This document shows, piece by piece, positions 1-64,000 of a DNA stretch of 64,000 nucleotides. This DNA is from a virus (Duplodnaviria; Caudoviricetes): positions 3,256 through 67,255 of IMG/VR virus record IMGVR_UViG_3300048016_000072; one strand, written 5' to 3'. The translations under genes and the position numbers were made by a program. The notes under the pieces were generated by a model. It made no database searches. It had not been told where the DNA came from and saw nothing but the letters and a program-made list of their open reading frames with translations. Every line of letters begins with the position of its first letter. Within the stretch, counting starts at the first letter, position 1.

Positions 1-291
1 AGACGCGCAAAAGAAAATATTGCTAGTATTACAGGAGCATTAGATACGGTACTTGCAATGCGCGGAGTATATTTTAACTACATTCAAGACGAAGCTAAAA
101 ATAAACGCGTAGGATTTATTGCTCAAGAACTAGAACAGGTATTGCCTGAAGCAGTTAGATACGCAGAAGAGATTGATGAATACAGCGTAGAATATGCCCA
201 AATCGTATCTGTTTTAGCAGAAGCTATAAAAGAGCAAAATGCAAAGATTACAAGACTAGAATCATTGGTAGAACAATTAACTAACAACTAA
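1..291 (+). CDS. C-terminal part of a tail fibre with peptidase S74 intramolecular chaperone domain (5'-truncated)
   Basis: Frame is open from base 1 (RRAKENIASITGALDTVLAMRGVYF...GFIAQELEQVLPEAV...YAQIVSVLAEAIKEQ), which is the S74 signature followed by a coiled coil. Confidence 0.85.
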   Translation, partial: RRAKENIASITGALDTVLAMRGVYFNYIQDEAKNKRVGFIAQELEQVLPEAVRYAEEIDEYSVEYAQIVSVLAEAIKEQNAKITRLESLVEQLTNN

Positions 292-295
292 ACAT

Positions 296-702
296 ATGGC
301 ATTTAAGATTAACACGCCTATAGGCACAAATGAGGGAATCGTTACTGGGGCGTATGTACGCATAAGTGGATATGATGTAAACAAAAACGGTAATGTAGTT
401 TTTATTATTGACATCTTTAAAGATAAAGATTCATCAATGCATGAAACTGCATATATCCTAATAAACTACAGTCAAAAGAGATTGGTATATCATTAGATCT
501 AAAGATGACTAATCGTATTGCTTATATAAAGACTATTACTAAGCAAGTTGATGGAGTTGATACAGAGATGGAAGAAACCTTCTATAAGAAAGTATCTGAC
601 TTGTCAGTATTTGAAACAAAGACTATCTTTGAAGTAGGATATGAAAAGCTTGGTGAAAAACTAGCATCTTTATACGGAGAAGAAAACATTGAAACAGTTT
701 AA
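296..702 (+). pseudogene. Frameshifted paralog of the 715..1146 protein (ORFs 296..496 and 505..702)
   Basis: The N-half (MAFKINTPIGT..AYVRIS) and C-half (DLS..FEVGYEKL..LYGEENI) align with the two halves of 715..1146. Removing one AT from ATATAT (451-456) restores a single frame. Confidence 0.7.
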
Positions 703-714
703 ACAAAACATATT

Positions 715-1146
715 ATGGCATTAAAAATCACTACCCAAATCGGGACAGACAAAGGCATCACATCAGAAGCTTATGTGCGTATCTCAAACTACCAACTATC
801 TAAGTTTGGTTCAGCTAACTTCCAAGTAGAAATCTTCCAATCAGAAGAAGATGCAACACCAGCAACTAATGGTATGCCAGGAATGCTTGCAGGACAAGCT
901 CGTAACCAACAGATTGGTGATACAATCTATGTTCAACTTACTAAGCAAGAAGAGCGTACAATGAGCTATCCAACAGTAGGTTTAGATGCTGATGGTAATC
1001 AACTACCTGATCGTGTTGAAACTATTACAGTTTCAGTACCAGACTTATCTTCTGCAGAAGGTGTTGATATCTTTGCATTTGGATACTCACACTTAAAGGC
1101 TAAGTTAGTTGGTTTATTTGGAGCAGAGAACGTAGTTGACTGCTAA
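715..1146 (+). CDS. Tail-fibre-associated hypothetical protein
   Basis: 143-aa ORF between fibre genes, paralogous to 296..702. Confidence 0.7.
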   Translation: MALKITTQIGTDKGITSEAYVRISNYQLSKFGSANFQVEIFQSEEDATPATNGMPGMLAGQARNQQIGDTIYVQLTKQEERTMSYPTVGLDADGNQLPDRVETITVSVPDLSSAEGVDIFAFGYSHLKAKLVGLFGAENVVDC

Positions 1147-1180
1147 TAAATAAGTATCTTATAGTATACCCTAGTTGATA

Positions 1181-2914
1181 ATGAATAAGCCGTTAAACCT
1201 AAAAGACTTTATAAAGAAAGATTGCAATGGTGATGTAGTATTACCAGGGAATCTTACTGTTACAAAGTTTATAAAAGCCCATACTCCATCTGTATTTGAT
1301 GACTCAAATACTGTTCCTACAACAGCTTGGGTTAGAGATGTATTATCAACATATAATGTTGGTACAGGAAGTAAGTGGTATACAGGTACAACGGCTCCAC
1401 AAGACTCATTTGGTTTGAACAACGACATGTACCTTATTACTATGTCAGGTACTTTCTATAGAAAAGAAAGTGACTCATGGGTAGTAAAGGGTACAATTGT
1501 CGGTGGTCAAGGTCCTGCAGGTAATACTGGTCCAGCTGGTCCGCAAGGATTAAAAGGAGATACAGGTTTAACTGGTCCTCAAGGACCTATTGGATTAACA
1601 GGTCCTGCTGGTCCAAAAGGTGATACTGGTGCAGCTAGTACAGTTCCAGGCCCTGTAGGTCCTCAAGGTTCACAAGGACTTAAAGGAGACAAAGGAGACC
1701 GCGGTAATACAGGTGCAACTGGTGCTACCGGTCCTCAAGGACTACAAGGTATCCCAGGATGTTCTGGTGCAGAAGGTGCTATAGGACCACAAGGTCCTGT
1801 TGGCCCTGTTGGACCACAAGGAGCTACAGGTTTGCAAGGACCAAAAGGAGACAAGGGTGATAAAGGGGAAACAGGTATACAAGGACTTGTGGGTCCAAGA
1901 GGTCCTCAAGGGGATAAAGGTAATGATGGTGCACAAGGTGTTCAAGGTATACAGGGTTCTATTGGTGCATCAGGTACTGGATTAACTTTACTCGGTACTG
2001 TTGCAGACGTTGCTTCTTTACCTACATCTGGTAACACACAAGGTGATGCATACATTGTTACGAGTCCTAATGGTGACTTATATGTATGGAGTGCATCTGC
2101 TGGTGTATGGGAAAACGTTGGTAACATTGTTGGACCGCAAGGACCACAAGGTATTCAAGGTGTTAAGGGAGATAAAGGAGATCAAGGTATTGCAGGTGTT
2201 AAAGGTGATACTGGAGCAAAAGGGGATAAAGGGGACACTGGTAATAACGGTGCTGCTGCAACTATTGCTCTTGGTACTGTAACAACTGGAGCTGCTGGTA
2301 CAGATGCTGCTATTACAAACTCTGGTACAACAGCTGCTGCTATATTCAACTTTACTATTCCAAGAGGAGCTAAAGGTGATATAGGAACAGCAGCTACTAT
2401 TAGTTTAGGTACTGTTACTACAGGTGCAGCTGGAAGTGCTGCAGCAATAACAAACAGTGGTACTAATGTAGCTGCAATATTTGATTTTACAATACCCCAA
2501 GGTATTAAAGGTGACAAAGGCGACAAAGGTGATGCTGGTACTGGTTTTGATGCTATTTTTCCAGCAACTAATAACGCTCTTGTTATATCAAACGGTACAG
2601 AAACAGCTGCATTTACAAACCCTAATATCTATGTTAGTGGTAACAACTTATATGCAGGAGCTTTCTATCAAACATCATCAAGAACAAAGAAGACAGATAT
2701 TAGTGACTTTACATCTTCTGCTTTAGATATTATCAACAAGACTAAGATTGTAAACTTTGTGTATAAAGCTGATCCTACAGTAAAACATATAGGATTTATA
2801 GCAGAAGATACTCCAGCAGAACTGGCAACAGTTAATCACGACACGATGGATATCCCATCAACTATTGCAATACTTTTAAAAGCAGTTCAGGAACTACAAG
2901 AAAAGCTTAAGTAA
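1181..2914 (+). CDS. Collagen-like tail fibre with C-terminal S74 chaperone
   Basis: Long G-X-Y tracts, two [21 protein letters not shown] repeats, and C-terminal [20 protein letters not shown] at 1181 preferred over TTG at 1175. Confidence 0.9.
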
Positions 2915-2917
2915 TAC

Positions 2918-5218
2918 ATGAAGGTTAATGACGCTCTTGTAACATTTGAAGAACTCAGCACAATGGGTTTTCCTGTAAAAGCAGGTACTAATCCTCCTAT
3001 AAATAACAAGTGTGTTACAAAGGGGGAGGTTAATACTTACTATACAGTTGATACAACAGTTAGTCCTTTCTCTACTTATACAGATAATAGATGTCCTAGA
3101 TTTCAAGATCTAGTTGCAATTGCATGTACTCCGTTTGTTCCTACAATGACACAGACTATTGTATCTCCAATAAATGGAGAAGCAATAACACCAGATTGTA
3201 CAGATGATTTTGTTTATAAGTTTCAGATTAGTGCTGGAGCCGGAACATGGAAACCTGGAGGAGTACCTAGATTTGTTAACTATATTCCTGCTGGTATTGA
3301 GATTACATCTTTTAGATATGTCTACTATGATGGTAAAGCTATTGGTCCTGGTGCTAATGATTGGCCTTTACCAACGTCTGATTATTATGATGTAGTTACA
3401 CTAACAAGTTCACATATTGATATTGCTTTATATAAACCAATTGGCGATGGTCATAACTATACAGTAGCTTTTAATGCTAGAGTAACAGGAGGTGGTGCAA
3501 CTTATACTAATACAGCTAGTTTTTTTGCATTAGGATGTGATGGTTTAGTTACTATTGAAGCAGCAAAAACATTTACTATAAGTCCAACAACTCTTGGTAT
3601 TAGCATTACAACAGATCAATCGACGATTGTTGACTGCACAACATTAAAGAGATATATTGTTAATGTTACAAACACTGGTTGTAAAGTTAGTGGTGGTACT
3701 TTAACTGTTGATTTACCAGCTGGTTTATACCTGGATGCATTCGAAAAGATTTTCTATGACGATCAACTATGCCCAGCACCTACCAGTGACTATTATACTT
3801 TAGATACATATCAACAGAATCAAAGTGGTGGTAATATCAGCATTACTTTAAAGAAACCAATTAGCTCTGGTTTTAATTACACATTGTTCTTTTATGCTTA
3901 TTCTGGTACAGCTGATCACACTGTATCTGCAGCAATTACTAGTGGTACGTTTACAGCAAGTACAACAAACACAAGTTCTTATACTACAATACCATCAGTA
4001 ACGTATTATGAGTTAATCGGTTGTAGTCCTTCTGATTATGCGTTTACAACGATTGTACCTCTTGGTATAAATAATAGATATGTGTTACCATCAAATGGTG
4101 CTTTCTATACTTATGCAGGTGGTACAGTAACTCAGTGTACAGTTCCTCCAGCTTATAATGGATCAATCCAACGCACAACCTCTTATAATTGTTGTGACGA
4201 TGTCCCTAACTGGCAGAATAATGGCACGTATGATTGCTATGGTACATGTGATAAGTATTATGTTCAGACAGATATAGCTGGTCCTTGTTCATCAACAAAC
4301 GGACAAACAAGACAAGGAGCTGTTTATCAATATAACTCAGCAGATTGTGGTGGATGTTGTGGACAATCAACTTCACAAGTAGCAGGACCTAATGCGATTG
4401 GTACATATCATACTTGTAGTAATGGTACAGTTAATCAAACTTCTGTATATCAAAATAGCAATACTTGTTATGGTGGACCATATATCTATTTATTAAACGG
4501 TACGTGGCTATCTTATAACCCATCTAACTCATACCCATCAACAACATCTAACTGTCAAGATACAGGATCAGCTTATTGCCAAGGATCAAACTGGGTTATT
4601 AATCAGTATCAAGCAAATAGTTGTTCATCAGCATCTTGTGGTGTTCGTGTTATTGAGTATAACTCTGTGGCTAACGGTTGTTATGATCCATGTGCTGGAA
4701 ACACTGCACCAATATTTACTTATCAGAATTATACAAGCTGTTACGAATGCTATAACGCTCCTGTTTATAAAGACACAAATAGCTGCTCATCAACAAATGG
4801 TCAATACTATGTTGAGAATCAAGCAGGGAATAAAGTTTATGTGGGAGGTCAACCAACAGGAGTTTCTTGTAACTATACATCTAACTGCCAGGATACTGGT
4901 TCTGCATACTGTCAAGGTCCTAATTGGGTGATTAATCAAGCTCAACAAAACCCTTGTTCTTCAACAAGTTGTGGTGTTAGAGTTATTGAATACAACTCAG
5001 TAAGCAATGGTTGCTATACTCCTCCACCTGCTTGTATATCATGGAGAATGGATAACTATAACGGATTTGGCTTAACTGATTACATTGAGTGGACTGATTG
5101 CAGTAACCATTTACAATCAGATGCTATATCAGATGGTTCATTCTTGACAATCTGTTTCAAAGAAGGAACAAGCGTATCATACAGTTACTCAACACCTAAT
5201 GAGCTGGGGCCTTGCTAG
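2918..5218 (+). CDS. Cys-rich repeat structural (fibre/decoration) protein
   Basis: 766 aa with two Ig-like repeats (PTSDYY..KPI..NYT) and a Cys-rich C-half containing a 47-aa duplication. Confidence 0.7.
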   Translation: MKVNDALVTFEELSTMGFPVKAGTNPPINNKCVTKGEVNTYYTVDTTVSPFSTYTDNRCPRFQDLVAIACTPFVPTMTQTIVSPINGEAITPDCTDDFVYKFQISAGAGTWKPGGVPRFVNYIPAGIEITSFRYVYYDGKAIGPGANDWPLPTSDYYDVVTLTSSHIDIALYKPIGDGHNYTVAFNARVTGGGATYTNTASFFALGCDGLVTIEAAKTFTISPTTLGISITTDQSTIVDCTTLKRYIVNVTNTGCKVSGGTLTVDLPAGLYLDAFEKIFYDDQLCPAPTSDYYTLDTYQQNQSGGNISITLKKPISSGFNYTLFFYAYSGTADHTVSAAITSGTFTASTTNTSSYTTIPSVTYYELIGCSPSDYAFTTIVPLGINNRYVLPSNGAFYTYAGGTVTQCTVPPAYNGSIQRTTSYNCCDDVPNWQNNGTYDCYGTCDKYYVQTDIAGPCSSTNGQTRQGAVYQYNSADCGGCCGQSTSQVAGPNAIGTYHTCSNGTVNQTSVYQNSNTCYGGPYIYLLNGTWLSYNPSNSYPSTTSNCQDTGSAYCQGSNWVINQYQANSCSSASCGVRVIEYNSVANGCYDPCAGNTAPIFTYQNYTSCYECYNAPVYKDTNSCSSTNGQYYVENQAGNKVYVGGQPTGVSCNYTSNCQDTGSAYCQGPNWVINQAQQNPCSSTSCGVRVIEYNSVSNGCYTPPPACISWRMDNYNGFGLTDYIEWTDCSNHLQSDAISDGSFLTICFKEGTSVSYSYSTPNELGPC
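4544..5017 (+). repeat. 47-codon intragenic duplication (4544-4684 and 4877-5017)
   Basis: TSNCQDTGSAYCQG[SP]NWVINQ..CSS.SCGVRVIEYNSV.NGCY occurs twice. Confidence 0.95.
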
Positions 5219-5233
5219 TCTGCCAGATTATAG

Positions 5234-5249
5234 GTATATTATAATGTAG
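5234..5249 (+). promoter_or_regulatory. Putative late-promoter motif GTATATTAT-N3-GTAG
   Basis: Same motif recurs upstream of several + strand structural genes. Confidence 0.55.
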
Positions 5250-5278
5250 TATATATTTACAAACCAAATACAACCATC

Positions 5279-5794
5279 ATGTCAAAAAACAATCTAGTTA
5301 CTACCCTAAGCATTGGGGAGATTTACTTACTTGAGTCAGAGATCAACGGACAAGTCGATCAACAGACTGGTGAGAAAGTTACAAAAGGAGTTCTTGGTCA
5401 TCCTTTATCAATGGTTCACCGTTATTGGTTAACTGATTTATCAGACACCATCGCTGCTCACAAAAAGACAGTTGATAAGTTACGTGAGGAGTTAATCACG
5501 AAGCTTGGTGAAGCTGATGATAAAGGTGGATACAACTTACCAATGACTATTCCAGTTCTTGACGAAGAAGGTCAACCAAAGTTAGGAGAAGACGGTAAAG
5601 AGTTAAAGCAGTTCAACCCTAAGTTTGTTGAGTTTAACGAAGATATGAACAAATTATTCGGTGAAACAAAAGATGTTTCTCACTATCCATTTACGATTGC
5701 CGCGTTTGATTTTAAAACAGACGAGTCCTACCCCGTGCTCTTCAAACTCTTGAAGACAAAAAAAGAGGAAAAGCCAACTGCATCAGTTGAGTAA
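5279..5794 (+). CDS. Hypothetical protein, DUF1617-like putative tail assembly chaperone
   Basis: Helical protein with YWL..L...LREELITKLG..FNEDMNKL pattern, located in the tail module. Confidence 0.55.
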   Translation: MSKNNLVTTLSIGEIYLLESEINGQVDQQTGEKVTKGVLGHPLSMVHRYWLTDLSDTIAAHKKTVDKLREELITKLGEADDKGGYNLPMTIPVLDEEGQPKLGEDGKELKQFNPKFVEFNEDMNKLFGETKDVSHYPFTIAAFDFKTDESYPVLFKLLKTKKEEKPTASVE

Positions 5795-5828
5795 TTCTAA
5801 CCCTTATTATTCCTCATATAGTATAAGT

Positions 5829-5866
5829 AAGCCATGAGTATATTATTCATGGCTTCTTTGTTTTTA
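5829..5866 (+). terminator. Intrinsic terminator
   Basis: AAGCCATGAG/TTCATGGCTT stem followed by a T-rich tract. Confidence 0.7.
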
Positions 5867-5889
5867 TTTGTAAAGTACCTCAGTTTTAA

Positions 5890-5905
5890 GTATATTATAG
5901 TGTAG
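5890..5905 (+). promoter_or_regulatory. Putative late-promoter motif GTATATTAT-AGT-GTAG
   Basis: Recurrent motif, just after a terminator and upstream of 5939. Confidence 0.55.
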
Positions 5906-5938
5906 ACTGAAGTAATCCAGACACTAATATTAAGCCCT

Positions 5939-7444
5939 ATGCTACCCACACGTTCTAATACAGCAGATCAAGGGTGCTCTCCAGTATCATCAAACTGCGT
6001 TATTTGGCAAGGTCCTGCCTTACCATGTTTAAGTTTATGCACAGGAGACACTGTATCATCTGTTATATACAAGCTTGCAGATTTTATCTGTAACTCAGGT
6101 AATCAAAACTTAGACGTTGACTTGTCTTGTTTAACAAGCGTTAACGTTACAGATAAATCAATCGAGAACATCTTAACTCTTTTGATTACAAAGACGTGTA
6201 CACTAGAAGATCTTATTAATGATATCGGTGCTGGACCTACTGTTGAAGATCCTCTCATTACTATTGCACAATGTTTCAGAACAACAGATAGTAATGGAGA
6301 TCCAATAACAACAAAACAGCATACTGAATATACACGTCTTATTGGGCTTAAGGTTTGTACTATTGATGGTACTGTTAGTGCACATACTTCAACTCTTAGT
6401 TCTTATGGTAATCGTATTACTGTATTAGAACAAGCAGTATTAGGAAACTCAGCTACAGAAGGTCAAGTTACTTTAACTTGTGGTGGTACAACTACTACAC
6501 AATCTATTAGTGATGCTTTATTAAATCTACAAGCTCAGGTTTGTGGTATTCGTACAGCATTAGGTACTAACTCAGCATTAACAAGTGCTGCTGGATTACA
6601 ACCAAGTTCATTAAGTACTTCTCCTGCATTATCTGTTACAGGTACTATGTCTGCTTTAACTGGTTGGAAACCAACAGTTAGTACAGTTGCAGATACTATC
6701 TCTAACTTATGGGTTACTCTTATTGACTTACGTACAGCATTCAATAACATAAAAGACTTAATCAAGCCAGATTGTGCAAACGTTATTGTTGACTTTGCTC
6801 CAGCAATGATTAACAATGGTACTGCGGTTAACTTGTTCTTTAGTGGTTACAGTTCTGTACCTACTGGATGGACTAACACAGATTCAAAAGGATCTAAGTT
6901 AACCATCACTGATGCTCTTGGTAACTCACACCCAATCTACGTTGACGTTATTGGTGTTGTTAACTCTGCTAACCCACTTGTGATTCAGTTATCTGGAACA
7001 CCATTGAACTTAGCTACTAAGTTAACATTTACACTTGCTTCATCATTGACAAACTCTGGTGTTCAGTGTAACAAGACTATTACAAAAGGATCTGATAGTG
7101 CTACAAACTCTTGCCCTACATTAACTGTAGTTCCAGGAGCAACAACAATGGCATTCTCGTTTGCTCCTCCTATTAACGACAACGCAGTATACAAGATCGA
7201 ATTGTTATCAAGTGGTGATGTTGTTCTTTCAACAAAGACCTTTAACAACCCACAAGCAATCGTATCTGATGTATTCACTAACTTGTTACAAGGAACTGCA
7301 TACAAAGTTAGAGCAACAACAACTATTGGTAGCCTAGCTCCTGTAGTTTGTCCATCTGCTCCATACACTACTTTAAACACTGACACTGGTTCTACAACTT
7401 GCGGATTACCTCCAACGATTGCAGGAACACCAACAGTATCTTAA
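5939..7444 (+). CDS. Structural fibre protein (Cys-rich N-terminus, coiled coil, C-terminal FN3-like domain)
   Basis: CSPVSSNCVIWQGP..C N-terminal motif and C-terminal FTNLLQGTAYKVR FN3-like strands. Confidence 0.7.
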   Translation: MLPTRSNTADQGCSPVSSNCVIWQGPALPCLSLCTGDTVSSVIYKLADFICNSGNQNLDVDLSCLTSVNVTDKSIENILTLLITKTCTLEDLINDIGAGPTVEDPLITIAQCFRTTDSNGDPITTKQHTEYTRLIGLKVCTIDGTVSAHTSTLSSYGNRITVLEQAVLGNSATEGQVTLTCGGTTTTQSISDALLNLQAQVCGIRTALGTNSALTSAAGLQPSSLSTSPALSVTGTMSALTGWKPTVSTVADTISNLWVTLIDLRTAFNNIKDLIKPDCANVIVDFAPAMINNGTAVNLFFSGYSSVPTGWTNTDSKGSKLTITDALGNSHPIYVDVIGVVNSANPLVIQLSGTPLNLATKLTFTLASSLTNSGVQCNKTITKGSDSATNSCPTLTVVPGATTMAFSFAPPINDNAVYKIELLSSGDVVLSTKTFNNPQAIVSDVFTNLLQGTAYKVRATTTIGSLAPVVCPSAPYTTLNTDTGSTTCGLPPTIAGTPTVS

Positions 7445-7456
7445 TACCACTAAACT

Positions 7457-7975
7457 ATGAGCTGCAGCGATTCATCTTTGCCTTTATCTAATTGCAACCC
7501 ATGCGCAGGTTGTCCTCCAGTACCAGCAATAACAACTGCTTGTGTTGATGGAGAACCATGCGAAGAGTTAGCATTACTTGGTTGTGTTAAATACTCAGGA
7601 GATAATATCTTAGAAGCAAAGATTACAAACGGAGAACGTTTAGATGAGATCTTGCAAAAGCTTATTGTTGGTATTACTGCTCCAGAGTGTATTAGCCCAA
7701 CCTTAAAGTGTGTAACTAAGTTACGCTCAACTGCAATTACAGCTAGTGCAATTACTGTTGCTTGGAATACAGCTGCTGATACTACTAGTTTAACATTACA
7801 ATACAAAACATCATCAGCTTCTGCATGGACTGATGTAGTTGTTACTGGATTATCAACAAAACAGATTACTGGATTAACAGCAGCTACAACTTATTACTTC
7901 AAAGTAGCTAGTGTTAGTGCTGGTGCTACAAACTGTTCTTCAGTAACTATTAGTGTAACAACAAAAGCTGCTTAA
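7457..7975 (+). CDS. Structural protein with Cys-rich head and fibronectin type III domain
   Basis: ITVAW..LQYK..W..ITGLTAATTYYFKV FN3 signature. Confidence 0.75.
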   Translation: MSCSDSSLPLSNCNPCAGCPPVPAITTACVDGEPCEELALLGCVKYSGDNILEAKITNGERLDEILQKLIVGITAPECISPTLKCVTKLRSTAITASAITVAWNTAADTTSLTLQYKTSSASAWTDVVVTGLSTKQITGLTAATTYYFKVASVSAGATNCSSVTISVTTKAA

Positions 7976-7977
7976 CA

Positions 7978-8241
7978 ATGGCTAACGGATTCTTGACTAT
8001 ATCATTAACTACGTCACCTTCTAACTTTTCAGGAGGTTTGCGTATACGGTATAGAAAAGAAGGAACAACTTCTTATACAGAATATATCCATACTGGTGCA
8101 GGAAACGTTATTACAATCCCTATAAACGATAACACAGTTTTATATGAGGGTACTGTTGAAGGCATCTGTGTTACTAATGGTGTAACAACTTATACAAACC
8201 CAACTCCTTTTAGTTCAATTTCAGCTGGTAATACTTACTAA
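7978..8241 (+). CDS. Small FN3/Ig-like structural protein
   Basis: RIRYRKEGTTSY..YEGTVEGIC, paralogous to the N-termini of the next two ORFs. Confidence 0.65.
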   Translation: MANGFLTISLTTSPSNFSGGLRIRYRKEGTTSYTEYIHTGAGNVITIPINDNTVLYEGTVEGICVTNGVTTYTNPTPFSSISAGNTY

Positions 8242-9233
8242 TGGCAACATTAACAGTCAACTTTATTATTAACGGTACTGTACCAGTGCTAGGATATAAG
8301 GTAGCTTATAAGAAGACTACAGATTCTTCTTATAGTTTCTTACCTGCAAATATCTTTACTAGTCCAGCTATTATTACTGGTGTTGATCCAACAGCTCAAT
8401 ATGAAGGTTATATACAAGTTGAGTGTGCGGGTGTTACTGGAGCAAAGACTAACTTTACAACTGCAGGACAAATAACTCCTCCAGGACCAACTGTTCCAGG
8501 ATATACATTGACATTAACTGATGGTAATGGTTATCCTATTACAACTGCAAACGAAGGTTCTGTTATTTTAGCAAAACTAGTTACAGAAAATATAAGTTAC
8601 GGTACTCAGATACCTTATACAGTAACTGGATTACAACTTGCAGATTTAGGACCAGGTTCTGCTCCACTAGCAGGTAACTTTGTTATTGAGAACACAGGAC
8701 ATAGTGATACAAAGTCTTTTGCTATTGCGGCTGACTTAACAACAGAAGGAACAGAGACGTTTACAATTACTCTTGATGGATTAACTGTAAGCAAGTCTTG
8801 TACTATTGTTGATACATCTATCTCAGGCGGTAGTCAACCTACTCCTGTACCTACATGTATTCTTGTTGAAGACGGATGGTTAAGTGATAGTCAACAAGAA
8901 TGTACTGGAACTAATCCAGCAACATCTTATAATAGAATAGTTAACAGAGTACGTGTTACTATAAAAGATCAAAACGGATTAAACACCACAAGAACATCAT
9001 CAACAGATGTAGTACTACGATTTACGTATAACCAGTGTTGGGGTGGTGTTGATCCTGTATATACTCAAACGATTACTATTCCAGCTGGACAACCAACTGC
9101 TTATTTAGACTATTGGAAATATGATGTTGTTGACTGTGGTCAAGCAAACTGTGTTCCAGAAGATATTAACTTTAACTGTGCGGTTAGTAATACTGCAGGT
9201 TTAGTATTCTGCCCTACAACTCCTACTTGTTAA
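8241..9233 (+). CDS. Structural protein, FN3-like plus Calx-beta-like domain
   Basis: YKVAYKK..YEGYIQVEC and NEG..IPYTVTG..ADL..AADLTTEGTETFTITL. Confidence 0.7.
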   Translation: MATLTVNFIINGTVPVLGYKVAYKKTTDSSYSFLPANIFTSPAIITGVDPTAQYEGYIQVECAGVTGAKTNFTTAGQITPPGPTVPGYTLTLTDGNGYPITTANEGSVILAKLVTENISYGTQIPYTVTGLQLADLGPGSAPLAGNFVIENTGHSDTKSFAIAADLTTEGTETFTITLDGLTVSKSCTIVDTSISGGSQPTPVPTCILVEDGWLSDSQQECTGTNPATSYNRIVNRVRVTIKDQNGLNTTRTSSTDVVLRFTYNQCWGGVDPVYTQTITIPAGQPTAYLDYWKYDVVDCGQANCVPEDINFNCAVSNTAGLVFCPTTPTC

Positions 9234-9235
9234 TT

Positions 9236-10198
9236 ATGGCTTGCCCTGTTACTAGAACTATAACGATTAACTTTAACCCATCTACTCCTGCTCCTGCAAA
9301 CGGATACAGAGTACGTTGGAGAAACGTTGGTAGTGCAAACTATATTATTGCTGGTAACTTTACTAGTTCACCAGTAGTGTTACCAAACATCCCAATGTGT
9401 GTTGCAGTTGAAGGTACTATAGAGAACAGTTGTGGCAATAATGATTATAGTTCTTCGACTCTATGGTCAGTGCCTGCACTAGCATCAACAAAATGTGCAA
9501 ACATACTTGTTAGAAGTAAGTTATCTCCTAGCTTTTATATCTACCCAAAAGAACTTATTGATGTTGACAACTCATCATCAACAAATATATCTTTAAACTA
9601 TATAGCAAACGATACGCCAAATAGATTTACTGTATATAACTCAGATAATAATATAGTTGCTAACTCAAACTGGGTTGGTGTTGCAGATTACGCTGGTCCT
9701 TGGGGATCTTCTTTGAATACAGACATCTCAGGAACATTAACGTTTCCAAAAGCATCTGGAGATGGTCGCTTCTTTTATCTTATTGTTGAGCATGCCGGTC
9801 ATGCAACAATAACAGATAGTTGGCAAGTAACATTAGGATGTGCAGTTGGTGGTGGTACACTAACTCCAACTTACGATCTTAAAGCTTATATCTACGGTAC
9901 ACAAACAAACGTAGGAGCTGAAGGTCAAACTATTACTGTTGTATTAACAACAACAAACGTATCTAACGGAACAAACATTAACTATGAGGTGACTGGTATT
10001 CAGTCTGCTGACTTATCAGTTGGTTCTGCAGGATTAACAGGAACATTTACAGTTAATAATGGTACAGCTTCAAAGGTCTTTACATTCGTAAACGATGTAA
10101 CAACAGAAGGAGTCGAAAACTTTTTATTGACATTAACATCACCAGGGATAACAAAGAGTATAACTCTTCCTATATCGGATACATCACCTGGTTTATAA
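9236..10198 (+). CDS. Structural protein, FN3-like plus Calx-beta-like domain
   Basis: YRVRWR..VEGTIENSC and AEG..INYEVTGIQSADL..NDVTTEGVENFLLTL. ATG at 9236 (MACP). Confidence 0.7.
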   Translation: MACPVTRTITINFNPSTPAPANGYRVRWRNVGSANYIIAGNFTSSPVVLPNIPMCVAVEGTIENSCGNNDYSSSTLWSVPALASTKCANILVRSKLSPSFYIYPKELIDVDNSSSTNISLNYIANDTPNRFTVYNSDNNIVANSNWVGVADYAGPWGSSLNTDISGTLTFPKASGDGRFFYLIVEHAGHATITDSWQVTLGCAVGGGTLTPTYDLKAYIYGTQTNVGAEGQTITVVLTTTNVSNGTNINYEVTGIQSADLSVGSAGLTGTFTVNNGTASKVFTFVNDVTTEGVENFLLTLTSPGITKSITLPISDTSPGL

Positions 10199-10202
10199 GA
10201 CA

Positions 10203-10275
10203 TTGTCTGAAGTTTTGTTGGTTTTCTTCTGACAAACGGGACCCCTTGCTAGAAATGGCGGGGGTCTTTATTTTG
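10203..10275 (+). terminator. 3'-UTR hairpin (10203-10235) plus GAAA-loop intrinsic terminator (10240-10275)
   Basis: GACCCCTTGCTA-GAAA-TGGCGGGGGTC then TTTATTTT. G-U pairs indicate folding on the + strand. Confidence 0.8.
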
Positions 10276-10362
10276 TATTAAACTAACAAAAGCTTGGAAG
10301 TATGGAATATTTTTATCAGTTTTATCTTCCATAAGTGTAACTAACAACAAAAAGAGTAACTT

Positions 10363-11637
10363 ATGAGTACTAAATCTATCAATGAATTAGTAGCACACAG
10401 CATTACCTGGAAGAAGAGTAACATGTATTGTGCTGACAAACTAGGACTATCGCTTTTACAATACAAGAAGTTAAAACGACAAGTCCTTTTAGACCAGAAG
10501 TTCAATCCAGATGCCCCTGACTTAGCTTACGATATCGAGATTGAAGAGAATGTAAAGGATGGTACTGCAAAGATAACAGGTACTACAACAGAACAACCTC
10601 AATCAGCAGAAGAGATCATTAGAGTACTGAAGATCGATTTATCAAAGTGGGAACTTAATCGATTCTGGAACAAACAAAAGAAGAACGGCTGGTTAGTATC
10701 AGCATTAGTAGTAAAGAAAAAAGACGGCGACTTATCAATAGAAGACGCAGAGCATATAATTGCGAGAGTATTCCAAGACAAAAACTTCAAACCTGTCACT
10801 CTCTACCCATCGATATCAAATCAAAAAGCATTATTTGTTTATTTATCTGACAGACATATCGCTGCGTATGTTGGTGGGGTTGCTATGTATGCAAACTCAT
10901 ATGATAAAACAGTATACAAAAAACGTTTAGCAGAAGTATTACATGAAATACATTATCAGAAAAGTATATTCGGCAAGTTCGAGGACGTATTCATTATCGA
11001 TTTGGGAGATAAGATGGATGGTCTTGATGGTTATACAACTAGAGGTGGTCACAAGCTTCCTCAGAATATGAATAACCGCGAAGCATTTGAAGTAGCTGTT
11101 GAAGCAGAAAAAGAGTTTATAGACTCAGTGATTGCATCAGATGTAGCAAACAACTATCATGTTTATCAGAATGCTAACTCAAACCATGGTGGTGACTTCG
11201 ACTATATGGTTAATAGAGCTTTAGAGATATATGTAAATACAAAGTATCCACAAGTAAGTACAAAGATCTTTCAGAGATTTATTGAACATGTACAGTATGG
11301 AGATCATTGCTTTATGTTTACTCATGGTAAAGATGATGCTGATATGAAGCATGGTTTACCTTTACATCTAAATGATAAGGTTGAGAATTACTTGCGTAAG
11401 TATTTGATGTATAATAAGATTGACCCAGATACATGTTACGTATCTTTAGTTAAAGGGGATCTTCATATGTCAGCTAGTCAAGGAGCTTATGGATTTAGAT
11501 ACCGTAACGTATTATCTTTATTTGGAGGCAGTAAGTGGATAGGAACAAACTTTGGACCTAACAGACCAGGTTGTAGTTATGAGATTGTTGAGAAGTATAC
11601 AGAACGCATACTTGAAGGGAACATCATGTTTTCATAG
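10363..11637 (+). CDS. Calcineurin-like metallophosphoesterase
   Basis: Motifs SDRH, LGDKMDG, SNHGG, THG and GDLH. Confidence 0.8.
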   Translation: MSTKSINELVAHSITWKKSNMYCADKLGLSLLQYKKLKRQVLLDQKFNPDAPDLAYDIEIEENVKDGTAKITGTTTEQPQSAEEIIRVLKIDLSKWELNRFWNKQKKNGWLVSALVVKKKDGDLSIEDAEHIIARVFQDKNFKPVTLYPSISNQKALFVYLSDRHIAAYVGGVAMYANSYDKTVYKKRLAEVLHEIHYQKSIFGKFEDVFIIDLGDKMDGLDGYTTRGGHKLPQNMNNREAFEVAVEAEKEFIDSVIASDVANNYHVYQNANSNHGGDFDYMVNRALEIYVNTKYPQVSTKIFQRFIEHVQYGDHCFMFTHGKDDADMKHGLPLHLNDKVENYLRKYLMYNKIDPDTCYVSLVKGDLHMSASQGAYGFRYRNVLSLFGGSKWIGTNFGPNRPGCSYEIVEKYTERILEGNIMFS

Positions 11638-11656
11638 GAAACTTGGCATATTTTTT

Positions 11657-11671
11657 GTAAATTATTAGTAG
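11657..11671 (+). promoter_or_regulatory. Putative late-promoter motif
   Basis: AAACTTGGCATATTTTTT-GTAAATTAT-TA-GTAG upstream of the tail operon. Confidence 0.55.
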
Positions 11672-11683
11672 AAGAGCCTCTAT

Positions 11684-12268
11684 ATGAAGGTATATAAACA
11701 ACCAGATTTAAACGCTCCTCGGTATCGTCCAAAGAAACTAAACATACTTAGTCAGGATACTTACAGGAACTTCTTACAGAAGAATCCAAAGTATCGTTCT
11801 TTAACATACCAAGAGTATAAAGAGATCGTCATTGCAATAAACGGCAAGCTCTGGGAAACAGTTATAGATAATAGAGATGGGGTAGAACTACCAGAACATC
11901 TTGGTTATTTATTCATAGGTACATGTAAGCGAAAGATTACAGATAATACAGACTATCAGAAGTCTGCTATCTATGGTGTTAAAGTGCAGAGACAAAACTG
12001 GGAGTCAGATCAGTTCGTAGCAAAGATCTTCTATACCAACTTTGAAGTCAAGTACAGGTTTAAGTTTCATCATATGTGGGGCTTTACTGGTGTTAGAGAC
12101 TTTAAACGTACTGTTGCAAAGACTTATCCGATTGAGTGGAAGAAGTATCCCGTGATCGATAACTTTCAGCAGGTCTCTAGAATGTTTCGTATATCAAATC
12201 GAAAGGATCTACAAGATAAGAAAACAGCTGAAGACCTCATTAACTATGATGAGTTCGACTTAGATTAA
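11684..12268 (+). CDS. crAss-like IHF/HU-related protein
   Basis: DGVELPEHLGYLFIG resembles the HU/IHF strand motif. Its position before the ring and muzzle genes matches crAss-like synteny. Confidence 0.55.
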   Translation: MKVYKQPDLNAPRYRPKKLNILSQDTYRNFLQKNPKYRSLTYQEYKEIVIAINGKLWETVIDNRDGVELPEHLGYLFIGTCKRKITDNTDYQKSAIYGVKVQRQNWESDQFVAKIFYTNFEVKYRFKFHHMWGFTGVRDFKRTVAKTYPIEWKKYPVIDNFQQVSRMFRISNRKDLQDKKTAEDLINYDEFDLD

Positions 12269-12275
12269 TACAATC

Positions 12276-12953
12276 ATGGCAAGAACCACTATTGGAGAAG
12301 TTATCTCACGAGTACGTAATCAGTTAAAGGCTGTCAAATCAGACGCCTTTTTAACTGATCGTTTTATTTATAGTCTTATCAGTAAACACGCTAAGTGGTT
12401 AATGAAGCGTGAAGATGGTAAGAATAAGATTATGTCTTTTGCATCTATCTTTCAAACGCTTGACTATGTTGAGCTTGTTGAGATTGATCGTGTTGAGGCA
12501 CAGTGCACAGGTATTAAATCTGGTCTTACATTCAGACGTACAAAGGCAAAGATACCTGCATTCATGCAAGGATACTGGGGACCATTGATCCGTTCGATAA
12601 CTTCTATTGATGGTAGTGAGTCATTACAACCAACAACCCCTGCAACGTTCTTGAATATTGCAAAGCAGAAGAACTATAAGTATAATAAAACAAAGTACTT
12701 CTGGTTCTTGAACGATCACTTATACTTTCCAGATCTTGATTGGGATGCTGTAAGAGTTGAAGCCGCTTTTGAAGATAGTGTTGGATGTTGGAACTGTGAT
12801 CCTTCTGATGACTGTAACTTTAGACAACTAGAACCCTTTAACGTTCCTGACTTCCTGCATGGTGAGATTGAGTCAAACGTAATGAAAGACTTCGGTATAA
12901 CTTTACAGATACCATCTGATGTATCTGCTGATAAACAAAGCAACTTTAGATAA
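12276..12953 (+). CDS. Tail ring/tubular protein (crAss-like)
   Basis: TIGEVISRVRNQLK..DRFI..KY.W..NDHLYF, plus synteny. Confidence 0.65.
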   Translation: MARTTIGEVISRVRNQLKAVKSDAFLTDRFIYSLISKHAKWLMKREDGKNKIMSFASIFQTLDYVELVEIDRVEAQCTGIKSGLTFRRTKAKIPAFMQGYWGPLIRSITSIDGSESLQPTTPATFLNIAKQKNYKYNKTKYFWFLNDHLYFPDLDWDAVRVEAAFEDSVGCWNCDPSDDCNFRQLEPFNVPDFLHGEIESNVMKDFGITLQIPSDVSADKQSNFR

Positions 12954-13864
12954 TGAATACTGACTTACAATATCGCACCTTTGACGAGTTAATGGCATCC
13001 GTGTCATCTGACTTTCGTATGTATAATCTTGAGGGGATGATTGAGCCAGCTGATCTTATCAAAGTTGCTCAACGGGTTTCTTATGATCTTGGTCTTCGTA
13101 TCAATAAGACAAAAGAGACAGTGCTTGAGATTACAAAAGGAAAAGCTCGTTTGCCTCTTGACTTCTATGTACTTAACAATGCAATGTTGTTAGGTCAGTA
13201 TAAAGTAAAGACTCCTGTAATGGCTGGTCGTCAAACAGAAGAATTAACACTTGTTGTTGATCCTGGTGTTTGTAGATCATGTGGCTCTGAAGCTACTGTT
13301 TGTGGATGTACTGATACGTATACTACATCAACTCAGCAACATGGTGATAACCATGGAGAAGTAGTACTTGTTGAAAAGATCAGAAATGAGGTTAGAATCT
13401 ATGATCACTTCGAAAGAGTACATATGAACCCAAGTAAGTTTTTATCTCGTTACGCTCAAAGTATGGGGCTTGCAGGAGATAGCACTGCTTGGCATGCAGA
13501 GATCAAGAATGGTTTTATTCATACCAATCTAACAGAAGGTAAGATCTACATAAACTACGAAGGATCATTAGAAGACGAAGATGGTAACTTATTAGTTCTT
13601 GATCATCCAATGATTAACGAATACTATGAGTATGCTTTAAAGAAACGTATTCTTGAAAACTTGTTTATGAACGGTGAGAATACCGTTACTAATCAGATTC
13701 AACTTATTGAACCGTTGTATAGAGCTGCAAGAAACAATGCTTTATCAATAGTTAATACTCCTAACTTCCAGGAGATGCATGATCTATGGGCTAAGAACAG
13801 AAAAGCCCAATACAATAGATACTATGCAATGTTTAGTTCAGCTTCAAATACTACCTTTAAGTAA
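12953..13864 (+). CDS. Tail ring/tubular protein (crAss-like, P22 gp4-related)
   Basis: KARLPLDF..IKNGFIHTN..GKIYINY..DEDGNLLV..YALK, immediately before the muzzle gene. Confidence 0.7.
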   Translation: MNTDLQYRTFDELMASVSSDFRMYNLEGMIEPADLIKVAQRVSYDLGLRINKTKETVLEITKGKARLPLDFYVLNNAMLLGQYKVKTPVMAGRQTEELTLVVDPGVCRSCGSEATVCGCTDTYTTSTQQHGDNHGEVVLVEKIRNEVRIYDHFERVHMNPSKFLSRYAQSMGLAGDSTAWHAEIKNGFIHTNLTEGKIYINYEGSLEDEDGNLLVLDHPMINEYYEYALKKRILENLFMNGENTVTNQIQLIEPLYRAARNNALSIVNTPNFQEMHDLWAKNRKAQYNRYYAMFSSASNTTFK

Positions 13865-16800
13865 TGGCAACATCACCAAAAGATAACGCTAGTGTAATCA
13901 ATACCTTCTCAAAAGGTATGATGAAAGACCTTAACGAAACCTTCGTTGGTGAAGGCGTATGGTTGCATGCACGAAACGCTGTCAATAACTCACATGATGG
14001 GCAAGTTGGTGTTCTTGGTAATGAGCCTGCTAACTTACACACAGTTGATTTACCCTACTCGTTAATTGGTTCTATACCTATTACAGATGGTACGTGGGCT
14101 TTATTTACAACAGATAACATTGATTCTGAGATAGGTATTTTTGATGCTAACCTTGGAACATACAAGACTGTTGTTAATGATCGTGGATTAAACTTTCATA
14201 AGAACAATCTTATTACAGGAGCATCTCGTAAAGGATTTGATTGTGGATATAAAGTATACTTTGATGATGCTCGCCGTAACCCATCTCGTGTATTAGATCT
14301 TGATAACGTCCCTTATGTTATAAAGAAAGTAAAGCAAGGTGAGTGTTACATTGAACAGTCAACAGGAGTTCTTGATGTTGAGCAGATGCGTCTTGCTCAG
14401 ATCTTGACCATACCTTGTGTTAATATTGAGAAAGGTAAAGCTGCTGGTACATTACGTAACGGTTCTTATCAAGTAGCGATTGCTTATTCAATCAATAGTA
14501 TTCGTGTTACTGACTATCTTGTTGTATCTGAAGTACAAGGTTTGTTTGAACATGATGGAGAAGGAGGTAGTTTAACTGTTGATATCTCGAATACAGACCA
14601 AGATTTTGATGAGTTTGAGTTAGTACTCATCTCAGTAGTAAATAATCAAACTACGGCCAAAAGATTAGGTATATACTCTGTTAATCAGAACCGTGTTTAC
14701 ATTGATTCTGTTGAGCCAGATCTTATTACAGTACCACTTGAACTTATCCCATTAGTGACTCCAGCAATTGAGGCATCTGATGCAACATTTAGATTAAACA
14801 ACTATCTTGTTAGAGTTGGTATACAAAGCAAGTTTGACTTTAACTATCAACCATTAGCTAATAAGATCCAAACTAAATGGGCAAGTGTTGAGTATCCTGC
14901 AAACTACTACTTAAAAGGTGGTAACAATACAGGGTACATGAGAGATGAGCAGTATGCTTTCTTTATTAGATGGATATACAATACAGGTGATAAGTCTGCA
15001 TCATACCATATTCCTGGTAGAGCTCCACGTGTTGAAGAGCGTAACTACTTATTTTCTGCAGATGCAAGTGTTATTGAAGGAGATGAGTCACCAGAAGTAT
15101 GGAAAGTAAAAAACACAGCTGAGGTTTTATCTGTTCCTAATACACAACGTGCAGATGGTGGTGTTCTTATTGCTGAAGGAGAGATGGGCTTTTGGGAGTC
15201 TACAGAGATTTATCCAGATAACAAACCAGACATCTGGGGTAACTTATGTGGAGAAAAGATTAGACACCATAAGTTTCCTGATAACTCATTAGCTGAGCAA
15301 GTATATCATCAATCACAAGGTGGTGATAAGATACGTGTTCTTGGGGTTAAGTTTGAGAATATTTCTGTACCATTAGATAATGCTGGTAATCCATTAACTG
15401 ATATTATCGGATATGAGATTCTTAGAGGTTCAAGAGAAGGTAATAAGACTGTTGTTGCAAAAGGTTTATTAAACAACATGCGTCAACATGATATGCCTGA
15501 TCAACCAGGAGTAAAGGGTTTGTATCAGAACTATCCATACAATGACTTAAGAGAAGATCTTTTCTTAACGTCAAACAAGAGCTTTATTGATCGTGGTGCA
15601 AGAAACAATCGTTTAGAAGATGGTCTTAAGGAGTATAGAAAAGACATGTTCTCTTTCCATAGTCCAGACACATCATTCTCTAAACCATATCTTTCAGCAT
15701 CTGAACTTAAGGTTTACAGTGAAGTATATGGTACATCTGAAGGATCTTTCAAGTATGTATACAAGCATCCACAGTTTAAGATTCTAAGTGAAGCTGCAAA
15801 AGGAACTATTGATGCATTACTTAGTACTCTTATTGCAACTAATCTCCTTACAAATGCGGCGAAAACTATTAAGTTTGGTGGCACGGAAGGTGAGCCGTTT
15901 GAGTTCTCATTAGGCGGTGGTGTTCCTACACCAGGTCCTCCTGCCGCTGCTTCAGATGCTCTTGGTGCTACAGGTGCTGCAACAAGTGCAATATCAATTG
16001 CTGCTTATGTTGCAAACCTTGCGATCTATACAGCAAACGTTGTTGCTTTAATCTATGCTGCTAAGTTATTAAAAGATCAGTATAGTGAAAAGGTAATAAA
16101 CGTTGTTGCAAGCATGATACCAAAGCGTCAGTTTGCAACACAGTATGACTCACATGGATTCTATAGCAACTACAGTATTAACACAGGTGTTGATAATGCT
16201 CGTAGAAAAGTAGCTGATGCCTTTTATATTGGAGACAACTTGCAGTCTTACAATGAGTATAGAATAAATAACTTGCACAGAGGTAAGTATGTATTAGTTA
16301 ATACTACTCGTGAGTTCGATGCTCCAAAAATAGTTGATACTAGTAGAAACACAAAGACTCAGTTACAGACTGATCTTAATACAACGGTTAAATCTGCGAT
16401 CTCAGGATACTACGGTGCCATTAAATCAGCGTTTCCATCTCAGTATGGTCAGCTAGAATCTATAAAGCAAGTTCCTGTGTATACATGTGTGTATCAAACT
16501 CAACCAGATAAAACAAAGGTTTATTCAACTGATGTGTTATTTGGAGGAGATATCTATATTGGTCGTTACACAGAAAAAAATCCGTTCTTATTCTTCCACG
16601 ATTGGTTATACGATCAACAAGATGAGTTGTTATATGACTATCGTGCAAGAATGTCTGTTGCTTACCCAAGATATTGGTTAGAGAATACAGATGCAAAACG
16701 TTTAGTAACAGATGGTACAACAGCGTTTTCACACCTTGACGATAGACATGAGGTTGATTCTTATGTTAACAGAGGACACTTCTACTTATTCTGTAATGGG

Positions 16801-18462
16801 GTTAGAGACTTCTTTGTAGAGTCAGAAGTAAACTTAGCATATCGTGATTGGGATGAGACTCCTGATAAGCGTCACTACGATCCAGATAAGTATACTGATC
16901 TTACATCAATGTTTAGATCAGATATTATGAAGAAGGGTAACTACTACAAGTATGATTACTCTCTTAGTGTATCTAAGTTATACAACAACTATATTAGTTG
17001 GGGATCAATGCAGTCTCGTAGCTATGATCCAAAAGTAGCTGAGCAATGTTATAGTTATTCACCAAATAGAATCATGTATTCTCTTCCACAAGAGCAAGAG
17101 CAAATGCAAGATAACTGGGTGCGTTTCTTACCTAACAACTACATTGATATGAGTGGTAGAGTAACAGCTTTAAAGTCTGTTGGTCATACAGGAGCTTTAA
17201 TTATGTTAGAGAATGAATCACCAATAATGATTCAAGGTGTTGACTCACTACAAACAGATGCAGGTATTAAGATTACTGTTGGAGATGGCGGTTTGTTTAA
17301 CCAACCAATGAGAAACATTATGAATACTGATGACGAGTACCAATATGGTTCATGTCAGAGTAAGTATGCTATTGTTGGTATACCAGCTGGTGTATTCTGG
17401 GTATCTCAGGAACAAGGTAAAATATTCCAGTATGCAGGACAGTATAAAGAAATCTCAAGAAACGGTAACAAGTGGTGGTTTGCTAAGTATCTTCCTTCTC
17501 AGTTGCTCAAAGCTTTTCCAAACTTTGCTCACTACGATAATCCTCTTATTGGTGTTGGCTGTAACATGTCCTATGATAATACTAATGAGATCTTATATAT
17601 TACTAAAAAGGATTACAAGCCAATAAACAAGAATCTTAAGTATGATACCATTAATGGTTTCTATACGCTAGGAGAAGAGTTTATTGATAACGGTGTTGTT
17701 AAGCAAACAAAGACTGCTGTAACTCTTGGTGATCCATTACATTTTGAGAATGCATCTTGGACAATGAGTTATGATGTTAAGAACGAACAGTTTTTATCTG
17801 TTCATGACTGGCATCCTAACTTTATTATTCCAGCAAGAAGTTCATTCTTGACTGTACAAGATAAAGGTATATGGAGACATAACAGTAGAACAGACTTATA
17901 CTGTAATTTCTATGGTGTTGATTATCCATTTGAAGTTGAGTATGTTGCATCAACAGGTGTTAATGTAGCTACTGTAAAGAACGTTGAATACATCCTTGAG
18001 TGCTTTAAGTATCTGAACGATGGTAATGATAAGTTCCATCTTCTTGATGATAACTTTGATAGAGCTTTAGTATATAACTCAGAACAAGTATCAGGTTACT
18101 TAGACCTTAACTTAAAGAGAAAGAATGATCCTATAAGCTTGTTACTATATCCAATGGTTCAATCTGATAGTATAAAGATCAACTACTCAAAAGAAGAGAA
18201 CAAGTATCGCTTTAACCAGTTCTGGGATATTACAAAGAACAGAGGTGAGTTCGTTGGTAACGAGGTTCCAATGTTTAATGTATCGTCAAACGGATATACA
18301 AGAGCTCTTAATCCAAAGTATGTTGACTATAAGAAGTCAGAGATTGAGCGTAAGAAGTTTAGACACTATGCAAACCGTGTATTTTTACGTAAGATAAAGA
18401 GTGGTTCAACCAAAATGTTATTTAAGCTAATAAGCACTAAGCTACAAATCAGTCAACGATGA
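13864..18462 (+). CDS. Tail muzzle/stabilisation protein (crAss-like, P22 gp10-related)
   Basis: 1532 aa. NTFSKGMMKD start, GYMRDEQYAF, IRHHKFPD, FGGDIYI and WTMSY..SVHDW motifs. Confidence 0.8.
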   Translation: MATSPKDNASVINTFSKGMMKDLNETFVGEGVWLHARNAVNNSHDGQVGVLGNEPANLHTVDLPYSLIGSIPITDGTWALFTTDNIDSEIGIFDANLGTYKTVVNDRGLNFHKNNLITGASRKGFDCGYKVYFDDARRNPSRVLDLDNVPYVIKKVKQGECYIEQSTGVLDVEQMRLAQILTIPCVNIEKGKAAGTLRNGSYQVAIAYSINSIRVTDYLVVSEVQGLFEHDGEGGSLTVDISNTDQDFDEFELVLISVVNNQTTAKRLGIYSVNQNRVYIDSVEPDLITVPLELIPLVTPAIEASDATFRLNNYLVRVGIQSKFDFNYQPLANKIQTKWASVEYPANYYLKGGNNTGYMRDEQYAFFIRWIYNTGDKSASYHIPGRAPRVEERNYLFSADASVIEGDESPEVWKVKNTAEVLSVPNTQRADGGVLIAEGEMGFWESTEIYPDNKPDIWGNLCGEKIRHHKFPDNSLAEQVYHQSQGGDKIRVLGVKFENISVPLDNAGNPLTDIIGYEILRGSREGNKTVVAKGLLNNMRQHDMPDQPGVKGLYQNYPYNDLREDLFLTSNKSFIDRGARNNRLEDGLKEYRKDMFSFHSPDTSFSKPYLSASELKVYSEVYGTSEGSFKYVYKHPQFKILSEAAKGTIDALLSTLIATNLLTNAAKTIKFGGTEGEPFEFSLGGGVPTPGPPAAASDALGATGAATSAISIAAYVANLAIYTANVVALIYAAKLLKDQYSEKVINVVASMIPKRQFATQYDSHGFYSNYSINTGVDNARRKVADAFYIGDNLQSYNEYRINNLHRGKYVLVNTTREFDAPKIVDTSRNTKTQLQTDLNTTVKSAISGYYGAIKSAFPSQYGQLESIKQVPVYTCVYQTQPDKTKVYSTDVLFGGDIYIGRYTEKNPFLFFHDWLYDQQDELLYDYRARMSVAYPRYWLENTDAKRLVTDGTTAFSHLDDRHEVDSYVNRGHFYLFCNGVRDFFVESEVNLAYRDWDETPDKRHYDPDKYTDLTSMFRSDIMKKGNYYKYDYSLSVSKLYNNYISWGSMQSRSYDPKVAEQCYSYSPNRIMYSLPQEQEQMQDNWVRFLPNNYIDMSGRVTALKSVGHTGALIMLENESPIMIQGVDSLQTDAGIKITVGDGGLFNQPMRNIMNTDDEYQYGSCQSKYAIVGIPAGVFWVSQEQGKIFQYAGQYKEISRNGNKWWFAKYLPSQLLKAFPNFAHYDNPLIGVGCNMSYDNTNEILYITKKDYKPINKNLKYDTINGFYTLGEEFIDNGVVKQTKTAVTLGDPLHFENASWTMSYDVKNEQFLSVHDWHPNFIIPARSSFLTVQDKGIWRHNSRTDLYCNFYGVDYPFEVEYVASTGVNVATVKNVEYILECFKYLNDGNDKFHLLDDNFDRALVYNSEQVSGYLDLNLKRKNDPISLLLYPMVQSDSIKINYSKEENKYRFNQFWDITKNRGEFVGNEVPMFNVSSNGYTRALNPKYVDYKKSEIERKKFRHYANRVFLRKIKSGSTKMLFKLISTKLQISQR

Positions 18463-21400
18463 GTTTTAACAGATCATTACTATCACAGATTACAAAAGAT
18501 TTAAACAAGAAACCAAGTAAGCCAAAGGTTCCAAAAAATCAATGGCAACATCCTGGTGAGATAACTACTATACCATCTAATAACATTACGATGGATGCTG
18601 TTAGTTATCCTGTGTTAGGTGTCCCTAATGTTGGACAAGCTCAAATGATGTATCCTAATCAAGACTATCTATTTCCTGATGCTGATAACGTTACTGAGTA
18701 TCCAATGATGCAGAATGGTGGACTATTAAGTCGATCTGTTACTTGCTCTAGTTGTGGTCATTCTTGGAAAGCAGTTGATGGTGGATCTGATCCTATGACA
18801 TGTCATAAGTGTGGAGGTTCTGTTAAGATGAAAAGTGGTGGTCAACATGGTGGATTGGATAGATGGTTTGCAGAAAAGTGGGTTGATGTTAAGAGTGGTA
18901 AACCATGTGGTAGACAAGAAGGTGAAAGTAGAGCTGGGTATCCAGCATGTCGTCCTTCAAAAAGAGTAAGTTCTGATACACCAAAGACAGCAAGCGAGTT
19001 GTCACCTGCAGAACGTGAAAAGTTTAAGAGATCAAAGACTTCTAGTGAAAGGATTAACTATCAACATAGAAGAAAACAATATGGTGGAGATACAATGGAT
19101 TATAACTATGATTACCCTACAGATTTTGAAAGCTATCAAGAAGCTTTAACAATGGCAAAAGGAGGAAATGTTCCTACTAATCCAGCATTATGGTCAAGAG
19201 CAAAGTCTGCTGCTCGCGCTAAGTATGATGTATATCCTTCAGCATATGCTAATGGCTGGGCTGCTAAGTGGTATAAGTCTAAAGGTGGTGGCTGGAGAAA
19301 AGGTCAATACGGTATAGAAGTTATGGGACAGGGTGGTACAAACAATCCTGGTTTCCAAGCATTACCTGATTATGTTCAACATAAGATATTATCAGAGATG
19401 AGCTTTGGTGGATATATGCCTGAGTTTGGTGGTGGTGGTTACACTGTGTCAAGAAGCTCTGATAGAAAAGGAAAGACACACAAAGTAACTGGTCCTGATG
19501 GAACTGTTAAATACTTTGGTGATTCTAAGTTAGGCCAGCATCCAAAAGATCCAGAACGTAAAGCAGCTTTCTATGCACGTCATAAAAAGAACTTAGATGG
19601 TAATCCTTACTTCAGAGCTTTTGCTAGAGCTACTTGGCAAACAGGTGGTGAGTCTAATATAGATCCAGATGCATCGTTTCTTGATTCAGCAAAAAAGGCT
19701 TTATCTTTTGCAAGTGATATACTTTCTATCCCTGCAAGAGCTGTTGTAAAAGGTTTAACAGGAAAATACCAAGATCCATCTGAAGCATTGGGTGTTAAAA
19801 ACCCTATTGGTGCATTTGCAATAAATGCTATTGCTGATCCAGTAAACTTGATTAGTGCAGGAACAGCAGGTATTTTAGCTAAAACATTAAAGAAAACTGG
19901 TAAAGCAGCTAAAGTATTGGACGTTGCTGATCGAGTTGCAAATGCAACGACGCTACAAAAACAAGTACCAGTTAGTAAAATCCCAGTTCCTGGTAACATA
20001 TCTCATTACGGTGCATCAAGTAATGATGTGATTAATGCACTTACAGAACGAGGTACAATTCTTGATCAACGAGGGGCTTTTAAAAAACCACTTCATCAAG
20101 ATGATATTGAATACTTTGGTACATATGGTGGCAGACCTATTGTAGGTGTTAATACCGTAAATGGCCCAGAGTATTTTTATAAGTCAACATCCTGGGGTGG
20201 TAAGAAAGAAATTAATCCAGGTGACTGGCAAGCATTTGGTCAATGGATGGATGTACCTACTGTTGATAACTGGTTTGTTAAAGGAAAAGGGTTTGAAAAC
20301 TTATATGGTAGTCAAAGTTTTAAGAACATAGCAAACCAGATGGACGATGTTATTATTCAAAAGTATGGAGTACCTAAGCAAGATTTGAATAAGTTTTTAA
20401 ACTTTCAAAACGTACAAGGGCAAGTGAATACTTTTACACCAAGTCGTGGGTATAAAGAAGGTGGTCAGACACGTAATGAGCGGGAGATGGTTAATGGTAT
20501 TGCTGATATCTTAGCTCAAGTAAGAGATCCACAAAATCGTGCTGAGATTGCTAAACAGATGATGTCTGATTTTAGACGTGATGATGTAGCTTACAACCAA
20601 CAGAGGTTCTTAGAGATGTCAGAGTTGAAGTATGGTGGAATGCAGAAGTATCAGACAGCTGGTCAAGTCATTAAACCAAAGAAAGGATACATCGATCTAT
20701 CAGAGTATGGTTATAACGCATTAGATGCTGAAGGTATTGCAAAAGCTGAAGAGCTAAATAAGATGTATCCTGGTTCTAAGTTTGTTTGTACCGCAAAAGG
20801 ATGTGCTGATATTGCAAGACAGATTGGCGATGCAAAAGGATATGACTTTGGCAGAAATAATGCTTGGGGATATAGAGGTAATATTCCTGAGTTATACACT
20901 TCTCCTGGTTATCAAACTGAATTAGATGCAGGTAAGCCATTACATGATCCAAGAAATTATGCTTTTCCAGAAGAAGTTAAACAACTATCTGGTGTATTAG
21001 TTGGTCTTAACCGCAAAGATAATTTTGATGGTAAGATGGCTAAAACTACGGCTGAAGCTAATGATAGTAGAGACTATGCTAACCGCATGCTGTATGCTGG
21101 TAATAATGCTGGTCATGAACACATTGGTTATTTTGGTGATGGTATGATGTATCATGGTACAGCATCTAGTAAAGATCATCCTGCATTTTATGTTATTGAT
21201 AATCCTGAAGATGGTATTGCTTTACCAGGTATATCGAAGTATAACGTTGTTAATGCAATGGGAGAACCTGGTCTTATGGACAGAGCAGCTAGTACTTTTA
21301 ATAGTGTTACTGGTTCTGTAGCAGATGCATTTAATGACTTCAAAGCTAAGTTTATAAAGCAACAAGGTGGTACTGCTTATAATGAGATGGTACAACGTTT

Positions 21401-22589
21401 AGCTTATAAAAAGAAAGGCGGTCTAGTAAAAGCACAAGTTGGTAAACAAAACCCATTCTTTCCTAATCTTAATCCAGCTCAAGAAGCAGCTGATGCTCAA
21501 GCTCAATTACCAGCTGATACAAATCCATTTGGTATATATGATGCAGTATCTCAAGAAGGTGCAGGTATTGCAGGTCAGATGAAGAGTAATATATTAAAAC
21601 AGAATACAACAGCTACTGCTACTACTAATCAAAAGAAAGAACAGAAGTCAAATCCTATGCTTAATCCTTTCTTTGCACTTAACACATTTATTGGTGGAGC
21701 TAATCTTAATGCACAAGCAAAAAGAGAAGAAGCAAACCGTCAGATGTTACGTTCTCAGAATGCTACATGGAATCAACAGTATGATTCAATGATGAATCGT
21801 GGAGATTACTCTCAAGGACCAAGCTCATATGGTTTATATAAACCAGATCAAATGAGTGTTCCTGGATTCTTTGCTGATGGTGGTTTAACAAGTCTTGATG
21901 TTGCTTTAGGTATGGCACCAACAATGGTTCCTAATCTTACTCCAGATTTAAACTATGCTGCTTTTGATATGCCGGCAACAAAAATACCTGAAGCTGCAGC
22001 ACCTGAATCATATAGTGTAGCACCTACTACTGATGTTGCTGGTTTAGAATTAGATCCAGATAAGATGCTTGAAGCTATTGCTGGTACAGAATCTGGTTCA
22101 AAGAAAGGACAATCAAAAGTTGGTATGCGTACTAAACTTATTGGAGATGGTGGTAAAAGAGCTAGTGCTTCAGGTACATTCCAAATCACTGACGGTACTC
22201 TTAAGCAGATTTACAAGAAAGATCAGTTTAATGATGCCTTCCCAACGTTTAATGCGTTTAAAGCAGCCTTTGATAAAGATCCACAGGTTGAATATCAAGC
22301 TGCTAGATCACTTGCTGTTGATCATATTAAGAACTATGGTGTTTATGCATTAGGTGCATGGTACTATCCTGACTTTGCTTCAAGAGCAGCAAAAGGAGAT
22401 ATGACCGTAATGAATCAGATACCAAGAGCAGACTATGGTAATAAAATGACATGGGGTCAAAACTTTAACAAGAATCTAAGCAGTTATAAGAAAGCACTTG
22501 GTAAATCACAGTTTGGTGGTGAGATGGAACTTACTATGGAAGAGATACAGCAGATTAAAGCAATGGGTGGTAAAGTAGAGTTCTGTTAA
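18459..22589 (+). CDS. Modular virion cargo protein: GG-delimited cassettes including a Zn-ribbon, NCLDV-like small domains, a Cys-His amidase-like domain and an SLT domain
   Basis: About 13 Phi-x-x-GG motifs. CSSC/CHKC, RWFAEKWVDV, YPSAYANGW, YFGD..DPERKAAFYARH, C..HIG, AIAGTESG..SASGTFQ. Confidence 0.75.
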   Translation: MSFNRSLLSQITKDLNKKPSKPKVPKNQWQHPGEITTIPSNNITMDAVSYPVLGVPNVGQAQMMYPNQDYLFPDADNVTEYPMMQNGGLLSRSVTCSSCGHSWKAVDGGSDPMTCHKCGGSVKMKSGGQHGGLDRWFAEKWVDVKSGKPCGRQEGESRAGYPACRPSKRVSSDTPKTASELSPAEREKFKRSKTSSERINYQHRRKQYGGDTMDYNYDYPTDFESYQEALTMAKGGNVPTNPALWSRAKSAARAKYDVYPSAYANGWAAKWYKSKGGGWRKGQYGIEVMGQGGTNNPGFQALPDYVQHKILSEMSFGGYMPEFGGGGYTVSRSSDRKGKTHKVTGPDGTVKYFGDSKLGQHPKDPERKAAFYARHKKNLDGNPYFRAFARATWQTGGESNIDPDASFLDSAKKALSFASDILSIPARAVVKGLTGKYQDPSEALGVKNPIGAFAINAIADPVNLISAGTAGILAKTLKKTGKAAKVLDVADRVANATTLQKQVPVSKIPVPGNISHYGASSNDVINALTERGTILDQRGAFKKPLHQDDIEYFGTYGGRPIVGVNTVNGPEYFYKSTSWGGKKEINPGDWQAFGQWMDVPTVDNWFVKGKGFENLYGSQSFKNIANQMDDVIIQKYGVPKQDLNKFLNFQNVQGQVNTFTPSRGYKEGGQTRNEREMVNGIADILAQVRDPQNRAEIAKQMMSDFRRDDVAYNQQRFLEMSELKYGGMQKYQTAGQVIKPKKGYIDLSEYGYNALDAEGIAKAEELNKMYPGSKFVCTAKGCADIARQIGDAKGYDFGRNNAWGYRGNIPELYTSPGYQTELDAGKPLHDPRNYAFPEEVKQLSGVLVGLNRKDNFDGKMAKTTAEANDSRDYANRMLYAGNNAGHEHIGYFGDGMMYHGTASSKDHPAFYVIDNPEDGIALPGISKYNVVNAMGEPGLMDRAASTFNSVTGSVADAFNDFKAKFIKQQGGTAYNEMVQRLAYKKKGGLVKAQVGKQNPFFPNLNPAQEAADAQAQLPADTNPFGIYDAVSQEGAGIAGQMKSNILKQNTTATATTNQKKEQKSNPMLNPFFALNTFIGGANLNAQAKREEANRQMLRSQNATWNQQYDSMMNRGDYSQGPSSYGLYKPDQMSVPGFFADGGLTSLDVALGMAPTMVPNLTPDLNYAAFDMPATKIPEAAAPESYSVAPTTDVAGLELDPDKMLEAIAGTESGSKKGQSKVGMRTKLIGDGGKRASASGTFQITDGTLKQIYKKDQFNDAFPTFNAFKAAFDKDPQVEYQAARSLAVDHIKNYGVYALGAWYYPDFASRAAKGDMTVMNQIPRADYGNKMTWGQNFNKNLSSYKKALGKSQFGGEMELTMEEIQQIKAMGGKVEFC

Positions 22590-22597
22590 ACCCTTGA

Positions 22598-22643
22598 AGT
22601 TTAGCTTGTTAAACTAGCAATATTTTAGTAAATTATAGAGTAG
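22598..22643 (+). promoter_or_regulatory. Inverted repeat (AGTTTA/TAAACT) plus late-promoter-like motif
   Basis: Homologous to the 25549-25597 intergenic region. Confidence 0.55.
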
Positions 22644-22656
22644 ATACTATATTATT

Positions 22657-25542
22657 ATGAAGAAGTATAAAGTAAGAGTTACACTTAATCAACCTAACCA
22701 GTATCAAACTGGTGGTCAGCCAATGTTTACTCAAGAAGAGTTATTGGCTCAGGCAACAGGTATTGAATCAGCATATCCAAAAGCAGCAACTAATGTTTCT
22801 GTTTATGATTATTTAGCGGCTCATGGTCAAGCAGCTAATGCTGATTATCAATCTCGCAAGAAGATAGCTCAGAACCTTGGTATTAAAAACTATAAAGGTA
22901 CTGCAGAGCAAAATCTTCAGATGCTTGAGATGCTTAAAAAGCAACAAGATTTATCTTCTTTATTAAAAGAACAAGCAGCTCCTCAATCTACAAATAAGAG
23001 ATCTACATTACCAACAGCGACAGATCCATCTTGGAATACGCCAATGCCTTCTCCTGCTAGTGGTATGAGATATATACCTCAGCCTTTTGGAGCTACTGGT
23101 AATATTGCACCTGCTACTAACAATGATGATAGCTGGGGTAAAGCACCAGTGAAAAAAAACAAACGTTCTACTTTACCTGTAGCACCTGATAACTCTTGGG
23201 AAGATCAAGGACCTCTTCCTGCAAGCGGTATTAGATATATCCCACAACCTTTTGTTGGTGCTGCAAACTATGGAGATGGTTGGGATGATGCTCCAACTGT
23301 TTGGGAATCTATAATCCAAGGTCCTGTATTCTATCCAAACTTGCCTGCAAAAAAAGGTAAGAAGCAAACACCTGTAGTCACTAATATACCAAACTGGACT
23401 CGTAACAGAATCCCTGGTGATCAGATGGGTGATGGTTGGGATTCAAAGCGTCCTTTCTATATGCCACAAAATATGATTGGTAGAGAAGAAGGTGGTGAGA
23501 TGATGGCTTACGGTGGTCAATATGGTCATAGTTTAGACCTTGGTTCTCGTATTATTGATAACGAGATGGGTCAACCAGATCCATATGCTGTTAAGGATAC
23601 ATTACAAGCTGTACCAAGAGATATGGCTAATCTAGAAGCTGAGCGTGGTGAAACTGCCTATGGTGACTTAGATAATGATGGTGAGATGGAGCATTCAAAG
23701 ATTGGCGGTAAGCGTCACTCTCAAGGTGGTACTCCGTTAAACTTGCAGCCAGGTACATTCATCTATTCTGATACAAAAAGCATGAAGTTAAAAGGTCAAG
23801 CTTTAGCTCAGTTTGGTAAATCTGTTGGTTCAAGCAAAGGATATACTCCTGCTGATTTAGCTAAACAGTATGAAATAAACAAATATAAAGCTATCTTAGC
23901 AGATCCAAATGCAGATCAGTATCAGAAACGTACTGCTGAGATGATGATGAACAACAACAAGTTAAAACTTGCCCAGTTAGCGTTAGCTCAAGAAGCAAAG
24001 AAAGGATTCCCTCAAGGTATCCCTCAAGCTGCTATGATGGCTTTACCTCCAGAGATTGCAGAACAGTTACAAGGAATGCAAGAGCCTCAAGGTATGGAGC
24101 AATCACCAGAAGCTATGGAATACCAAAAGCGTGGTGGTTCAACATTCTCAGGTAATGCATGGTATCAAGAAGGTGGTATTAATAACCCAGGCTTCAAAGC
24201 TTTACCAGATTACGTTCAAGAAAAGATTACATCTAATATGGCATATGGCGGCCTTATTGATTATCAAAAACGTGGTGAAGTAAAAGGATTCCAATCTTGG
24301 CCTGGTGATAAGTATTCTGGTGTAAAGAATGCATCTAAGTTTCCAAGTAATTCATGGGATCAGTATGCTGCATCTATTGGATACAATGGACCTTCTGGTG
24401 ATAATCTTGCTTTACAAAAGTTTATTATGCAAGATCCAGCAAGAGCAGCAAGAATCAACGAGTTACATAAACAGTATGGACAACCAACTGGAGGTATGTT
24501 TGATTCTAAACTTGGATATCGTTGGGATCAGTTTAAAAACGAAGAGTTGAAAAAACAAAACGTTAACCCTTACTTTCCTACTGAAATAGATCCTAACGAG
24601 CAGTTTCAGTTACCTGATGAGTCACAAAGTACTATACCACAAGGTTATGTAACAGATGAGGAGTATAAAGCTCCAGTAAAAGCTGCAACTCCACAACAAC
24701 AAGCTGTAGCACAAAAAGCAAAACCGGCAAAAGATCAGTTTTCTTACATGACTCCTGATAAGTTAGCAATGCTACAATCTTTATTTACAAGAGCTGGTGT
24801 TCCAACAATGACTCCATTTGTTCAAGCTCCAGATTATGTAAAACAAGAAGCTGCATTTGCTGATCCTACAAGACAGTATGCTGCAGTTGCTGAACAAGCT
24901 AACATGCAGAATCAAGGACTACGTACATTTGGTAGACCACAAGCTAATCTTGCAGGTGCTAGTCAAATAGCAGGTAAGCAACTAGAAGCTATATCAAACA
25001 TCGGAGCTGCAACAAATATGCAAAACGTTGGCATTGCTAATCAAGTTAATGCTACAAACACTGCACTTGAAAATCAAAACTTAGCACAAAGAGCACAAGC
25101 TGCTAATATGTTAGGCGAGATGGTTAATAAGTATAACTTAGAGAACTTCTCAATGAGAGATGCTGCTGATAAGCAAACATTAGCTGCATATCAGAATGCA
25201 TTTATGAATAGATCAATGCTTGATATGGTTAACAAATCTAATCCGTACTATGCAATGGATCCTATTACTGGTAGAGCGACGTTTAAAGGTGGTAAGAATC
25301 CTTTTAACTCAACAACTGGTAGTTCTGCTGCAGGTATGAATACATATCCTGATTTGTTAGCTTATGCAACTAAAACATTAGGCATGCCACAAGCAATGGC
25401 TGAGAAGTGGGCAGAATCACAACTCTCTGGTAAATCAACTAGAACTACAACAGATAGTAACTATGATGGGTATCCAGATAAGCAAGTAGCAAGTATGATG
25501 GGTGCTGTTAATCCATTCTTAGCAATGTTCGGGCAACGTTAA
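22657..25542 (+). CDS. Virion cargo protein with DUF3597-like domain, conserved GKRHSQGG domain and GG-delimited cassettes
   Basis: SVYDYL..SRKKIAQNLGIKNYKGTAEQN, ANLEAERGE..GKRHSQGGTP..FIYSD, and a Q/A/N-rich C-terminus. Confidence 0.7.
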   Translation: MKKYKVRVTLNQPNQYQTGGQPMFTQEELLAQATGIESAYPKAATNVSVYDYLAAHGQAANADYQSRKKIAQNLGIKNYKGTAEQNLQMLEMLKKQQDLSSLLKEQAAPQSTNKRSTLPTATDPSWNTPMPSPASGMRYIPQPFGATGNIAPATNNDDSWGKAPVKKNKRSTLPVAPDNSWEDQGPLPASGIRYIPQPFVGAANYGDGWDDAPTVWESIIQGPVFYPNLPAKKGKKQTPVVTNIPNWTRNRIPGDQMGDGWDSKRPFYMPQNMIGREEGGEMMAYGGQYGHSLDLGSRIIDNEMGQPDPYAVKDTLQAVPRDMANLEAERGETAYGDLDNDGEMEHSKIGGKRHSQGGTPLNLQPGTFIYSDTKSMKLKGQALAQFGKSVGSSKGYTPADLAKQYEINKYKAILADPNADQYQKRTAEMMMNNNKLKLAQLALAQEAKKGFPQGIPQAAMMALPPEIAEQLQGMQEPQGMEQSPEAMEYQKRGGSTFSGNAWYQEGGINNPGFKALPDYVQEKITSNMAYGGLIDYQKRGEVKGFQSWPGDKYSGVKNASKFPSNSWDQYAASIGYNGPSGDNLALQKFIMQDPARAARINELHKQYGQPTGGMFDSKLGYRWDQFKNEELKKQNVNPYFPTEIDPNEQFQLPDESQSTIPQGYVTDEEYKAPVKAATPQQQAVAQKAKPAKDQFSYMTPDKLAMLQSLFTRAGVPTMTPFVQAPDYVKQEAAFADPTRQYAAVAEQANMQNQGLRTFGRPQANLAGASQIAGKQLEAISNIGAATNMQNVGIANQVNATNTALENQNLAQRAQAANMLGEMVNKYNLENFSMRDAADKQTLAAYQNAFMNRSMLDMVNKSNPYYAMDPITGRATFKGGKNPFNSTTGSSAAGMNTYPDLLAYATKTLGMPQAMAEKWAESQLSGKSTRTTTDSNYDGYPDKQVASMMGAVNPFLAMFGQR
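22993..23265 (+). repeat. Intragenic repeat NKRSTLP..SW..PASG.RYIPQPF (two copies)
   Basis: Visible in the translation. Confidence 0.85.
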
Positions 25543-25548
25543 ACCCAA

Positions 25549-25597
25549 TAAGTTTAAGTTTAAACTTAACATATTTTTGTGTATATTATTAATGTAC
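25549..25597 (+). promoter_or_regulatory. Perfect inverted repeat TAAGTTTA/TAAACTTA plus late-promoter-like motif
   Basis: TAAGTTTAagttTAAACTTA-acatatttttgt-GTATATTAT-taat-GTAC. Confidence 0.55.
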
Positions 25598-25598
25598 T

Positions 25599-28500
25599 AT
25601 GGCATCAGTAAATCCATATCCTTCAGGGAATAACGCAATAGCTCCTCTTCCTTTATTTACTCCAGACTTTGGAGCAATAGGCACGTTGTTACAACGGAGG
25701 TCAGCTATGTATGAGCAAGGCTTTAATCAAATAAAAGCTGCAAACGATTCTATTGTCAATGCTCCATTAACTAATCAGAATAACGAAGTCTTAAGAACTC
25801 AATACTTACAGCAAGCACAGCAAAGTCTTAAAGATATATCTAGTATGGATTTATCTGAAGGAAAGAATGTTGATCAAGCTCAGTCTGTATTTGCACCTTT
25901 CTGGCAAGATAAGTTTATGTTAAGAGACATGGCTTATACTAAACAAGCTCAGTCTGAAATAAGTAAAGCATTTGCAGCAAGAGATTCAACAGACGAAAAG
26001 ATTAGAGCTACATATAGTGATACTGCTATTCAGTATATTCAGAATGGTTTAGATCCTTTACGTACAGCAAATAGATCAGAAGAGGACTTTGCTAAAGTAC
26101 AACAACGTCGATTCATTAGATCTCAGAATATTATGGGAGATATTGAAAAGCTACGTAAAGATGCTGGGTTTGAAGTACAAACAGTTGATGCATCTGGGCC
26201 ACAGATAGTAACTACTACAAATGGTGTTAAGTCTTTAACATCTTATAAGAACTTTATTCAAGCTAACTGGAAACCAGAGTATGATGATTATCTACGAATG
26301 GAGATGACGGTTGCTCATGAGCGTTCTGTAAAAGAGAAGATGGGTCAGTTTGGGGTATCTGAGATGGAAGCAAAACAGATGATTGGTAAAGATTATCTTG
26401 CAGATACAAGAAAGACTTATGAGAGCGGTAAAGTAGAACTTACAGCAAACATTGCTGGTATTGATTCACAGTTAGAAGAACTTAAGAAGACTAAAGTAAC
26501 TGCTAATAATTCTACAGCTTTAATGCAGAAGTATAGAGAACTAGAAGAAGCTAAAAAACAGTATGGTAAACAGATCTCTGATTATGATGAGCGTTTAACT
26601 GATATTGATAAAAACTACGAGTCTAATCTTAGAGGTGTTACAGCAAACGGTCCTGTTTATTTTACCCAGTATGGTAAGATGAAGAAGATGAACGATATTG
26701 CAAACGCATTAGCTTCTGCCATTAAACAAGATGTTAAGAAGAATGATGCCTTTTTTGCAACTGATGATTTAAGAGTAAAGCTTGAAGATCTTGATCTTAA
26801 GAAAGCACAGTTTGAGTTTACAAAAGCTGTTGCAAGAGGAGAATATCCTTTTAGTGGGACAGGTAAAGCTATTCTTGGTGTTGGTCCTGACGGTAGTCCA
26901 CAGATTAGTTTCGGTGGAGGCGGTAATGATGGTGTTTTAAACGGTCAAGATACTACTCCAGAAGGAAAAGGAAAGACTCAGTTTGATACTCCAATGGTTA
27001 CAGGTATCAACACTCAAGCTCAGATTACAAAAGCTAATGCATATGAAGTATATGTTGACAATGTTACAAAGCAACGTTACTCAGCATATAACAATATCTT
27101 TAGTGCTATAGAGAAAGACGCAGATTTACAAGGTATATTACCTACTGATTTTGTTAAGTCATTACGTGCAGCTGATGGCATTACTCCTGCTTCTGCAAAA
27201 ACTAAATACAAAGATGAGATTTTTACAAAGCTAAAAGAAAAAGGTATTATACCTGCTGATGCTAAGTATGACTATGCTTCTGGACCAACTCGTGTGGTTA
27301 ACGCAATTACGTCTTGGATGTATAATAAGTATAGTGAGAAGTACAAGAGTGGTAAAGCCACTGATAATGAACTTGCTATATATAATGAGTTAGAGCAATC
27401 AAGAGATGCTATAAATGAATGGGGCTTACAGAGTAAAGAGCAAAAAGATTTAGTTAATAAAGCTCTTGCTAATGATAAGTATGCTCCTATTAGAACAGGA
27501 ACTCCTGGTAATTATAAAGTATTAGATCCTTCCACACTTACATCTATTGCAAGTAAAAAATATAGTATTAGTTCTAAGGACATATCAACTAAAGATCTAG
27601 TATCTATGCTATATTCAGGTGATGGTGTTGTTAAATATGATATACCATGGTCTGATAAAGCAGGAAACTATCATTCTGGAAGACAGTATGTAGTATCAAA
27701 AAGTACTGGTGAAGAGTATAATGTTAGCGGTTATATTTCGAAGTTTAAAGATGATTATGACTTTGCAAAACTAGCTCCCTTGTATAAATCTGTTCAGTCT
27801 GAGATTGTACCAAACGCTAAGTACTACATTGATAGAATGGGTAGAGCTGGTATGGTTACTACTTATACTTCAGATGGTAAGCGTGATACTTTAGATAAGG
27901 GGCAGTTATTAGTTACTGAAGCTTTAGCAGGTAGTAACTTTGAACAAGCTGATGGTAACGGTGGTGTTGCTAATATTGATGCGTTAGAGCAGTTAGGTGC
28001 TGATAGAGAGAAAGTTATTACTTTCTTTAATACAACTGCAAGAGATGGTGGTAATGCATTAGGTCGTGTTGATTATACAACAATAGGTAAGAACGGTAAT
28101 CCTTCTGTAATCATTGGTTATAAGCAAGAGCTTTTAAAAGAAGAGAGTAAGTCAGGTAGTGGTATATTAGATGAAAAGTCGATTGCTGCTATTGGTCGTT
28201 TAGGTATTGAAGTAAATCTTTCTAATGGTATTAAGTTAAAGAATGCACCATCTGTTCAAGAAGCTGGTTATATCTCAAAGGTTCTTACTCAAGGTGAGAT
28301 TCTAAAGAGCAATCAAATGGATGAAGCTGCTGGCTTTAGATATATGATAAAACAGAACTCAAGAGGAGATGGTTTAGTTATTAAGATAGATAAGAAAGTA
28401 TTAAGTCAAGCAACAGGTCCTGACAGTAAACCTATAATTGCTGGTGAAAACGATTTTGTTGAAGGTACTTTACAAGAGATACCATATAACCAAATGGCTC

Positions 28501-28631
28501 CAGAAGAACTATATCAAAAAATACAACAGTTAAAGATGCAGACTTATAAGCAACTAAGAGATTTTAGAACTGCTGCTGTACCAAAAGAACAAAGTAATGT
28601 TACATTAGGAGATTTATTAAATAACCAGTAA
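25599..28631 (+). CDS. Virion cargo/ejection protein
   Basis: 1010 aa, helical, N-terminal FTPDF motif, located in the cargo block. Confidence 0.65.
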   Translation: MASVNPYPSGNNAIAPLPLFTPDFGAIGTLLQRRSAMYEQGFNQIKAANDSIVNAPLTNQNNEVLRTQYLQQAQQSLKDISSMDLSEGKNVDQAQSVFAPFWQDKFMLRDMAYTKQAQSEISKAFAARDSTDEKIRATYSDTAIQYIQNGLDPLRTANRSEEDFAKVQQRRFIRSQNIMGDIEKLRKDAGFEVQTVDASGPQIVTTTNGVKSLTSYKNFIQANWKPEYDDYLRMEMTVAHERSVKEKMGQFGVSEMEAKQMIGKDYLADTRKTYESGKVELTANIAGIDSQLEELKKTKVTANNSTALMQKYRELEEAKKQYGKQISDYDERLTDIDKNYESNLRGVTANGPVYFTQYGKMKKMNDIANALASAIKQDVKKNDAFFATDDLRVKLEDLDLKKAQFEFTKAVARGEYPFSGTGKAILGVGPDGSPQISFGGGGNDGVLNGQDTTPEGKGKTQFDTPMVTGINTQAQITKANAYEVYVDNVTKQRYSAYNNIFSAIEKDADLQGILPTDFVKSLRAADGITPASAKTKYKDEIFTKLKEKGIIPADAKYDYASGPTRVVNAITSWMYNKYSEKYKSGKATDNELAIYNELEQSRDAINEWGLQSKEQKDLVNKALANDKYAPIRTGTPGNYKVLDPSTLTSIASKKYSISSKDISTKDLVSMLYSGDGVVKYDIPWSDKAGNYHSGRQYVVSKSTGEEYNVSGYISKFKDDYDFAKLAPLYKSVQSEIVPNAKYYIDRMGRAGMVTTYTSDGKRDTLDKGQLLVTEALAGSNFEQADGNGGVANIDALEQLGADREKVITFFNTTARDGGNALGRVDYTTIGKNGNPSVIIGYKQELLKEESKSGSGILDEKSIAAIGRLGIEVNLSNGIKLKNAPSVQEAGYISKVLTQGEILKSNQMDEAAGFRYMIKQNSRGDGLVIKIDKKVLSQATGPDSKPIIAGENDFVEGTLQEIPYNQMAPEELYQKIQQLKMQTYKQLRDFRTAAVPKEQSNVTLGDLLNNQ

Positions 28632-28634
28632 TAG

Positions 28635-31600
28635 ATGGAGTCTATATTAAACTCGCTCAATAATAGCCTTGGAGGTCCTGATATTAAAACACCAGACTTA
28701 GAGCCAAAGCTATTAGATTTTATCGATCCTTTTGAGCAACGTGGTCAAGAACAAGCACAACAACTAGTTAGCTCATCTACTGCTGATCCTACCGCTTCTT
28801 TTTTATCAGGAGCATTGGCAGGTGGACCTTCTTTGTCCACTCAAATGCAGCCAATAAACTTTAACCCTGAGCAGACACAGTTAGATAGATATACTAACTC
28901 ATCGTACTCTGCTGAGCTCGGTTTTGATCCTAGAAGAAATAATGAAGAGTTGTATGCGTCAAGACAAACTTGGGGTGATACAATGGGTAATGCTTTTGCA
29001 GGCGCAGGTCGTCTAGCTTCTAATACATTCCTTGAGGGATGGAAGGGTTGGGGAAGACTTGCTGATGCAATGACTTCTTTTGATGCATCAAAGCTACAAC
29101 CAGATGAAACAGAGATGTATCAGATGGCAAAGATACAAGAAGATGTAATGAATAAGTACGCTATTTTTAGAAGTGCTGATTCAGAGAAGTCTGTATTTAA
29201 CAAGCAGTTCTTTGGAGATCTTGTTCAAAACTCAGGTTTTGCAGTTGGTGCTATTGCTCAAGCTTTATCAGAAGAGTTATTAACCTTTGGTGCATCTAGT
29301 TTATTTTCAGCTACAAAGCTTGGAATGCGATTCATGAAAGGAGTTGATAAGCTTCAAGACGTTGAGGAGTTTGCAAGATTAAACAAATCACTTGGAGATA
29401 TCTACAAACAAGAAGGATTAGCAAAGACTATATGGAAAGGTTTCCAGAAGTTTAATCCTATTGGATCTACTACAAACGCTATTGAGAAAGCAGTTGTTGC
29501 TGGTAAGAATGGTGCAGGTGCTGCTCAGATTGCAGCGTTAACCTTTGGTGGATTTAGAAGAACGTTAAGTGAAGCTAACATGGCTCGTTCAGAAGCCATT
29601 TTTGAAGCAGCTGGTACATACAAAGAACTTAAAGATCGTTTAACAGAACAGCATCTTGAAAGAACAGGTGAGCTACCAGTTGGTGAAGACTTAGAACGTA
29701 TTGACAGAGTATCAAAAGATGCATCCTCAGACAACTTCAACGTTAACTTTGGTATGCTATTTGCTCTTAATAGATTCCAGTTTGATAACATGCTTGGTCA
29801 TTTTAATGCTGAGCGTAGATTATTCAAGAACGTTGGACAATATGCTGATGACGTATTAAAGGTATCAGGTAAGGTTGCTGATAAAGAACTGACTAAAGTA
29901 TATCAAGTTGGTTCATTAGGAGCTCTTGGTGCAGCAAAAGAGATTGCTACTGACTTTGGTAAAAAAGAAGCAGCATGGCAAGTAAGTAAGTTTCTTGGAA
30001 AGAACTTATTCAAGTGGGAGACATCAGAAGGTTTACAAGAGTTATTCCAAGAAGGTTCTAACAAAGGTCTTCAGGATTATTACTATGACTTATATCATGG
30101 TAAGAAAGGATACTCTGGTAAGACTGATGCTATCATGAGTAGTGTTCAGAATCCATTAGCAGATACTCAAGGAATGAAGACATTCTTGATGGGTGCTGTT
30201 ACTGGTCGATTATTATCTCCAATCAACTTTACAATGGGCAAAGTACAAGAACGTATGATGACCACTGATAAGCAACGAGAAGAGATAAAGAAAGACAAGA
30301 CGGCTACTGTTGCTGCGATAAACGAGTTCTACAAGAATCCTTATGCTGTATTAAAAGATGAGATAGCAAACTTTAAGGTTCAGAATAAAGTTGCTGCTAC
30401 AATGCAGGAAGCTGTTGGTAATAAAGATAAGTATACTTACTATAACTCAAGAGATACTGCATTTGCAAAAGCTGTTTCAGCTGCAAAGAAAGCAGGGATG
30501 GTTTCTTCTTTGATTGATACTATTAGAGGTCAAGGAGAATCGTTTAGTGTTGAGGATGCAAAAGAAGCATACGGCTTAGATCCAACGGTTGATAGTGCTA
30601 AGTCTGTTAAAGAATACTTTAACAAGATTGCTAATGATGTTGAAACGTTTAACAAAACATGGGAAACGTTAAACGAAAAGTATGGTGATTTAATCCAACC
30701 AGATTTATACTCTGAAGGTAGTCAAGGTCAGAAAGATGCTCAGATGTTAAAGAGTGTTCTTGATGATTATATTGAGATGCTTGCAACAAACTCATTCAAA
30801 GCAAAGTCTGCTATTGAAAGAGCAAATGCTTTATACACAAGAGCTGCTGCTAATCCTAATCTTGGAGGAGCTGCTTCTGCTGCATATAAAGTATTAGGTT
30901 CTCAACCTAAGATGCTTGGTGAGATGGATCTTCTTATAAAAGAGATAGATAACCTTAAGCAAGTAAAGAAACGTACTCCTGAAGAAGCACAAACACTTAA
31001 GTATAAAGAACGTCAGCTACAAGCTATTTCAAAGTGGTTTGACTCGTGGCAGAATCTATCTAATCGCGATGAGACTAACATGTCAAAGCGTGAGCAGCGT
31101 TATGCAAAAGATGCTTATAAGAGGTTTATTAACTACAAGACTGAAGAAGCTGGTTTAAATACTGCTCTTTTATCTAATACAGATATTGATGAGACTTACG
31201 AAGATCTATTAGAGTACATCCAGTTAAATAATGACTCTGAAGAACATCTTAATGCTTATAACTTCCTAGCAGATCCAACAAGTATTGTTACTTTGGCTAA
31301 TCGTATGAAGGCTGCAAAAAAAGTAGTACAAGGGCAGTTAGCAAAAGAAGCAAAGGATGAGGCTACTAAATCATTTACAGACTCATTAACTGGAGCAGTA
31401 GCACCAGAAGATGGAGAAAACATTACTGATCCTGATACGTCTGACTTAACAGAAGATGTTGAAGATGCAGCAAATGCACCAGAAGGTGGAACTATAAATG
31501 TTGAAACTCTTCTTGCAGATCTAAAAGAAGGTTATTTCCAAGTAATTAAGTCCCAACTAGAGATATCTGAAGAAGGCATGGGGGTTATGAATCCTGCTGC

Positions 31601-34427
31601 TTTTATTGGGTTTAGTACAAAAGGTAGAGAGATTCTTTTAAACTATGGTGTTAGTAATAAGGATATAACGTTTAACATTGCTCACCCTTCAAGAGACAAC
31701 TACACTAGTGTTGAGTTTACTTATACAGGTGCTAAGTCATCTAATAATGTTCCAACTGAAGTAGCAGAGCCTATAGAGGTTGAACCAACACCAGAAGTAT
31801 CGTCTGAAGATCAACCAGTACCAGTAACTCCAGAAGAAGCTGTTCAAGTTGAACAACCTCCAGTAGTTGCTGAAGCTCCAACGGAGACTCCAGTAGTTGT
31901 TGATGAAGAACAACCTGATCCTGAGCAAGAAGAGTATGAAGCTAATCCTAACAATAGTCTTGAAGTAAGCGGAGTTAAGTTTGTTCTTGGTAATTATATA
32001 GTACCAACTGATGGTTCAGAGGTAGTAGTTAAGATTGTTTCTGTTGGTAAAGATAGAGTTTGGGTACAACATGGTAATGAATCAGAGTATGAGCTTACAG
32101 ATAAGCAGTTAGCTGATTTTCTTACAAACAATGCTATTACTGTATCTTCTAATCCAAAAGCAAAGACAATGGTCACTCCAGTAGCTACGGTTACTGAAGC
32201 TCAAAAGAAAGAAGTACAGAAAGCAAAAGAAGCTCAAGAAGAAGATGTTGATTTAGATGCTCTTGAGTATACTACAGATAATGTTGATATTGATTATGTT
32301 GATGGTACAAATCCTGATACATCTGTTGAGGAAGATTCAAGAACACCAATCAACTCTGGATCAAAGATCAATAATGCATCTGACAACTTTGTAGTGTATA
32401 CAGATAAGAAAGGTGTTCGTAGACTAAAGCGTACTGATGGTAATGAGTCTTATCCATTAATCTTAGGAACATCTCGTATACAAGAAGGTACTCCTTTAAT
32501 GTTTGAGATTGATTCTAACATTGCTGACTTTGATGATTATGATTATGTTCAGCAAACTGGTATCACAAAGCGTAAGAAAGAAGACTTCTTTAATGCTGAC
32601 GGTAAGATAAAAGAAGAAGCTATTAATGACTTCCCAGTTGCTATCTATACTATGAATAATGGTAAAAAGATAAAGCTTGGATACTTGCCAACAGTTAAGT
32701 TTGTTACAGCTAGATATTCTGACTCAGGAGTATTAGCTCACACAAAAGAACGTATTGTTACACCTGATGGTACAGTTATTGATAACCTTGCTATTCAACG
32801 TCAAGCTATTCTTGATCATAGAAAAGCATTGTTCAACGGCTTTAAAAAATATAAAGCGACTGTATTTACAAGTACTGTAATAGCAAAGTCAGTTGGTGTA
32901 CTAAGAACTGACGGTTCAAAGAAACCATTGAAGCAAGCTTTAAGCAAAAATACTCAAGTTGCTATTATTAAGCAAGGTAAAGTACACGTTACTGATAAGT
33001 ACTCTGAGAGTAATCTTTATGTACCAAACATTATTACTGACGGTAAAGCAAATGGATGGCCAGTTGCTATAATACCAACTCCAACAGGTAAGCGTCTTGC
33101 TTCTCTTGTTACGGTTCCTGTATTAAAAGACGGACACATTGATTTTATTCTTGGTTCATGGAGAGCGTTTCATAACTATAACGTTGATGTAGCAGCAGGA
33201 AAGAATAGTAAAGATAGTGATCTTGCTATTATTCAAGCTGTGTACAAAGCTTATGGTATTGAGTTTATTGACGGAGAGACTGCTGACTTTGCACGTTTAA
33301 GCAAGTATGTTAATGATTACATTACTCATACTAGTTCAAAAGCATACAATCCAATAAGTCAAGGTAAAGTTCACTTTAATATTACACCAAAAGGATACTT
33401 ATCAATATGGCAAGTAAACACAGGTGATAAGAAAAAGGACAGTCTTATTATCGGAAACTTAGATGAGATATCAGAAGAAAAAATCAATAAGTTTTACGAT
33501 ATTGCAGCAAACTTAAGATACAGTATACGCTTTGGTACTGAGCAATCAGCAGGTATTGGTAATGATAAGTTAATGACTGATCTTACTATCAACCCTGATA
33601 CAGGTGCTTTAGAGCAATCACAGCCTATGACGTATAATGAATATATGCTACAAACACTTGAGACTACATTAGAAGAAGGACGTCCTTACGATGAAGCTAA
33701 CATAGATGCTGATGAGTTAGTACACTTCTCTAACCCTGTTGTTGTATTTGGTAATATAGATTCAGAGACTCCATCATCAGGTACTAAACCTGAAGTTGCA
33801 CCAAAAGCTCCTGCTCCTGTTGAACCAACAATAGATCCTAGAGTTTTAATAGAGAACGAAAGAAAAAAAGATAAGCAGCAAAACAAAGATATTCCTGAAA
33901 GTAATTATATCTTACCACAAAAGTCACCTAAAGAAGTTTTAATAAAGTTTAGAGAATATCTAACAGATGTTTTAGGTTGGGTTAATATGCCAATATCTTA
34001 TAATAATAACGAGTTAGTTCTAGACTATTTAGGAACAGAATTAAGAGTGTCTGCAAAAGTCGTTCAGTTAGGAGCGGGTAATGATCAACTTAATCTAAAC
34101 AATGTAAGCGGAGTTACTTCTAATTTTATAGAGATAGATGTAAATAGTGTAATTGATGCTAAATATGATGCAGAACTAGTAGCATTAGAAGGTAAAGTGG
34201 TTGATTCTGCGTATATTAATGTAACGGATACATCTAAATCACAAGCACCTTTATCTCAAGAAGAAGCATTGGCTAAGTTCATGGATATGGACTTTGGACA
34301 ACAGTTTGGTGCTAATCAAACAGTTAACAAAGATCTAATCAAAGGCAACGATGATGAGTTGAAGTCAATAGCAACTACTACTAAGAAACTAGAGAACGAG
34401 AATAAACTTAACAAGAAGTGTAACTAA
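28635..34427 (+). CDS. Giant virion cargo protein (RNAP-associated)
   Basis: 1930 aa. Amphipathic/TM-like N-terminal region (SEGLQELFQ motif) and an acidic Pro-rich linker. Precedes the vRNAP as in crAss-like phages. Confidence 0.7.
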   Translation: MESILNSLNNSLGGPDIKTPDLEPKLLDFIDPFEQRGQEQAQQLVSSSTADPTASFLSGALAGGPSLSTQMQPINFNPEQTQLDRYTNSSYSAELGFDPRRNNEELYASRQTWGDTMGNAFAGAGRLASNTFLEGWKGWGRLADAMTSFDASKLQPDETEMYQMAKIQEDVMNKYAIFRSADSEKSVFNKQFFGDLVQNSGFAVGAIAQALSEELLTFGASSLFSATKLGMRFMKGVDKLQDVEEFARLNKSLGDIYKQEGLAKTIWKGFQKFNPIGSTTNAIEKAVVAGKNGAGAAQIAALTFGGFRRTLSEANMARSEAIFEAAGTYKELKDRLTEQHLERTGELPVGEDLERIDRVSKDASSDNFNVNFGMLFALNRFQFDNMLGHFNAERRLFKNVGQYADDVLKVSGKVADKELTKVYQVGSLGALGAAKEIATDFGKKEAAWQVSKFLGKNLFKWETSEGLQELFQEGSNKGLQDYYYDLYHGKKGYSGKTDAIMSSVQNPLADTQGMKTFLMGAVTGRLLSPINFTMGKVQERMMTTDKQREEIKKDKTATVAAINEFYKNPYAVLKDEIANFKVQNKVAATMQEAVGNKDKYTYYNSRDTAFAKAVSAAKKAGMVSSLIDTIRGQGESFSVEDAKEAYGLDPTVDSAKSVKEYFNKIANDVETFNKTWETLNEKYGDLIQPDLYSEGSQGQKDAQMLKSVLDDYIEMLATNSFKAKSAIERANALYTRAAANPNLGGAASAAYKVLGSQPKMLGEMDLLIKEIDNLKQVKKRTPEEAQTLKYKERQLQAISKWFDSWQNLSNRDETNMSKREQRYAKDAYKRFINYKTEEAGLNTALLSNTDIDETYEDLLEYIQLNNDSEEHLNAYNFLADPTSIVTLANRMKAAKKVVQGQLAKEAKDEATKSFTDSLTGAVAPEDGENITDPDTSDLTEDVEDAANAPEGGTINVETLLADLKEGYFQVIKSQLEISEEGMGVMNPAAFIGFSTKGREILLNYGVSNKDITFNIAHPSRDNYTSVEFTYTGAKSSNNVPTEVAEPIEVEPTPEVSSEDQPVPVTPEEAVQVEQPPVVAEAPTETPVVVDEEQPDPEQEEYEANPNNSLEVSGVKFVLGNYIVPTDGSEVVVKIVSVGKDRVWVQHGNESEYELTDKQLADFLTNNAITVSSNPKAKTMVTPVATVTEAQKKEVQKAKEAQEEDVDLDALEYTTDNVDIDYVDGTNPDTSVEEDSRTPINSGSKINNASDNFVVYTDKKGVRRLKRTDGNESYPLILGTSRIQEGTPLMFEIDSNIADFDDYDYVQQTGITKRKKEDFFNADGKIKEEAINDFPVAIYTMNNGKKIKLGYLPTVKFVTARYSDSGVLAHTKERIVTPDGTVIDNLAIQRQAILDHRKALFNGFKKYKATVFTSTVIAKSVGVLRTDGSKKPLKQALSKNTQVAIIKQGKVHVTDKYSESNLYVPNIITDGKANGWPVAIIPTPTGKRLASLVTVPVLKDGHIDFILGSWRAFHNYNVDVAAGKNSKDSDLAIIQAVYKAYGIEFIDGETADFARLSKYVNDYITHTSSKAYNPISQGKVHFNITPKGYLSIWQVNTGDKKKDSLIIGNLDEISEEKINKFYDIAANLRYSIRFGTEQSAGIGNDKLMTDLTINPDTGALEQSQPMTYNEYMLQTLETTLEEGRPYDEANIDADELVHFSNPVVVFGNIDSETPSSGTKPEVAPKAPAPVEPTIDPRVLIENERKKDKQQNKDIPESNYILPQKSPKEVLIKFREYLTDVLGWVNMPISYNNNELVLDYLGTELRVSAKVVQLGAGNDQLNLNNVSGVTSNFIEIDVNSVIDAKYDAELVALEGKVVDSAYINVTDTSKSQAPLSQEEALAKFMDMDFGQQFGANQTVNKDLIKGNDDELKSIATTTKKLENENKLNKKCN

Positions 34428-34428
34428 T

Positions 34429-37400
34429 ATGGCATGTTTATATAACATTAGCGGATCAGAGTTTTCAGAAGTAGAGGTTAAGCAGATTCTAAAGAGTGCT
34501 GCTACTCTACCAGGTAATGAAGGTCTGTCTGATGAACAATTATTAGATCTTGTAAAACAAGCTGTTGAAGATCGCTTTGTTAACATCAACTTATTTAATC
34601 TTGTACAAGAGCAGTCAATAACGAACGCGATCTTTTCTCAGTTCGTTGATGAGCTTGGTCTGTTAAAGCCAGGTGGTACGTATGAGAAATCATCTCGTGT
34701 TTTATTTGCTGATATAAAGAGTAAGTTAAAGAACACTGCTTTAAAGGTTAAGTATTTTACTGAGAATATTGCTACTTCAGAAGAAGCATATAATGCTTTA
34801 AAAGAATCAGCAACAGAAGATATGCTTTCTAAGATACCTGAGCTTGGTATTCTTAACTACAAGGAGTTCTCTTATCTTGGAGAGTTGCTAGATAACGTTA
34901 CTGATGATGAGAACTTCAATAAGTTCACAGAGCAAGTTATCATTAAGCTTAATCGTTTAGGACTAAAGGTTTCATCTGAAAACGAGATTCAAGACTTTGG
35001 TTTAACAAACGAATATTATGAGAGCTTACTTGCTGATGCAGGTGAGTTATTTGGTGAAGATGATGTTGATGTTGAAGACCCTTCAGTAAACGAAAGCTTT
35101 TCTGATTCACGTTCATTCCAGATGAACCCAAAGGATACTGCTACGACTCGTGTAAAGCTGTTATTTTCAAGCATTAAGAGTGACAAGGCTAATCTATTAG
35201 GTCTTGCTGATTTCGTGGCTTACGATCAAGTATTTGAAGACCTGTTAGTATTAGGTGCGGGATTGCAACATGTTACTTATGAGTCTTTGCAAGAATCTAT
35301 TTTAGAGAAAGCTCAGGTTAAGCCATACCTACTAAACGTTCATAAAAAGTTAGGTGAGTTACAAGCGTCAAAAAACGTTCAGCTACTAAACGAAGTACTT
35401 ACTGTAATAAACAAAGCATACACAGATCATACTATGTTGCTTTGGGAGAAAGGTAAAGAAGGTGGTGTAACTGTTAAAGTCATTAGCTCTAATCGTAATA
35501 GCGTTGTCAGACAAATAAAAAGCGATTGGTTAGAGTTACAAAAAGTATCAAAGCTTGTTAACAAGAATAAGTTTGGTAACTTAGTTATAAACACTGAGTT
35601 AGCTAAGTCATTGAAAGAGAAGTACTTAGAGATTAGATCTGGTAATAACTTAACAAAGAAACAAGAGTTCTTTAAAGAGTTACTTACTTCAATGAATATT
35701 CCTGTTGATGATGCTTACATGAAACATGTTGGAGCAGCATTAAAAGCAAACAAGTTCAGAACCTTTAAAGCAAAGAGCTTCTCTGATTTACTTGCAACAG
35801 GTAATGTTGTTGATAATATTCTTAATACGTTAACAGCTGATATTGATACAACAACTGAGTCAGCAAACTACGAAGATAAGAACAACCCTATTGTTCACGA
35901 GCGTGTATTTAATATACTTGCAAGTCTTTACTATGATTTACACTCAGATATCTATCAAACTGGTAGTTATCAGAATGGTGAGAACAAAAACATCTATGCT
36001 TATGTACAACCTTCTTACTTAGAAACAGTAAAGAAAAAGCTAAAGACAAAGAGTTTCTTAGAGGTACTAAGCAATAGAGCTTATAGTAAAAGTTCAGAAG
36101 TAGTTAGACGTTTGCTTGAAGACGAGAAGACTGATAACGAATCATTTGTTTATGCAATATCGTATTCAGATAGTATAAAAGAAGATAAGAAAGGTGAGAT
36201 TGGTAAGGTTAAAAAGAACCAGTCACCAAGAGAGTTAATTCTTGATACATATTTAAAGCATCAGAATAACTTTGCTAAGACTGGCTACTATAATATGTTT
36301 ACTTTATCGGATAAGACAACCGCTCCGGTAATACAAATAACAAAAGATAGTCTTGACCCATCAACTGATTTTGCTTTCTTCAAGACTAAGCCAACAGTTA
36401 GAGATTCATTCCAGTTTAAAGACGCATTCAAGAATAAGTTATATGATCTAGCAAAAGCTGAGATAGATCGTATGATTGCGTATGCTAACTATACTAAGAA
36501 AGAAAAGCTGAACATTGCTAACTTTGAAACAGCTAGTAAGATGTTCTTTTTATTCCCAGTATTAAACAATCGTTCTGATGCAAAGCTTAATATGATCAGA
36601 ACAAAGATCTATCAAGGGGTTGAACCATCCATAGAAGATGCTCAATACCTAAAAGATCTTATTGGTGAGTCAATAAAAGATGACGTTATAAAAGAGTTAT
36701 CTAACTTGTTGCGTAAAAACATTATATCAAAAGGACCAACTAGTATTGATCCAGCAACAAATAGAGTACAGACATCTTATTACTTTCCTTTCTTTAATAA
36801 TGTTTACATGAATCAGCTTTCACAGCTACAAGATTCAAGTAAGGCTATCTTTGCTATTGCAGATTTAAAGTATAACGTGCTTAGAGCTCAGATTAATACT
36901 ACTCAAGTATTAGGTGCTGATATGGCTTTATTCTATAAAGAGTCAAAGCTTGTTAGTGCTAATCAAATCAAAGAGGTATTTGGTGAGTCAATGACTGTTA
37001 ATCAGTTATTGTCATACAATGTATCAACTGAGATGACACCAGAAGAGCAGAGCAAACGTAATATTATAAACGATGTTCTTAATGGTACAGTACTAAGTAC
37101 AGTTGATGAGTTCTCAAAACGTGCTGCTATGTTTATTGCTCCTGGTTCTCAGGGTACTACAACTTGGCAAAGCACAAAGGGAAAGATTGTTGATGTATCT
37201 TTATACAAGATGATTACGTTAAAAGACGTGATTAAGTCTAACGATCAGTTCAGCAAGATTGAAACAACGGATGCTCAGGAGTTTGTTACATTACAAGAGC
37301 ATATTAATCGTATGATGTCTGAGGGCAGAATCCCTTTAGATATTTATGAGAGTATTTCTGATAAGATAGCACAAGCTCGTAAGAAGAAAACCTTTGATTA

Positions 37401-40400
37401 CTCTTTATCAGATATCGAGTTAGGGTTTGTATTGCAGCCAACAAAGCCAGTACATTCTTCTAACTCTGAGACCGATGGGTTTAATGAGATTAACTACGTT
37501 AAGTCTTCAGCATATCCTCTTATTCCAGATAACACGCGCGATTCAGAGATGGACAAGCTTCGTGTGTTCATGGAGAAAAACAACGTCGGTTCTGCTGCAT
37601 TTAAAACTGCAACAAAAACAGGTGCACCTATATCAACATTAGAAGTGTTTGATGATAACGGTAACTTTATTGAGCCATCTGAAGCTGAGCTCTCTTCTAA
37701 CGTGCAGACTCTTTCAAGAGAAGGTCTTCGTACACAACAAGAGATTCCTCACCAAAAAGAGATGATTAACGTTGTTAGTCAGATGGACCGTCAGTTATTT
37801 GAAGGTCTTGATAGCGTTCTTGACTTTATGTTTGCAGGCAAGAAGCTTACGGCAGCTCAGTTAAAAGGATTGAAAGAGCAGATTCGTATTGCTTTATTTG
37901 AAGGAAATGCTGAAGAGCTTCTTGATAGAATGGGTGTTTCAATAACCGATGAGTATGTTTCATTCAAGAGCGAGAGAAGCCTAGCTAACTTATTAAAAGA
38001 AGAAGCTATTTCTCGTAACTTAAGCATAAACGATATTCGTTCTATTGCAACAAACAAAGACGGTAAGTTAGTTATACCAGTATATTTATTATCAAATAGC
38101 TCTAAGTTTGAAGGATTGCTTACATCTATCTTTAGTAAAGTAGTTAAGCTAAAGCTTACTGGTACATCATTAGTACAAGTATCTGCAGTTGGTACAAAGA
38201 TTAAAGAGGGTGAGTTATCTGATAAGTTAAAGAGTGAGATTGTTTATACAGAAGTGTATGATGCCTCAAAAGGATTACAGTATATCAGAAAAGAAGCTGA
38301 TGCTGTATCTAAAGGCGGGAAGGTAAAGAAAGGTGAGGTGCAAGCAGCACAAGTATTTATGTCTCAGTTCTTAAAGGATGAGAACGGAAAGCTTATAAAC
38401 ATAAAAGACTTTGCTACAAAAGATGAGAACGGTAGATTGATTCTTGACAGTACACGCATTCCAAGAAAGTTATTACAACTTATTGGTGCACGTATTCCAA
38501 ATCAGTTGCACTCATCAATGCTTCCTATTGAAGTTGCTGGTTTCTTACCATCATATATGGAGAACACTATTATTGTTCCTGATGGTATTACAGCACAGAT
38601 GGGTTCTGACTTTGACGTTGATAAGTTATATGCTTATTTATCTAATCCTAAGTATACTTACAAGAATTCTGCATCTAAGTTAATAGATGAACTTACAAAA
38701 GAGAAAGAAGCTATAAAAGATAAGTACAAAGAACAGTTAGAAAAAGCAGATATTGATTTAGCAAAGTTACTTAACAGCGAACAACAGTTTGAGATTGCAA
38801 AGCTTAACGAAAGCATTGAGAAGTATAGAACTCGCTTAGGTTATAAGAATCTAGGTGAGAAAGAGCGTGAGCAAAAGCAACGTATTCTTGATGGTTTATA
38901 TGAGAAGAGATCTTCAATCTATGATGAAGTAGCTAATGGTGTTGAGCGTAAGAAGCTTAATCAAACAAAGTATAAGATTAAGAGTCAGAGAGCTGCTGAG
39001 CTAACTGCTATAAACGATAAGATAAAAGCACAGAAGTCACAGATCGAATCTGTTGAGCCAGTTGCTTACGAGTCGTCTATTAGCGATTTTAAAAACTTTG
39101 ATCCAAAGTCTTTATCAGAAGAGCAGTTGTTTGAGATGTATAAAGATATACACTGGTCAGTACTTACTCACCCAACAACATTTGATAAGATTACGTCATC
39201 AATCGACTTGTCTGACTACAACGATGAGAAAGAGTTATTCTATAAAGAAGGTATTGCAACATTACCAGTTAACTTCTTACCGTTTGATTACAATACTCAG
39301 ATCAATACGTTCTTAGATAATAGAAGTGGTAAACTAGGTACAGGTATCTTTGCTCAGCTATTATCATTCCTTGCTGAACATCAAGACAAAAAGACTGTTG
39401 GTTTTTCTGCTGGTATTAACATTAAGAAAGATAGCGGTGAGATTGTAAATCTTAGCTATCTAACTGCAGAAGGTAATACTACATTTAAGAGCGATGCTAC
39501 GGGTAAGACATTAACAAGATCAAAGACTCAGAATGCTTCTGCTACTCTTAACGAATCATTAGACAACGCAAAGAATAAGAACCTTAACGTATTTAACTTG
39601 AATAGTGCATCAATGGCACCAGCTAAGTTACTTATGTCATTAAGTTCTAACAGTGGTGAGATTGCTGACTTACGTTACGTAACACGTTTCTTCCCTCAGT
39701 TTATTGTTAAGTATCTTAATGAACAAGAAGAGATATCAAAAGATAGTTTTGCTGGTGGACAGAAGAAGTATACATCTGAGATTATTGCAGATGTTAAGAT
39801 GCAGTTTATTAATCTGCTAAGTGCAAATGCTAGAGAGCTTGCAACAGAAGATAATATTGGTGCTATGCCAGTACTTAATCCAAAAGAGCTTCTTGATCTT
39901 TTAAAAGAAGAAGTAGTATTGCGACCTAAGTTGAATCAACTTATGCTTGCTTATTCTCCAGCGGATATCAACTTTAAGCCAGAAGATAGAAAAGTACTTG
40001 ATGAGTTTATCATGAAGCAGTTATCTATTCTTACTTACTATGAGACATTACATGCTTACGGTACTCCTCAATCAACATTACTAAATAACAGTAATGTTAT
40101 TAGTCAAGGTGTTGGATCTAACTTGTTTACTTTACTAAGTAAGTATCGTAAGTTCCAGAGTATTGCAAAAGCTGCTGATACTCAATATGGTGAAGGTTTA
40201 CCTGTTGTTATTAAGCCATTAAAAGGAGATCCTGTAGTAGTTGATAGACTATTAAACATTGATGCTATCTTTGGTAAGTTTGAGACTGATCCAATTAGTG
40301 AGAGTGTTGACTTTACACCAACTACTCAGACTGGTCATGCTGTTAAGAATAGTATCTTCTTAGCATACAAAGTATTAAGTAAGGTATCACCTATTCACTT

Positions 40401-42918
40401 TGATACAGTATTCCAGAACTTACTAGAAGAGATTGTTACTCAAAAGAACAAGGGTAAGGGCGGTATTGACAACTATGGTCGAATTAAGTTCAATGCTTTA
40501 GCTGAAGATGTTCTTAGCAACTTGAAAGCATATATCTACAGTAGCCCAGAAGCTGGTTTTATTACTGGTGATATGGAAGAAGAAAGATATAGACTTCTTG
40601 TTGGTACAGAACAAAATCCTTCTTTAGCTGAGCGTATTCTTGCATTAAACATCAAGTATCCAGAGTTAAGAAACAACTACTTCTTTGCTAGATTAAAACC
40701 CGTTATACCAATAGGTAAAACAAGACTAAGCATTAAATCAGTAGAGTATAAGTCTCCATTTAGTCAAGACATTGACGAGCTTGCAAACAATAAAGGCTTC
40801 TTAGACTTAATGCTAAACGAAGATCCTGAGATAGCAAGTATTGGTAAAGACTTAATCAAGTATGCGTTTGTTAGTGGATCTGTTGCAGATAAAGCTTCGT
40901 TCTTTAGATACATTCCTATTGAAGTAAGATTGCTTAATAAGCAACACACAGATTTCATTGGTAAGTTCTATGATACGTTTAGACAAAACGTTGATAACTT
41001 CTATGAGCAGTATATCATGAATAATCCTGATATGGCTTCTTATATTGATAAGGATGCATATAAAGCGTTAACAAATACAAATACTGTAGCAAAAGATTCA
41101 AGAGGAGAAAGTATTTATACTTTACCAAAGAACATGACTCATTTGCTTATAAACAGTTCTTTCCAGTCGCTTGAAGGTTATAAGAATACAGTACCAACAT
41201 TCCCTAAGTTCTTGCGTTACTATGTTAATAGTCAAATAGTATTGTTTAAACGTATTGGTGAAAACTCATACAAGAGAATACAAACACTAGGAAACAACTC
41301 AGCATATGAATATCAGTTAGGTGTTAATCCAGCAACAATGCGTTCTGTTGACTTTAGTAACTTGTTACCAAGTCAGAAGCTTGAGAAGATTATTACATCT
41401 GATACTAATCCATTTATTGGGTTTGCAGGTAATACTAGTCTTGTTGTTGATGAGATTGAGTTATCTAATTATGCAACTACGGCAGTATCATTCCCTTATG
41501 ATACTAACAATCCTAGTAACAAGCATAATATTTTATCATCACGTTATAAAGGAAACATTAATACAGGTGAGTATACTGATAGAGATGTAGTTCTTGTATC
41601 TGGTGAGCGATTCATTGAGGTGTTATCACCTGATGCTAAGCTTAACCATATTACAAGAAACGAAGCTATTGATAAGTTATCTCCAATGTTTGAGGATTTA
41701 TATGTTCCAAAGCTTGAGAGTATTATAAAAGCAAAAGCATCTGTTGTATTATACAGCAAAGCAGAAGGCATCAATACTCTTGTAAAGAACTATCTTGAAG
41801 CAAAAGGATATAAAGCATCTGAGATTGGTCAGTTTAATAATATTAAGCTAGAATACGGAGAAGCTATTCCTACACAAGAGCCTGCTGATTTATTTGCTGA
41901 GGATACATTCATGCCTCAGATGGATGATGATGTTGTAGTTGCTAGTATGGACTTGTTTAGTTTTGCTGATATGCCTTCTGATCCTGAGATATTCTTAAGT
42001 GGTGAAGATACAAATGCTTCTAACGGATCTCCAATAGCATCTGATACTTCTGTAATAGAAGATTATATTCCTGATGCTGAAGGTGTTAATACACTTGCTT
42101 CTGTTCTAACAAAGGTAAGAGCTAATACATCTAATGAGTTCTACAAAGTATTGATTGACTCACTTAAGTTTACTGGTGATGTGAATAAGATATCAGTTGT
42201 ATTATCAAAGACTATTGCTGATCCTGCGATATACAATACAGTAACTAATCAGATAGTAATTAATCCTGATATTGTATTACAGAGTAACAGTGCTAAGTCA
42301 AGAAGTGAAAATCTTGAGGATGCTATTGTTCATGAGTTATTACATGGATATACTGCTCAGTCATTGTTCAAGTTAAGTGGTAAGGCTTCTGCTTATAAGA
42401 TTAAAGAAGAGCGTATGTATGCAGCTTCTATTAAGCAGTTATATCTATTAACAAGAGAGTCTTTATTATCAAATCCAGAGCATGCTGAAAAACTAAAAGC
42501 AGTTATTGCAAAAGTTTCCAACTCTGTGTTTGAAGATAGTGATGCTAACACTCTTACAGAAGAGGAAAAGAGCATGTACTACGGCTTAACAAGCGAACAT
42601 GAGTTTGTTAGTATGTTAATGACTGATAAGAAGTTCCAGGAGTTTATGAATGGAGTTTCTGTTGACTCATCAAAGAAGACTGTAACATCTAAGTTTGCTG
42701 ACATATTAAAGCGTTTACTTCAAGCTTTAACAAAAGCATTAGGCATGGATGTAAAAACTGACTCAGTATTAGATCAAGGTATAAAAAATATTACTAACTT
42801 GCTTAGTGTTGTTGATACAAAGACTGAAGACAGTACAGATACTACAGGTCAAACAACCTTGTTTAGTGCAGCGACAGATAATCTTAGTGACTACTCTTTA
42901 AACAATCAATGTAAATAA
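34429..42918 (+). CDS. Virion-packaged RNA polymerase (crAss-like, phi14:2 gp66 type) with C-terminal zincin domain
   Basis: RIPNQ..SM..QMGSDFDVDKL catalytic DxDxD at 38608-38622, TDAQ motif, and HELLH..EF at 42331-42345. Confidence 0.92.
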   Translation: MACLYNISGSEFSEVEVKQILKSAATLPGNEGLSDEQLLDLVKQAVEDRFVNINLFNLVQEQSITNAIFSQFVDELGLLKPGGTYEKSSRVLFADIKSKLKNTALKVKYFTENIATSEEAYNALKESATEDMLSKIPELGILNYKEFSYLGELLDNVTDDENFNKFTEQVIIKLNRLGLKVSSENEIQDFGLTNEYYESLLADAGELFGEDDVDVEDPSVNESFSDSRSFQMNPKDTATTRVKLLFSSIKSDKANLLGLADFVAYDQVFEDLLVLGAGLQHVTYESLQESILEKAQVKPYLLNVHKKLGELQASKNVQLLNEVLTVINKAYTDHTMLLWEKGKEGGVTVKVISSNRNSVVRQIKSDWLELQKVSKLVNKNKFGNLVINTELAKSLKEKYLEIRSGNNLTKKQEFFKELLTSMNIPVDDAYMKHVGAALKANKFRTFKAKSFSDLLATGNVVDNILNTLTADIDTTTESANYEDKNNPIVHERVFNILASLYYDLHSDIYQTGSYQNGENKNIYAYVQPSYLETVKKKLKTKSFLEVLSNRAYSKSSEVVRRLLEDEKTDNESFVYAISYSDSIKEDKKGEIGKVKKNQSPRELILDTYLKHQNNFAKTGYYNMFTLSDKTTAPVIQITKDSLDPSTDFAFFKTKPTVRDSFQFKDAFKNKLYDLAKAEIDRMIAYANYTKKEKLNIANFETASKMFFLFPVLNNRSDAKLNMIRTKIYQGVEPSIEDAQYLKDLIGESIKDDVIKELSNLLRKNIISKGPTSIDPATNRVQTSYYFPFFNNVYMNQLSQLQDSSKAIFAIADLKYNVLRAQINTTQVLGADMALFYKESKLVSANQIKEVFGESMTVNQLLSYNVSTEMTPEEQSKRNIINDVLNGTVLSTVDEFSKRAAMFIAPGSQGTTTWQSTKGKIVDVSLYKMITLKDVIKSNDQFSKIETTDAQEFVTLQEHINRMMSEGRIPLDIYESISDKIAQARKKKTFDYSLSDIELGFVLQPTKPVHSSNSETDGFNEINYVKSSAYPLIPDNTRDSEMDKLRVFMEKNNVGSAAFKTATKTGAPISTLEVFDDNGNFIEPSEAELSSNVQTLSREGLRTQQEIPHQKEMINVVSQMDRQLFEGLDSVLDFMFAGKKLTAAQLKGLKEQIRIALFEGNAEELLDRMGVSITDEYVSFKSERSLANLLKEEAISRNLSINDIRSIATNKDGKLVIPVYLLSNSSKFEGLLTSIFSKVVKLKLTGTSLVQVSAVGTKIKEGELSDKLKSEIVYTEVYDASKGLQYIRKEADAVSKGGKVKKGEVQAAQVFMSQFLKDENGKLINIKDFATKDENGRLILDSTRIPRKLLQLIGARIPNQLHSSMLPIEVAGFLPSYMENTIIVPDGITAQMGSDFDVDKLYAYLSNPKYTYKNSASKLIDELTKEKEAIKDKYKEQLEKADIDLAKLLNSEQQFEIAKLNESIEKYRTRLGYKNLGEKEREQKQRILDGLYEKRSSIYDEVANGVERKKLNQTKYKIKSQRAAELTAINDKIKAQKSQIESVEPVAYESSISDFKNFDPKSLSEEQLFEMYKDIHWSVLTHPTTFDKITSSIDLSDYNDEKELFYKEGIATLPVNFLPFDYNTQINTFLDNRSGKLGTGIFAQLLSFLAEHQDKKTVGFSAGINIKKDSGEIVNLSYLTAEGNTTFKSDATGKTLTRSKTQNASATLNESLDNAKNKNLNVFNLNSASMAPAKLLMSLSSNSGEIADLRYVTRFFPQFIVKYLNEQEEISKDSFAGGQKKYTSEIIADVKMQFINLLSANARELATEDNIGAMPVLNPKELLDLLKEEVVLRPKLNQLMLAYSPADINFKPEDRKVLDEFIMKQLSILTYYETLHAYGTPQSTLLNNSNVISQGVGSNLFTLLSKYRKFQSIAKAADTQYGEGLPVVIKPLKGDPVVVDRLLNIDAIFGKFETDPISESVDFTPTTQTGHAVKNSIFLAYKVLSKVSPIHFDTVFQNLLEEIVTQKNKGKGGIDNYGRIKFNALAEDVLSNLKAYIYSSPEAGFITGDMEEERYRLLVGTEQNPSLAERILALNIKYPELRNNYFFARLKPVIPIGKTRLSIKSVEYKSPFSQDIDELANNKGFLDLMLNEDPEIASIGKDLIKYAFVSGSVADKASFFRYIPIEVRLLNKQHTDFIGKFYDTFRQNVDNFYEQYIMNNPDMASYIDKDAYKALTNTNTVAKDSRGESIYTLPKNMTHLLINSSFQSLEGYKNTVPTFPKFLRYYVNSQIVLFKRIGENSYKRIQTLGNNSAYEYQLGVNPATMRSVDFSNLLPSQKLEKIITSDTNPFIGFAGNTSLVVDEIELSNYATTAVSFPYDTNNPSNKHNILSSRYKGNINTGEYTDRDVVLVSGERFIEVLSPDAKLNHITRNEAIDKLSPMFEDLYVPKLESIIKAKASVVLYSKAEGINTLVKNYLEAKGYKASEIGQFNNIKLEYGEAIPTQEPADLFAEDTFMPQMDDDVVVASMDLFSFADMPSDPEIFLSGEDTNASNGSPIASDTSVIEDYIPDAEGVNTLASVLTKVRANTSNEFYKVLIDSLKFTGDVNKISVVLSKTIADPAIYNTVTNQIVINPDIVLQSNSAKSRSENLEDAIVHELLHGYTAQSLFKLSGKASAYKIKEERMYAASIKQLYLLTRESLLSNPEHAEKLKAVIAKVSNSVFEDSDANTLTEEEKSMYYGLTSEHEFVSMLMTDKKFQEFMNGVSVDSSKKTVTSKFADILKRLLQALTKALGMDVKTDSVLDQGIKNITNLLSVVDTKTEDSTDTTGQTTLFSAATDNLSDYSLNNQCK

Positions 42919-42920
42919 GT

Positions 42921-45900
42921 ATGGCTTGCCTTATTAAAAGAAAGAATAACTTAATCACAGATGTGCGTCTACCTGATGGTAAGATAGTATCAACTGCTTA
43001 TTACGATATATTATCTGGGATTGAGACTAAAGGTCTTCCAGCGGAGCATGGTGGAAACATCAATGCTTCGTTGCAAAAGCATGTAGGTAAGTACATAAAG
43101 AATACTACTGATCCTAGTGAGCAAGCTTTAGGTATTTATCTTACGTTGTACACACCAAAGTTCCAGTCATGGTATGGTCAGTGGGTAGAAGAGCCAAAGA
43201 TTAATGCTGATTATACTATTACAAAGGATGGACTTACTCGTTCTATCTTTGACTTTATTGAGTTCACTCATCCATTAGATGTTAAGTTATCTTCACGAAG
43301 AGTTAAGTCTATAAAAGGATTGCTTCCAACAGTTAAGTTGATGCGTGATGAGTTAAAAGATCGTATCAAGCAACATGTTGATGCAAGAGAAAGAGCTAAG
43401 CTAAACAAAGAGTATTCAAAAGAGCAGAAGATTGAGCGTGAAAAGTATTATAATGCTTTGATCAAACGTCTTGAGACTCAGATAGATACATTACAAAAAG
43501 AGAACAGCATTAAGATTGTTGTTGCTCAAGGTCTAGCTGATATCCAAACAATAAAAGAGATGTTGTCCGGTTCTGTTGTATCATTAAGTGAGTTATTACT
43601 TGCTGATGATATTATAAAGACCTGGACAAACATGGAGCGTTTGTTTAATATTCCAAACATCATGGAAGTACCTGCTGATTCAGATGGTACTTTTACTACT
43701 AGAGATACTTTAATAGAGATTAATGATGCAGCTCAGTCTTTTAACAATCGTATTGCTTACTTTGCAAAGAACGAGATACTAAAAGCAATCAACAAAAATG
43801 TTGGTGAAGGTCAAGAGGTTACAATAAAAGACATCGAAGCAATGAAAGATGTCAGCTATTGGAAAGCAAAAGCTCGTGATATCACAACTGTTGATAACAA
43901 GCTTGTTGGATACCTAGCTAAGTTGATTACTGAGGTTAATATGCGTATTGAAAAAGAGCATAACCGTAACCACAAAAAGATTGACGAAGCAACTGCAAAG
44001 ATCATGGATAATCCTTTGTTCAAAGAGAACGGGTTTGATCTGTTTATTAAGCAGCAAGAGACTAAGAATCCTTTTGGTGAACCTATTAAGACTCTTGGGT
44101 TTAAAGGTCGTTTCTCTCAGGAGTGGTATGAGTCTATAAAAAGAAGATACCGCCAGTTAAAAGAGAATCTTGATACAGCAAAAGATAACAAAGAAGTTGT
44201 TGCTGCTGTATGGGCTGAGCATAACCAGTGGGTTAAAGAACACACAATTGCTTTTAACTCAGCTCCTTTTATTAATACAAGTGCTTTTACTGATGAGCAA
44301 AGACTTAATGTAATAAACGATCTTAAGAATCAAGGCTTTACTGCAGAAGAGATAAATGACTTTGTTAAACAAGCACGAGCACGTTACTCTCAGTATGTTA
44401 CTGATGCAGAAACATTCTCTATTAGTTTGCAAGATGATATCATAAAAGGTGTTGTTGTATTACAACCAGAAGATGGTACTGATGAAGAGTATATAGAGAA
44501 GCAAGTTGAAGAGTGGAAAAAGATCAATGATCCGTTAGCATACAATGCTTTGATTAATGGTACGCTAAAGTTTGATCGATCAACTGTAACGAAGGGTAGT
44601 AAGTACTCTATTAAGATCCCACGTAAGATAGTTAATGGTGCTAATAGTAACTACTATGACCAAGATTTTGCTAAGATTGCAGCAGATAAAGACTTATATG
44701 AGTTCTATGTTTTCTTCCGTGACTTTATGAAGCAGCAGTTGTCTTATCTTCCACAAGATGAGATTGACTCTTTGCAGTCTAACTTCTTACCTGTTGTAAC
44801 AGAGAGATTAAGCAAAGAGTATGGTTTGTCTGGTCTTAAAGAAGGGATGAAAGGTATCGATGAGTGGTTCTTTAAAAACTTAACTACAATCGATTACAAG
44901 ACAGCTGGTAAAGCTGATCCTATTAGCGGCGTAACACGTTATGGTTTCACGCCACGTTTTATAAACGAGAATGTTCCAGTTGAACAACGCAGTACGGACT
45001 TAAATCTTATTGCAAAGCTGTTCAGTGACATGGCTCTTATCTATAAACATAAGATTGAGGTTCAAGATACTATTGATACGATCAATAATATTGTTCAAGG
45101 AGCTACTTCTTCAACAAAGAATGTACGTTTAAAAGGAGATGTTGTTGTTAGTGAGGCTCCAAAAGTCTTGCAAGAGATGGTTCAAAGTACTGTACTAAGA
45201 TCATTCTATAGAATAACTCCTGAAGCAGAAGGAGTAATGGACAGACCTTTCTACAACTCACTTGAGCTATTAACACTTGGAACATATAAGTCTGAGAAAT
45301 ACAAGCAAGCAAAAGCTCTTGAGAAAGAACTTGAAGCATTATCACAAGAGTTAGAGAACAATCGCTCGTTAACAACTGCTGAGCGTAAAAGTATTGAACG
45401 TCAGATAACAGAAAAGACAGATGCTTATTATGAACTTGGTGGTAGAAACTTAAGTATTAGTAGCTTCTTTGATGCATTTAATAAGTTCACAAGAGAGAAA
45501 GGTATTGCATTAAACCCATTCTCAGCTGTTCGAAACTTAGCTGTTGGTGGTGTCAATAACCAGATACATGCTTATGGTAAAGAAGACTTTGATTCAGCAC
45601 AGTTAAGAAAAGCAACTTCAATATTAAAAACATCTGTTGCTAAGTATATATCATGGGGAACGGTTGAGTCAGAGCAATCTGAAAAGATCTTACGTATGAT
45701 GCTTGATACTAAAACTATTGAAGGAGAAGATAATACCTTTGCTCATGCAATAAAAGGATTAAACGGTAGAAGCATGCTTGATACTATCAAGAGTGCTATC
45801 CCTAGTCCATTTGGTTTAATGAAGTCAACTGATTACTTCTTTAGATCTCAGACAGCTATTGCTATGTTGTTAAACACAAAAGTCAAGACAACAAAGGGAG

Positions 45901-46742
45901 AGTTTAATCTATTTGAGATCATGGATAAAGATCTTAATATAGACACTGAGAAGTTTGGTGAGTGGGATATGGAGGCGAATGGTGGTAAAACTTTTGATGA
46001 AGTATACGATAAGTCAATGATGAAGATTAATCAGATCTCCAAGAAGCTTCATGGTTTCTCTGGTGATGTTCAGTCATTAGCTGGTAAGGATAATATCATT
46101 GGTCGTATACTATTTGTCTTTAGATCATGGTTACCTGAAACATTAGCTACTCGTTTTGAGACTAAGCGTCACGATCCTATACTAGAGAGAGATACAGAGG
46201 GATACTATAAAACATTCTTTGGTAACTTCATAAACGATGATGGTCTAAGAATAAAGGAATCAATATCAGAGATCATTGATGCTATAACAAAAGGAGAGGT
46301 TGAAGGATTAGATAAGATGCAGGTTGCGAATATCAGAAAGATGATGATGGAGCTTGCAGCTATTGTAGTACTAGCAGCGACTTATTTAGCATTAAAACTT
46401 GCTATTGGAGGTGATGATGAGGATGATGAAGATAAGAAGTATGCAAACATATTACTTAATCAGCTTACTCTATTGAATCGTGATTTAACATATTATATTA
46501 ACCCGTTCTCTTTCTCTGAATTATTACAGAATGCTGTACCAATAACAGCAACGCTTAATCAGACAAGAGATGCTATTGTAGCAACAACATACTATCTTGC
46601 TCGTGTTGAAAAGACAGATGAAGAAGGTACATTAGAATACGATGGTGAAAGAACTCTACTAAAGATTAGTAAGTCTCTTCCTTGGGTTAATAACGTTAAC
46701 CGTGTGATTTACTACTCAGGTCGAATGGGTAACGTTAGATAA
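42921..46742 (+). CDS. Large virion cargo protein (third RNAP-associated giant protein)
   Basis: 1273 aa, helical, LHG..GRILFVFRSW motif and C-terminal hydrophobic helix typical of ejection proteins. Confidence 0.7.
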   Translation: MACLIKRKNNLITDVRLPDGKIVSTAYYDILSGIETKGLPAEHGGNINASLQKHVGKYIKNTTDPSEQALGIYLTLYTPKFQSWYGQWVEEPKINADYTITKDGLTRSIFDFIEFTHPLDVKLSSRRVKSIKGLLPTVKLMRDELKDRIKQHVDARERAKLNKEYSKEQKIEREKYYNALIKRLETQIDTLQKENSIKIVVAQGLADIQTIKEMLSGSVVSLSELLLADDIIKTWTNMERLFNIPNIMEVPADSDGTFTTRDTLIEINDAAQSFNNRIAYFAKNEILKAINKNVGEGQEVTIKDIEAMKDVSYWKAKARDITTVDNKLVGYLAKLITEVNMRIEKEHNRNHKKIDEATAKIMDNPLFKENGFDLFIKQQETKNPFGEPIKTLGFKGRFSQEWYESIKRRYRQLKENLDTAKDNKEVVAAVWAEHNQWVKEHTIAFNSAPFINTSAFTDEQRLNVINDLKNQGFTAEEINDFVKQARARYSQYVTDAETFSISLQDDIIKGVVVLQPEDGTDEEYIEKQVEEWKKINDPLAYNALINGTLKFDRSTVTKGSKYSIKIPRKIVNGANSNYYDQDFAKIAADKDLYEFYVFFRDFMKQQLSYLPQDEIDSLQSNFLPVVTERLSKEYGLSGLKEGMKGIDEWFFKNLTTIDYKTAGKADPISGVTRYGFTPRFINENVPVEQRSTDLNLIAKLFSDMALIYKHKIEVQDTIDTINNIVQGATSSTKNVRLKGDVVVSEAPKVLQEMVQSTVLRSFYRITPEAEGVMDRPFYNSLELLTLGTYKSEKYKQAKALEKELEALSQELENNRSLTTAERKSIERQITEKTDAYYELGGRNLSISSFFDAFNKFTREKGIALNPFSAVRNLAVGGVNNQIHAYGKEDFDSAQLRKATSILKTSVAKYISWGTVESEQSEKILRMMLDTKTIEGEDNTFAHAIKGLNGRSMLDTIKSAIPSPFGLMKSTDYFFRSQTAIAMLLNTKVKTTKGEFNLFEIMDKDLNIDTEKFGEWDMEANGGKTFDEVYDKSMMKINQISKKLHGFSGDVQSLAGKDNIIGRILFVFRSWLPETLATRFETKRHDPILERDTEGYYKTFFGNFINDDGLRIKESISEIIDAITKGEVEGLDKMQVANIRKMMMELAAIVVLAATYLALKLAIGGDDEDDEDKKYANILLNQLTLLNRDLTYYINPFSFSELLQNAVPITATLNQTRDAIVATTYYLARVEKTDEEGTLEYDGERTLLKISKSLPWVNNVNRVIYYSGRMGNVR

Positions 46743-46772
46743 AAAAAGAGGGGCTTTAAGGGCCCCTTTTTT
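46741..46772. terminator. Bidirectional intrinsic terminator between convergent modules
   Basis: A7-GAGGGGC-loop-GCCCCT-T tract. Confidence 0.85.
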
Positions 46773-46977
46773 ATTCTTCTTCATCTTGTTCTCCTTGATA
46801 TGGTTCTAGATCAAACAGCCAGTTCAGTTTTATAGAGAACAATAAGAAGCCAAATGATAGCTCTTTTCTTGTCCATTGATGATCAGCTGTTGATTCAAGA
46901 TATTTATTAAGAGTTACGCCTAGTTCAAACGTAAAGTCTGCTAGGTCTTGTACTGATAGTTCTATACTTGCAAACAT
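46771..46977 (-). CDS. Hypothetical protein
   Basis: 68-aa ORF with an A-rich leader, ending at the terminator. Confidence 0.6.
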   Translation of the reverse strand: MFASIELSVQDLADFTFELGVTLNKYLESTADHQWTRKELSFGFLLFSIKLNWLFDLEPYQGEQDEEE

Positions 46978-46995
46978 TGATTGTTAGTTTAAGTG

Positions 46996-47037
46996 AAAAA
47001 AAAATGCTGCCTTTTTCCGTTTGGAAGGTAGGCAGCA
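46996..47037 (-). terminator. Intrinsic terminator / 3' end of a possible small RNA
   Basis: Minus strand reads TGCTGCCT-accTTCC-aaac-GGAAaa-AGGCAGCA-T9. Confidence 0.75.
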
Positions 47038-47067
47038 ACCGAACTACACAATAACATACAAGTGATA

Positions 47068-47100
47068 CAAAGATACTTAATTATAGCATATCTCCTAACT
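47068..47100 (-). promoter_or_regulatory. Bacteroidota sigma70-type promoter
   Basis: TTAG-N19-TATCTTTG. Shares AGTTwGGAGATATG at identical spacing with the 59217-59249 promoter. Confidence 0.65.
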
Positions 47101-47797
47101 GTATCTTAACTTTTTCTATTAGATCTTCTATGGATCCGTTGTTCTCTATAACAACATCAAAGTCCCAATCGTCAAGGGCAATCTCACTAGGGTGAGTACC
47201 TTTCTGTTCTCCTGGTCTAGTTACTTTAACTATAATCCCCCCTTTGCTTTTTATAGCTTGTGCTTCATTAGGAAAACGTGTATCAGTAATAAGCCATTGA
47301 GAACAGTCAAATCCATGTGGGGAATGATCTGAGTGAGTACACTCGTAGTCAGCAAACAGAGCGTTTACCCATACGTTCTCATGTAAACAATCTCTCATAC
47401 ACTCAGTACCTACTTTTTGTAAGAGCTCTCTTACTGTTAAAGGTACTTCGTATGTTTCATTACCTGTCATCCACGGAGCATCACTATTATAAAGTCTTGT
47501 CTGATTCCACTCAGGACCTAACTCAGTTTTCTTAAACTCCTGGTCTTCAAAGTCATGTACCCTAATACCCGTAAGTAAACTAGCTACTTCCTTTAGTTTA
47601 CCAGCAAACTTCTTTATCTCCCAATCAGAGTGATAGTAATAACCATAAGCATCTGGATTACTATGTCCTCTAAGAAACTCTTCATACGTTCTATTCCTTT
47701 GCTGAGATGCTTCAGAACTTAAATACTGTATGATCTTACCAACTGTATCTTTCCCTGAGAAAATCTTGCCAGAGATGCCAATTAGATTCTGTTTCAT
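47081..47797 (-). CDS. Deoxynucleoside monophosphate kinase
   Basis: GISGKIFSGKDT P-loop, KFAGKLK, RELLQKVGTE, ITDTRFPNE, HPSE. Confidence 0.9.
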   Translation of the reverse strand: MKQNLIGISGKIFSGKDTVGKIIQYLSSEASQQRNRTYEEFLRGHSNPDAYGYYYHSDWEIKKFAGKLKEVASLLTGIRVHDFEDQEFKKTELGPEWNQTRLYNSDAPWMTGNETYEVPLTVRELLQKVGTECMRDCLHENVWVNALFADYECTHSDHSPHGFDCSQWLITDTRFPNEAQAIKSKGGIIVKVTRPGEQKGTHPSEIALDDWDFDVVIENNGSIEDLIEKVKIQLGDML

Positions 47798-48237
47798 TCT
47801 TCAGTTACTTTAAAGGGTATTCTTCCAAGATAACAGTCTTGAGTAAGCCCAAGGTGTTTCTTAAAACTATTAATACAACTCTGAATGTTATTAGACCCTA
47901 CAGGATTATGACTATGAACAGCACATGTCTTTGGAGCGACATTATTATCCATACAATATTCTGTTAACCACATAGCACAGTGTAGACCAGTCTTTTCTTT
48001 ATAGTCATCGTACTTAGGATCTTGGAAACCCTGAGCTAATACTTGAGCAAAGTAATCATTAGTATGTTCTTTACCTAAGTCATGGTCAAACGATATAAAG
48101 TCAGGTATACCATGCTGAGTTATGTATTCAACAAACTGATCATAATTTCTAACAACAACCCAGGGATGATATCCAGGTTTATCTTCTAATGGAGTACGTA
48201 CATCATCAAGATATAAGCAAGTCTTTAGTTGTGTCAT
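47794..48237 (-). CDS. Cyclic-phosphate-processing receiver-like domain protein
   Basis: LYLDDVRTP, ISFDHDLG, TG..C, VHSHNPVG. Confidence 0.75.
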   Translation of the reverse strand: MTQLKTCLYLDDVRTPLEDKPGYHPWVVVRNYDQFVEYITQHGIPDFISFDHDLGKEHTNDYFAQVLAQGFQDPKYDDYKEKTGLHCAMWLTEYCMDNNVAPKTCAVHSHNPVGSNNIQSCINSFKKHLGLTQDCYLGRIPFKVTEE

Positions 48238-48665
48238 TTTCCTGTTGAACCGTGTCCGCCAGTTCCGCGTTCAGTTTCTGATAACTCATCAACAACCATA
48301 AACTCAACTAATGGTACAGGCATGATAATCAACTGAGCAATGCGATCACCTATTTTGTAAACAAGATCAGGTGACCATGGATTCTTTAAGTTAAATGTAG
48401 CCATAATTTCTCCACGATAGCCACTATCGATAACTCCTACACAGTTACTTAATACAAGATCATAATTACGTACAGAGGAACGTGGGAACACAAGTCCCAC
48501 CATTCCTTCTGGTATTTCTACAGCAAGTCCTGTACCATATACTATTTGACCTTCTCTACTAGATGCGTCAACTGATGTAGCTACAAGATCTGCACCTGCG
48601 TCACCAGGCTTACCAAACTTAGGGGCTACTGCATCAGCATGCAGCTTTTTTACTTTTACTTTCAT
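48234..48665 (-). CDS. dut: Trimeric dUTPase
   Basis: AGADL, PRSS, GVIDSGYRGE, RIAQL, RGTGGHGSTG. Confidence 0.95.
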   Translation of the reverse strand: MKVKVKKLHADAVAPKFGKPGDAGADLVATSVDASSREGQIVYGTGLAVEIPEGMVGLVFPRSSVRNYDLVLSNCVGVIDSGYRGEIMATFNLKNPWSPDLVYKIGDRIAQLIIMPVPLVEFMVVDELSETERGTGGHGSTGK

Positions 48666-49054
48666 AATGATTGGATTATATGTAAACATTTGCTTTTAAA
48701 ATCATCAGTATTAACTTGTATCATTCTTACTCCACACTTATTATAAAGAGCCCTACGAATCTCGTGGTCATTATCGTCCAAGTGCCAGACAAACTCAGTG
48801 TCACATAGATAGGTATACTTCCATTCCATGTTGGTAAATCTTACCTTCCATCTTGGGATTCCTAGTCTTTCAACTACTTCCCATAAATCATCTAACGTTG
48901 GTGGATAATCCATTGCGTACTTATGCAAGTGATTCTCGTCATAACGTGTTGTTACTACCCATACATCAATACCAGCATCCAGGAGCTCTTTTGCAAACTC
49001 CTGGACGTGTGGTTGACTGAGTGTACCATCAAAATCGATACTTACTTTTGTCAT
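48662..49054 (-). CDS. HAD-superfamily phosphatase
   Basis: SIDFDGTL, VTTR, K, HLDD motifs. Confidence 0.85.
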   Translation of the reverse strand: MTKVSIDFDGTLSQPHVQEFAKELLDAGIDVWVVTTRYDENHLHKYAMDYPPTLDDLWEVVERLGIPRWKVRFTNMEWKYTYLCDTEFVWHLDDNDHEIRRALYNKCGVRMIQVNTDDFKSKCLHIIQSL

Positions 49055-49064
49055 AATTATATTA

Positions 49065-51011
49065 TTAAAAACCGAATAGTTCAAGCTGTCCTGTATTAGA
49101 CTGCTTTATGTTTGAGATATTCTCTATCTCTTTGTTAATACTATCAATATAGAACTGATAGTTGATGTCATCTGGTGTCTCAGTGTCATCGTCAATAAGA
49201 TTCATTTCAGTCAGTAACCATCTATCAGCAAGAACTTGGATAGCTCTACCAGATACTGGCTCTTTCTTTACAATCTTAGATCCTTTTGTACTAACATAGT
49301 ATCTGATAATCTTCTGAAGCTTTTCAAACTTCTCTTCACCATCAACAATACTATACTTTTCAAAGAACCACTTACCCTTTGCTTTAGCTCCACCACAGAA
49401 GTCTAAGAAGTTGGTATGATTACGAACATAATCTTCAGGCTTAACTCCATTAACAAAGTACTCATAGATACCTTTTGGTATTACAAGAAAGCTTTTGTTC
49501 TTGTGCAACGTTGATGCACTCTTTGAACTTAATGCTTCCCATTCAAAACGACCTTTGCACTTTGGTGTCTTACCTTCTTTCTTGTACATGGCAATGTAGT
49601 TGTTTACATCACCAATAATCATCTTCTTGTACTCATCATGTTCAAGCTGAAGCATTGTCTTTTTTTCCCATTCAGCACATACAAACATATAAATGTCAAC
49701 ATACTTTTCAGGAATCATCATCTCAAGACCATCTGTGTTTTGCATTAATGGTTGACAATCAGGTATTGCTTCTGCTAACATCTCATACAACATCGATAGT
49801 TGTAGTTGACCGTTTACAGTAATCTGCATGGTCATCTGTGGATCATACAAGAAACTATTCTCATCATTACTCAAACCATAAGTAGAGTTTAAGATAATCT
49901 TGTATACATAGTTCTTTGGGTCTGACTTTGGTATCTTCTTTCTTTCTTCAAAAAACCACTCATACAACTCTAAGAAATCTTTTTTTGGGAGATGTGCTGG
50001 TGCAAAACCGTTTCTAATAGCAAGGTTAGGATAGAAAGATGTTACGTCACTTGACATAATAGTCCATCCTGGTTTTGCTTCATAGATACCAGCTTTTGTT
50101 GCACCATGGATACCGCCAAGACCATAGTAGCTATCAACTCCTTTGTAGGTAACCTTATAATCTAAAGCCCCTTTTGTTTCCACTACAACTTTGCTTTTAA
50201 AGAAGTTAAGTAGATTGTTAAACTCAGGTGTTTTAAAGCTAATATAAGGCAGTATACAGTCCTCTAGTATAATTTGTTTTCTTGGCGTGCGTAGTTTTTT
50301 AAGCACGCTTTTTTCGATGCCTAACTTATTTGTTAAGAAGTATGCAAACAACTCTTTCGATATGCGTGGCTCAGATGCAGATAGTAAATCAATCTTGTAC
50401 TCTTTGCTTAAGCTAAGACGTAGATTAATCTGTTCTTTACTTATCTCCATGATGTTACGCGTACTCTCAACATCATTGACACAATAGTCTAATACCATTC
50501 GTTGAGTTTCCTCTGATGTTATAGGATCATTGTGATGATGTGGCATCTCAAGTACACTGAACCAATCCATACTATACTGAATCCACTTAAGACTACTCAT
50601 CTTTGCAGGATTATCCCAGTGGTTAAGCTTGAATACATCGATCTGCTTGATAGACAACTTGTATGGTGCATAGTCAAGCATCTCTTTTAACTCTTGCTTA
50701 TTGATTACTGTCTGAGCATAACCATAGATTATACGAGCAATAACTAAAGGTGAGAGACCTTTCCACTCTTGATGATTCTCAAGAACGTATTGTGTGATCT
50801 GACTGTCAAAGCCTAGACCGTTATATGATATATGATACTCTTTATTTTTAACGTTTTCTTTAAGAAAGTTAACGTAAGCATCAAAGTCATCTCTGAATTC
50901 TGATACCACAAAGTACTTACGCACCTTGTCATTCTTGTAATGGATGAAGACTGCGATGAAACAATTACAGATTGTCTCGTAGTCCATCACCCAGTGTGCT
51001 TTAGTTTTCAT
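49065..51011 (-). CDS. Family B DNA polymerase
   Basis: Exonuclease motifs DYET, YNGLGFD and YCVNDV. Polymerase motifs SDVTSFYP, KIILNSTYG, NTDG and K.KG. Confidence 0.93.
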   Translation of the reverse strand: MKTKAHWVMDYETICNCFIAVFIHYKNDKVRKYFVVSEFRDDFDAYVNFLKENVKNKEYHISYNGLGFDSQITQYVLENHQEWKGLSPLVIARIIYGYAQTVINKQELKEMLDYAPYKLSIKQIDVFKLNHWDNPAKMSSLKWIQYSMDWFSVLEMPHHHNDPITSEETQRMVLDYCVNDVESTRNIMEISKEQINLRLSLSKEYKIDLLSASEPRISKELFAYFLTNKLGIEKSVLKKLRTPRKQIILEDCILPYISFKTPEFNNLLNFFKSKVVVETKGALDYKVTYKGVDSYYGLGGIHGATKAGIYEAKPGWTIMSSDVTSFYPNLAIRNGFAPAHLPKKDFLELYEWFFEERKKIPKSDPKNYVYKIILNSTYGLSNDENSFLYDPQMTMQITVNGQLQLSMLYEMLAEAIPDCQPLMQNTDGLEMMIPEKYVDIYMFVCAEWEKKTMLQLEHDEYKKMIIGDVNNYIAMYKKEGKTPKCKGRFEWEALSSKSASTLHKNKSFLVIPKGIYEYFVNGVKPEDYVRNHTNFLDFCGGAKAKGKWFFEKYSIVDGEEKFEKLQKIIRYYVSTKGSKIVKKEPVSGRAIQVLADRWLLTEMNLIDDDTETPDDINYQFYIDSINKEIENISNIKQSNTGQLELFGF

Positions 51012-51054
51012 TATGCAAACATTCAGTTAAGCTGTTTCCCCGTGTATAGTGCAT

Positions 51055-51085
51055 AAAAAATGGGAGAAGCAAAACCTCTCCCATT
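51055..51085 (-). terminator. Intrinsic terminator upstream of polB
   Basis: AATGGGAGAG/TTCTCCCATT stem followed by a T tract. Confidence 0.75.
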
Positions 51086-51104
51086 AGTACATTTTGGACT
51101 TAAA

Positions 51105-51485
51105 CTATTTCTTTACTATCAAACCTCTATAATCAAAACTTATTGGTTGATCTTTGCTGCGCATTAAGTCAACAAAGTTTACTATCTCATCTGCATTATC
51201 AATGTAATACTCGTAAGATGATTCCATCAAACGTCTTTCTTCAGCAAAAGGAGTAAACTCTTCTGGATCTCCTGCTTTTTTCTTTACTGGTATAACTTTA
51301 CCGCGGTCATCTAACTTAGGTAAGAAGTGATACTTTTGTCTTTTCTCTTTTGAGATGACAGCTAAGATACCTTGAGAAGGATCATAGATACATTCTGCGA
51401 AAGGACACTCCATGTTGATAGGAATCATACGAAAACTATCAAGTTCTCCCCACTTAGAGGAGATGATAAACATATTATTTGCCAT
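51105..51485 (-). CDS. Hypothetical protein
   Basis: 126-aa ORF with AAAAACCAACCAAC leader. Confidence 0.75.
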   Translation of the reverse strand: MANNMFIISSKWGELDSFRMIPINMECPFAECIYDPSQGILAVISKEKRQKYHFLPKLDDRGKVIPVKKKAGDPEEFTPFAEERRLMESSYEYYIDNADEIVNFVDLMRSKDQPISFDYRGLIVKK

Positions 51486-51503
51486 AATGTTGGTTGGTTT
51501 TTA

Positions 51504-51535
51504 CAAATTAAACAGCTTTTTCTAAGATCTCCAAA
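51504..51535 (-). promoter_or_regulatory. Putative Bacteroidota-type promoter
   Basis: TTTG(GAGAT)-N20-TTAATTTG. Confidence 0.45.
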
Positions 51536-52083
51536 TCTGCAGTAACTAATGTTAATGTTTCTTTGTCTTGATCATACTTATCACATAACTCACCTATATC
51601 AATAAGTACTCTAACATCAACATCAAGTAAACTTGCGTAGTGATCAAAGTGGTATTCAGGGTATAAGTATGAGTTAATGTATGTGCACTCTTTTGGTTCT
51701 TTTCTAAAGAAGTAAAGGATATCTAGTTTAGCATCCTCATCAAGCATAGAATATTTACCATCGATAAAGCACTTCCAGTCTCTTCTCTTCTTTGTAAAGT
51801 TAAAGATAAAGATAATCCTATCGTTGTACTCTTCTCTTGATTCAAATAAAGGGGAAGCTGTTAGTACAGCCTCCGCCTTCTTGAACGCAGCGGATTTATT
51901 CCCTGCTTTGTAAACAACAATCAAACGCTTATCTTTTACAGCATATCTATCTTTCCATGCTATATATACATTCTCAGGTTGAGTCATTGACTTACGATCT
52001 GTAAGAACAAACGGTAATAAAAATGTCTTTGACTTCTGAAAGTATCTGCTATATAACGATGGTATCTTGTGTGCGTCTATCAT
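51508..52083 (-). CDS. Hypothetical protein (crAss-like replication block)
   Basis: 191 aa, KSKTFLLP..F..GKYS..YLYP. Confidence 0.75.
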   Translation of the reverse strand: MIDAHKIPSLYSRYFQKSKTFLLPFVLTDRKSMTQPENVYIAWKDRYAVKDKRLIVVYKAGNKSAAFKKAEAVLTASPLFESREEYNDRIIFIFNFTKKRRDWKCFIDGKYSMLDEDAKLDILYFFRKEPKECTYINSYLYPEYHFDHYASLLDVDVRVLIDIGELCDKYDQDKETLTLVTADLEILEKAV

Positions 52084-52100
52084 TGTATGTTGGTTTTATA

Positions 52101-53099
52101 CTACAAATATACTTTTTTACTAGCAAGTTCAAACGGAAGATAGTAGTTTCTTTCTTCGTAATGCCACTTAGCTTTGTTTAAAGTATCCATCATTCGTTCA
52201 GTCCATGCAATAATACTCTCAGCAGATACACCAAAGGCATATGTGCAGTAGTTTTTATCGATAGCTACGAAGTTAAACTCAATAGTGTATCCAATAAGAT
52301 GAGCATAGTTTTCATTAACTAACTGAACATAGATAGCAGCTTGCATCCAGTAATCATAATGCTCGATAGATCCATCAAAGTTAATAAGATCCTTTGATGT
52401 AGTCTTTAAGTCATTGATATAGATGATCTTCTTATTGTGATCGATAACTAAGTTGTCAATAATACCTTTAAGTCCAAACGGATAGTCTTTAAACTTATCG
52501 ATATAGAACATCTTTTCGTTTACTGTCTCAATATTACCAGACATGCTATCTAAGTGTAAGCCTAGTAGATCACAGATATCTGCATGACTCTTGATAGTAT
52601 TAACCGCTTCTGTACAGAATGTTAGAGTATCTTGATCGATTAGATCTTTGCCCTTCTTCATCTTTAAGAAAGACCAGTATACTTGATGGTCAAGTGTTAT
52701 TATCTTATCAAGACGTTGAGCATCAGTCTTTAAGTTCTGAAAGTAGTTCATGTCAGCCATGATATCTAAGATAGCTCCACCAAACTGATCAAGCTCTTCT
52801 CTTGAATCATCTTGTAACTGTTGCTTATGTGCAAACACTCTATCGATAACCATCTTTGCTTTTGCAGCAGGTAACTCAGTAGGCATTACGATATAGTTCT
52901 TTGTAATGCTATCCGGTTCTAAGATCAGATTATGTATAAGCTTACCCTTGATAAGGTGATCAGCAACAATCTCTTCTCTTATACCATTGATATATACGTC
53001 CTTAAAAGACTTTGGACTCCATAGTAATCTGCTAAGACTACTGTAACTAAACTGAAAAGGCTTCTCATAGAAGCTATTCATTAACATTTGCTCTTCCAT
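52101..53099 (-). CDS. PD-(D/E)XK exonuclease (Cas4/RecE-like)
   Basis: FSYSSL, G.LIH, E..KGIID..DLKTT, Y.MQAAIY. Start placed at MEEQ (53099) because the longer frame overlaps a separate small ORF. Confidence 0.85.
   Translation of the reverse strand: MEEQMLMNSFYEKPFQFSYSSLSRLLWSPKSFKDVYINGIREEIVADHLIKGKLIHNLILEPDSITKNYIVMPTELPAAKAKMVIDRVFAHKQQLQDDSREELDQFGGAILDIMADMNYFQNLKTDAQRLDKIITLDHQVYWSFLKMKKGKDLIDQDTLTFCTEAVNTIKSHADICDLLGLHLDSMSGNIETVNEKMFYIDKFKDYPFGLKGIIDNLVIDHNKKIIYINDLKTTSKDLINFDGSIEHYDYWMQAAIYVQLVNENYAHLIGYTIEFNFVAIDKNYCTYAFGVSAESIIAWTERMMDTLNKAKWHYEERNYYLPFELASKKVYL
52104..52133 (-). promoter_or_regulatory. Putative Bacteroidota-type promoter
   Basis: TTTG-N18-TATATTTG. Confidence 0.5.
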
Positions 53100-53100
53100 A

Positions 53101-53280
53101 TTAGATGCCAGTTGATTCATTGTTGTGATCATGCTCTTCTTGTTTTGACCAGTATCCTTGCTGATACATATAGTTACGTATCTCAGCACCTGTAATCTTG
53201 TCATTTGTTGTTGACTCTATTCTTTCAAGAAAGCCAATCAAATCAACGCAAGCTTCTTCAATGTTTTTATTGTCCGCCAT
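53101..53280 (-). CDS. Small hypothetical protein (59 aa, MADNKNIEEACVDL...), not in ORF track
   Basis: Translated by hand. Tiles the operon and its stop lies 1 nt before the nuclease ATG. Confidence 0.6.
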   Translation of the reverse strand: MADNKNIEEACVDLIGFLERIESTTNDKITGAEIRNYMYQQGYWSKQEEHDHNNESTGI

Positions 53281-53440
53281 GTTTTTGTTGTTTAAGTTGT
53301 TCTGCTACCTCTTCTGGTAGATAGCCTAATAGATTTTTCTTTGGAAGGTACTCAAGTAGCTCATAGATAGCTGTTACATCCTGCATCGCAAAGTCTTCCT
53401 TCATCTGTTCTATAACAGCTTCAATAATTGGGTCTTCCAT
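53267..53440 (-). CDS. Small hypothetical protein (57 aa, MEDPIIEAVIEQMKEDF...), not in ORF track
   Basis: Translated by hand. Starts 1 nt after the upstream stop. Confidence 0.65.
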   Translation of the reverse strand: MEDPIIEAVIEQMKEDFAMQDVTAIYELLEYLPKKNLLGYLPEEVAEQLKQQKHGGQ

Positions 53441-53441
53441 A

Positions 53442-53786
53442 TTAACTGTATTTTTCTTCCATCATTATAAGAGCATCTCTTTTTGTTTGTGCTTTTACTG
53501 ATGTACCAACTTTCTTTGAACCTACACTAGTTTCTAATACACCTCGCCATATTTTTGAGTTGAACCTATCTTGTTCTAGTGTCCATAAATCTCCACAGAG
53601 AGTTACTCTGTATATACCTGGTTTTACAAGAACAATACTTCTGTTGTCACTAGGTCTTAGTTTTTTTGTCTGCATTACAACATAACTTTCTAATAAGTCT
53701 GCTATGCGTTTTAACTCATGATGGATACCTGGTATATTTGTTGATATCAGCTTTTGACCCATCAGTGTCTCATGTAGTTGTGCCAT
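53442..53786 (-). CDS. Hypothetical protein
   Basis: 114 aa, LHETLMGQK..ELKRIADLLE N-terminus. Confidence 0.7.
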   Translation of the reverse strand: MAQLHETLMGQKLISTNIPGIHHELKRIADLLESYVVMQTKKLRPSDNRSIVLVKPGIYRVTLCGDLWTLEQDRFNSKIWRGVLETSVGSKKVGTSVKAQTKRDALIMMEEKYS

Positions 53787-53797
53787 AATAATTCTGT

Positions 53798-54241
53798 TTA
53801 TTCCATATCACGACCATACCATTTACCTAGTATGTTTCCGTTATAGGAGTTAGTTCTTAATACGTCTAACTTAACTTGCCAAGCAAACTCAGCATATGTC
53901 AAGTACTTCTTTGTTTTGCATAGCTCTAAGATTTCTCTTGAGAAGTGCTCAACTCCGAGTAACTTAACATCTGCTGATAGTTCTTTGCTTGATCCATAAT
54001 ACTTTAACCAGTCAGACTCTTTCTTTATATACTCGAATGTCTTTCTCGTTTTTGTTTCTGCTTTACTACGAGCTGAGATTTTCTTCTTCTTTGTATGGTA
54101 CAAAGACTTCTTACCTATATAGATCTGACCTGTTGTTAGATTAGTGATCTTATAGACGAATCCTTCTAGTTCATGGTAATTAGGAAGCTTATCAAGAGAA
54201 GTGATAGCTTTACGCTTGTGCATCCAAGTTGTTTGACTCAT
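53798..54241 (-). CDS. GIY-YIG endonuclease (Seg-like)
   Basis: GFVYKITN..YIGKK..W.KYYGS..REIL..E..YN. Confidence 0.88.
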   Translation of the reverse strand: MSQTTWMHKRKAITSLDKLPNYHELEGFVYKITNLTTGQIYIGKKSLYHTKKKKISARSKAETKTRKTFEYIKKESDWLKYYGSSKELSADVKLLGVEHFSREILELCKTKKYLTYAEFAWQVKLDVLRTNSYNGNILGKWYGRDME

Positions 54242-55220
54242 TATCTACTACGTGTTTTGTTATTAAAGGGACTAAATTGATCATTACTTCTCTAGGTCCA
54301 AAGTCTCTAATAGCATCAGCTAAATCTTTGCTCATCTTTAAATGAACATAAGGTATATCATAGTGCTCTTGATACTTCTTCATTGCCCGAAGTCCTGCCT
54401 CATCGTTGTCAAAGATAGTAATAATCTTCTTATATTGATTCTTATACTTATCAATGACTTCTTGCTTTATCATTGTGTTCTCAGAGTCTGGTGCAATCAC
54501 ATCGACACTAAGCTTTAATGATTTTAATGCCATCAAGTCTTTAAGACTAGAGGTAATAACTAAGTAATCATGTCCTTTTAGTTGCTCTGAACCTTGTATA
54601 TAGTTCGCAACCTTAATAAACTTCTTATCCTTTACAGTGGGTTGGTATATCTTGTATACCTGACTGTCACTTGTAAAGTAGCCATACAAATGCTTGCCTA
54701 ATATCTCAAGCTCTTTGTTTTGACCGTCTTCTTCTTTAGCCATAATGTAGGATTGTAAGGGCCTAACATTATGCTCATCAAGTAATCTACTGCCTATGTT
54801 AAACTTAGTCCAGTAGTATTGATCTGCTGTTGTCCAGGGCCGTGTAGTTGTATCTTTAACACGGTATTTACTATAGCTTTTAAACTCTTGAACATCAAAG
54901 CCTCCATTATTATGTAAGATAAACTCATTGTAATCTTCAATAATAGTTCCGCTTGCCTGTCCAAAGCTACACTGGTACAAATGCTTTACTAAATCAATAG
55001 CTCCTCCGCCTGTATCTGTTGAGAAGTCCTTAAACTTATAGATACTTTTCTTCTGATCAAAGTAGATACACATACTTGGTGTACGTTCCTTTGGATTGAA
55101 AAGACTCTTTACCTTAAGATCTTGACCAACAAGCTTATCAGGAAGCTTGCAATAGTGCTCGAATATCCATGTTGATGGTACGAGCTTGACATCTGAGATT
55201 AAGTTTTTTGTACTTAGCAT
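54210..55220 (-). CDS. DNA primase (DnaG/TOPRIM)
   Basis: ERTPS..FKDFS N-terminal domain, ITSSLKD, FDNDEAG, SKDLAD. Confidence 0.88.
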   Translation of the reverse strand: MLSTKNLISDVKLVPSTWIFEHYCKLPDKLVGQDLKVKSLFNPKERTPSMCIYFDQKKSIYKFKDFSTDTGGGAIDLVKHLYQCSFGQASGTIIEDYNEFILHNNGGFDVQEFKSYSKYRVKDTTTRPWTTADQYYWTKFNIGSRLLDEHNVRPLQSYIMAKEEDGQNKELEILGKHLYGYFTSDSQVYKIYQPTVKDKKFIKVANYIQGSEQLKGHDYLVITSSLKDLMALKSLKLSVDVIAPDSENTMIKQEVIDKYKNQYKKIITIFDNDEAGLRAMKKYQEHYDIPYVHLKMSKDLADAIRDFGPREVMINLVPLITKHVVDNESNNLDAQA

Positions 55221-55241
55221 AACCTGTTGTAATTAAAGGAG

Positions 55242-55275
55242 AAAAAAGAAGGGCAGAGATAAAATCCCCACCCTT
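55242..55275 (-). terminator. Intrinsic terminator after ssb-like gene
   Basis: AAGGGTGGGGAT-TTT-ATCTCTGCCCTT then CT6. Three G-U pairs fix the minus-strand orientation. Confidence 0.8.
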
Positions 55276-55299
55276 TCTTACATCACCTAACCACTAATA

Positions 55300-55992
55300 T
55301 TATAAGCTGAAATCGTTGTTTGGTTCGAAACCTGCAACCTGCTTATCTTCTTTTGGTTCACTAACATGTAGTGACTTATCAAAAGCAATAAGATCAGCTT
55401 CATTACCCTTTAACACATAAGCTTTCTTTCCTGTCTTATCATACGGTAAGAACAAGTCATATGCAGTATAACCTTTTGCATTCTTGTATCCGCTTGCTGC
55501 AATAGTGAATACCATTGAACGGTTAGCAAAGATCTTTGATACTGCATCAACGTGATCAAAGATAGTAGATGCTGCAATATTATCAACAGCTTCTCTAATA
55601 GGAGCACCTAAAGTGTTTGCTAAGTTGATAACTGCTTGTAAATACTCATTGTCACGCTTATTATTGATAGTCTTTGTAGTACCATCTGGCATATTACGAG
55701 TAACAGTGCTATCCTTCATTGGGTAAGCTTTGTACTTGATGCGACCTATCTGACCTAAGTGACGAGGGCTTGAAGGATCGTTAGGGTTAATAAAGAAACC
55801 TTGGAAGTTTGGATCTGTTACTGCTGGAGTTTCAATGTTTAACACTAAAGCAACTGAACCATCAGTATCAAAACTACGGTTCTTTGTTAACTGAACATTA
55901 AGGATACGTGCTTCTGTTGTTCCTGGTCCTACGATTGGGCTAGTCTTTGTTCCTTTTTCTTCTACTGCTGCAAAATCTTTTGTACTAATCAT
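55300..55992 (-). CDS. Putative single-stranded DNA-binding protein
   Basis: Lies between a Sak4-like ATPase and the primase, is beta-rich, and has an acidic/aromatic tail (FEPNNDFSL). Confidence 0.55.
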   Translation of the reverse strand: MISTKDFAAVEEKGTKTSPIVGPGTTEARILNVQLTKNRSFDTDGSVALVLNIETPAVTDPNFQGFFINPNDPSSPRHLGQIGRIKYKAYPMKDSTVTRNMPDGTTKTINNKRDNEYLQAVINLANTLGAPIREAVDNIAASTIFDHVDAVSKIFANRSMVFTIAASGYKNAKGYTAYDLFLPYDKTGKKAYVLKGNEADLIAFDKSLHVSEPKEDKQVAGFEPNNDFSL

Positions 55993-56022
55993 GATTGTTT
56001 TTGTTTATTATTGTTGTTTACA

Positions 56023-56763
56023 TTAAATGAATACTTGGTCCCAATATGTTACCAGACCGGTTGGTGTCATCTCTGATACCATAAACTCTTCATCTCTTAA
56101 GTGAGTTGGTCTAGCCCCACATGAGATTTCATCTGTTGTTTTAAAGCTCAGGAAGTTTTGCTTTCCCTTGCGATATAGATACCCAATAGCATCTGAGTTA
56201 GATGTAGTGATACGCTTAAGCTTACCTGTTAGATCTAAGTCAAGAACATTTACTTCTGCTCCGTTCTTTTCTAACATTGTATCTTTAACGTGTCCAACTA
56301 AAATAATGTGAGGAGCAAGAGTCTTGATGTAATCAATAACCTTTGTGAATGCCTCACGTAACCACGGATAACCCGCGCCGTTTGGTAAGTTCAATAAGCT
56401 TGTATACTTAGGCTTACCTTCTGTTAACCAGTTCTTTCCCATTGAAGTCTTTCCATATAACTCTTCTGCGAATGGTAAACAGATGTCTTCAAGTGCAGTG
56501 ATTGTATCTACTGCGATGTACTTATACGGTTTATTTGCTTTTAAGATCTGCTCACCGATGGCTTTTATGTCTCTAACAGATGTTGCCTTGATCTTTAATG
56601 CATCAACATAGTCAGTACCACTCTCAAGGTCTAAGATTAGACAATCAGGTAGTCCTGCTAGTAACTCAGTCTTGCCAACTTTTGGCTTTGCGAATATAAC
56701 AAGATTCTTTGGATTCTTTACTTCAGCTTTAACTTTATCTATAGGTAATGTGAACTCTTCCAT
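56023..56763 (-). CDS. AAA_24/Sak4-like ATPase
   Basis: AKPKVGKT Walker A, LDLESG, VDTIT, LVGH, DAIGY. Confidence 0.88.
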   Translation of the reverse strand: MEEFTLPIDKVKAEVKNPKNLVIFAKPKVGKTELLAGLPDCLILDLESGTDYVDALKIKATSVRDIKAIGEQILKANKPYKYIAVDTITALEDICLPFAEELYGKTSMGKNWLTEGKPKYTSLLNLPNGAGYPWLREAFTKVIDYIKTLAPHIILVGHVKDTMLEKNGAEVNVLDLDLTGKLKRITTSNSDAIGYLYRKGKQNFLSFKTTDEISCGARPTHLRDEEFMVSEMTPTGLVTYWDQVFI

Positions 56764-57512
56764 TATTTGCTTCTTTTTTGTTTTACTTTATTTATTGCTT
56801 GATTAAGATAATCTTTTGAGCTTATTGGCTCACACTGAATGATTGCAAGCAAGTCAAGTACACTAAGGTTACTATAGTGTTGGTCTTCTGCTTTGAAATC
56901 ATTTGATGATAACTGCTCTAACTCAAAGTCAAGCGATGCTTGTTTTGGTAGTTCAGGTTCATCTTGTAACGGTGCATATGCATGCTGTACTCTTGTTGCG
57001 CAAGACTGTTGTACAGTAGATACCGAAGATCTTGTTAGATTAACTGGTATAAGATCTATTAAAGGAACACTATACAATCTATTCTCTACGGCATCTGGTA
57101 AGTTATTAGCGTTAACATTTGCTAATGGATACTGTTCCCAGTAAGCACAATCTGTATCTACAGTAAATAAGATGCGCTCATCCATTGCCACATAACCTTT
57201 CTTATCATCTGAAGACTTCAAGATCTCAAAGAAGAAGTTACGTCTAAACTGATTACCATAGATATTTACTGAATCTAGGTCTGTTGTGGCGTCATGCCAA
57301 ATAGTTTTAAACTCAACCTTTGCGTTTGGGAAACCATAGTCAGCTAAAGCATCTTTGTGAAATTGTGTTAGCTTACTATACAACTGTTTCTTCTCGTCGA
57401 TAGTCATGTTTGTTTTACCAAGTACATTCGGGCCTAAGTCAGGCACTGCTTTTGGGACTGAGTTCAGTATACTAAACTGTCCTTTTAATTGATTCATCAT
57501 ATTTATTAACAT
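56763..57512 (-). CDS. Hypothetical protein
   Basis: 249 aa between the ATPase and helicase, C-terminal AII..PIS.K.YLN motif. Confidence 0.7.
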   Translation of the reverse strand: MLINMMNQLKGQFSILNSVPKAVPDLGPNVLGKTNMTIDEKKQLYSKLTQFHKDALADYGFPNAKVEFKTIWHDATTDLDSVNIYGNQFRRNFFFEILKSSDDKKGYVAMDERILFTVDTDCAYWEQYPLANVNANNLPDAVENRLYSVPLIDLIPVNLTRSSVSTVQQSCATRVQHAYAPLQDEPELPKQASLDFELEQLSSNDFKAEDQHYSNLSVLDLLAIIQCEPISSKDYLNQAINKVKQKRSK

Positions 57513-57514
57513 TA

Positions 57515-58522
57515 TTAAGGATTTACTACTCTTCTTCTAGTACTGATAGCATCAACATCTCTATCAGGTTCAGGACATTCAATAAACTTGTTAGCTGCAA
57601 AGTCACCCCTAAAGAATAACACAGCATCTGATTTACCATCTCTAGCTTTTAGTACGTGAACAGCAACGTGGTCTTGTTCTACTTTGTACTTATTAGGGCC
57701 GTAAATCATTAGGTTCTTTTCAAAAGGTCTGTCTAGTGCAAGCATTAAGTCAGCATGGTTATACAAAGCATCACCACCATAGATATCTGATGTATTAGGA
57801 TAGTTACCAGCCTTACCTGGTTGACGTCTCTCATTACTCTCGATATCTCTGTTCATCTGATTAAGAACGATAAACAAGCATGGTATTGCTTTCTTTAACT
57901 CAGTCATCATAGTACCAAGGTTATGGAGCATTGCAAGCTCACTCTTCTCAGTACCCATCATTACAAGATAACTATGGTCAATAGTGATAATCATTGGCTT
58001 ACGATGCTTCGTCCACATGGCAAGTATATATGCTCTAATATTAGAGACAGTACACCTCTTTGTAATGACAAAGATCTTATCAGCACCTCCTGATTTTTCT
58101 TTCTTGTAGTCTACATAACCTTTAAGAAAGCTGACAACACTGTCATCAAGTTTCTTCTTTGCACTAGCAAGTTCCTTTACGGATAAGCCTGTCTTCTGAC
58201 TATACTCTCTCAAGGCAATCTTCTCGTCTGTCATCTCAAACTGAAAGTCAAGTACGATAAAATCCTGTGTTGGGTTTAAGTCATGAACACTTCTTGTTAA
58301 CTCAAGCATGAAGGTAGTCTTACCACCTCCTGATCTGGCAGCAACAACAGAGATAGTTCCCCACTCAAATCCTCCCATGGTCACATCGTTGATTGTGTTC
58401 CAAGGTGTTTTGACTGATTTGATCTGTCCTGTTTTGCGCTTCTCAATGTAGTCTAAGCCCTTTTGGTTTATGACCGATAAGGGTACTACGTCGTCTAAAA
58501 TGTCTGTTAGTTGTGAGCTCAT
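57515..58522 (-). CDS. dnaB: DnaB-like replicative helicase
   Basis: ARSGGGKT, FQFEM, IDH, LNQMNR, DIYGGD, KARDG. Confidence 0.9.
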   Translation of the reverse strand: MSSQLTDILDDVVPLSVINQKGLDYIEKRKTGQIKSVKTPWNTINDVTMGGFEWGTISVVAARSGGGKTTFMLELTRSVHDLNPTQDFIVLDFQFEMTDEKIALREYSQKTGLSVKELASAKKKLDDSVVSFLKGYVDYKKEKSGGADKIFVITKRCTVSNIRAYILAMWTKHRKPMIITIDHSYLVMMGTEKSELAMLHNLGTMMTELKKAIPCLFIVLNQMNRDIESNERRQPGKAGNYPNTSDIYGGDALYNHADLMLALDRPFEKNLMIYGPNKYKVEQDHVAVHVLKARDGKSDAVLFFRGDFAANKFIECPEPDRDVDAISTRRRVVNP

Positions 58523-58560
58523 AGGAAGATAAAAATACGAAAAAGTTACTGCATTTACAA

Positions 58561-59145
58561 CTAGTCATGAACATATCCTGATGACAAAACTTGACCATCT
58601 GTGTCACGAAGACTCTCGATAGTAGAAGCTAGTTCAGATACTCCATCTTTCATTATAAAGTAGGTTGAGTTTTTCATATAAGTATGTCCATTTGCACTAC
58701 TCTTAAACGTATTTGCATACATCTCAGTAGCATCAAGCACTTCTTCCCAGGTATAATCAGGATACTTTTTAAAGAAGTCATTAAAACGTTTCTTTAAATC
58801 AGTTGGGCTAGTACGTAGTACTCTTCCTGATACTGCACCTTTTGGGAAATAGTCTCGATAATCAAGTAACAGGTCATCTACCTGCGGGTGTTTCATCTGG
58901 CTTGTTATAACGACTTTCTTCTTTGGCTCAATCTGAGCATAGAACTCATCTATTATTTTTATACCAGACGGGGTAATAGCTCCTTTATCTGTCATGAATC
59001 CTTTCAGTATTAACGCTTTGTCAATATTAGGGCTATCAATAAGATCAGGGGGAGGTATAATACCCTTGTGTCTAAAATCTAAGTAAACAAACTGATTCAG
59101 TGTTAGACGGTTAAGAATCAGTGGTGTCCAGAGGTTTATAATCAT
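58561..59145 (-). CDS. Hypothetical replication protein (possible initiator/loader)
   Basis: First gene of the replication operon, winged-helix-like N-terminus, FP..GRVLR..YMKNSTYFI. Confidence 0.6.
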   Translation of the reverse strand: MIINLWTPLILNRLTLNQFVYLDFRHKGIIPPPDLIDSPNIDKALILKGFMTDKGAITPSGIKIIDEFYAQIEPKKKVVITSQMKHPQVDDLLLDYRDYFPKGAVSGRVLRTSPTDLKKRFNDFFKKYPDYTWEEVLDATEMYANTFKSSANGHTYMKNSTYFIMKDGVSELASTIESLRDTDGQVLSSGYVHD

Positions 59146-59181
59146 AGGCTACTTTTGTTTAGGTTATTTGTACAATATTTA

Positions 59182-59197
59182 ATATATTATTATGTAG
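59182..59197 (+). promoter_or_regulatory. Putative late-promoter motif
   Basis: CAATATTTA-ATATATTAT-TAT-GTAG upstream of the + strand block. Confidence 0.5.
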
Positions 59198-59216
59198 AGA
59201 TTCTCTAAAGGGGATG

Positions 59217-59247
59217 CAAAGATAATGCTTTGATTCATATCTCCAAA
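59217..59247 (-). promoter_or_regulatory. Consensus Bacteroidota sigma70 promoter for the replication operon
   Basis: TTTG-N19-TATCTTTG(CA) matches the -33/-7 consensus TTTG/TAnnTTTG. Confidence 0.8.
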
Positions 59248-59281
59248 CTACTGCTTAACGCTATTAAAAACTTTATATAAT

Positions 59282-59599
59282 ATGGCAACATTAAAATACT
59301 ATGCTCAGAAAGATGCTTTAGGGTTTCCAATCCCTGGTACTATGATGGGTACTACTGGTAAAGTTCCAGCTAATACTCTAGAAATATCTAGTGCTACAGT
59401 TTTACCAACTCATCCTGATGGTTTAAAGTACGTTGTTCGTACAAACAAAAAAGGTGCTATTATACCTAATTCATTAGTAGCTGTACTTACGGTACCAAAA
59501 GGTAACATCTTAGACGTTACAGCAGCAGGAGCAGAGTCTTTATTAACAGAAGATAACTTTAGTCTAGTTGCAGAAAACGAAGACTTAATCACACTATAA
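59282..59599 (+). CDS. Hypothetical structural protein
   Basis: 105 aa with two ..G..IP.. repeats and an LLTED..LVAE tail. Confidence 0.7.
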   Translation: MATLKYYAQKDALGFPIPGTMMGTTGKVPANTLEISSATVLPTHPDGLKYVVRTNKKGAIIPNSLVAVLTVPKGNILDVTAAGAESLLTEDNFSLVAENEDLITL

Positions 59600-59618
59600 C
59601 ATTTAACATATATTAAAC

Positions 59619-60737
59619 ATGGCAAATAAAAAGATTAGTCAATTAGCTTCAGCATCTGCCCTAGCAGGTACAGAAGTATTACCAATAGTACAAAGTGGTA
59701 CTACAAAAAAAGTAACAGCTCAAGCTATTGCAGATTTAGCATCAGGCGGAGGTTCAGCTCCATCATTTGGAGTAACTGCGAATGGTATATTAGGAAGTGA
59801 TATTACTGCAACTTATGTACAAAAAGCTTCTGTACCTAAGACTGTTAACGGTGTTTATACTACAGAAGTTGGTAACTATGCATCATTTAGTTTTAATGCT
59901 GCTGGTTCAAATGGCTACGGTGGATATGGTGGTAGTAGCGTTAGTACTACCGCAACAAATATAGCTTTTTATACACGTTATATTGGTGATCTTTACATTA
60001 CTGGATCAACTGTGGTTACTACTTTTTCTTTTCCTGATACTATTGCTCAAGATAGTCCAATGAGTGGTATTAATTTTTCAGGTGCAGCATTAACAACTGT
60101 TAACTTTCCACTACTACAAGTATGTAAAGGTATTTCGATAAATAACAATAGTCCTGCATTAACAACTTTAAACTTTTCATCATTAACGGATCTTTCTTCT
60201 TATGGTCAGATACAAATTAATGGTGTAACAGCTATAGCTGAGATTGGGCCATCAAACTTTCCGCTATTAAAACAAGCTGCTCTTTCTATTTACGAACCTG
60301 GTTTTTTACAAGTAATTAATCTACCATCAGCTATTCTTTGGAAATCAGTGTATCATGTAAGTAGTGGAATGGGTTCTGGAGCATCGGTATTAAATACGTT
60401 ACGTGTCCCAGCTATAATTAATTATGAGAGTGCTTATGTATCTTATAATGGACATTCTCAGTTAGCTAATGTGGTTTTAGGTACTATTGGTACACTAAAA
60501 ACATTAGGTCTTTCTTGGGGTCCTGCAAATATTAACTTCCAAGATTGTGCTTTAACACAATCTTCAGTTGATGGCATTTTAACTTTACTAGCTAGTTTAG
60601 ATGGTACAAATGGTACTGATCCATCTAACAATGGTACAATTAATTTAACAGGTGGTACAAATGCAGCTCCTTCATCCACTGGTTTAGCAGCAAAAGCTAT
60701 ACTATTAGGTAGAGGGTTTACAATTAGCCATAACTAG
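59619..60737 (+). CDS. Fibre/receptor-binding protein with LRR-like repeats
   Basis: KKISQL..GTEVLPIVQSGTTKK anchor, repeated ..FP.L.. units and C-terminal LTQSSVDGIL..RGFTI. Confidence 0.7.
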   Translation: MANKKISQLASASALAGTEVLPIVQSGTTKKVTAQAIADLASGGGSAPSFGVTANGILGSDITATYVQKASVPKTVNGVYTTEVGNYASFSFNAAGSNGYGGYGGSSVSTTATNIAFYTRYIGDLYITGSTVVTTFSFPDTIAQDSPMSGINFSGAALTTVNFPLLQVCKGISINNNSPALTTLNFSSLTDLSSYGQIQINGVTAIAEIGPSNFPLLKQAALSIYEPGFLQVINLPSAILWKSVYHVSSGMGSGASVLNTLRVPAIINYESAYVSYNGHSQLANVVLGTIGTLKTLGLSWGPANINFQDCALTQSSVDGILTLLASLDGTNGTDPSNNGTINLTGGTNAAPSSTGLAAKAILLGRGFTISHN

Positions 60738-60765
60738 TTTTAACTAACATATAAAAGATATAACA

Positions 60766-60996
60766 ATGTATATTCAAGCAGATAATAATGGAATCAAAAC
60801 TGTATCGGCTACTCAAAGCTGGAGATTGATTCATAATAGTGGTAAGGTTATTGATTTAATCGAAGCAGCATATCAAAGTGAAACAGGTGGTTCAACAGAA
60901 GTATTTGTTGCTGCTACAAAAGCTGAATGCGAAGCTGAGATTACTCGCTTAGATTTAGAGTTACCAAAGCATTTACAGCCTTCAGAAGAAGCATAA
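60766..60996 (+). CDS. Small fibre-associated protein
   Basis: 76-aa ORF following the fibre gene. Confidence 0.65.
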   Translation: MYIQADNNGIKTVSATQSWRLIHNSGKVIDLIEAAYQSETGGSTEVFVAATKAECEAEITRLDLELPKHLQPSEEA

Positions 60997-61001
60997 GCTT
61001 A

Positions 61002-61652
61002 ATGGATTATAACAGGTCTCGTTGTTACGGTAGTATTAGAAGTATACCTTTAGTTTTTGAAGATTTAACTACTTCTGATACAATAAAAATCGTAACAACG
61101 GAACTTGAATCAGACTGTTATGGCTTAGAGCAAATAAAGCTTTTACCAACAGATACTGTAATAGATATAGGAGGCAACATAGGTATGTTTTCTATATATG
61201 TTAAAAAGAAGTTTGGATGCAAAGTTATAGCTTTTGAACCAGTACAAATAAACTATGAGCAGTTTAAGAAAAACATTCTCTTAAACGGTTTATCATTATC
61301 AGATATAGAGCTGCATAATGTAGCAATTACTGATAAAGAAGGAGATAAGATAAAGATCAGTACTCCAGTATTTAATACAGGTGCATCTTCAGAGTATACA
61401 AAAGGAGGTGTTATATCATATTGTATAACTGAAACCATTAATAAGTATATTACTACTGACTGTAAGTATTTAAAAGTAGATTGTGAAGGAGCTGAGTATA
61501 AAATAATACCTAGTATAATACATAAGATTAATCAGTTTAAGTACATTGGTATTGAATATCATAAACTAACTGAAACTCAAGATCCAAAATCTTTACATAG
61601 CTTGTTAACAAGTGAGTTTAAAGGACGTATCTTTCAGAATACTTCACCATGA
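61002..61652 (+). CDS. FkbM-family SAM methyltransferase
   Basis: IDIGGNIG, AFEP, LKVDCEGAE, IEYH. Confidence 0.9.
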   Translation: MDYNRSRCYGSIRSIPLVFEDLTTSDTIKIVTTELESDCYGLEQIKLLPTDTVIDIGGNIGMFSIYVKKKFGCKVIAFEPVQINYEQFKKNILLNGLSLSDIELHNVAITDKEGDKIKISTPVFNTGASSEYTKGGVISYCITETINKYITTDCKYLKVDCEGAEYKIIPSIIHKINQFKYIGIEYHKLTETQDPKSLHSLLTSEFKGRIFQNTSP

Positions 61653-62185
61653 ATAACATAATACATCAGATTTGGGTAGGTCCCAATGTGATGCAAGTGA
61701 GAGAAAGACGGTGTTGTAGATTAGTCAAAAGCATGAATCCTACATGGGAATACATGTTTTGGAAAGATGATAATCTACCTGAGATGCCCAAAGAGATGCA
61801 AGAAATATTTGATTACTTTGGACAAACTAAACACTACGCTTTTCAAGCAGATGTACTTAGAATGTTTTTGTTAAAAGAATACGGTGGTTTGTATATTGAT
61901 GTTGATTTTGAACCAGTTAATTCATTTGATGCACTAAGAGAGTTAGACAACATATTTTTAACTTGGGGACCAGAACAAAAACGTATAATGAATGGTGTAA
62001 TAGGTGCTGATAAAGGTCATCCAGTTATAGAAGATCTTTGCAGTATGGTTAATATCAAGACAAAGTTTTATGGACCTGATTGGTTTGGAAGTAAGTTAGC
62101 TTCTCATGATATTAATACGATGATCTTTACTGACTTTTTAAAGCAGTATGCTTTTCATCACCACCTTAATTCTTGGTCGTCATAA
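61649..62185 (+). CDS. GT32 (DXD) glycosyltransferase
   Basis: IIHQIWVG, ADVLR..YGGLYIDVD, GHP, GP, H...SW. Confidence 0.9.
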   Translation: MNNIIHQIWVGPNVMQVRERRCCRLVKSMNPTWEYMFWKDDNLPEMPKEMQEIFDYFGQTKHYAFQADVLRMFLLKEYGGLYIDVDFEPVNSFDALRELDNIFLTWGPEQKRIMNGVIGADKGHPVIEDLCSMVNIKTKFYGPDWFGSKLASHDINTMIFTDFLKQYAFHHHLNSWSS

Positions 62186-62231
62186 TGATATAACGATTAT
62201 AAAAGCAGGATTTGCTAAACTATTTTAAACA

Positions 62232-62546
62232 ATGACCAGAGAGAACCCAACCATCTCAGCATTCAAAGCGTGGATATTTCCCAGTCTAGTATCTCTTTTA
62301 GGGATTATGATCTGGCAAGATGTCAACGAAGTTAAACAGGATGTAAAACTATTAATGGCGCAAAGTAACGTCGATAAAACTAGGATTGACAATCTGGAAC
62401 GCGCTGTATATAGTAAACTGGCATTACAAACACCTAACCCACCAAATAAGCTACCTTCTCAAGTATTTTATCATGAGATGGTAGCTATAAAACCTAACCA
62501 AGATGAAGAAGACAACCGAATCAACAAGCTTTTGGACGATATTTAA
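62232..62546 (+). CDS. Single-TM coiled-coil protein (holin/antiholin-like)
   Basis: WIFPSLVSLLGIMIW TM segment then a coiled coil, at the start of the lysis cassette. Confidence 0.55.
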   Translation: MTRENPTISAFKAWIFPSLVSLLGIMIWQDVNEVKQDVKLLMAQSNVDKTRIDNLERAVYSKLALQTPNPPNKLPSQVFYHEMVAIKPNQDEEDNRINKLLDDI

Positions 62547-62790
62547 AGACAACAACGACTGGAATGAAAAGTCAGTAGTTGGTTTTATGTCTTTTGCTGT
62601 AATGGTACTAGCAATGACTGTAGACTTAGTTACAGGATATCTAGGACAAGAGTTAGTTATAAACGACTACATCTTTAATGCTTTTGCTATTATTACATTA
62701 GGTTCTTTTGGTATCTCTGGTGCTGAAAACATCATGGGTAAGAAGACAAAAGACTCAAACAAAGAGGAAGATGTTCACATGGAAGGATAA
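62503..62790 (+). CDS. Putative holin (2 TM)
   Basis: Two hydrophobic helices and a charged C-terminal tail. Confidence 0.65.
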   Translation: MKKTTESTSFWTIFKDNNDWNEKSVVGFMSFAVMVLAMTVDLVTGYLGQELVINDYIFNAFAIITLGSFGISGAENIMGKKTKDSNKEEDVHMEG

Positions 62791-62792
62791 TA

Positions 62793-63410
62793 ATGAAGAA
62801 TATAGTTATCGTCGCTATTATTATTATAGCGTTTTTTGTAGTTCTGACCCAGCGAGGATGTATAGGTCACTCAAATAGTAGACAACCTGATACTCTTATT
62901 GTTACTGACACGTTCTGGACAAAGCACGATAGTCTTATTGTGAAACCAGTCCCTGTTCCATATGAGGTTCCAGTACCTTTTGAGGTATTAAGCACTGAGT
63001 ATAAAGCTGATACAGCTTATCCTAAACTAAAGCAGCAGTACGAAGACTTAGCTAAACGCTTTGCTTCAAGAAAGATTTATACAGACAGCGTTCATGTTGG
63101 TCAGTATGGTCATATACGTATAGTTGATACTGTTACTGAAAACAAGATTGTTGGACGTAGCTTTAGAGAAAACTATAAGATTCCTGTTGTAAAAGAAACT
63201 AAAACGATTACTAAATACGATGATCCTAAACGACAAGTCTATGTTGGTGGTGGCCTTAACCTTACTAGCGGGGGTAACGTCCGAAGTGCTGAAGGCGGTA
63301 TACTATACAAGACGAAGAAGGATCAAATATATGGTGCGAAAGTTAACATTGCCACGGACGGTACAACGTCTTTTGGCATACAGACGTACTTCAAGATCGG
63401 AAAGAATTAA
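62793..63410 (+). CDS. Putative spanin-like protein (Bacteroidota phage type)
   Basis: N-terminal TM/lipobox-like (RGC), DT-rich linker and C-terminal amphipathic beta strands. Confidence 0.55.
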   Translation: MKNIVIVAIIIIAFFVVLTQRGCIGHSNSRQPDTLIVTDTFWTKHDSLIVKPVPVPYEVPVPFEVLSTEYKADTAYPKLKQQYEDLAKRFASRKIYTDSVHVGQYGHIRIVDTVTENKIVGRSFRENYKIPVVKETKTITKYDDPKRQVYVGGGLNLTSGGNVRSAEGGILYKTKKDQIYGAKVNIATDGTTSFGIQTYFKIGKN

Positions 63411-63426
63411 CCTAAACAAATAAACC

Positions 63427-63615
63427 ATGAGTATTTTATCATTCATTAAGGGACTATTCACAAGTCCAAAGAAGACTATCTTAGAAGAAGTCCAACCTAT
63501 TGTAGAAGCTGTAAAAGAAGAGATCGTTGAGATATCTGATTCAGTTGCTGAGCAGATTGCTGAAGAAGCAGTAGCTAAGCCAAAGAGACGCTACTACAAG
63601 CGTAAGAAGAAGTAA
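63427..63615 (+). CDS. Small hypothetical protein with basic tail
   Basis: 62 aa, amphipathic N-terminus, acidic middle and KPKRRYYKRKKK tail. Confidence 0.65.
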   Translation: MSILSFIKGLFTSPKKTILEEVQPIVEAVKEEIVEISDSVAEQIAEEAVAKPKRRYYKRKKK

Positions 63616-63638
63616 AAATCACCTAACCACTATATAAT

Positions 63639-64000
63639 ATGTTATTAAGACTAGGATCTGAGGGAGAAGATGTAAAGAAGCTCCAGCAGTTTTTAGGTGT
63701 TGATGTTGTTGGTAAGTTTGGACCAAAGACAGATGCTGCTGTAAAAGCATGGCAATCTGCACACGGTCTTACTGCTGACGGTATTGTTGGTGATGGTACT
63801 TGGGCTAAGATGTTTCCATCTCAAACACAAGCACCTGTCACCCAAGTTACAACACCCCCTGCTGTAACTTCCAGCTTCAAACTAGATCGATTAAAAGGAC
63901 ATGTACCTGCTGCTGTTATTGCAGCTATTCCAGATACAGCTCGTTTATTTAATATTACTACACCATTACGCCTAGCTCATTTCTTAGCTCAGTGTGGTCA
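63639..64000 (+). CDS. Endolysin: peptidoglycan-binding domain plus GH19-like catalytic domain (3'-truncated, not in ORF track)
   Basis: MLLRLGSEGEDVKKLQ..FGPKTDAAVKAWQ..ADGIVGDGTW followed by ITTPLRLAHFLAQCG(H). Confidence 0.9.
   Translation, partial: MLLRLGSEGEDVKKLQQFLGVDVVGKFGPKTDAAVKAWQSAHGLTADGIVGDGTWAKMFPSQTQAPVTQVTTPPAVTSSFKLDRLKGHVPAAVIAAIPDTARLFNITTPLRLAHFLAQCG

Follow-up and report, generated by a model that had tools for sequence, protein, structure and literature searches.

Podovirus ejection (internal core) proteins such as T7 gp16 are packaged inside the head and leave it ahead of the DNA, and they carry a peptidoglycan-cleaving domain. Processing at Gly-Gly-X is performed by clan CE proteases, among them adenain, ASFV pS273R and Ulp1/SUMO, and the adenain consensus places a hydrophobic residue at P4. 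Bacteriocin double-glycine leaders, with their C39 peptidases, are single N-terminal peptides of the pattern LSxxELxxIxGG. The genes for gp45 and gp46 of the phage ΦcrAss001 come after that for its muzzle, and both proteins are packaged (Bayfield et al. 2023, PMC10172136). In the parts of that paper that concern gp45, residues 425-552 were modelled as a single domain (PDB 7qog and others), while continuity of gp45 between tail and capsid was proposed but not shown; the ejection proteins of T7 and P22 are also mentioned there. For phage polyvalent proteins, processing by zincins was proposed by Iyer et al. 2017 (PMC5512222).

A modular gene at the cargo locus behind the muzzle

The locus described here lies in a window of 64,000 nucleotides, the whole stretch of DNA that was analysed. 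Its features of interest are the following.

12276-12953: ring-2 gene, Pfam match
12953-13864: ring-1 gene, Pfam match
13864..18462 (+): muzzle gene, Pfam crAss_MUZ, E 2e-21
18459-22589 (+): cargo ORF, 1376 aa, translated with no internal stop
18459..18722 (+), aa 1-88: module 1, conserved N-terminal head plus small 'ITMxGV' module; end MMQNGG
18723..18842 (+), aa 89-128: module 2, CxxC...CxxC Zn-ribbon cassette; end MKSGG
18843..19088 (+), aa 129-210: module 3, DUF5872 basic domain, net charge +9; end KQYGG
19089..19166 (+), aa 211-236: module 4, acidic 26-aa spacer; end MAKGG
19167..19337 (+), aa 237-293: module 5, second basic mini-domain, PTNPxLWSRAK...YPSAYANGWAAKWYK; end MGQGG
19338..19439 (+), aa 294-327: modules 6-7, 25-aa NPGFxALPDYVQxKI cassette (end MSFGG) and 9-aa YMPEFGGGG spacer
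19440..19649 (+), aa 328-397: module 8, third basic domain, net +9; end WQTGG
19650..20465 (+), aa 398-669: module 9, 272-aa unit, fold without assignment; end YKEGG
20466..20639 (+), aa 670-727: module 10, 58-aa helical cassette QTRNEREMV...; end LKYGG
20640..21371 (+), aa 728-971: module 11, NlpC/P60-like papain-fold cysteine peptidase/amidase; end KQQGG
21372..21884 (+), aa 972-1142: modules 12-13, 17-aa piece (end KKKGG) and N/Q-rich region (end FADGG)
21885..22520 (+), aa 1143-1354: module 14, possible lytic-transglycosylase-like domain (AGTESGS, SASGTFQIT); end SQFGG
22521..22589 (+), aa 1355-1376: module 15, conserved 22-aa C-terminal tail EMELTMEEIQQIKAMGGKVEFC and stop codon
22657..25542 (+): next cargo gene, 961 aa, same junction motif
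34429..42918 (+): virion RNA-polymerase-like ORF, 2829 aa (phrog_16227 virion structural protein, E 1.2e-48; DFDVD at aa 1394)

The muzzle gene lies directly upstream of the cargo ORF and overlaps its start by 4 nt, which identifies a crassvirus tail/cargo operon. The ORF thus occupies the crassvirus cargo locus, the gene position of ΦcrAss001 gp45. Module 1 is common to most homologues (coverage 41-102 of 120) and is found at other places in other relatives (A1). The initial annotation had called module 2 a Zn ribbon, a reasonable label given weak Pfam Zn-ribbon matches (E 0.014, below the cut-off); relatives P0002 and P0004 are missing it, and P0003 and P0005 have kept it. The basic mini-domains are also reasonably named. 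Module 3 is Pfam DUF5872 (E 6e-19), with 72% identity to a region that stands alone in Prochlorococcus phage P-SCSP2. Module 5 matches phrog_27331 (E 2.3e-5), shows about 80% identity to hypothetical Synechococcus phage proteins and occurs without GG linkers in small phage contigs. Module 8, for which the best Pfam hit, DUF5754, is not significant (E 0.67), is invariant among close relatives and appears in small phages beside modules 3 and 5. The NPGFxALPDYVQxKI cassette recurs in the next gene (aa 507-532) and in relatives L002 and L007. Among the 150 matches listed in a representative search, at least 10 cover module 10 alone (query 266-334), and by a rough regular expression a tail similar to module 15 closes 54 of 121 family proteins, with different modules upstream.

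Three larger units had been labelled enzyme-like or toxin-like. The 'amidase-like' one, module 11, holds at the level of fold. It has no match in Pfam, but its AF2 model (pLDDT 78.5) aligns to 4xcm_B with a VIA-align Z of 6.7 (rmsd 3.5, 107 aligned), and its best 12 structural matches are all NlpC/P60-type cell-wall endopeptidases; C50, C55, H161 and H172 are invariant. Double-glycine C39 peptidases (3b79, 5xe8, 7s5j, 6mpz) also align, at Z 4.5-4.8, and are outranked by the NlpC/P60 wall hydrolases by about 2 Z units. In the slot of this unit relatives carry YkuD, Amidase_2, glucosaminidase or LysM instead (precomputed Pfam annotation), which fits a wall-breaching role. The SLT domain suggested for module 14 is only a lead: E69 is nearly invariant in A4, and 9 of 30 Atlas feature hits fall in a set in which 47% of members carry SLT, but neither Pfam nor PDB gives a sequence match. 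The 'toxin-like' description of module 9 is unsupported, as no fold or family match was found for it (model pLDDT 63.5, best fold match Z 3.6).

Gly-Gly junctions as module boundaries

All 13 motifs previously listed for the cargo ORF are present, with the last G codon ending at 18722, 18842, 19088, 19166, 19337, 19412, 19649, 20465, 20639, 21371, 21422, 21884 and 22520. They belong to a total of 23 GG runs, the other ten of which include the intra-module FGTYGG, STSWGG and LIGDGG. A mean of 13.2 runs is expected, and none of 1000 composition-preserving shuffles reaches 23; the next ORF has 10 runs against 6.3 expected, a number reached by 62 of 1000 shuffles. The stricter pattern [MYFWL][QKAES]xGG, picked after inspection of the data, has 8 occurrences in the cargo ORF (0.93 expected; 0/2000 shuffles) and 4 in the next ORF (0.49 expected; 3/2000); the remaining 39 ORFs, 17,744 aa in all, contain 7. 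The original description of the motif as hydrophobic-x-x-GG stands as far as presence is concerned, but 'hydrophobic' is loose, K and S having been counted as such in 4 of the 13. Around 2102 isolated GG in 121 family proteins, sites that, in homologous proteins, cannot count as independent, Met is enriched 7-fold at position -3 (25% of sites) and Tyr 2.5-fold, and position -2 is mostly Q, A, K or E. GGT encodes 30 of 42 glycines at GG pairs and 70 of 100 elsewhere in the cargo gene, so there is no special DNA signature beyond the motif's own repeat. The six motifs reported for the next gene (YQTGG, REEGG, MAYGG twice, QKRGG and YQEGG) were confirmed, together with the shared 25-aa cassette. 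Orthologues of this gene begin MKxYKVRIKxxPxxMAYGG, and in the window an insert of about 260 aa separates YQTGG (aa 20), which follows the 20-aa N-terminal piece, from MAYGG (aa 287).

Modules are bounded by the GG motifs, and it is at these that phages exchange them, as the initial annotation had proposed. Against 120 homologues, 95 of 288 internal BLASTP HSP ends coincide exactly with the final G of a GG (chance 0.017) and 85 with the 13 originally named sites (chance 0.009); as the sequences are related, these counts do not represent independent events. Of the HSPs, 27 stop exactly at aa 88 and 14 at aa 727, the ends of modules 1 and 10. Gain and loss breakpoints in aligned orthologues lie mostly at GG: among five relatives that are 86-95% identical, 4 of 5 indels of at least 30 aa run from GG to GG. 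Relative P0005 has lost aa 398-669 exactly, leaving WQTGG joined to QTRNE, and P0007 has a 48-aa GG-to-GG insertion at module 10. Module 9 is the most mobile cassette, with three alternative units in its slot among five close relatives, two of them replacements for it.

At the DNA level, 12 of 15 blastn block boundaries against relatives L001, L011 and L007 are no more than 6 aa away from a GG (chance 0.217). L011, with a muzzle 96.5% identical to that of the window, has only three blastn blocks in common with the cargo gene (aa 1-84, 326-405 and 989-1129), the last beginning in the region of modules 12-13. Cassettes are also polymorphic in natural populations. In one X22 metagenome contig (depth 19.6) 19642 is joined to 20459, the 816 nt of aa 398-669 being gone, with the 7-nt AGGTGGT flanking the deletion on both sides, and X22 and X24 contigs switch to another cassette exactly at 18840/18841, the end of module 2. 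Three independent kinds of comparison thus put breakpoints on GG, which supports the plug-in cassette idea. The exceptions are a replacement at aa 1016-1090 (21506-21727; X20, X24 and P0005) without GG bounds, an 8-aa indel just ahead of the MAKGG of module 4 in relatives, and the 3 of 15 DNA block boundaries that are more than 6 aa from any GG. By sequence comparison, the motif junctions are the places where modules enter and leave in related phages.

A proposed uncut string of cassettes and its alternatives

What we infer for this ORF, namely a hinge function of the motif, an absence of cleavage and a role in ejection, amounts to a freshwater crAss-like phage's ejection protein that stays uncleaved, built like beads on a string with hydrophobic-x-x-Gly-Gly as its standard hinge junction. 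We put the probability of this reading at roughly 55%. According to this model, about 15 cassettes would be strung together: the N-terminal head, the Zn ribbon, three small basic domains, short helical spacers, module 9, the NlpC/P60-like cell-wall peptidase, the possible lytic-transglycosylase-like domain and the 22-aa C-terminal tail. The motif at each cassette end would be a flexible disordered hinge, leaving the cassettes to fold, unfold and refold independently, and its GGTGGT-type codons would act as short direct repeats that lead to in-frame loss, gain or exchange of cassettes. The chain would be packaged and ejected uncut, threaded via portal and tail as proposed for gp45, and would deliver wall-degrading enzymes, along with small basic domains, to the host envelope and cytoplasm.

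In the structural models the motif-bearing ends score under 50 in pLDDT, at residues 237-244 of the model for aa 728-971 and at residues 267-272 of that for aa 398-669. Very short GG-flanked units (QHGG and YMPEFGGGG; in relatives YMGEMAYGG, QIDEMANGG and SMKNGG) make sense as spacers and not as released products. Some relatives start MKNWLDKFQKGG and finish GGNWLEKYN, so that GG flanks short peptide elements. Against a hinge counts the specificity of a five-residue motif with strongly preferred Met or Tyr, which is greater than a simple flexible linker needs. Against an uncut chain count the HExxH in the co-packaged RNA-polymerase ORF and, by regular expression, a zincin-like cassette in 2 of 121 relatives.

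These last observations bear on the cleavage that had initially been proposed, which we consider unlikely. In that case cuts after GG would split the polyprotein into individual effectors, whether ahead of ejection, in its course or afterwards; they would be made by a zincin-like motif in the RNA-polymerase ORF, by the papain-fold module in cis, or by an unrecognised enzyme. The motif is indeed sequence-specific (Met or Tyr at -3, invariant GG), sits in exposed, low-confidence module ends, and comes before the conserved C-terminal tail and after the 20-aa N-terminal piece of the next gene. The papain-fold module bears a likeness to C39 peptidases, zincin processing has its precedent in the proposal of Iyer et al. 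2017 (PMC5512222), and the reported ΦcrAss001 gp45 peptides 79-101, 181-190, 275-300 and 307-320 cross none of its GG sites (PMC10172136). The only candidate protease motif, HELLH at aa 2635 of the RNA-polymerase-like ORF, is a regular-expression match only. Pfam, however, finds no clan-CE, C39 or prohead protease in the 41 window ORFs or in another 32 from relative G001, which is 91% complete, the sole protease family in these ORFs being Peptidase_S74, a tail-fibre chaperone. The register also differs from that of adenain, with the hydrophobic residue at P5 and Q/A/K/E at P4; the 22 relatives that have the papain-fold module carry 5.4 motifs per 1000 aa and the 98 that lack it 6.9; and cuts at every site would give products of 4-9 aa. 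The modelled gp45 domain holds three uncut GG (427-428, 434-435 and 447-448, including INEGG), though these belong to a folded domain, and gp45 is without significant similarity to the cargo ORF. With no GG-type protease by Pfam, the register off, density independent of the papain-fold module and that module closer to wall hydrolases than to C39, proteolytic cleavage at GG has no positive evidence.

Less probable again is a docking or capsid-loading signal that needs no cleavage. Either the motif itself or short elements flanked by it, such as EYPxMxxGG, GGWLDKYQxGG and the C-terminal tail, would then attach to proteins of the portal, the ring or the capsid interior, and any cassette between signals would get packaged. 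The N-terminal head and the 22-aa tail are kept while the middle is swapped, and in gp45 GGWLNTQGG (427-435) lies at the edge of the portal-bound domain 425-552, with EYPSMFAYGG (555-563) just after it (PMC10172136). Yet 13-23 copies per chain are far above the need of a docking signal, and positions -1 and -2 are freely variable; in an hhalign comparison of the next-gene family with gp45 only the PxMxAYGG element is found, which is statistically insignificant (probability 0.6%, E 0.093). That the motif is a functionless by-product of Gly-rich composition, or of duplication of a few homologous GG-ending cassettes, is very improbable and already disfavoured: Gly makes up 10.3% of the protein and recurring cassettes (the NPGF cassette is in both genes) inflate family-wide counts by homology, but the shuffles never reach 23 runs, unrelated modules (Zn ribbon, DUF5872, NlpC/P60-like, module 9) all end in the motif, and the breakpoints of all three comparisons land on it.

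Relation to known systems

Clan CE systems resemble the cargo ORF in having GG just before the proposed boundary, some window sites even reading QTGG like SUMO tails; they differ in their protease, for which Pfam gives no counterpart here, and in their register. Double-glycine leaders share GG-terminated segments and the C39 resemblance of module 11, but the window motif is internal, repeated and in another register, and NlpC/P60 enzymes fit that module better. By description, ejection proteins of the T7 gp16 type are alike in head packaging, ejection ahead of the DNA and a peptidoglycan-cleaving domain for crossing the wall; no cassette string with a repeated junction figures in that description.

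Polyvalent proteins, as presented in the text of Iyer et al. 2017 (PMC5512222), are likewise large multidomain proteins delivered with DNA, with mosaic, fast-reshuffled domains that include peptidoglycan-active and peptidase ones, and the window phage has a zincin motif in its co-packaged RNA polymerase. That text contains neither 'linker' nor 'glycine' and hence describes no standard junction motif. The cargo ORF differs in having no HExxH of its own, and its cassettes are mostly tiny (9-82 aa) and not the anti-restriction or nucleic-acid enzymes listed there.

With ΦcrAss001 gp45 there is no significant sequence similarity (BLASTP best E 0.1); gp45 has 842 aa and a predicted TM helix, whereas the highest 19-residue hydropathy of the cargo ORF is 1.27, and the window protein has wall-hydrolase-like modules and three basic mini-domains. 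The likeness lies in position and build. Both are encoded directly after the muzzle gene, and gp45 is packaged cargo thought to be ejected first (PMC10172136). It is GG-enriched (20 runs vs 11.5 expected; 1/1000 shuffles), its structured segments 214-245 and 425-552 are flanked by GG sites, and it has an EYPxMxxxGG-like element. Where ΦcrAss001 has gp45 and gp46, the window phage has two GG-motif genes.

The predicted cargo gene behind the muzzle

The window belongs to a crAss-like phage. The 1376-aa protein P0001 is encoded directly 3' of the muzzle gene in the tail and cargo operon and, judged by gene order, it fits the position of the crassvirus cargo protein C1. In ΦcrAss001, according to passages of its structural description (Bayfield et al. 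2023, PMC10172136), the muzzle gene gp44 is followed by gp45 (C1) and gp46, which encode virion cargo proteins, and then by RNA polymerase subunits; the record MH675552 has the order gp44, then gp45.

Features of the tail and cargo operon (positions in the window)
12276-12953, CrAss_Ring_2 ORF (Pfam E 8e-17)
12953-13864, CrAss_Ring_1 ORF (Pfam E 1e-11)
13864-18462, muzzle ORF, crAss_MUZ (Pfam E 2e-21)
18459-22589, + strand, cargo gene encoding P0001, 1376 aa, overlapping the 3' end of the muzzle gene by 4 nt

Five further large ORFs follow downstream, one of them of 2829 aa. This ORF (34429-42918) has DFDVD at aa 1394, of RNA-polymerase type, and HELLH at aa 2635, of zincin type; it gave no Pfam hit and matched only phrog_16227, 'virion structural protein'.

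BLASTP against gp45 gave no significant match for the cargo protein (best E 0.1) or for the product of the next gene (22657-25542, + strand, 961 aa; E 0.53), and hhalign of the next-gene family with gp45 was not significant either (probability 0.6%), its sole aligned stretch being a PxMxAYGG element. A gp45-like transmembrane helix was sought in the cargo protein and none was convincing (maximum hydropathy 1.27). Among cultured phages, tblastn matched five records, each over 3-8% of the protein and in its basic mini-domains only. The window comes from a 67-kb contig; one relative, whose muzzle is 98% identical, has a 111-kb record with an estimated completeness of 91%. The runs containing the gene are labelled freshwater metagenome.

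Other genes of these phages were also noted. A tail fibre with collagen repeats occupies 1175-2914 and carries Peptidase_S74, an intramolecular chaperone domain; the relative genome G001 (91% complete) has, at 86349-95139, two more fibres with S74 domains, as well as a 321-aa Gly_rich_2 protein that contains 23 GG runs. On the minus strand, a SegE-like GIY-YIG endonuclease ORF lies within the replication module (53798-54241) and an ORF with a cREC_REC domain adjoins the dUTPase gene (47794-48237).

Gly-Gly motifs and the exchange of cassettes

The initial annotation described the cargo protein as a string of cassettes delimited by Phi-x-x-GG motifs. All 13 motifs that it listed are present at their positions, and the same is true of the six that it gave for the next gene; the 13 were picked from 23 GG runs, and 'Phi' is a loose term, since K or S occupies that position in four of the 13. 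GG runs are enriched in the cargo protein: 23 compare with 13.2 expected, a number reached in 0 of 1000 shuffles, while the next ORF has 10 against 6.3 expected (62 of 1000 shuffles reach 10) and no GG-run enrichment was found by the same comparison in other large ORFs of the window. A narrower pattern, [MYFWL][QKAES]xGG, which was defined post hoc, has 8 occurrences in the cargo protein (0.93 expected; 0/2000 shuffles), 4 in the next ORF (0.49 expected; 3/2000) and 7 in total in the remaining 39 ORFs (17,744 aa). Across 2102 isolated GG sites in 121 family proteins, which are non-independent because the proteins are homologous, position -3 is enriched in Met (7-fold) and Tyr (2.5-fold), and position -2 in Q, A, K and E. 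A junction signal at the DNA level was sought in the cargo gene, where Gly codon use in GG pairs equals that in the rest of the gene. Our literature search, which covered part of the journals, found no account of phage cargo proteins with a repeated Gly-Gly junction.

Judged from sequence, the GG motifs do bound modules, and three kinds of comparison agree on this. The first is with homologues, of which 578 were found at E up to 0.001 in a large protein database (8000 candidates scored). Their architectures are highly variable and include, in precomputed Pfam assignments, DUF5872, DUF5754, DUF3597, YkuD, SET, LysM, Amidase_2 and glucosaminidase domains. BLASTP of P0001 against 120 listed relatives of the 578 gave 301 HSPs. 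Internal HSP ends fall exactly at the last G of a GG run in 95 of 288 cases (chance fraction 0.017) and at the 13 annotated sites in 85 of 288 (chance 0.009), and for internal starts the distance to a GG is at most 5 aa in 152 of 261 (chance 0.175); these figures are a strong trend rather than a count of events, because HSPs favour conserved residues and the sequences are related.

The second comparison is with five close relatives, 86-95% identical in their shared parts, in which four of the five indels of 30 aa or more run from GG to GG. The Zn-ribbon cassette is missing from P0002 and P0004. P0007 lacks aa 85-324, leaving a junction that reads MMAKGG/YTV, and has a 48-aa GG-to-GG insertion at aa 724-727. 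The slot at aa 398-669 holds three different units among these relatives and is empty in P0005 (WQTGG/QTRNE). The fifth large indel, a replacement of about aa 1024-1090 in P0005, is not bounded by GG, and neither are one 8-aa indel and a few of 1-3 aa. Thirdly, blastn blocks shared with the relatives' loci L001, L011 and L007 have 15 internal boundaries, and for 12 of them the nearest GG is no more than 6 aa away (chance 0.217; binomial 2.5e-6 with shared ancestry ignored). The muzzle of L011 is 96.5% identical to that of the window, yet the two cargo genes have just three blocks in common. Splitting the cargo ORFs of seven relatives after each GG yields recognisable strings of cassettes, many of only 4-30 aa.

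The same kind of exchange was seen in contigs from four freshwater runs, compared with window positions 18000-23000. One contig from run X22 (depth 19.6; shorter side 96 letters) joins 19642 to 20459, skipping 816 nt with 7 ambiguous letters at the join. The window reads CAA AC(A GGT GGT) GAG at 19643-19649 and GA(A GGT GGT) CAG at 20459-20465, so that AGGTGGT is repeated at both ends of the join, and the deletion is thus exactly aa 398-669, reproducing the P0005 form. Loose ends at 18840/18841 in X22 and X24, read by eye, lead into and out of another cassette (TAYVDS...KNASGG), also present in L007 and L016, whose insertion point is precisely between MKSGG and QHGG. In X20 and X24, 21506-21727 (aa 1016-1090) is replaced by 241 other letters, like P0005 and not at a GG. 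Depth dips over 19670-20003 in the four runs were set aside because the data are contigs, and the bridging contig alone was used. These contigs indicate that natural populations contain several cassette variants side by side, which differ mainly, though not invariably, at GG junctions. Homologue alignments, close relatives, DNA blocks and metagenome contigs all bear out the plug-in swapping of cassettes, and we regard this half of the original interpretation as well supported. Separately, contigs of X20 and X22 run from 18251 directly to 18543 and omit 291 nt, a stretch that spans the last part of the muzzle gene and the initial 28 codons of the cargo gene.

What the cassettes contain

No PDB sequence matched the whole cargo protein at E up to 1, and Pfam searches with six pieces of it (E up to 10) passed the cut-off for DUF5872 alone, a domain on which our literature search found nothing relevant.

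Basic mini-domains of the cargo protein
aa 129-210, DUF5872 domain (Pfam E 6e-19)
aa 237-293, basic domain 2 (phrog_27331 match; stand-alone cyanophage proteins about 80% identical)
aa 328-397, basic domain 3

This trio, DUF5872 with a PTNPxLWSRAK...YPSAYANGWAAKWYK domain and a ...RRSFRARH... domain, also occurs together, in single proteins or neighbouring genes, on small (12-60 kb) phage contigs (L022, L029, L034, L040, L042, L049, L060, L071, L075 and L032). There the linkers between the domains are ordinary charged ones that lack the GG motif, which therefore belongs to the crass-like cargo context and not to the domains. A fourth mini-element, AQQAAIAIAMKKAGKKPK, recurs with the trio in the small phage contigs.

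The model of aa 728-971 (pLDDT 78.5) has a papain-like alpha+beta fold, matching 4xcm_B by VIA-align at Z 6.7 (rmsd 3.5, 107 aligned). Among the 22 chains that reach Z 5, NlpC/P60-type cell-wall endopeptidases fill the first 12 rows, with C39 double-glycine peptidases ranking lower (Z 4.5-4.8); the match is moderate, as all Z values are below 8, and a Foldseek search with an E limit of 0.001 had no hit. C50, C55, H161 and H172 of the module are invariant in 11 sequences and are candidates for the catalytic Cys and His. Pfam at E up to 10 found no family, NLPC_P60 and CHAP included, for aa 670-971, and none for the short homologues P0171, P0188, P0147, P0145 and P0161. Among 24 short homologues, Pfam found only SET in P0234 and DUF5872 in P0223; the SET match concerns relatives of the aa 599-721 region and is unconfirmed for the cargo protein.

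In family-1 lytic transglycosylases the catalytic Glu lies in an E-S motif that is followed by a G-x-x-Q motif. The aa 1143-1354 module has AGTESGS (E-S) and SASGTFQIT (G-x-x-Q-like), its E69 is nearly invariant in the module's family alignment, and nine of its 30 Atlas hits lie in a set in which 47% of members carry PF01464. No Pfam SLT hit was obtained at E up to 10, and a profile of 11 sequences gave one, unrelated, PDB match (E 1); the SLT assignment is a lead. The unit at aa 398-669, annotated as toxin-like, received no support and we dropped that label: it has no Pfam family, and its model (pLDDT 63.5), on whose low-confidence N-terminal 120 residues we make no claim, matched no chain at Z of at least 5 among 48,161.

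Several short elements recur at the ends of these proteins. The conserved C-terminal tail, GG-EMELTMEEIQQIKAMGGKVEFC (aa 1355-1376; window 22521-22586), has counterparts such as EMEVTPEQLEQLRAQGYQFEII that, by a rough regular expression, terminate 54 of 121 family proteins behind different enzymes and modules, and it is a candidate packaging or docking signal. Other enzymes take places in the string in some relatives: in L011 (6001-10344) a different lysozyme-like unit and an H...D...HxH-like unit precede the tail, and an HExxH...PTEIxAR cassette occurs in L066 (6001-9138) and P0145. A second element, (N)WLDKY/FxxGG, is found in relatives P0024, P0027, P0031-P0033, P0036, P0038 and P0045, some of which start with MKNWLDKFQKGG and terminate in GGNWLEKYN or GGNVNWLDNIN; a literature search for 'WLDKY' found nothing relevant. 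In the next gene, about 260 aa (aa 21-282) are inserted between YQTGG and MAYGG relative to orthologues starting MKxYKVRIKxxPxxMAYGG. This insert contains two proline-rich repeats and a cassette, SVYDYL...GTAEQNLQMLEML, which in L007 and L011 forms part of the first cargo gene.

The ΦcrAss001 protein gp45 (L088:1988-4516) carries GGWLNTQGG at aa 427-435, at the N-terminal edge of its portal-bound domain, and EYPSMFAYGG, both resembling elements of the present family, and it is enriched in GG (20 against 11.5 expected; 1/1000 shuffles). This likeness, a resemblance and not demonstrated homology, hints that the junction style may be old in crassvirus cargo.

Hinge or cleavage site, and comparison with polyvalent proteins

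We favour the reading that the GG motif is an uncut hinge or junction, and give it a probability of roughly 0.55. The specificity of the motif exceeds the needs of a linker and the motif lies in the predicted low-confidence ends of modules, both of which speak for a protease cleavage site, as the initial annotation proposed; we nevertheless consider cleavage unlikely, and that half of the proposal gained no support, as no computed result shows it. Pfam finds no protease family other than the tail-fibre Peptidase_S74 in the 41 ORFs of the window and 32 G001 ORFs outside it, and families C5, C63, C57 and C48 were not detected in window ORFs of at least 100 aa and G001 ORFs of at least about 115 aa, in a search that covers recognisable rather than remote homologues. 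The adenain consensus is (M/I/L)-X-G-G↓X, with a hydrophobic residue at P4, and the register here differs, Met, Tyr and Phe being enriched at P5 (-3 from the first G) and P4 being Q, A, K or E. Cutting at all sites would release fragments of 4-9 aa, and motif density does not rise with the papain-fold module: it is 5.4 per 1000 aa in the 22 relatives that have the module and 6.9 in the 98 that lack it.

Cleavage also has in its favour the HELLH motif at aa 2635 of the RNA-polymerase-like ORF and the zincin-like cassette matched by regular expression in 2 of 121 relatives, and zincin processing of such proteins is proposed in passages of Iyer et al. (2017, PMC5512222). The passages available from the ΦcrAss001 papers contain no word beginning 'proteoly' or 'cleav', and they model gp45 residues 425-552 as one domain despite GG at 427-428, 434-435 and 447-448, which counts against cleavage. 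The gp45 peptides named there (PMC10172136) cross no GG site, however, and continuity of the chain is the authors' proposal and not shown. Our literature search found no paper on proteolysis or cleavage of crassvirus cargo or ejection proteins.

One may speculate that GG is a true processing site and that these are packaged effector polyproteins, cut inside the capsid or the host by a virion-borne protease, for which the RNA polymerase with its zincin motif and an as yet unrecognised enzyme would be candidates. This fuller scheme is doubtful, a shade more so than cleavage as such, and to our knowledge such maturation is so far known from eukaryotic viruses. If it were true, gp45 in the ΦcrAss001 tail and gp45 in its capsid could be distinct fragments instead of one threaded chain. 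That the GG motif is itself a docking signal is unlikely, and somewhat less probable than cleavage.

Crassviruses are among the most abundant phages known. In this freshwater lineage the muzzle-adjacent cargo gene evolves fast and is built as a rack of small cassettes that share a single standard junction, in which near-identical phages (muzzle 96-98% identical) differ in content and variants share metagenomes. The GG junction offers a simple sequence rule by which such proteins can be divided into functional units, for annotation as well as expression, and the cassettes are a natural catalogue of candidate injected effectors.

The cargo protein fits the concept of polyvalent proteins, which passages of Iyer et al. 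(PMC5512222) describe as single phage polypeptides of 2-15 unrelated domains in a context implying delivery with the DNA, commonly but not obligatorily with a zincin-like metallopeptidase. It resembles them in having about 15 modules at a cargo locus, and differs in that it lacks HExxH, the HELLH motif being located in the neighbouring 2829-aa ORF instead. Mosaic or polyvalent ejected phage proteins are already known; what is new here is the standard junction motif, and its part in exchanging cassettes precisely and in frame can be seen even inside individual metagenomes.
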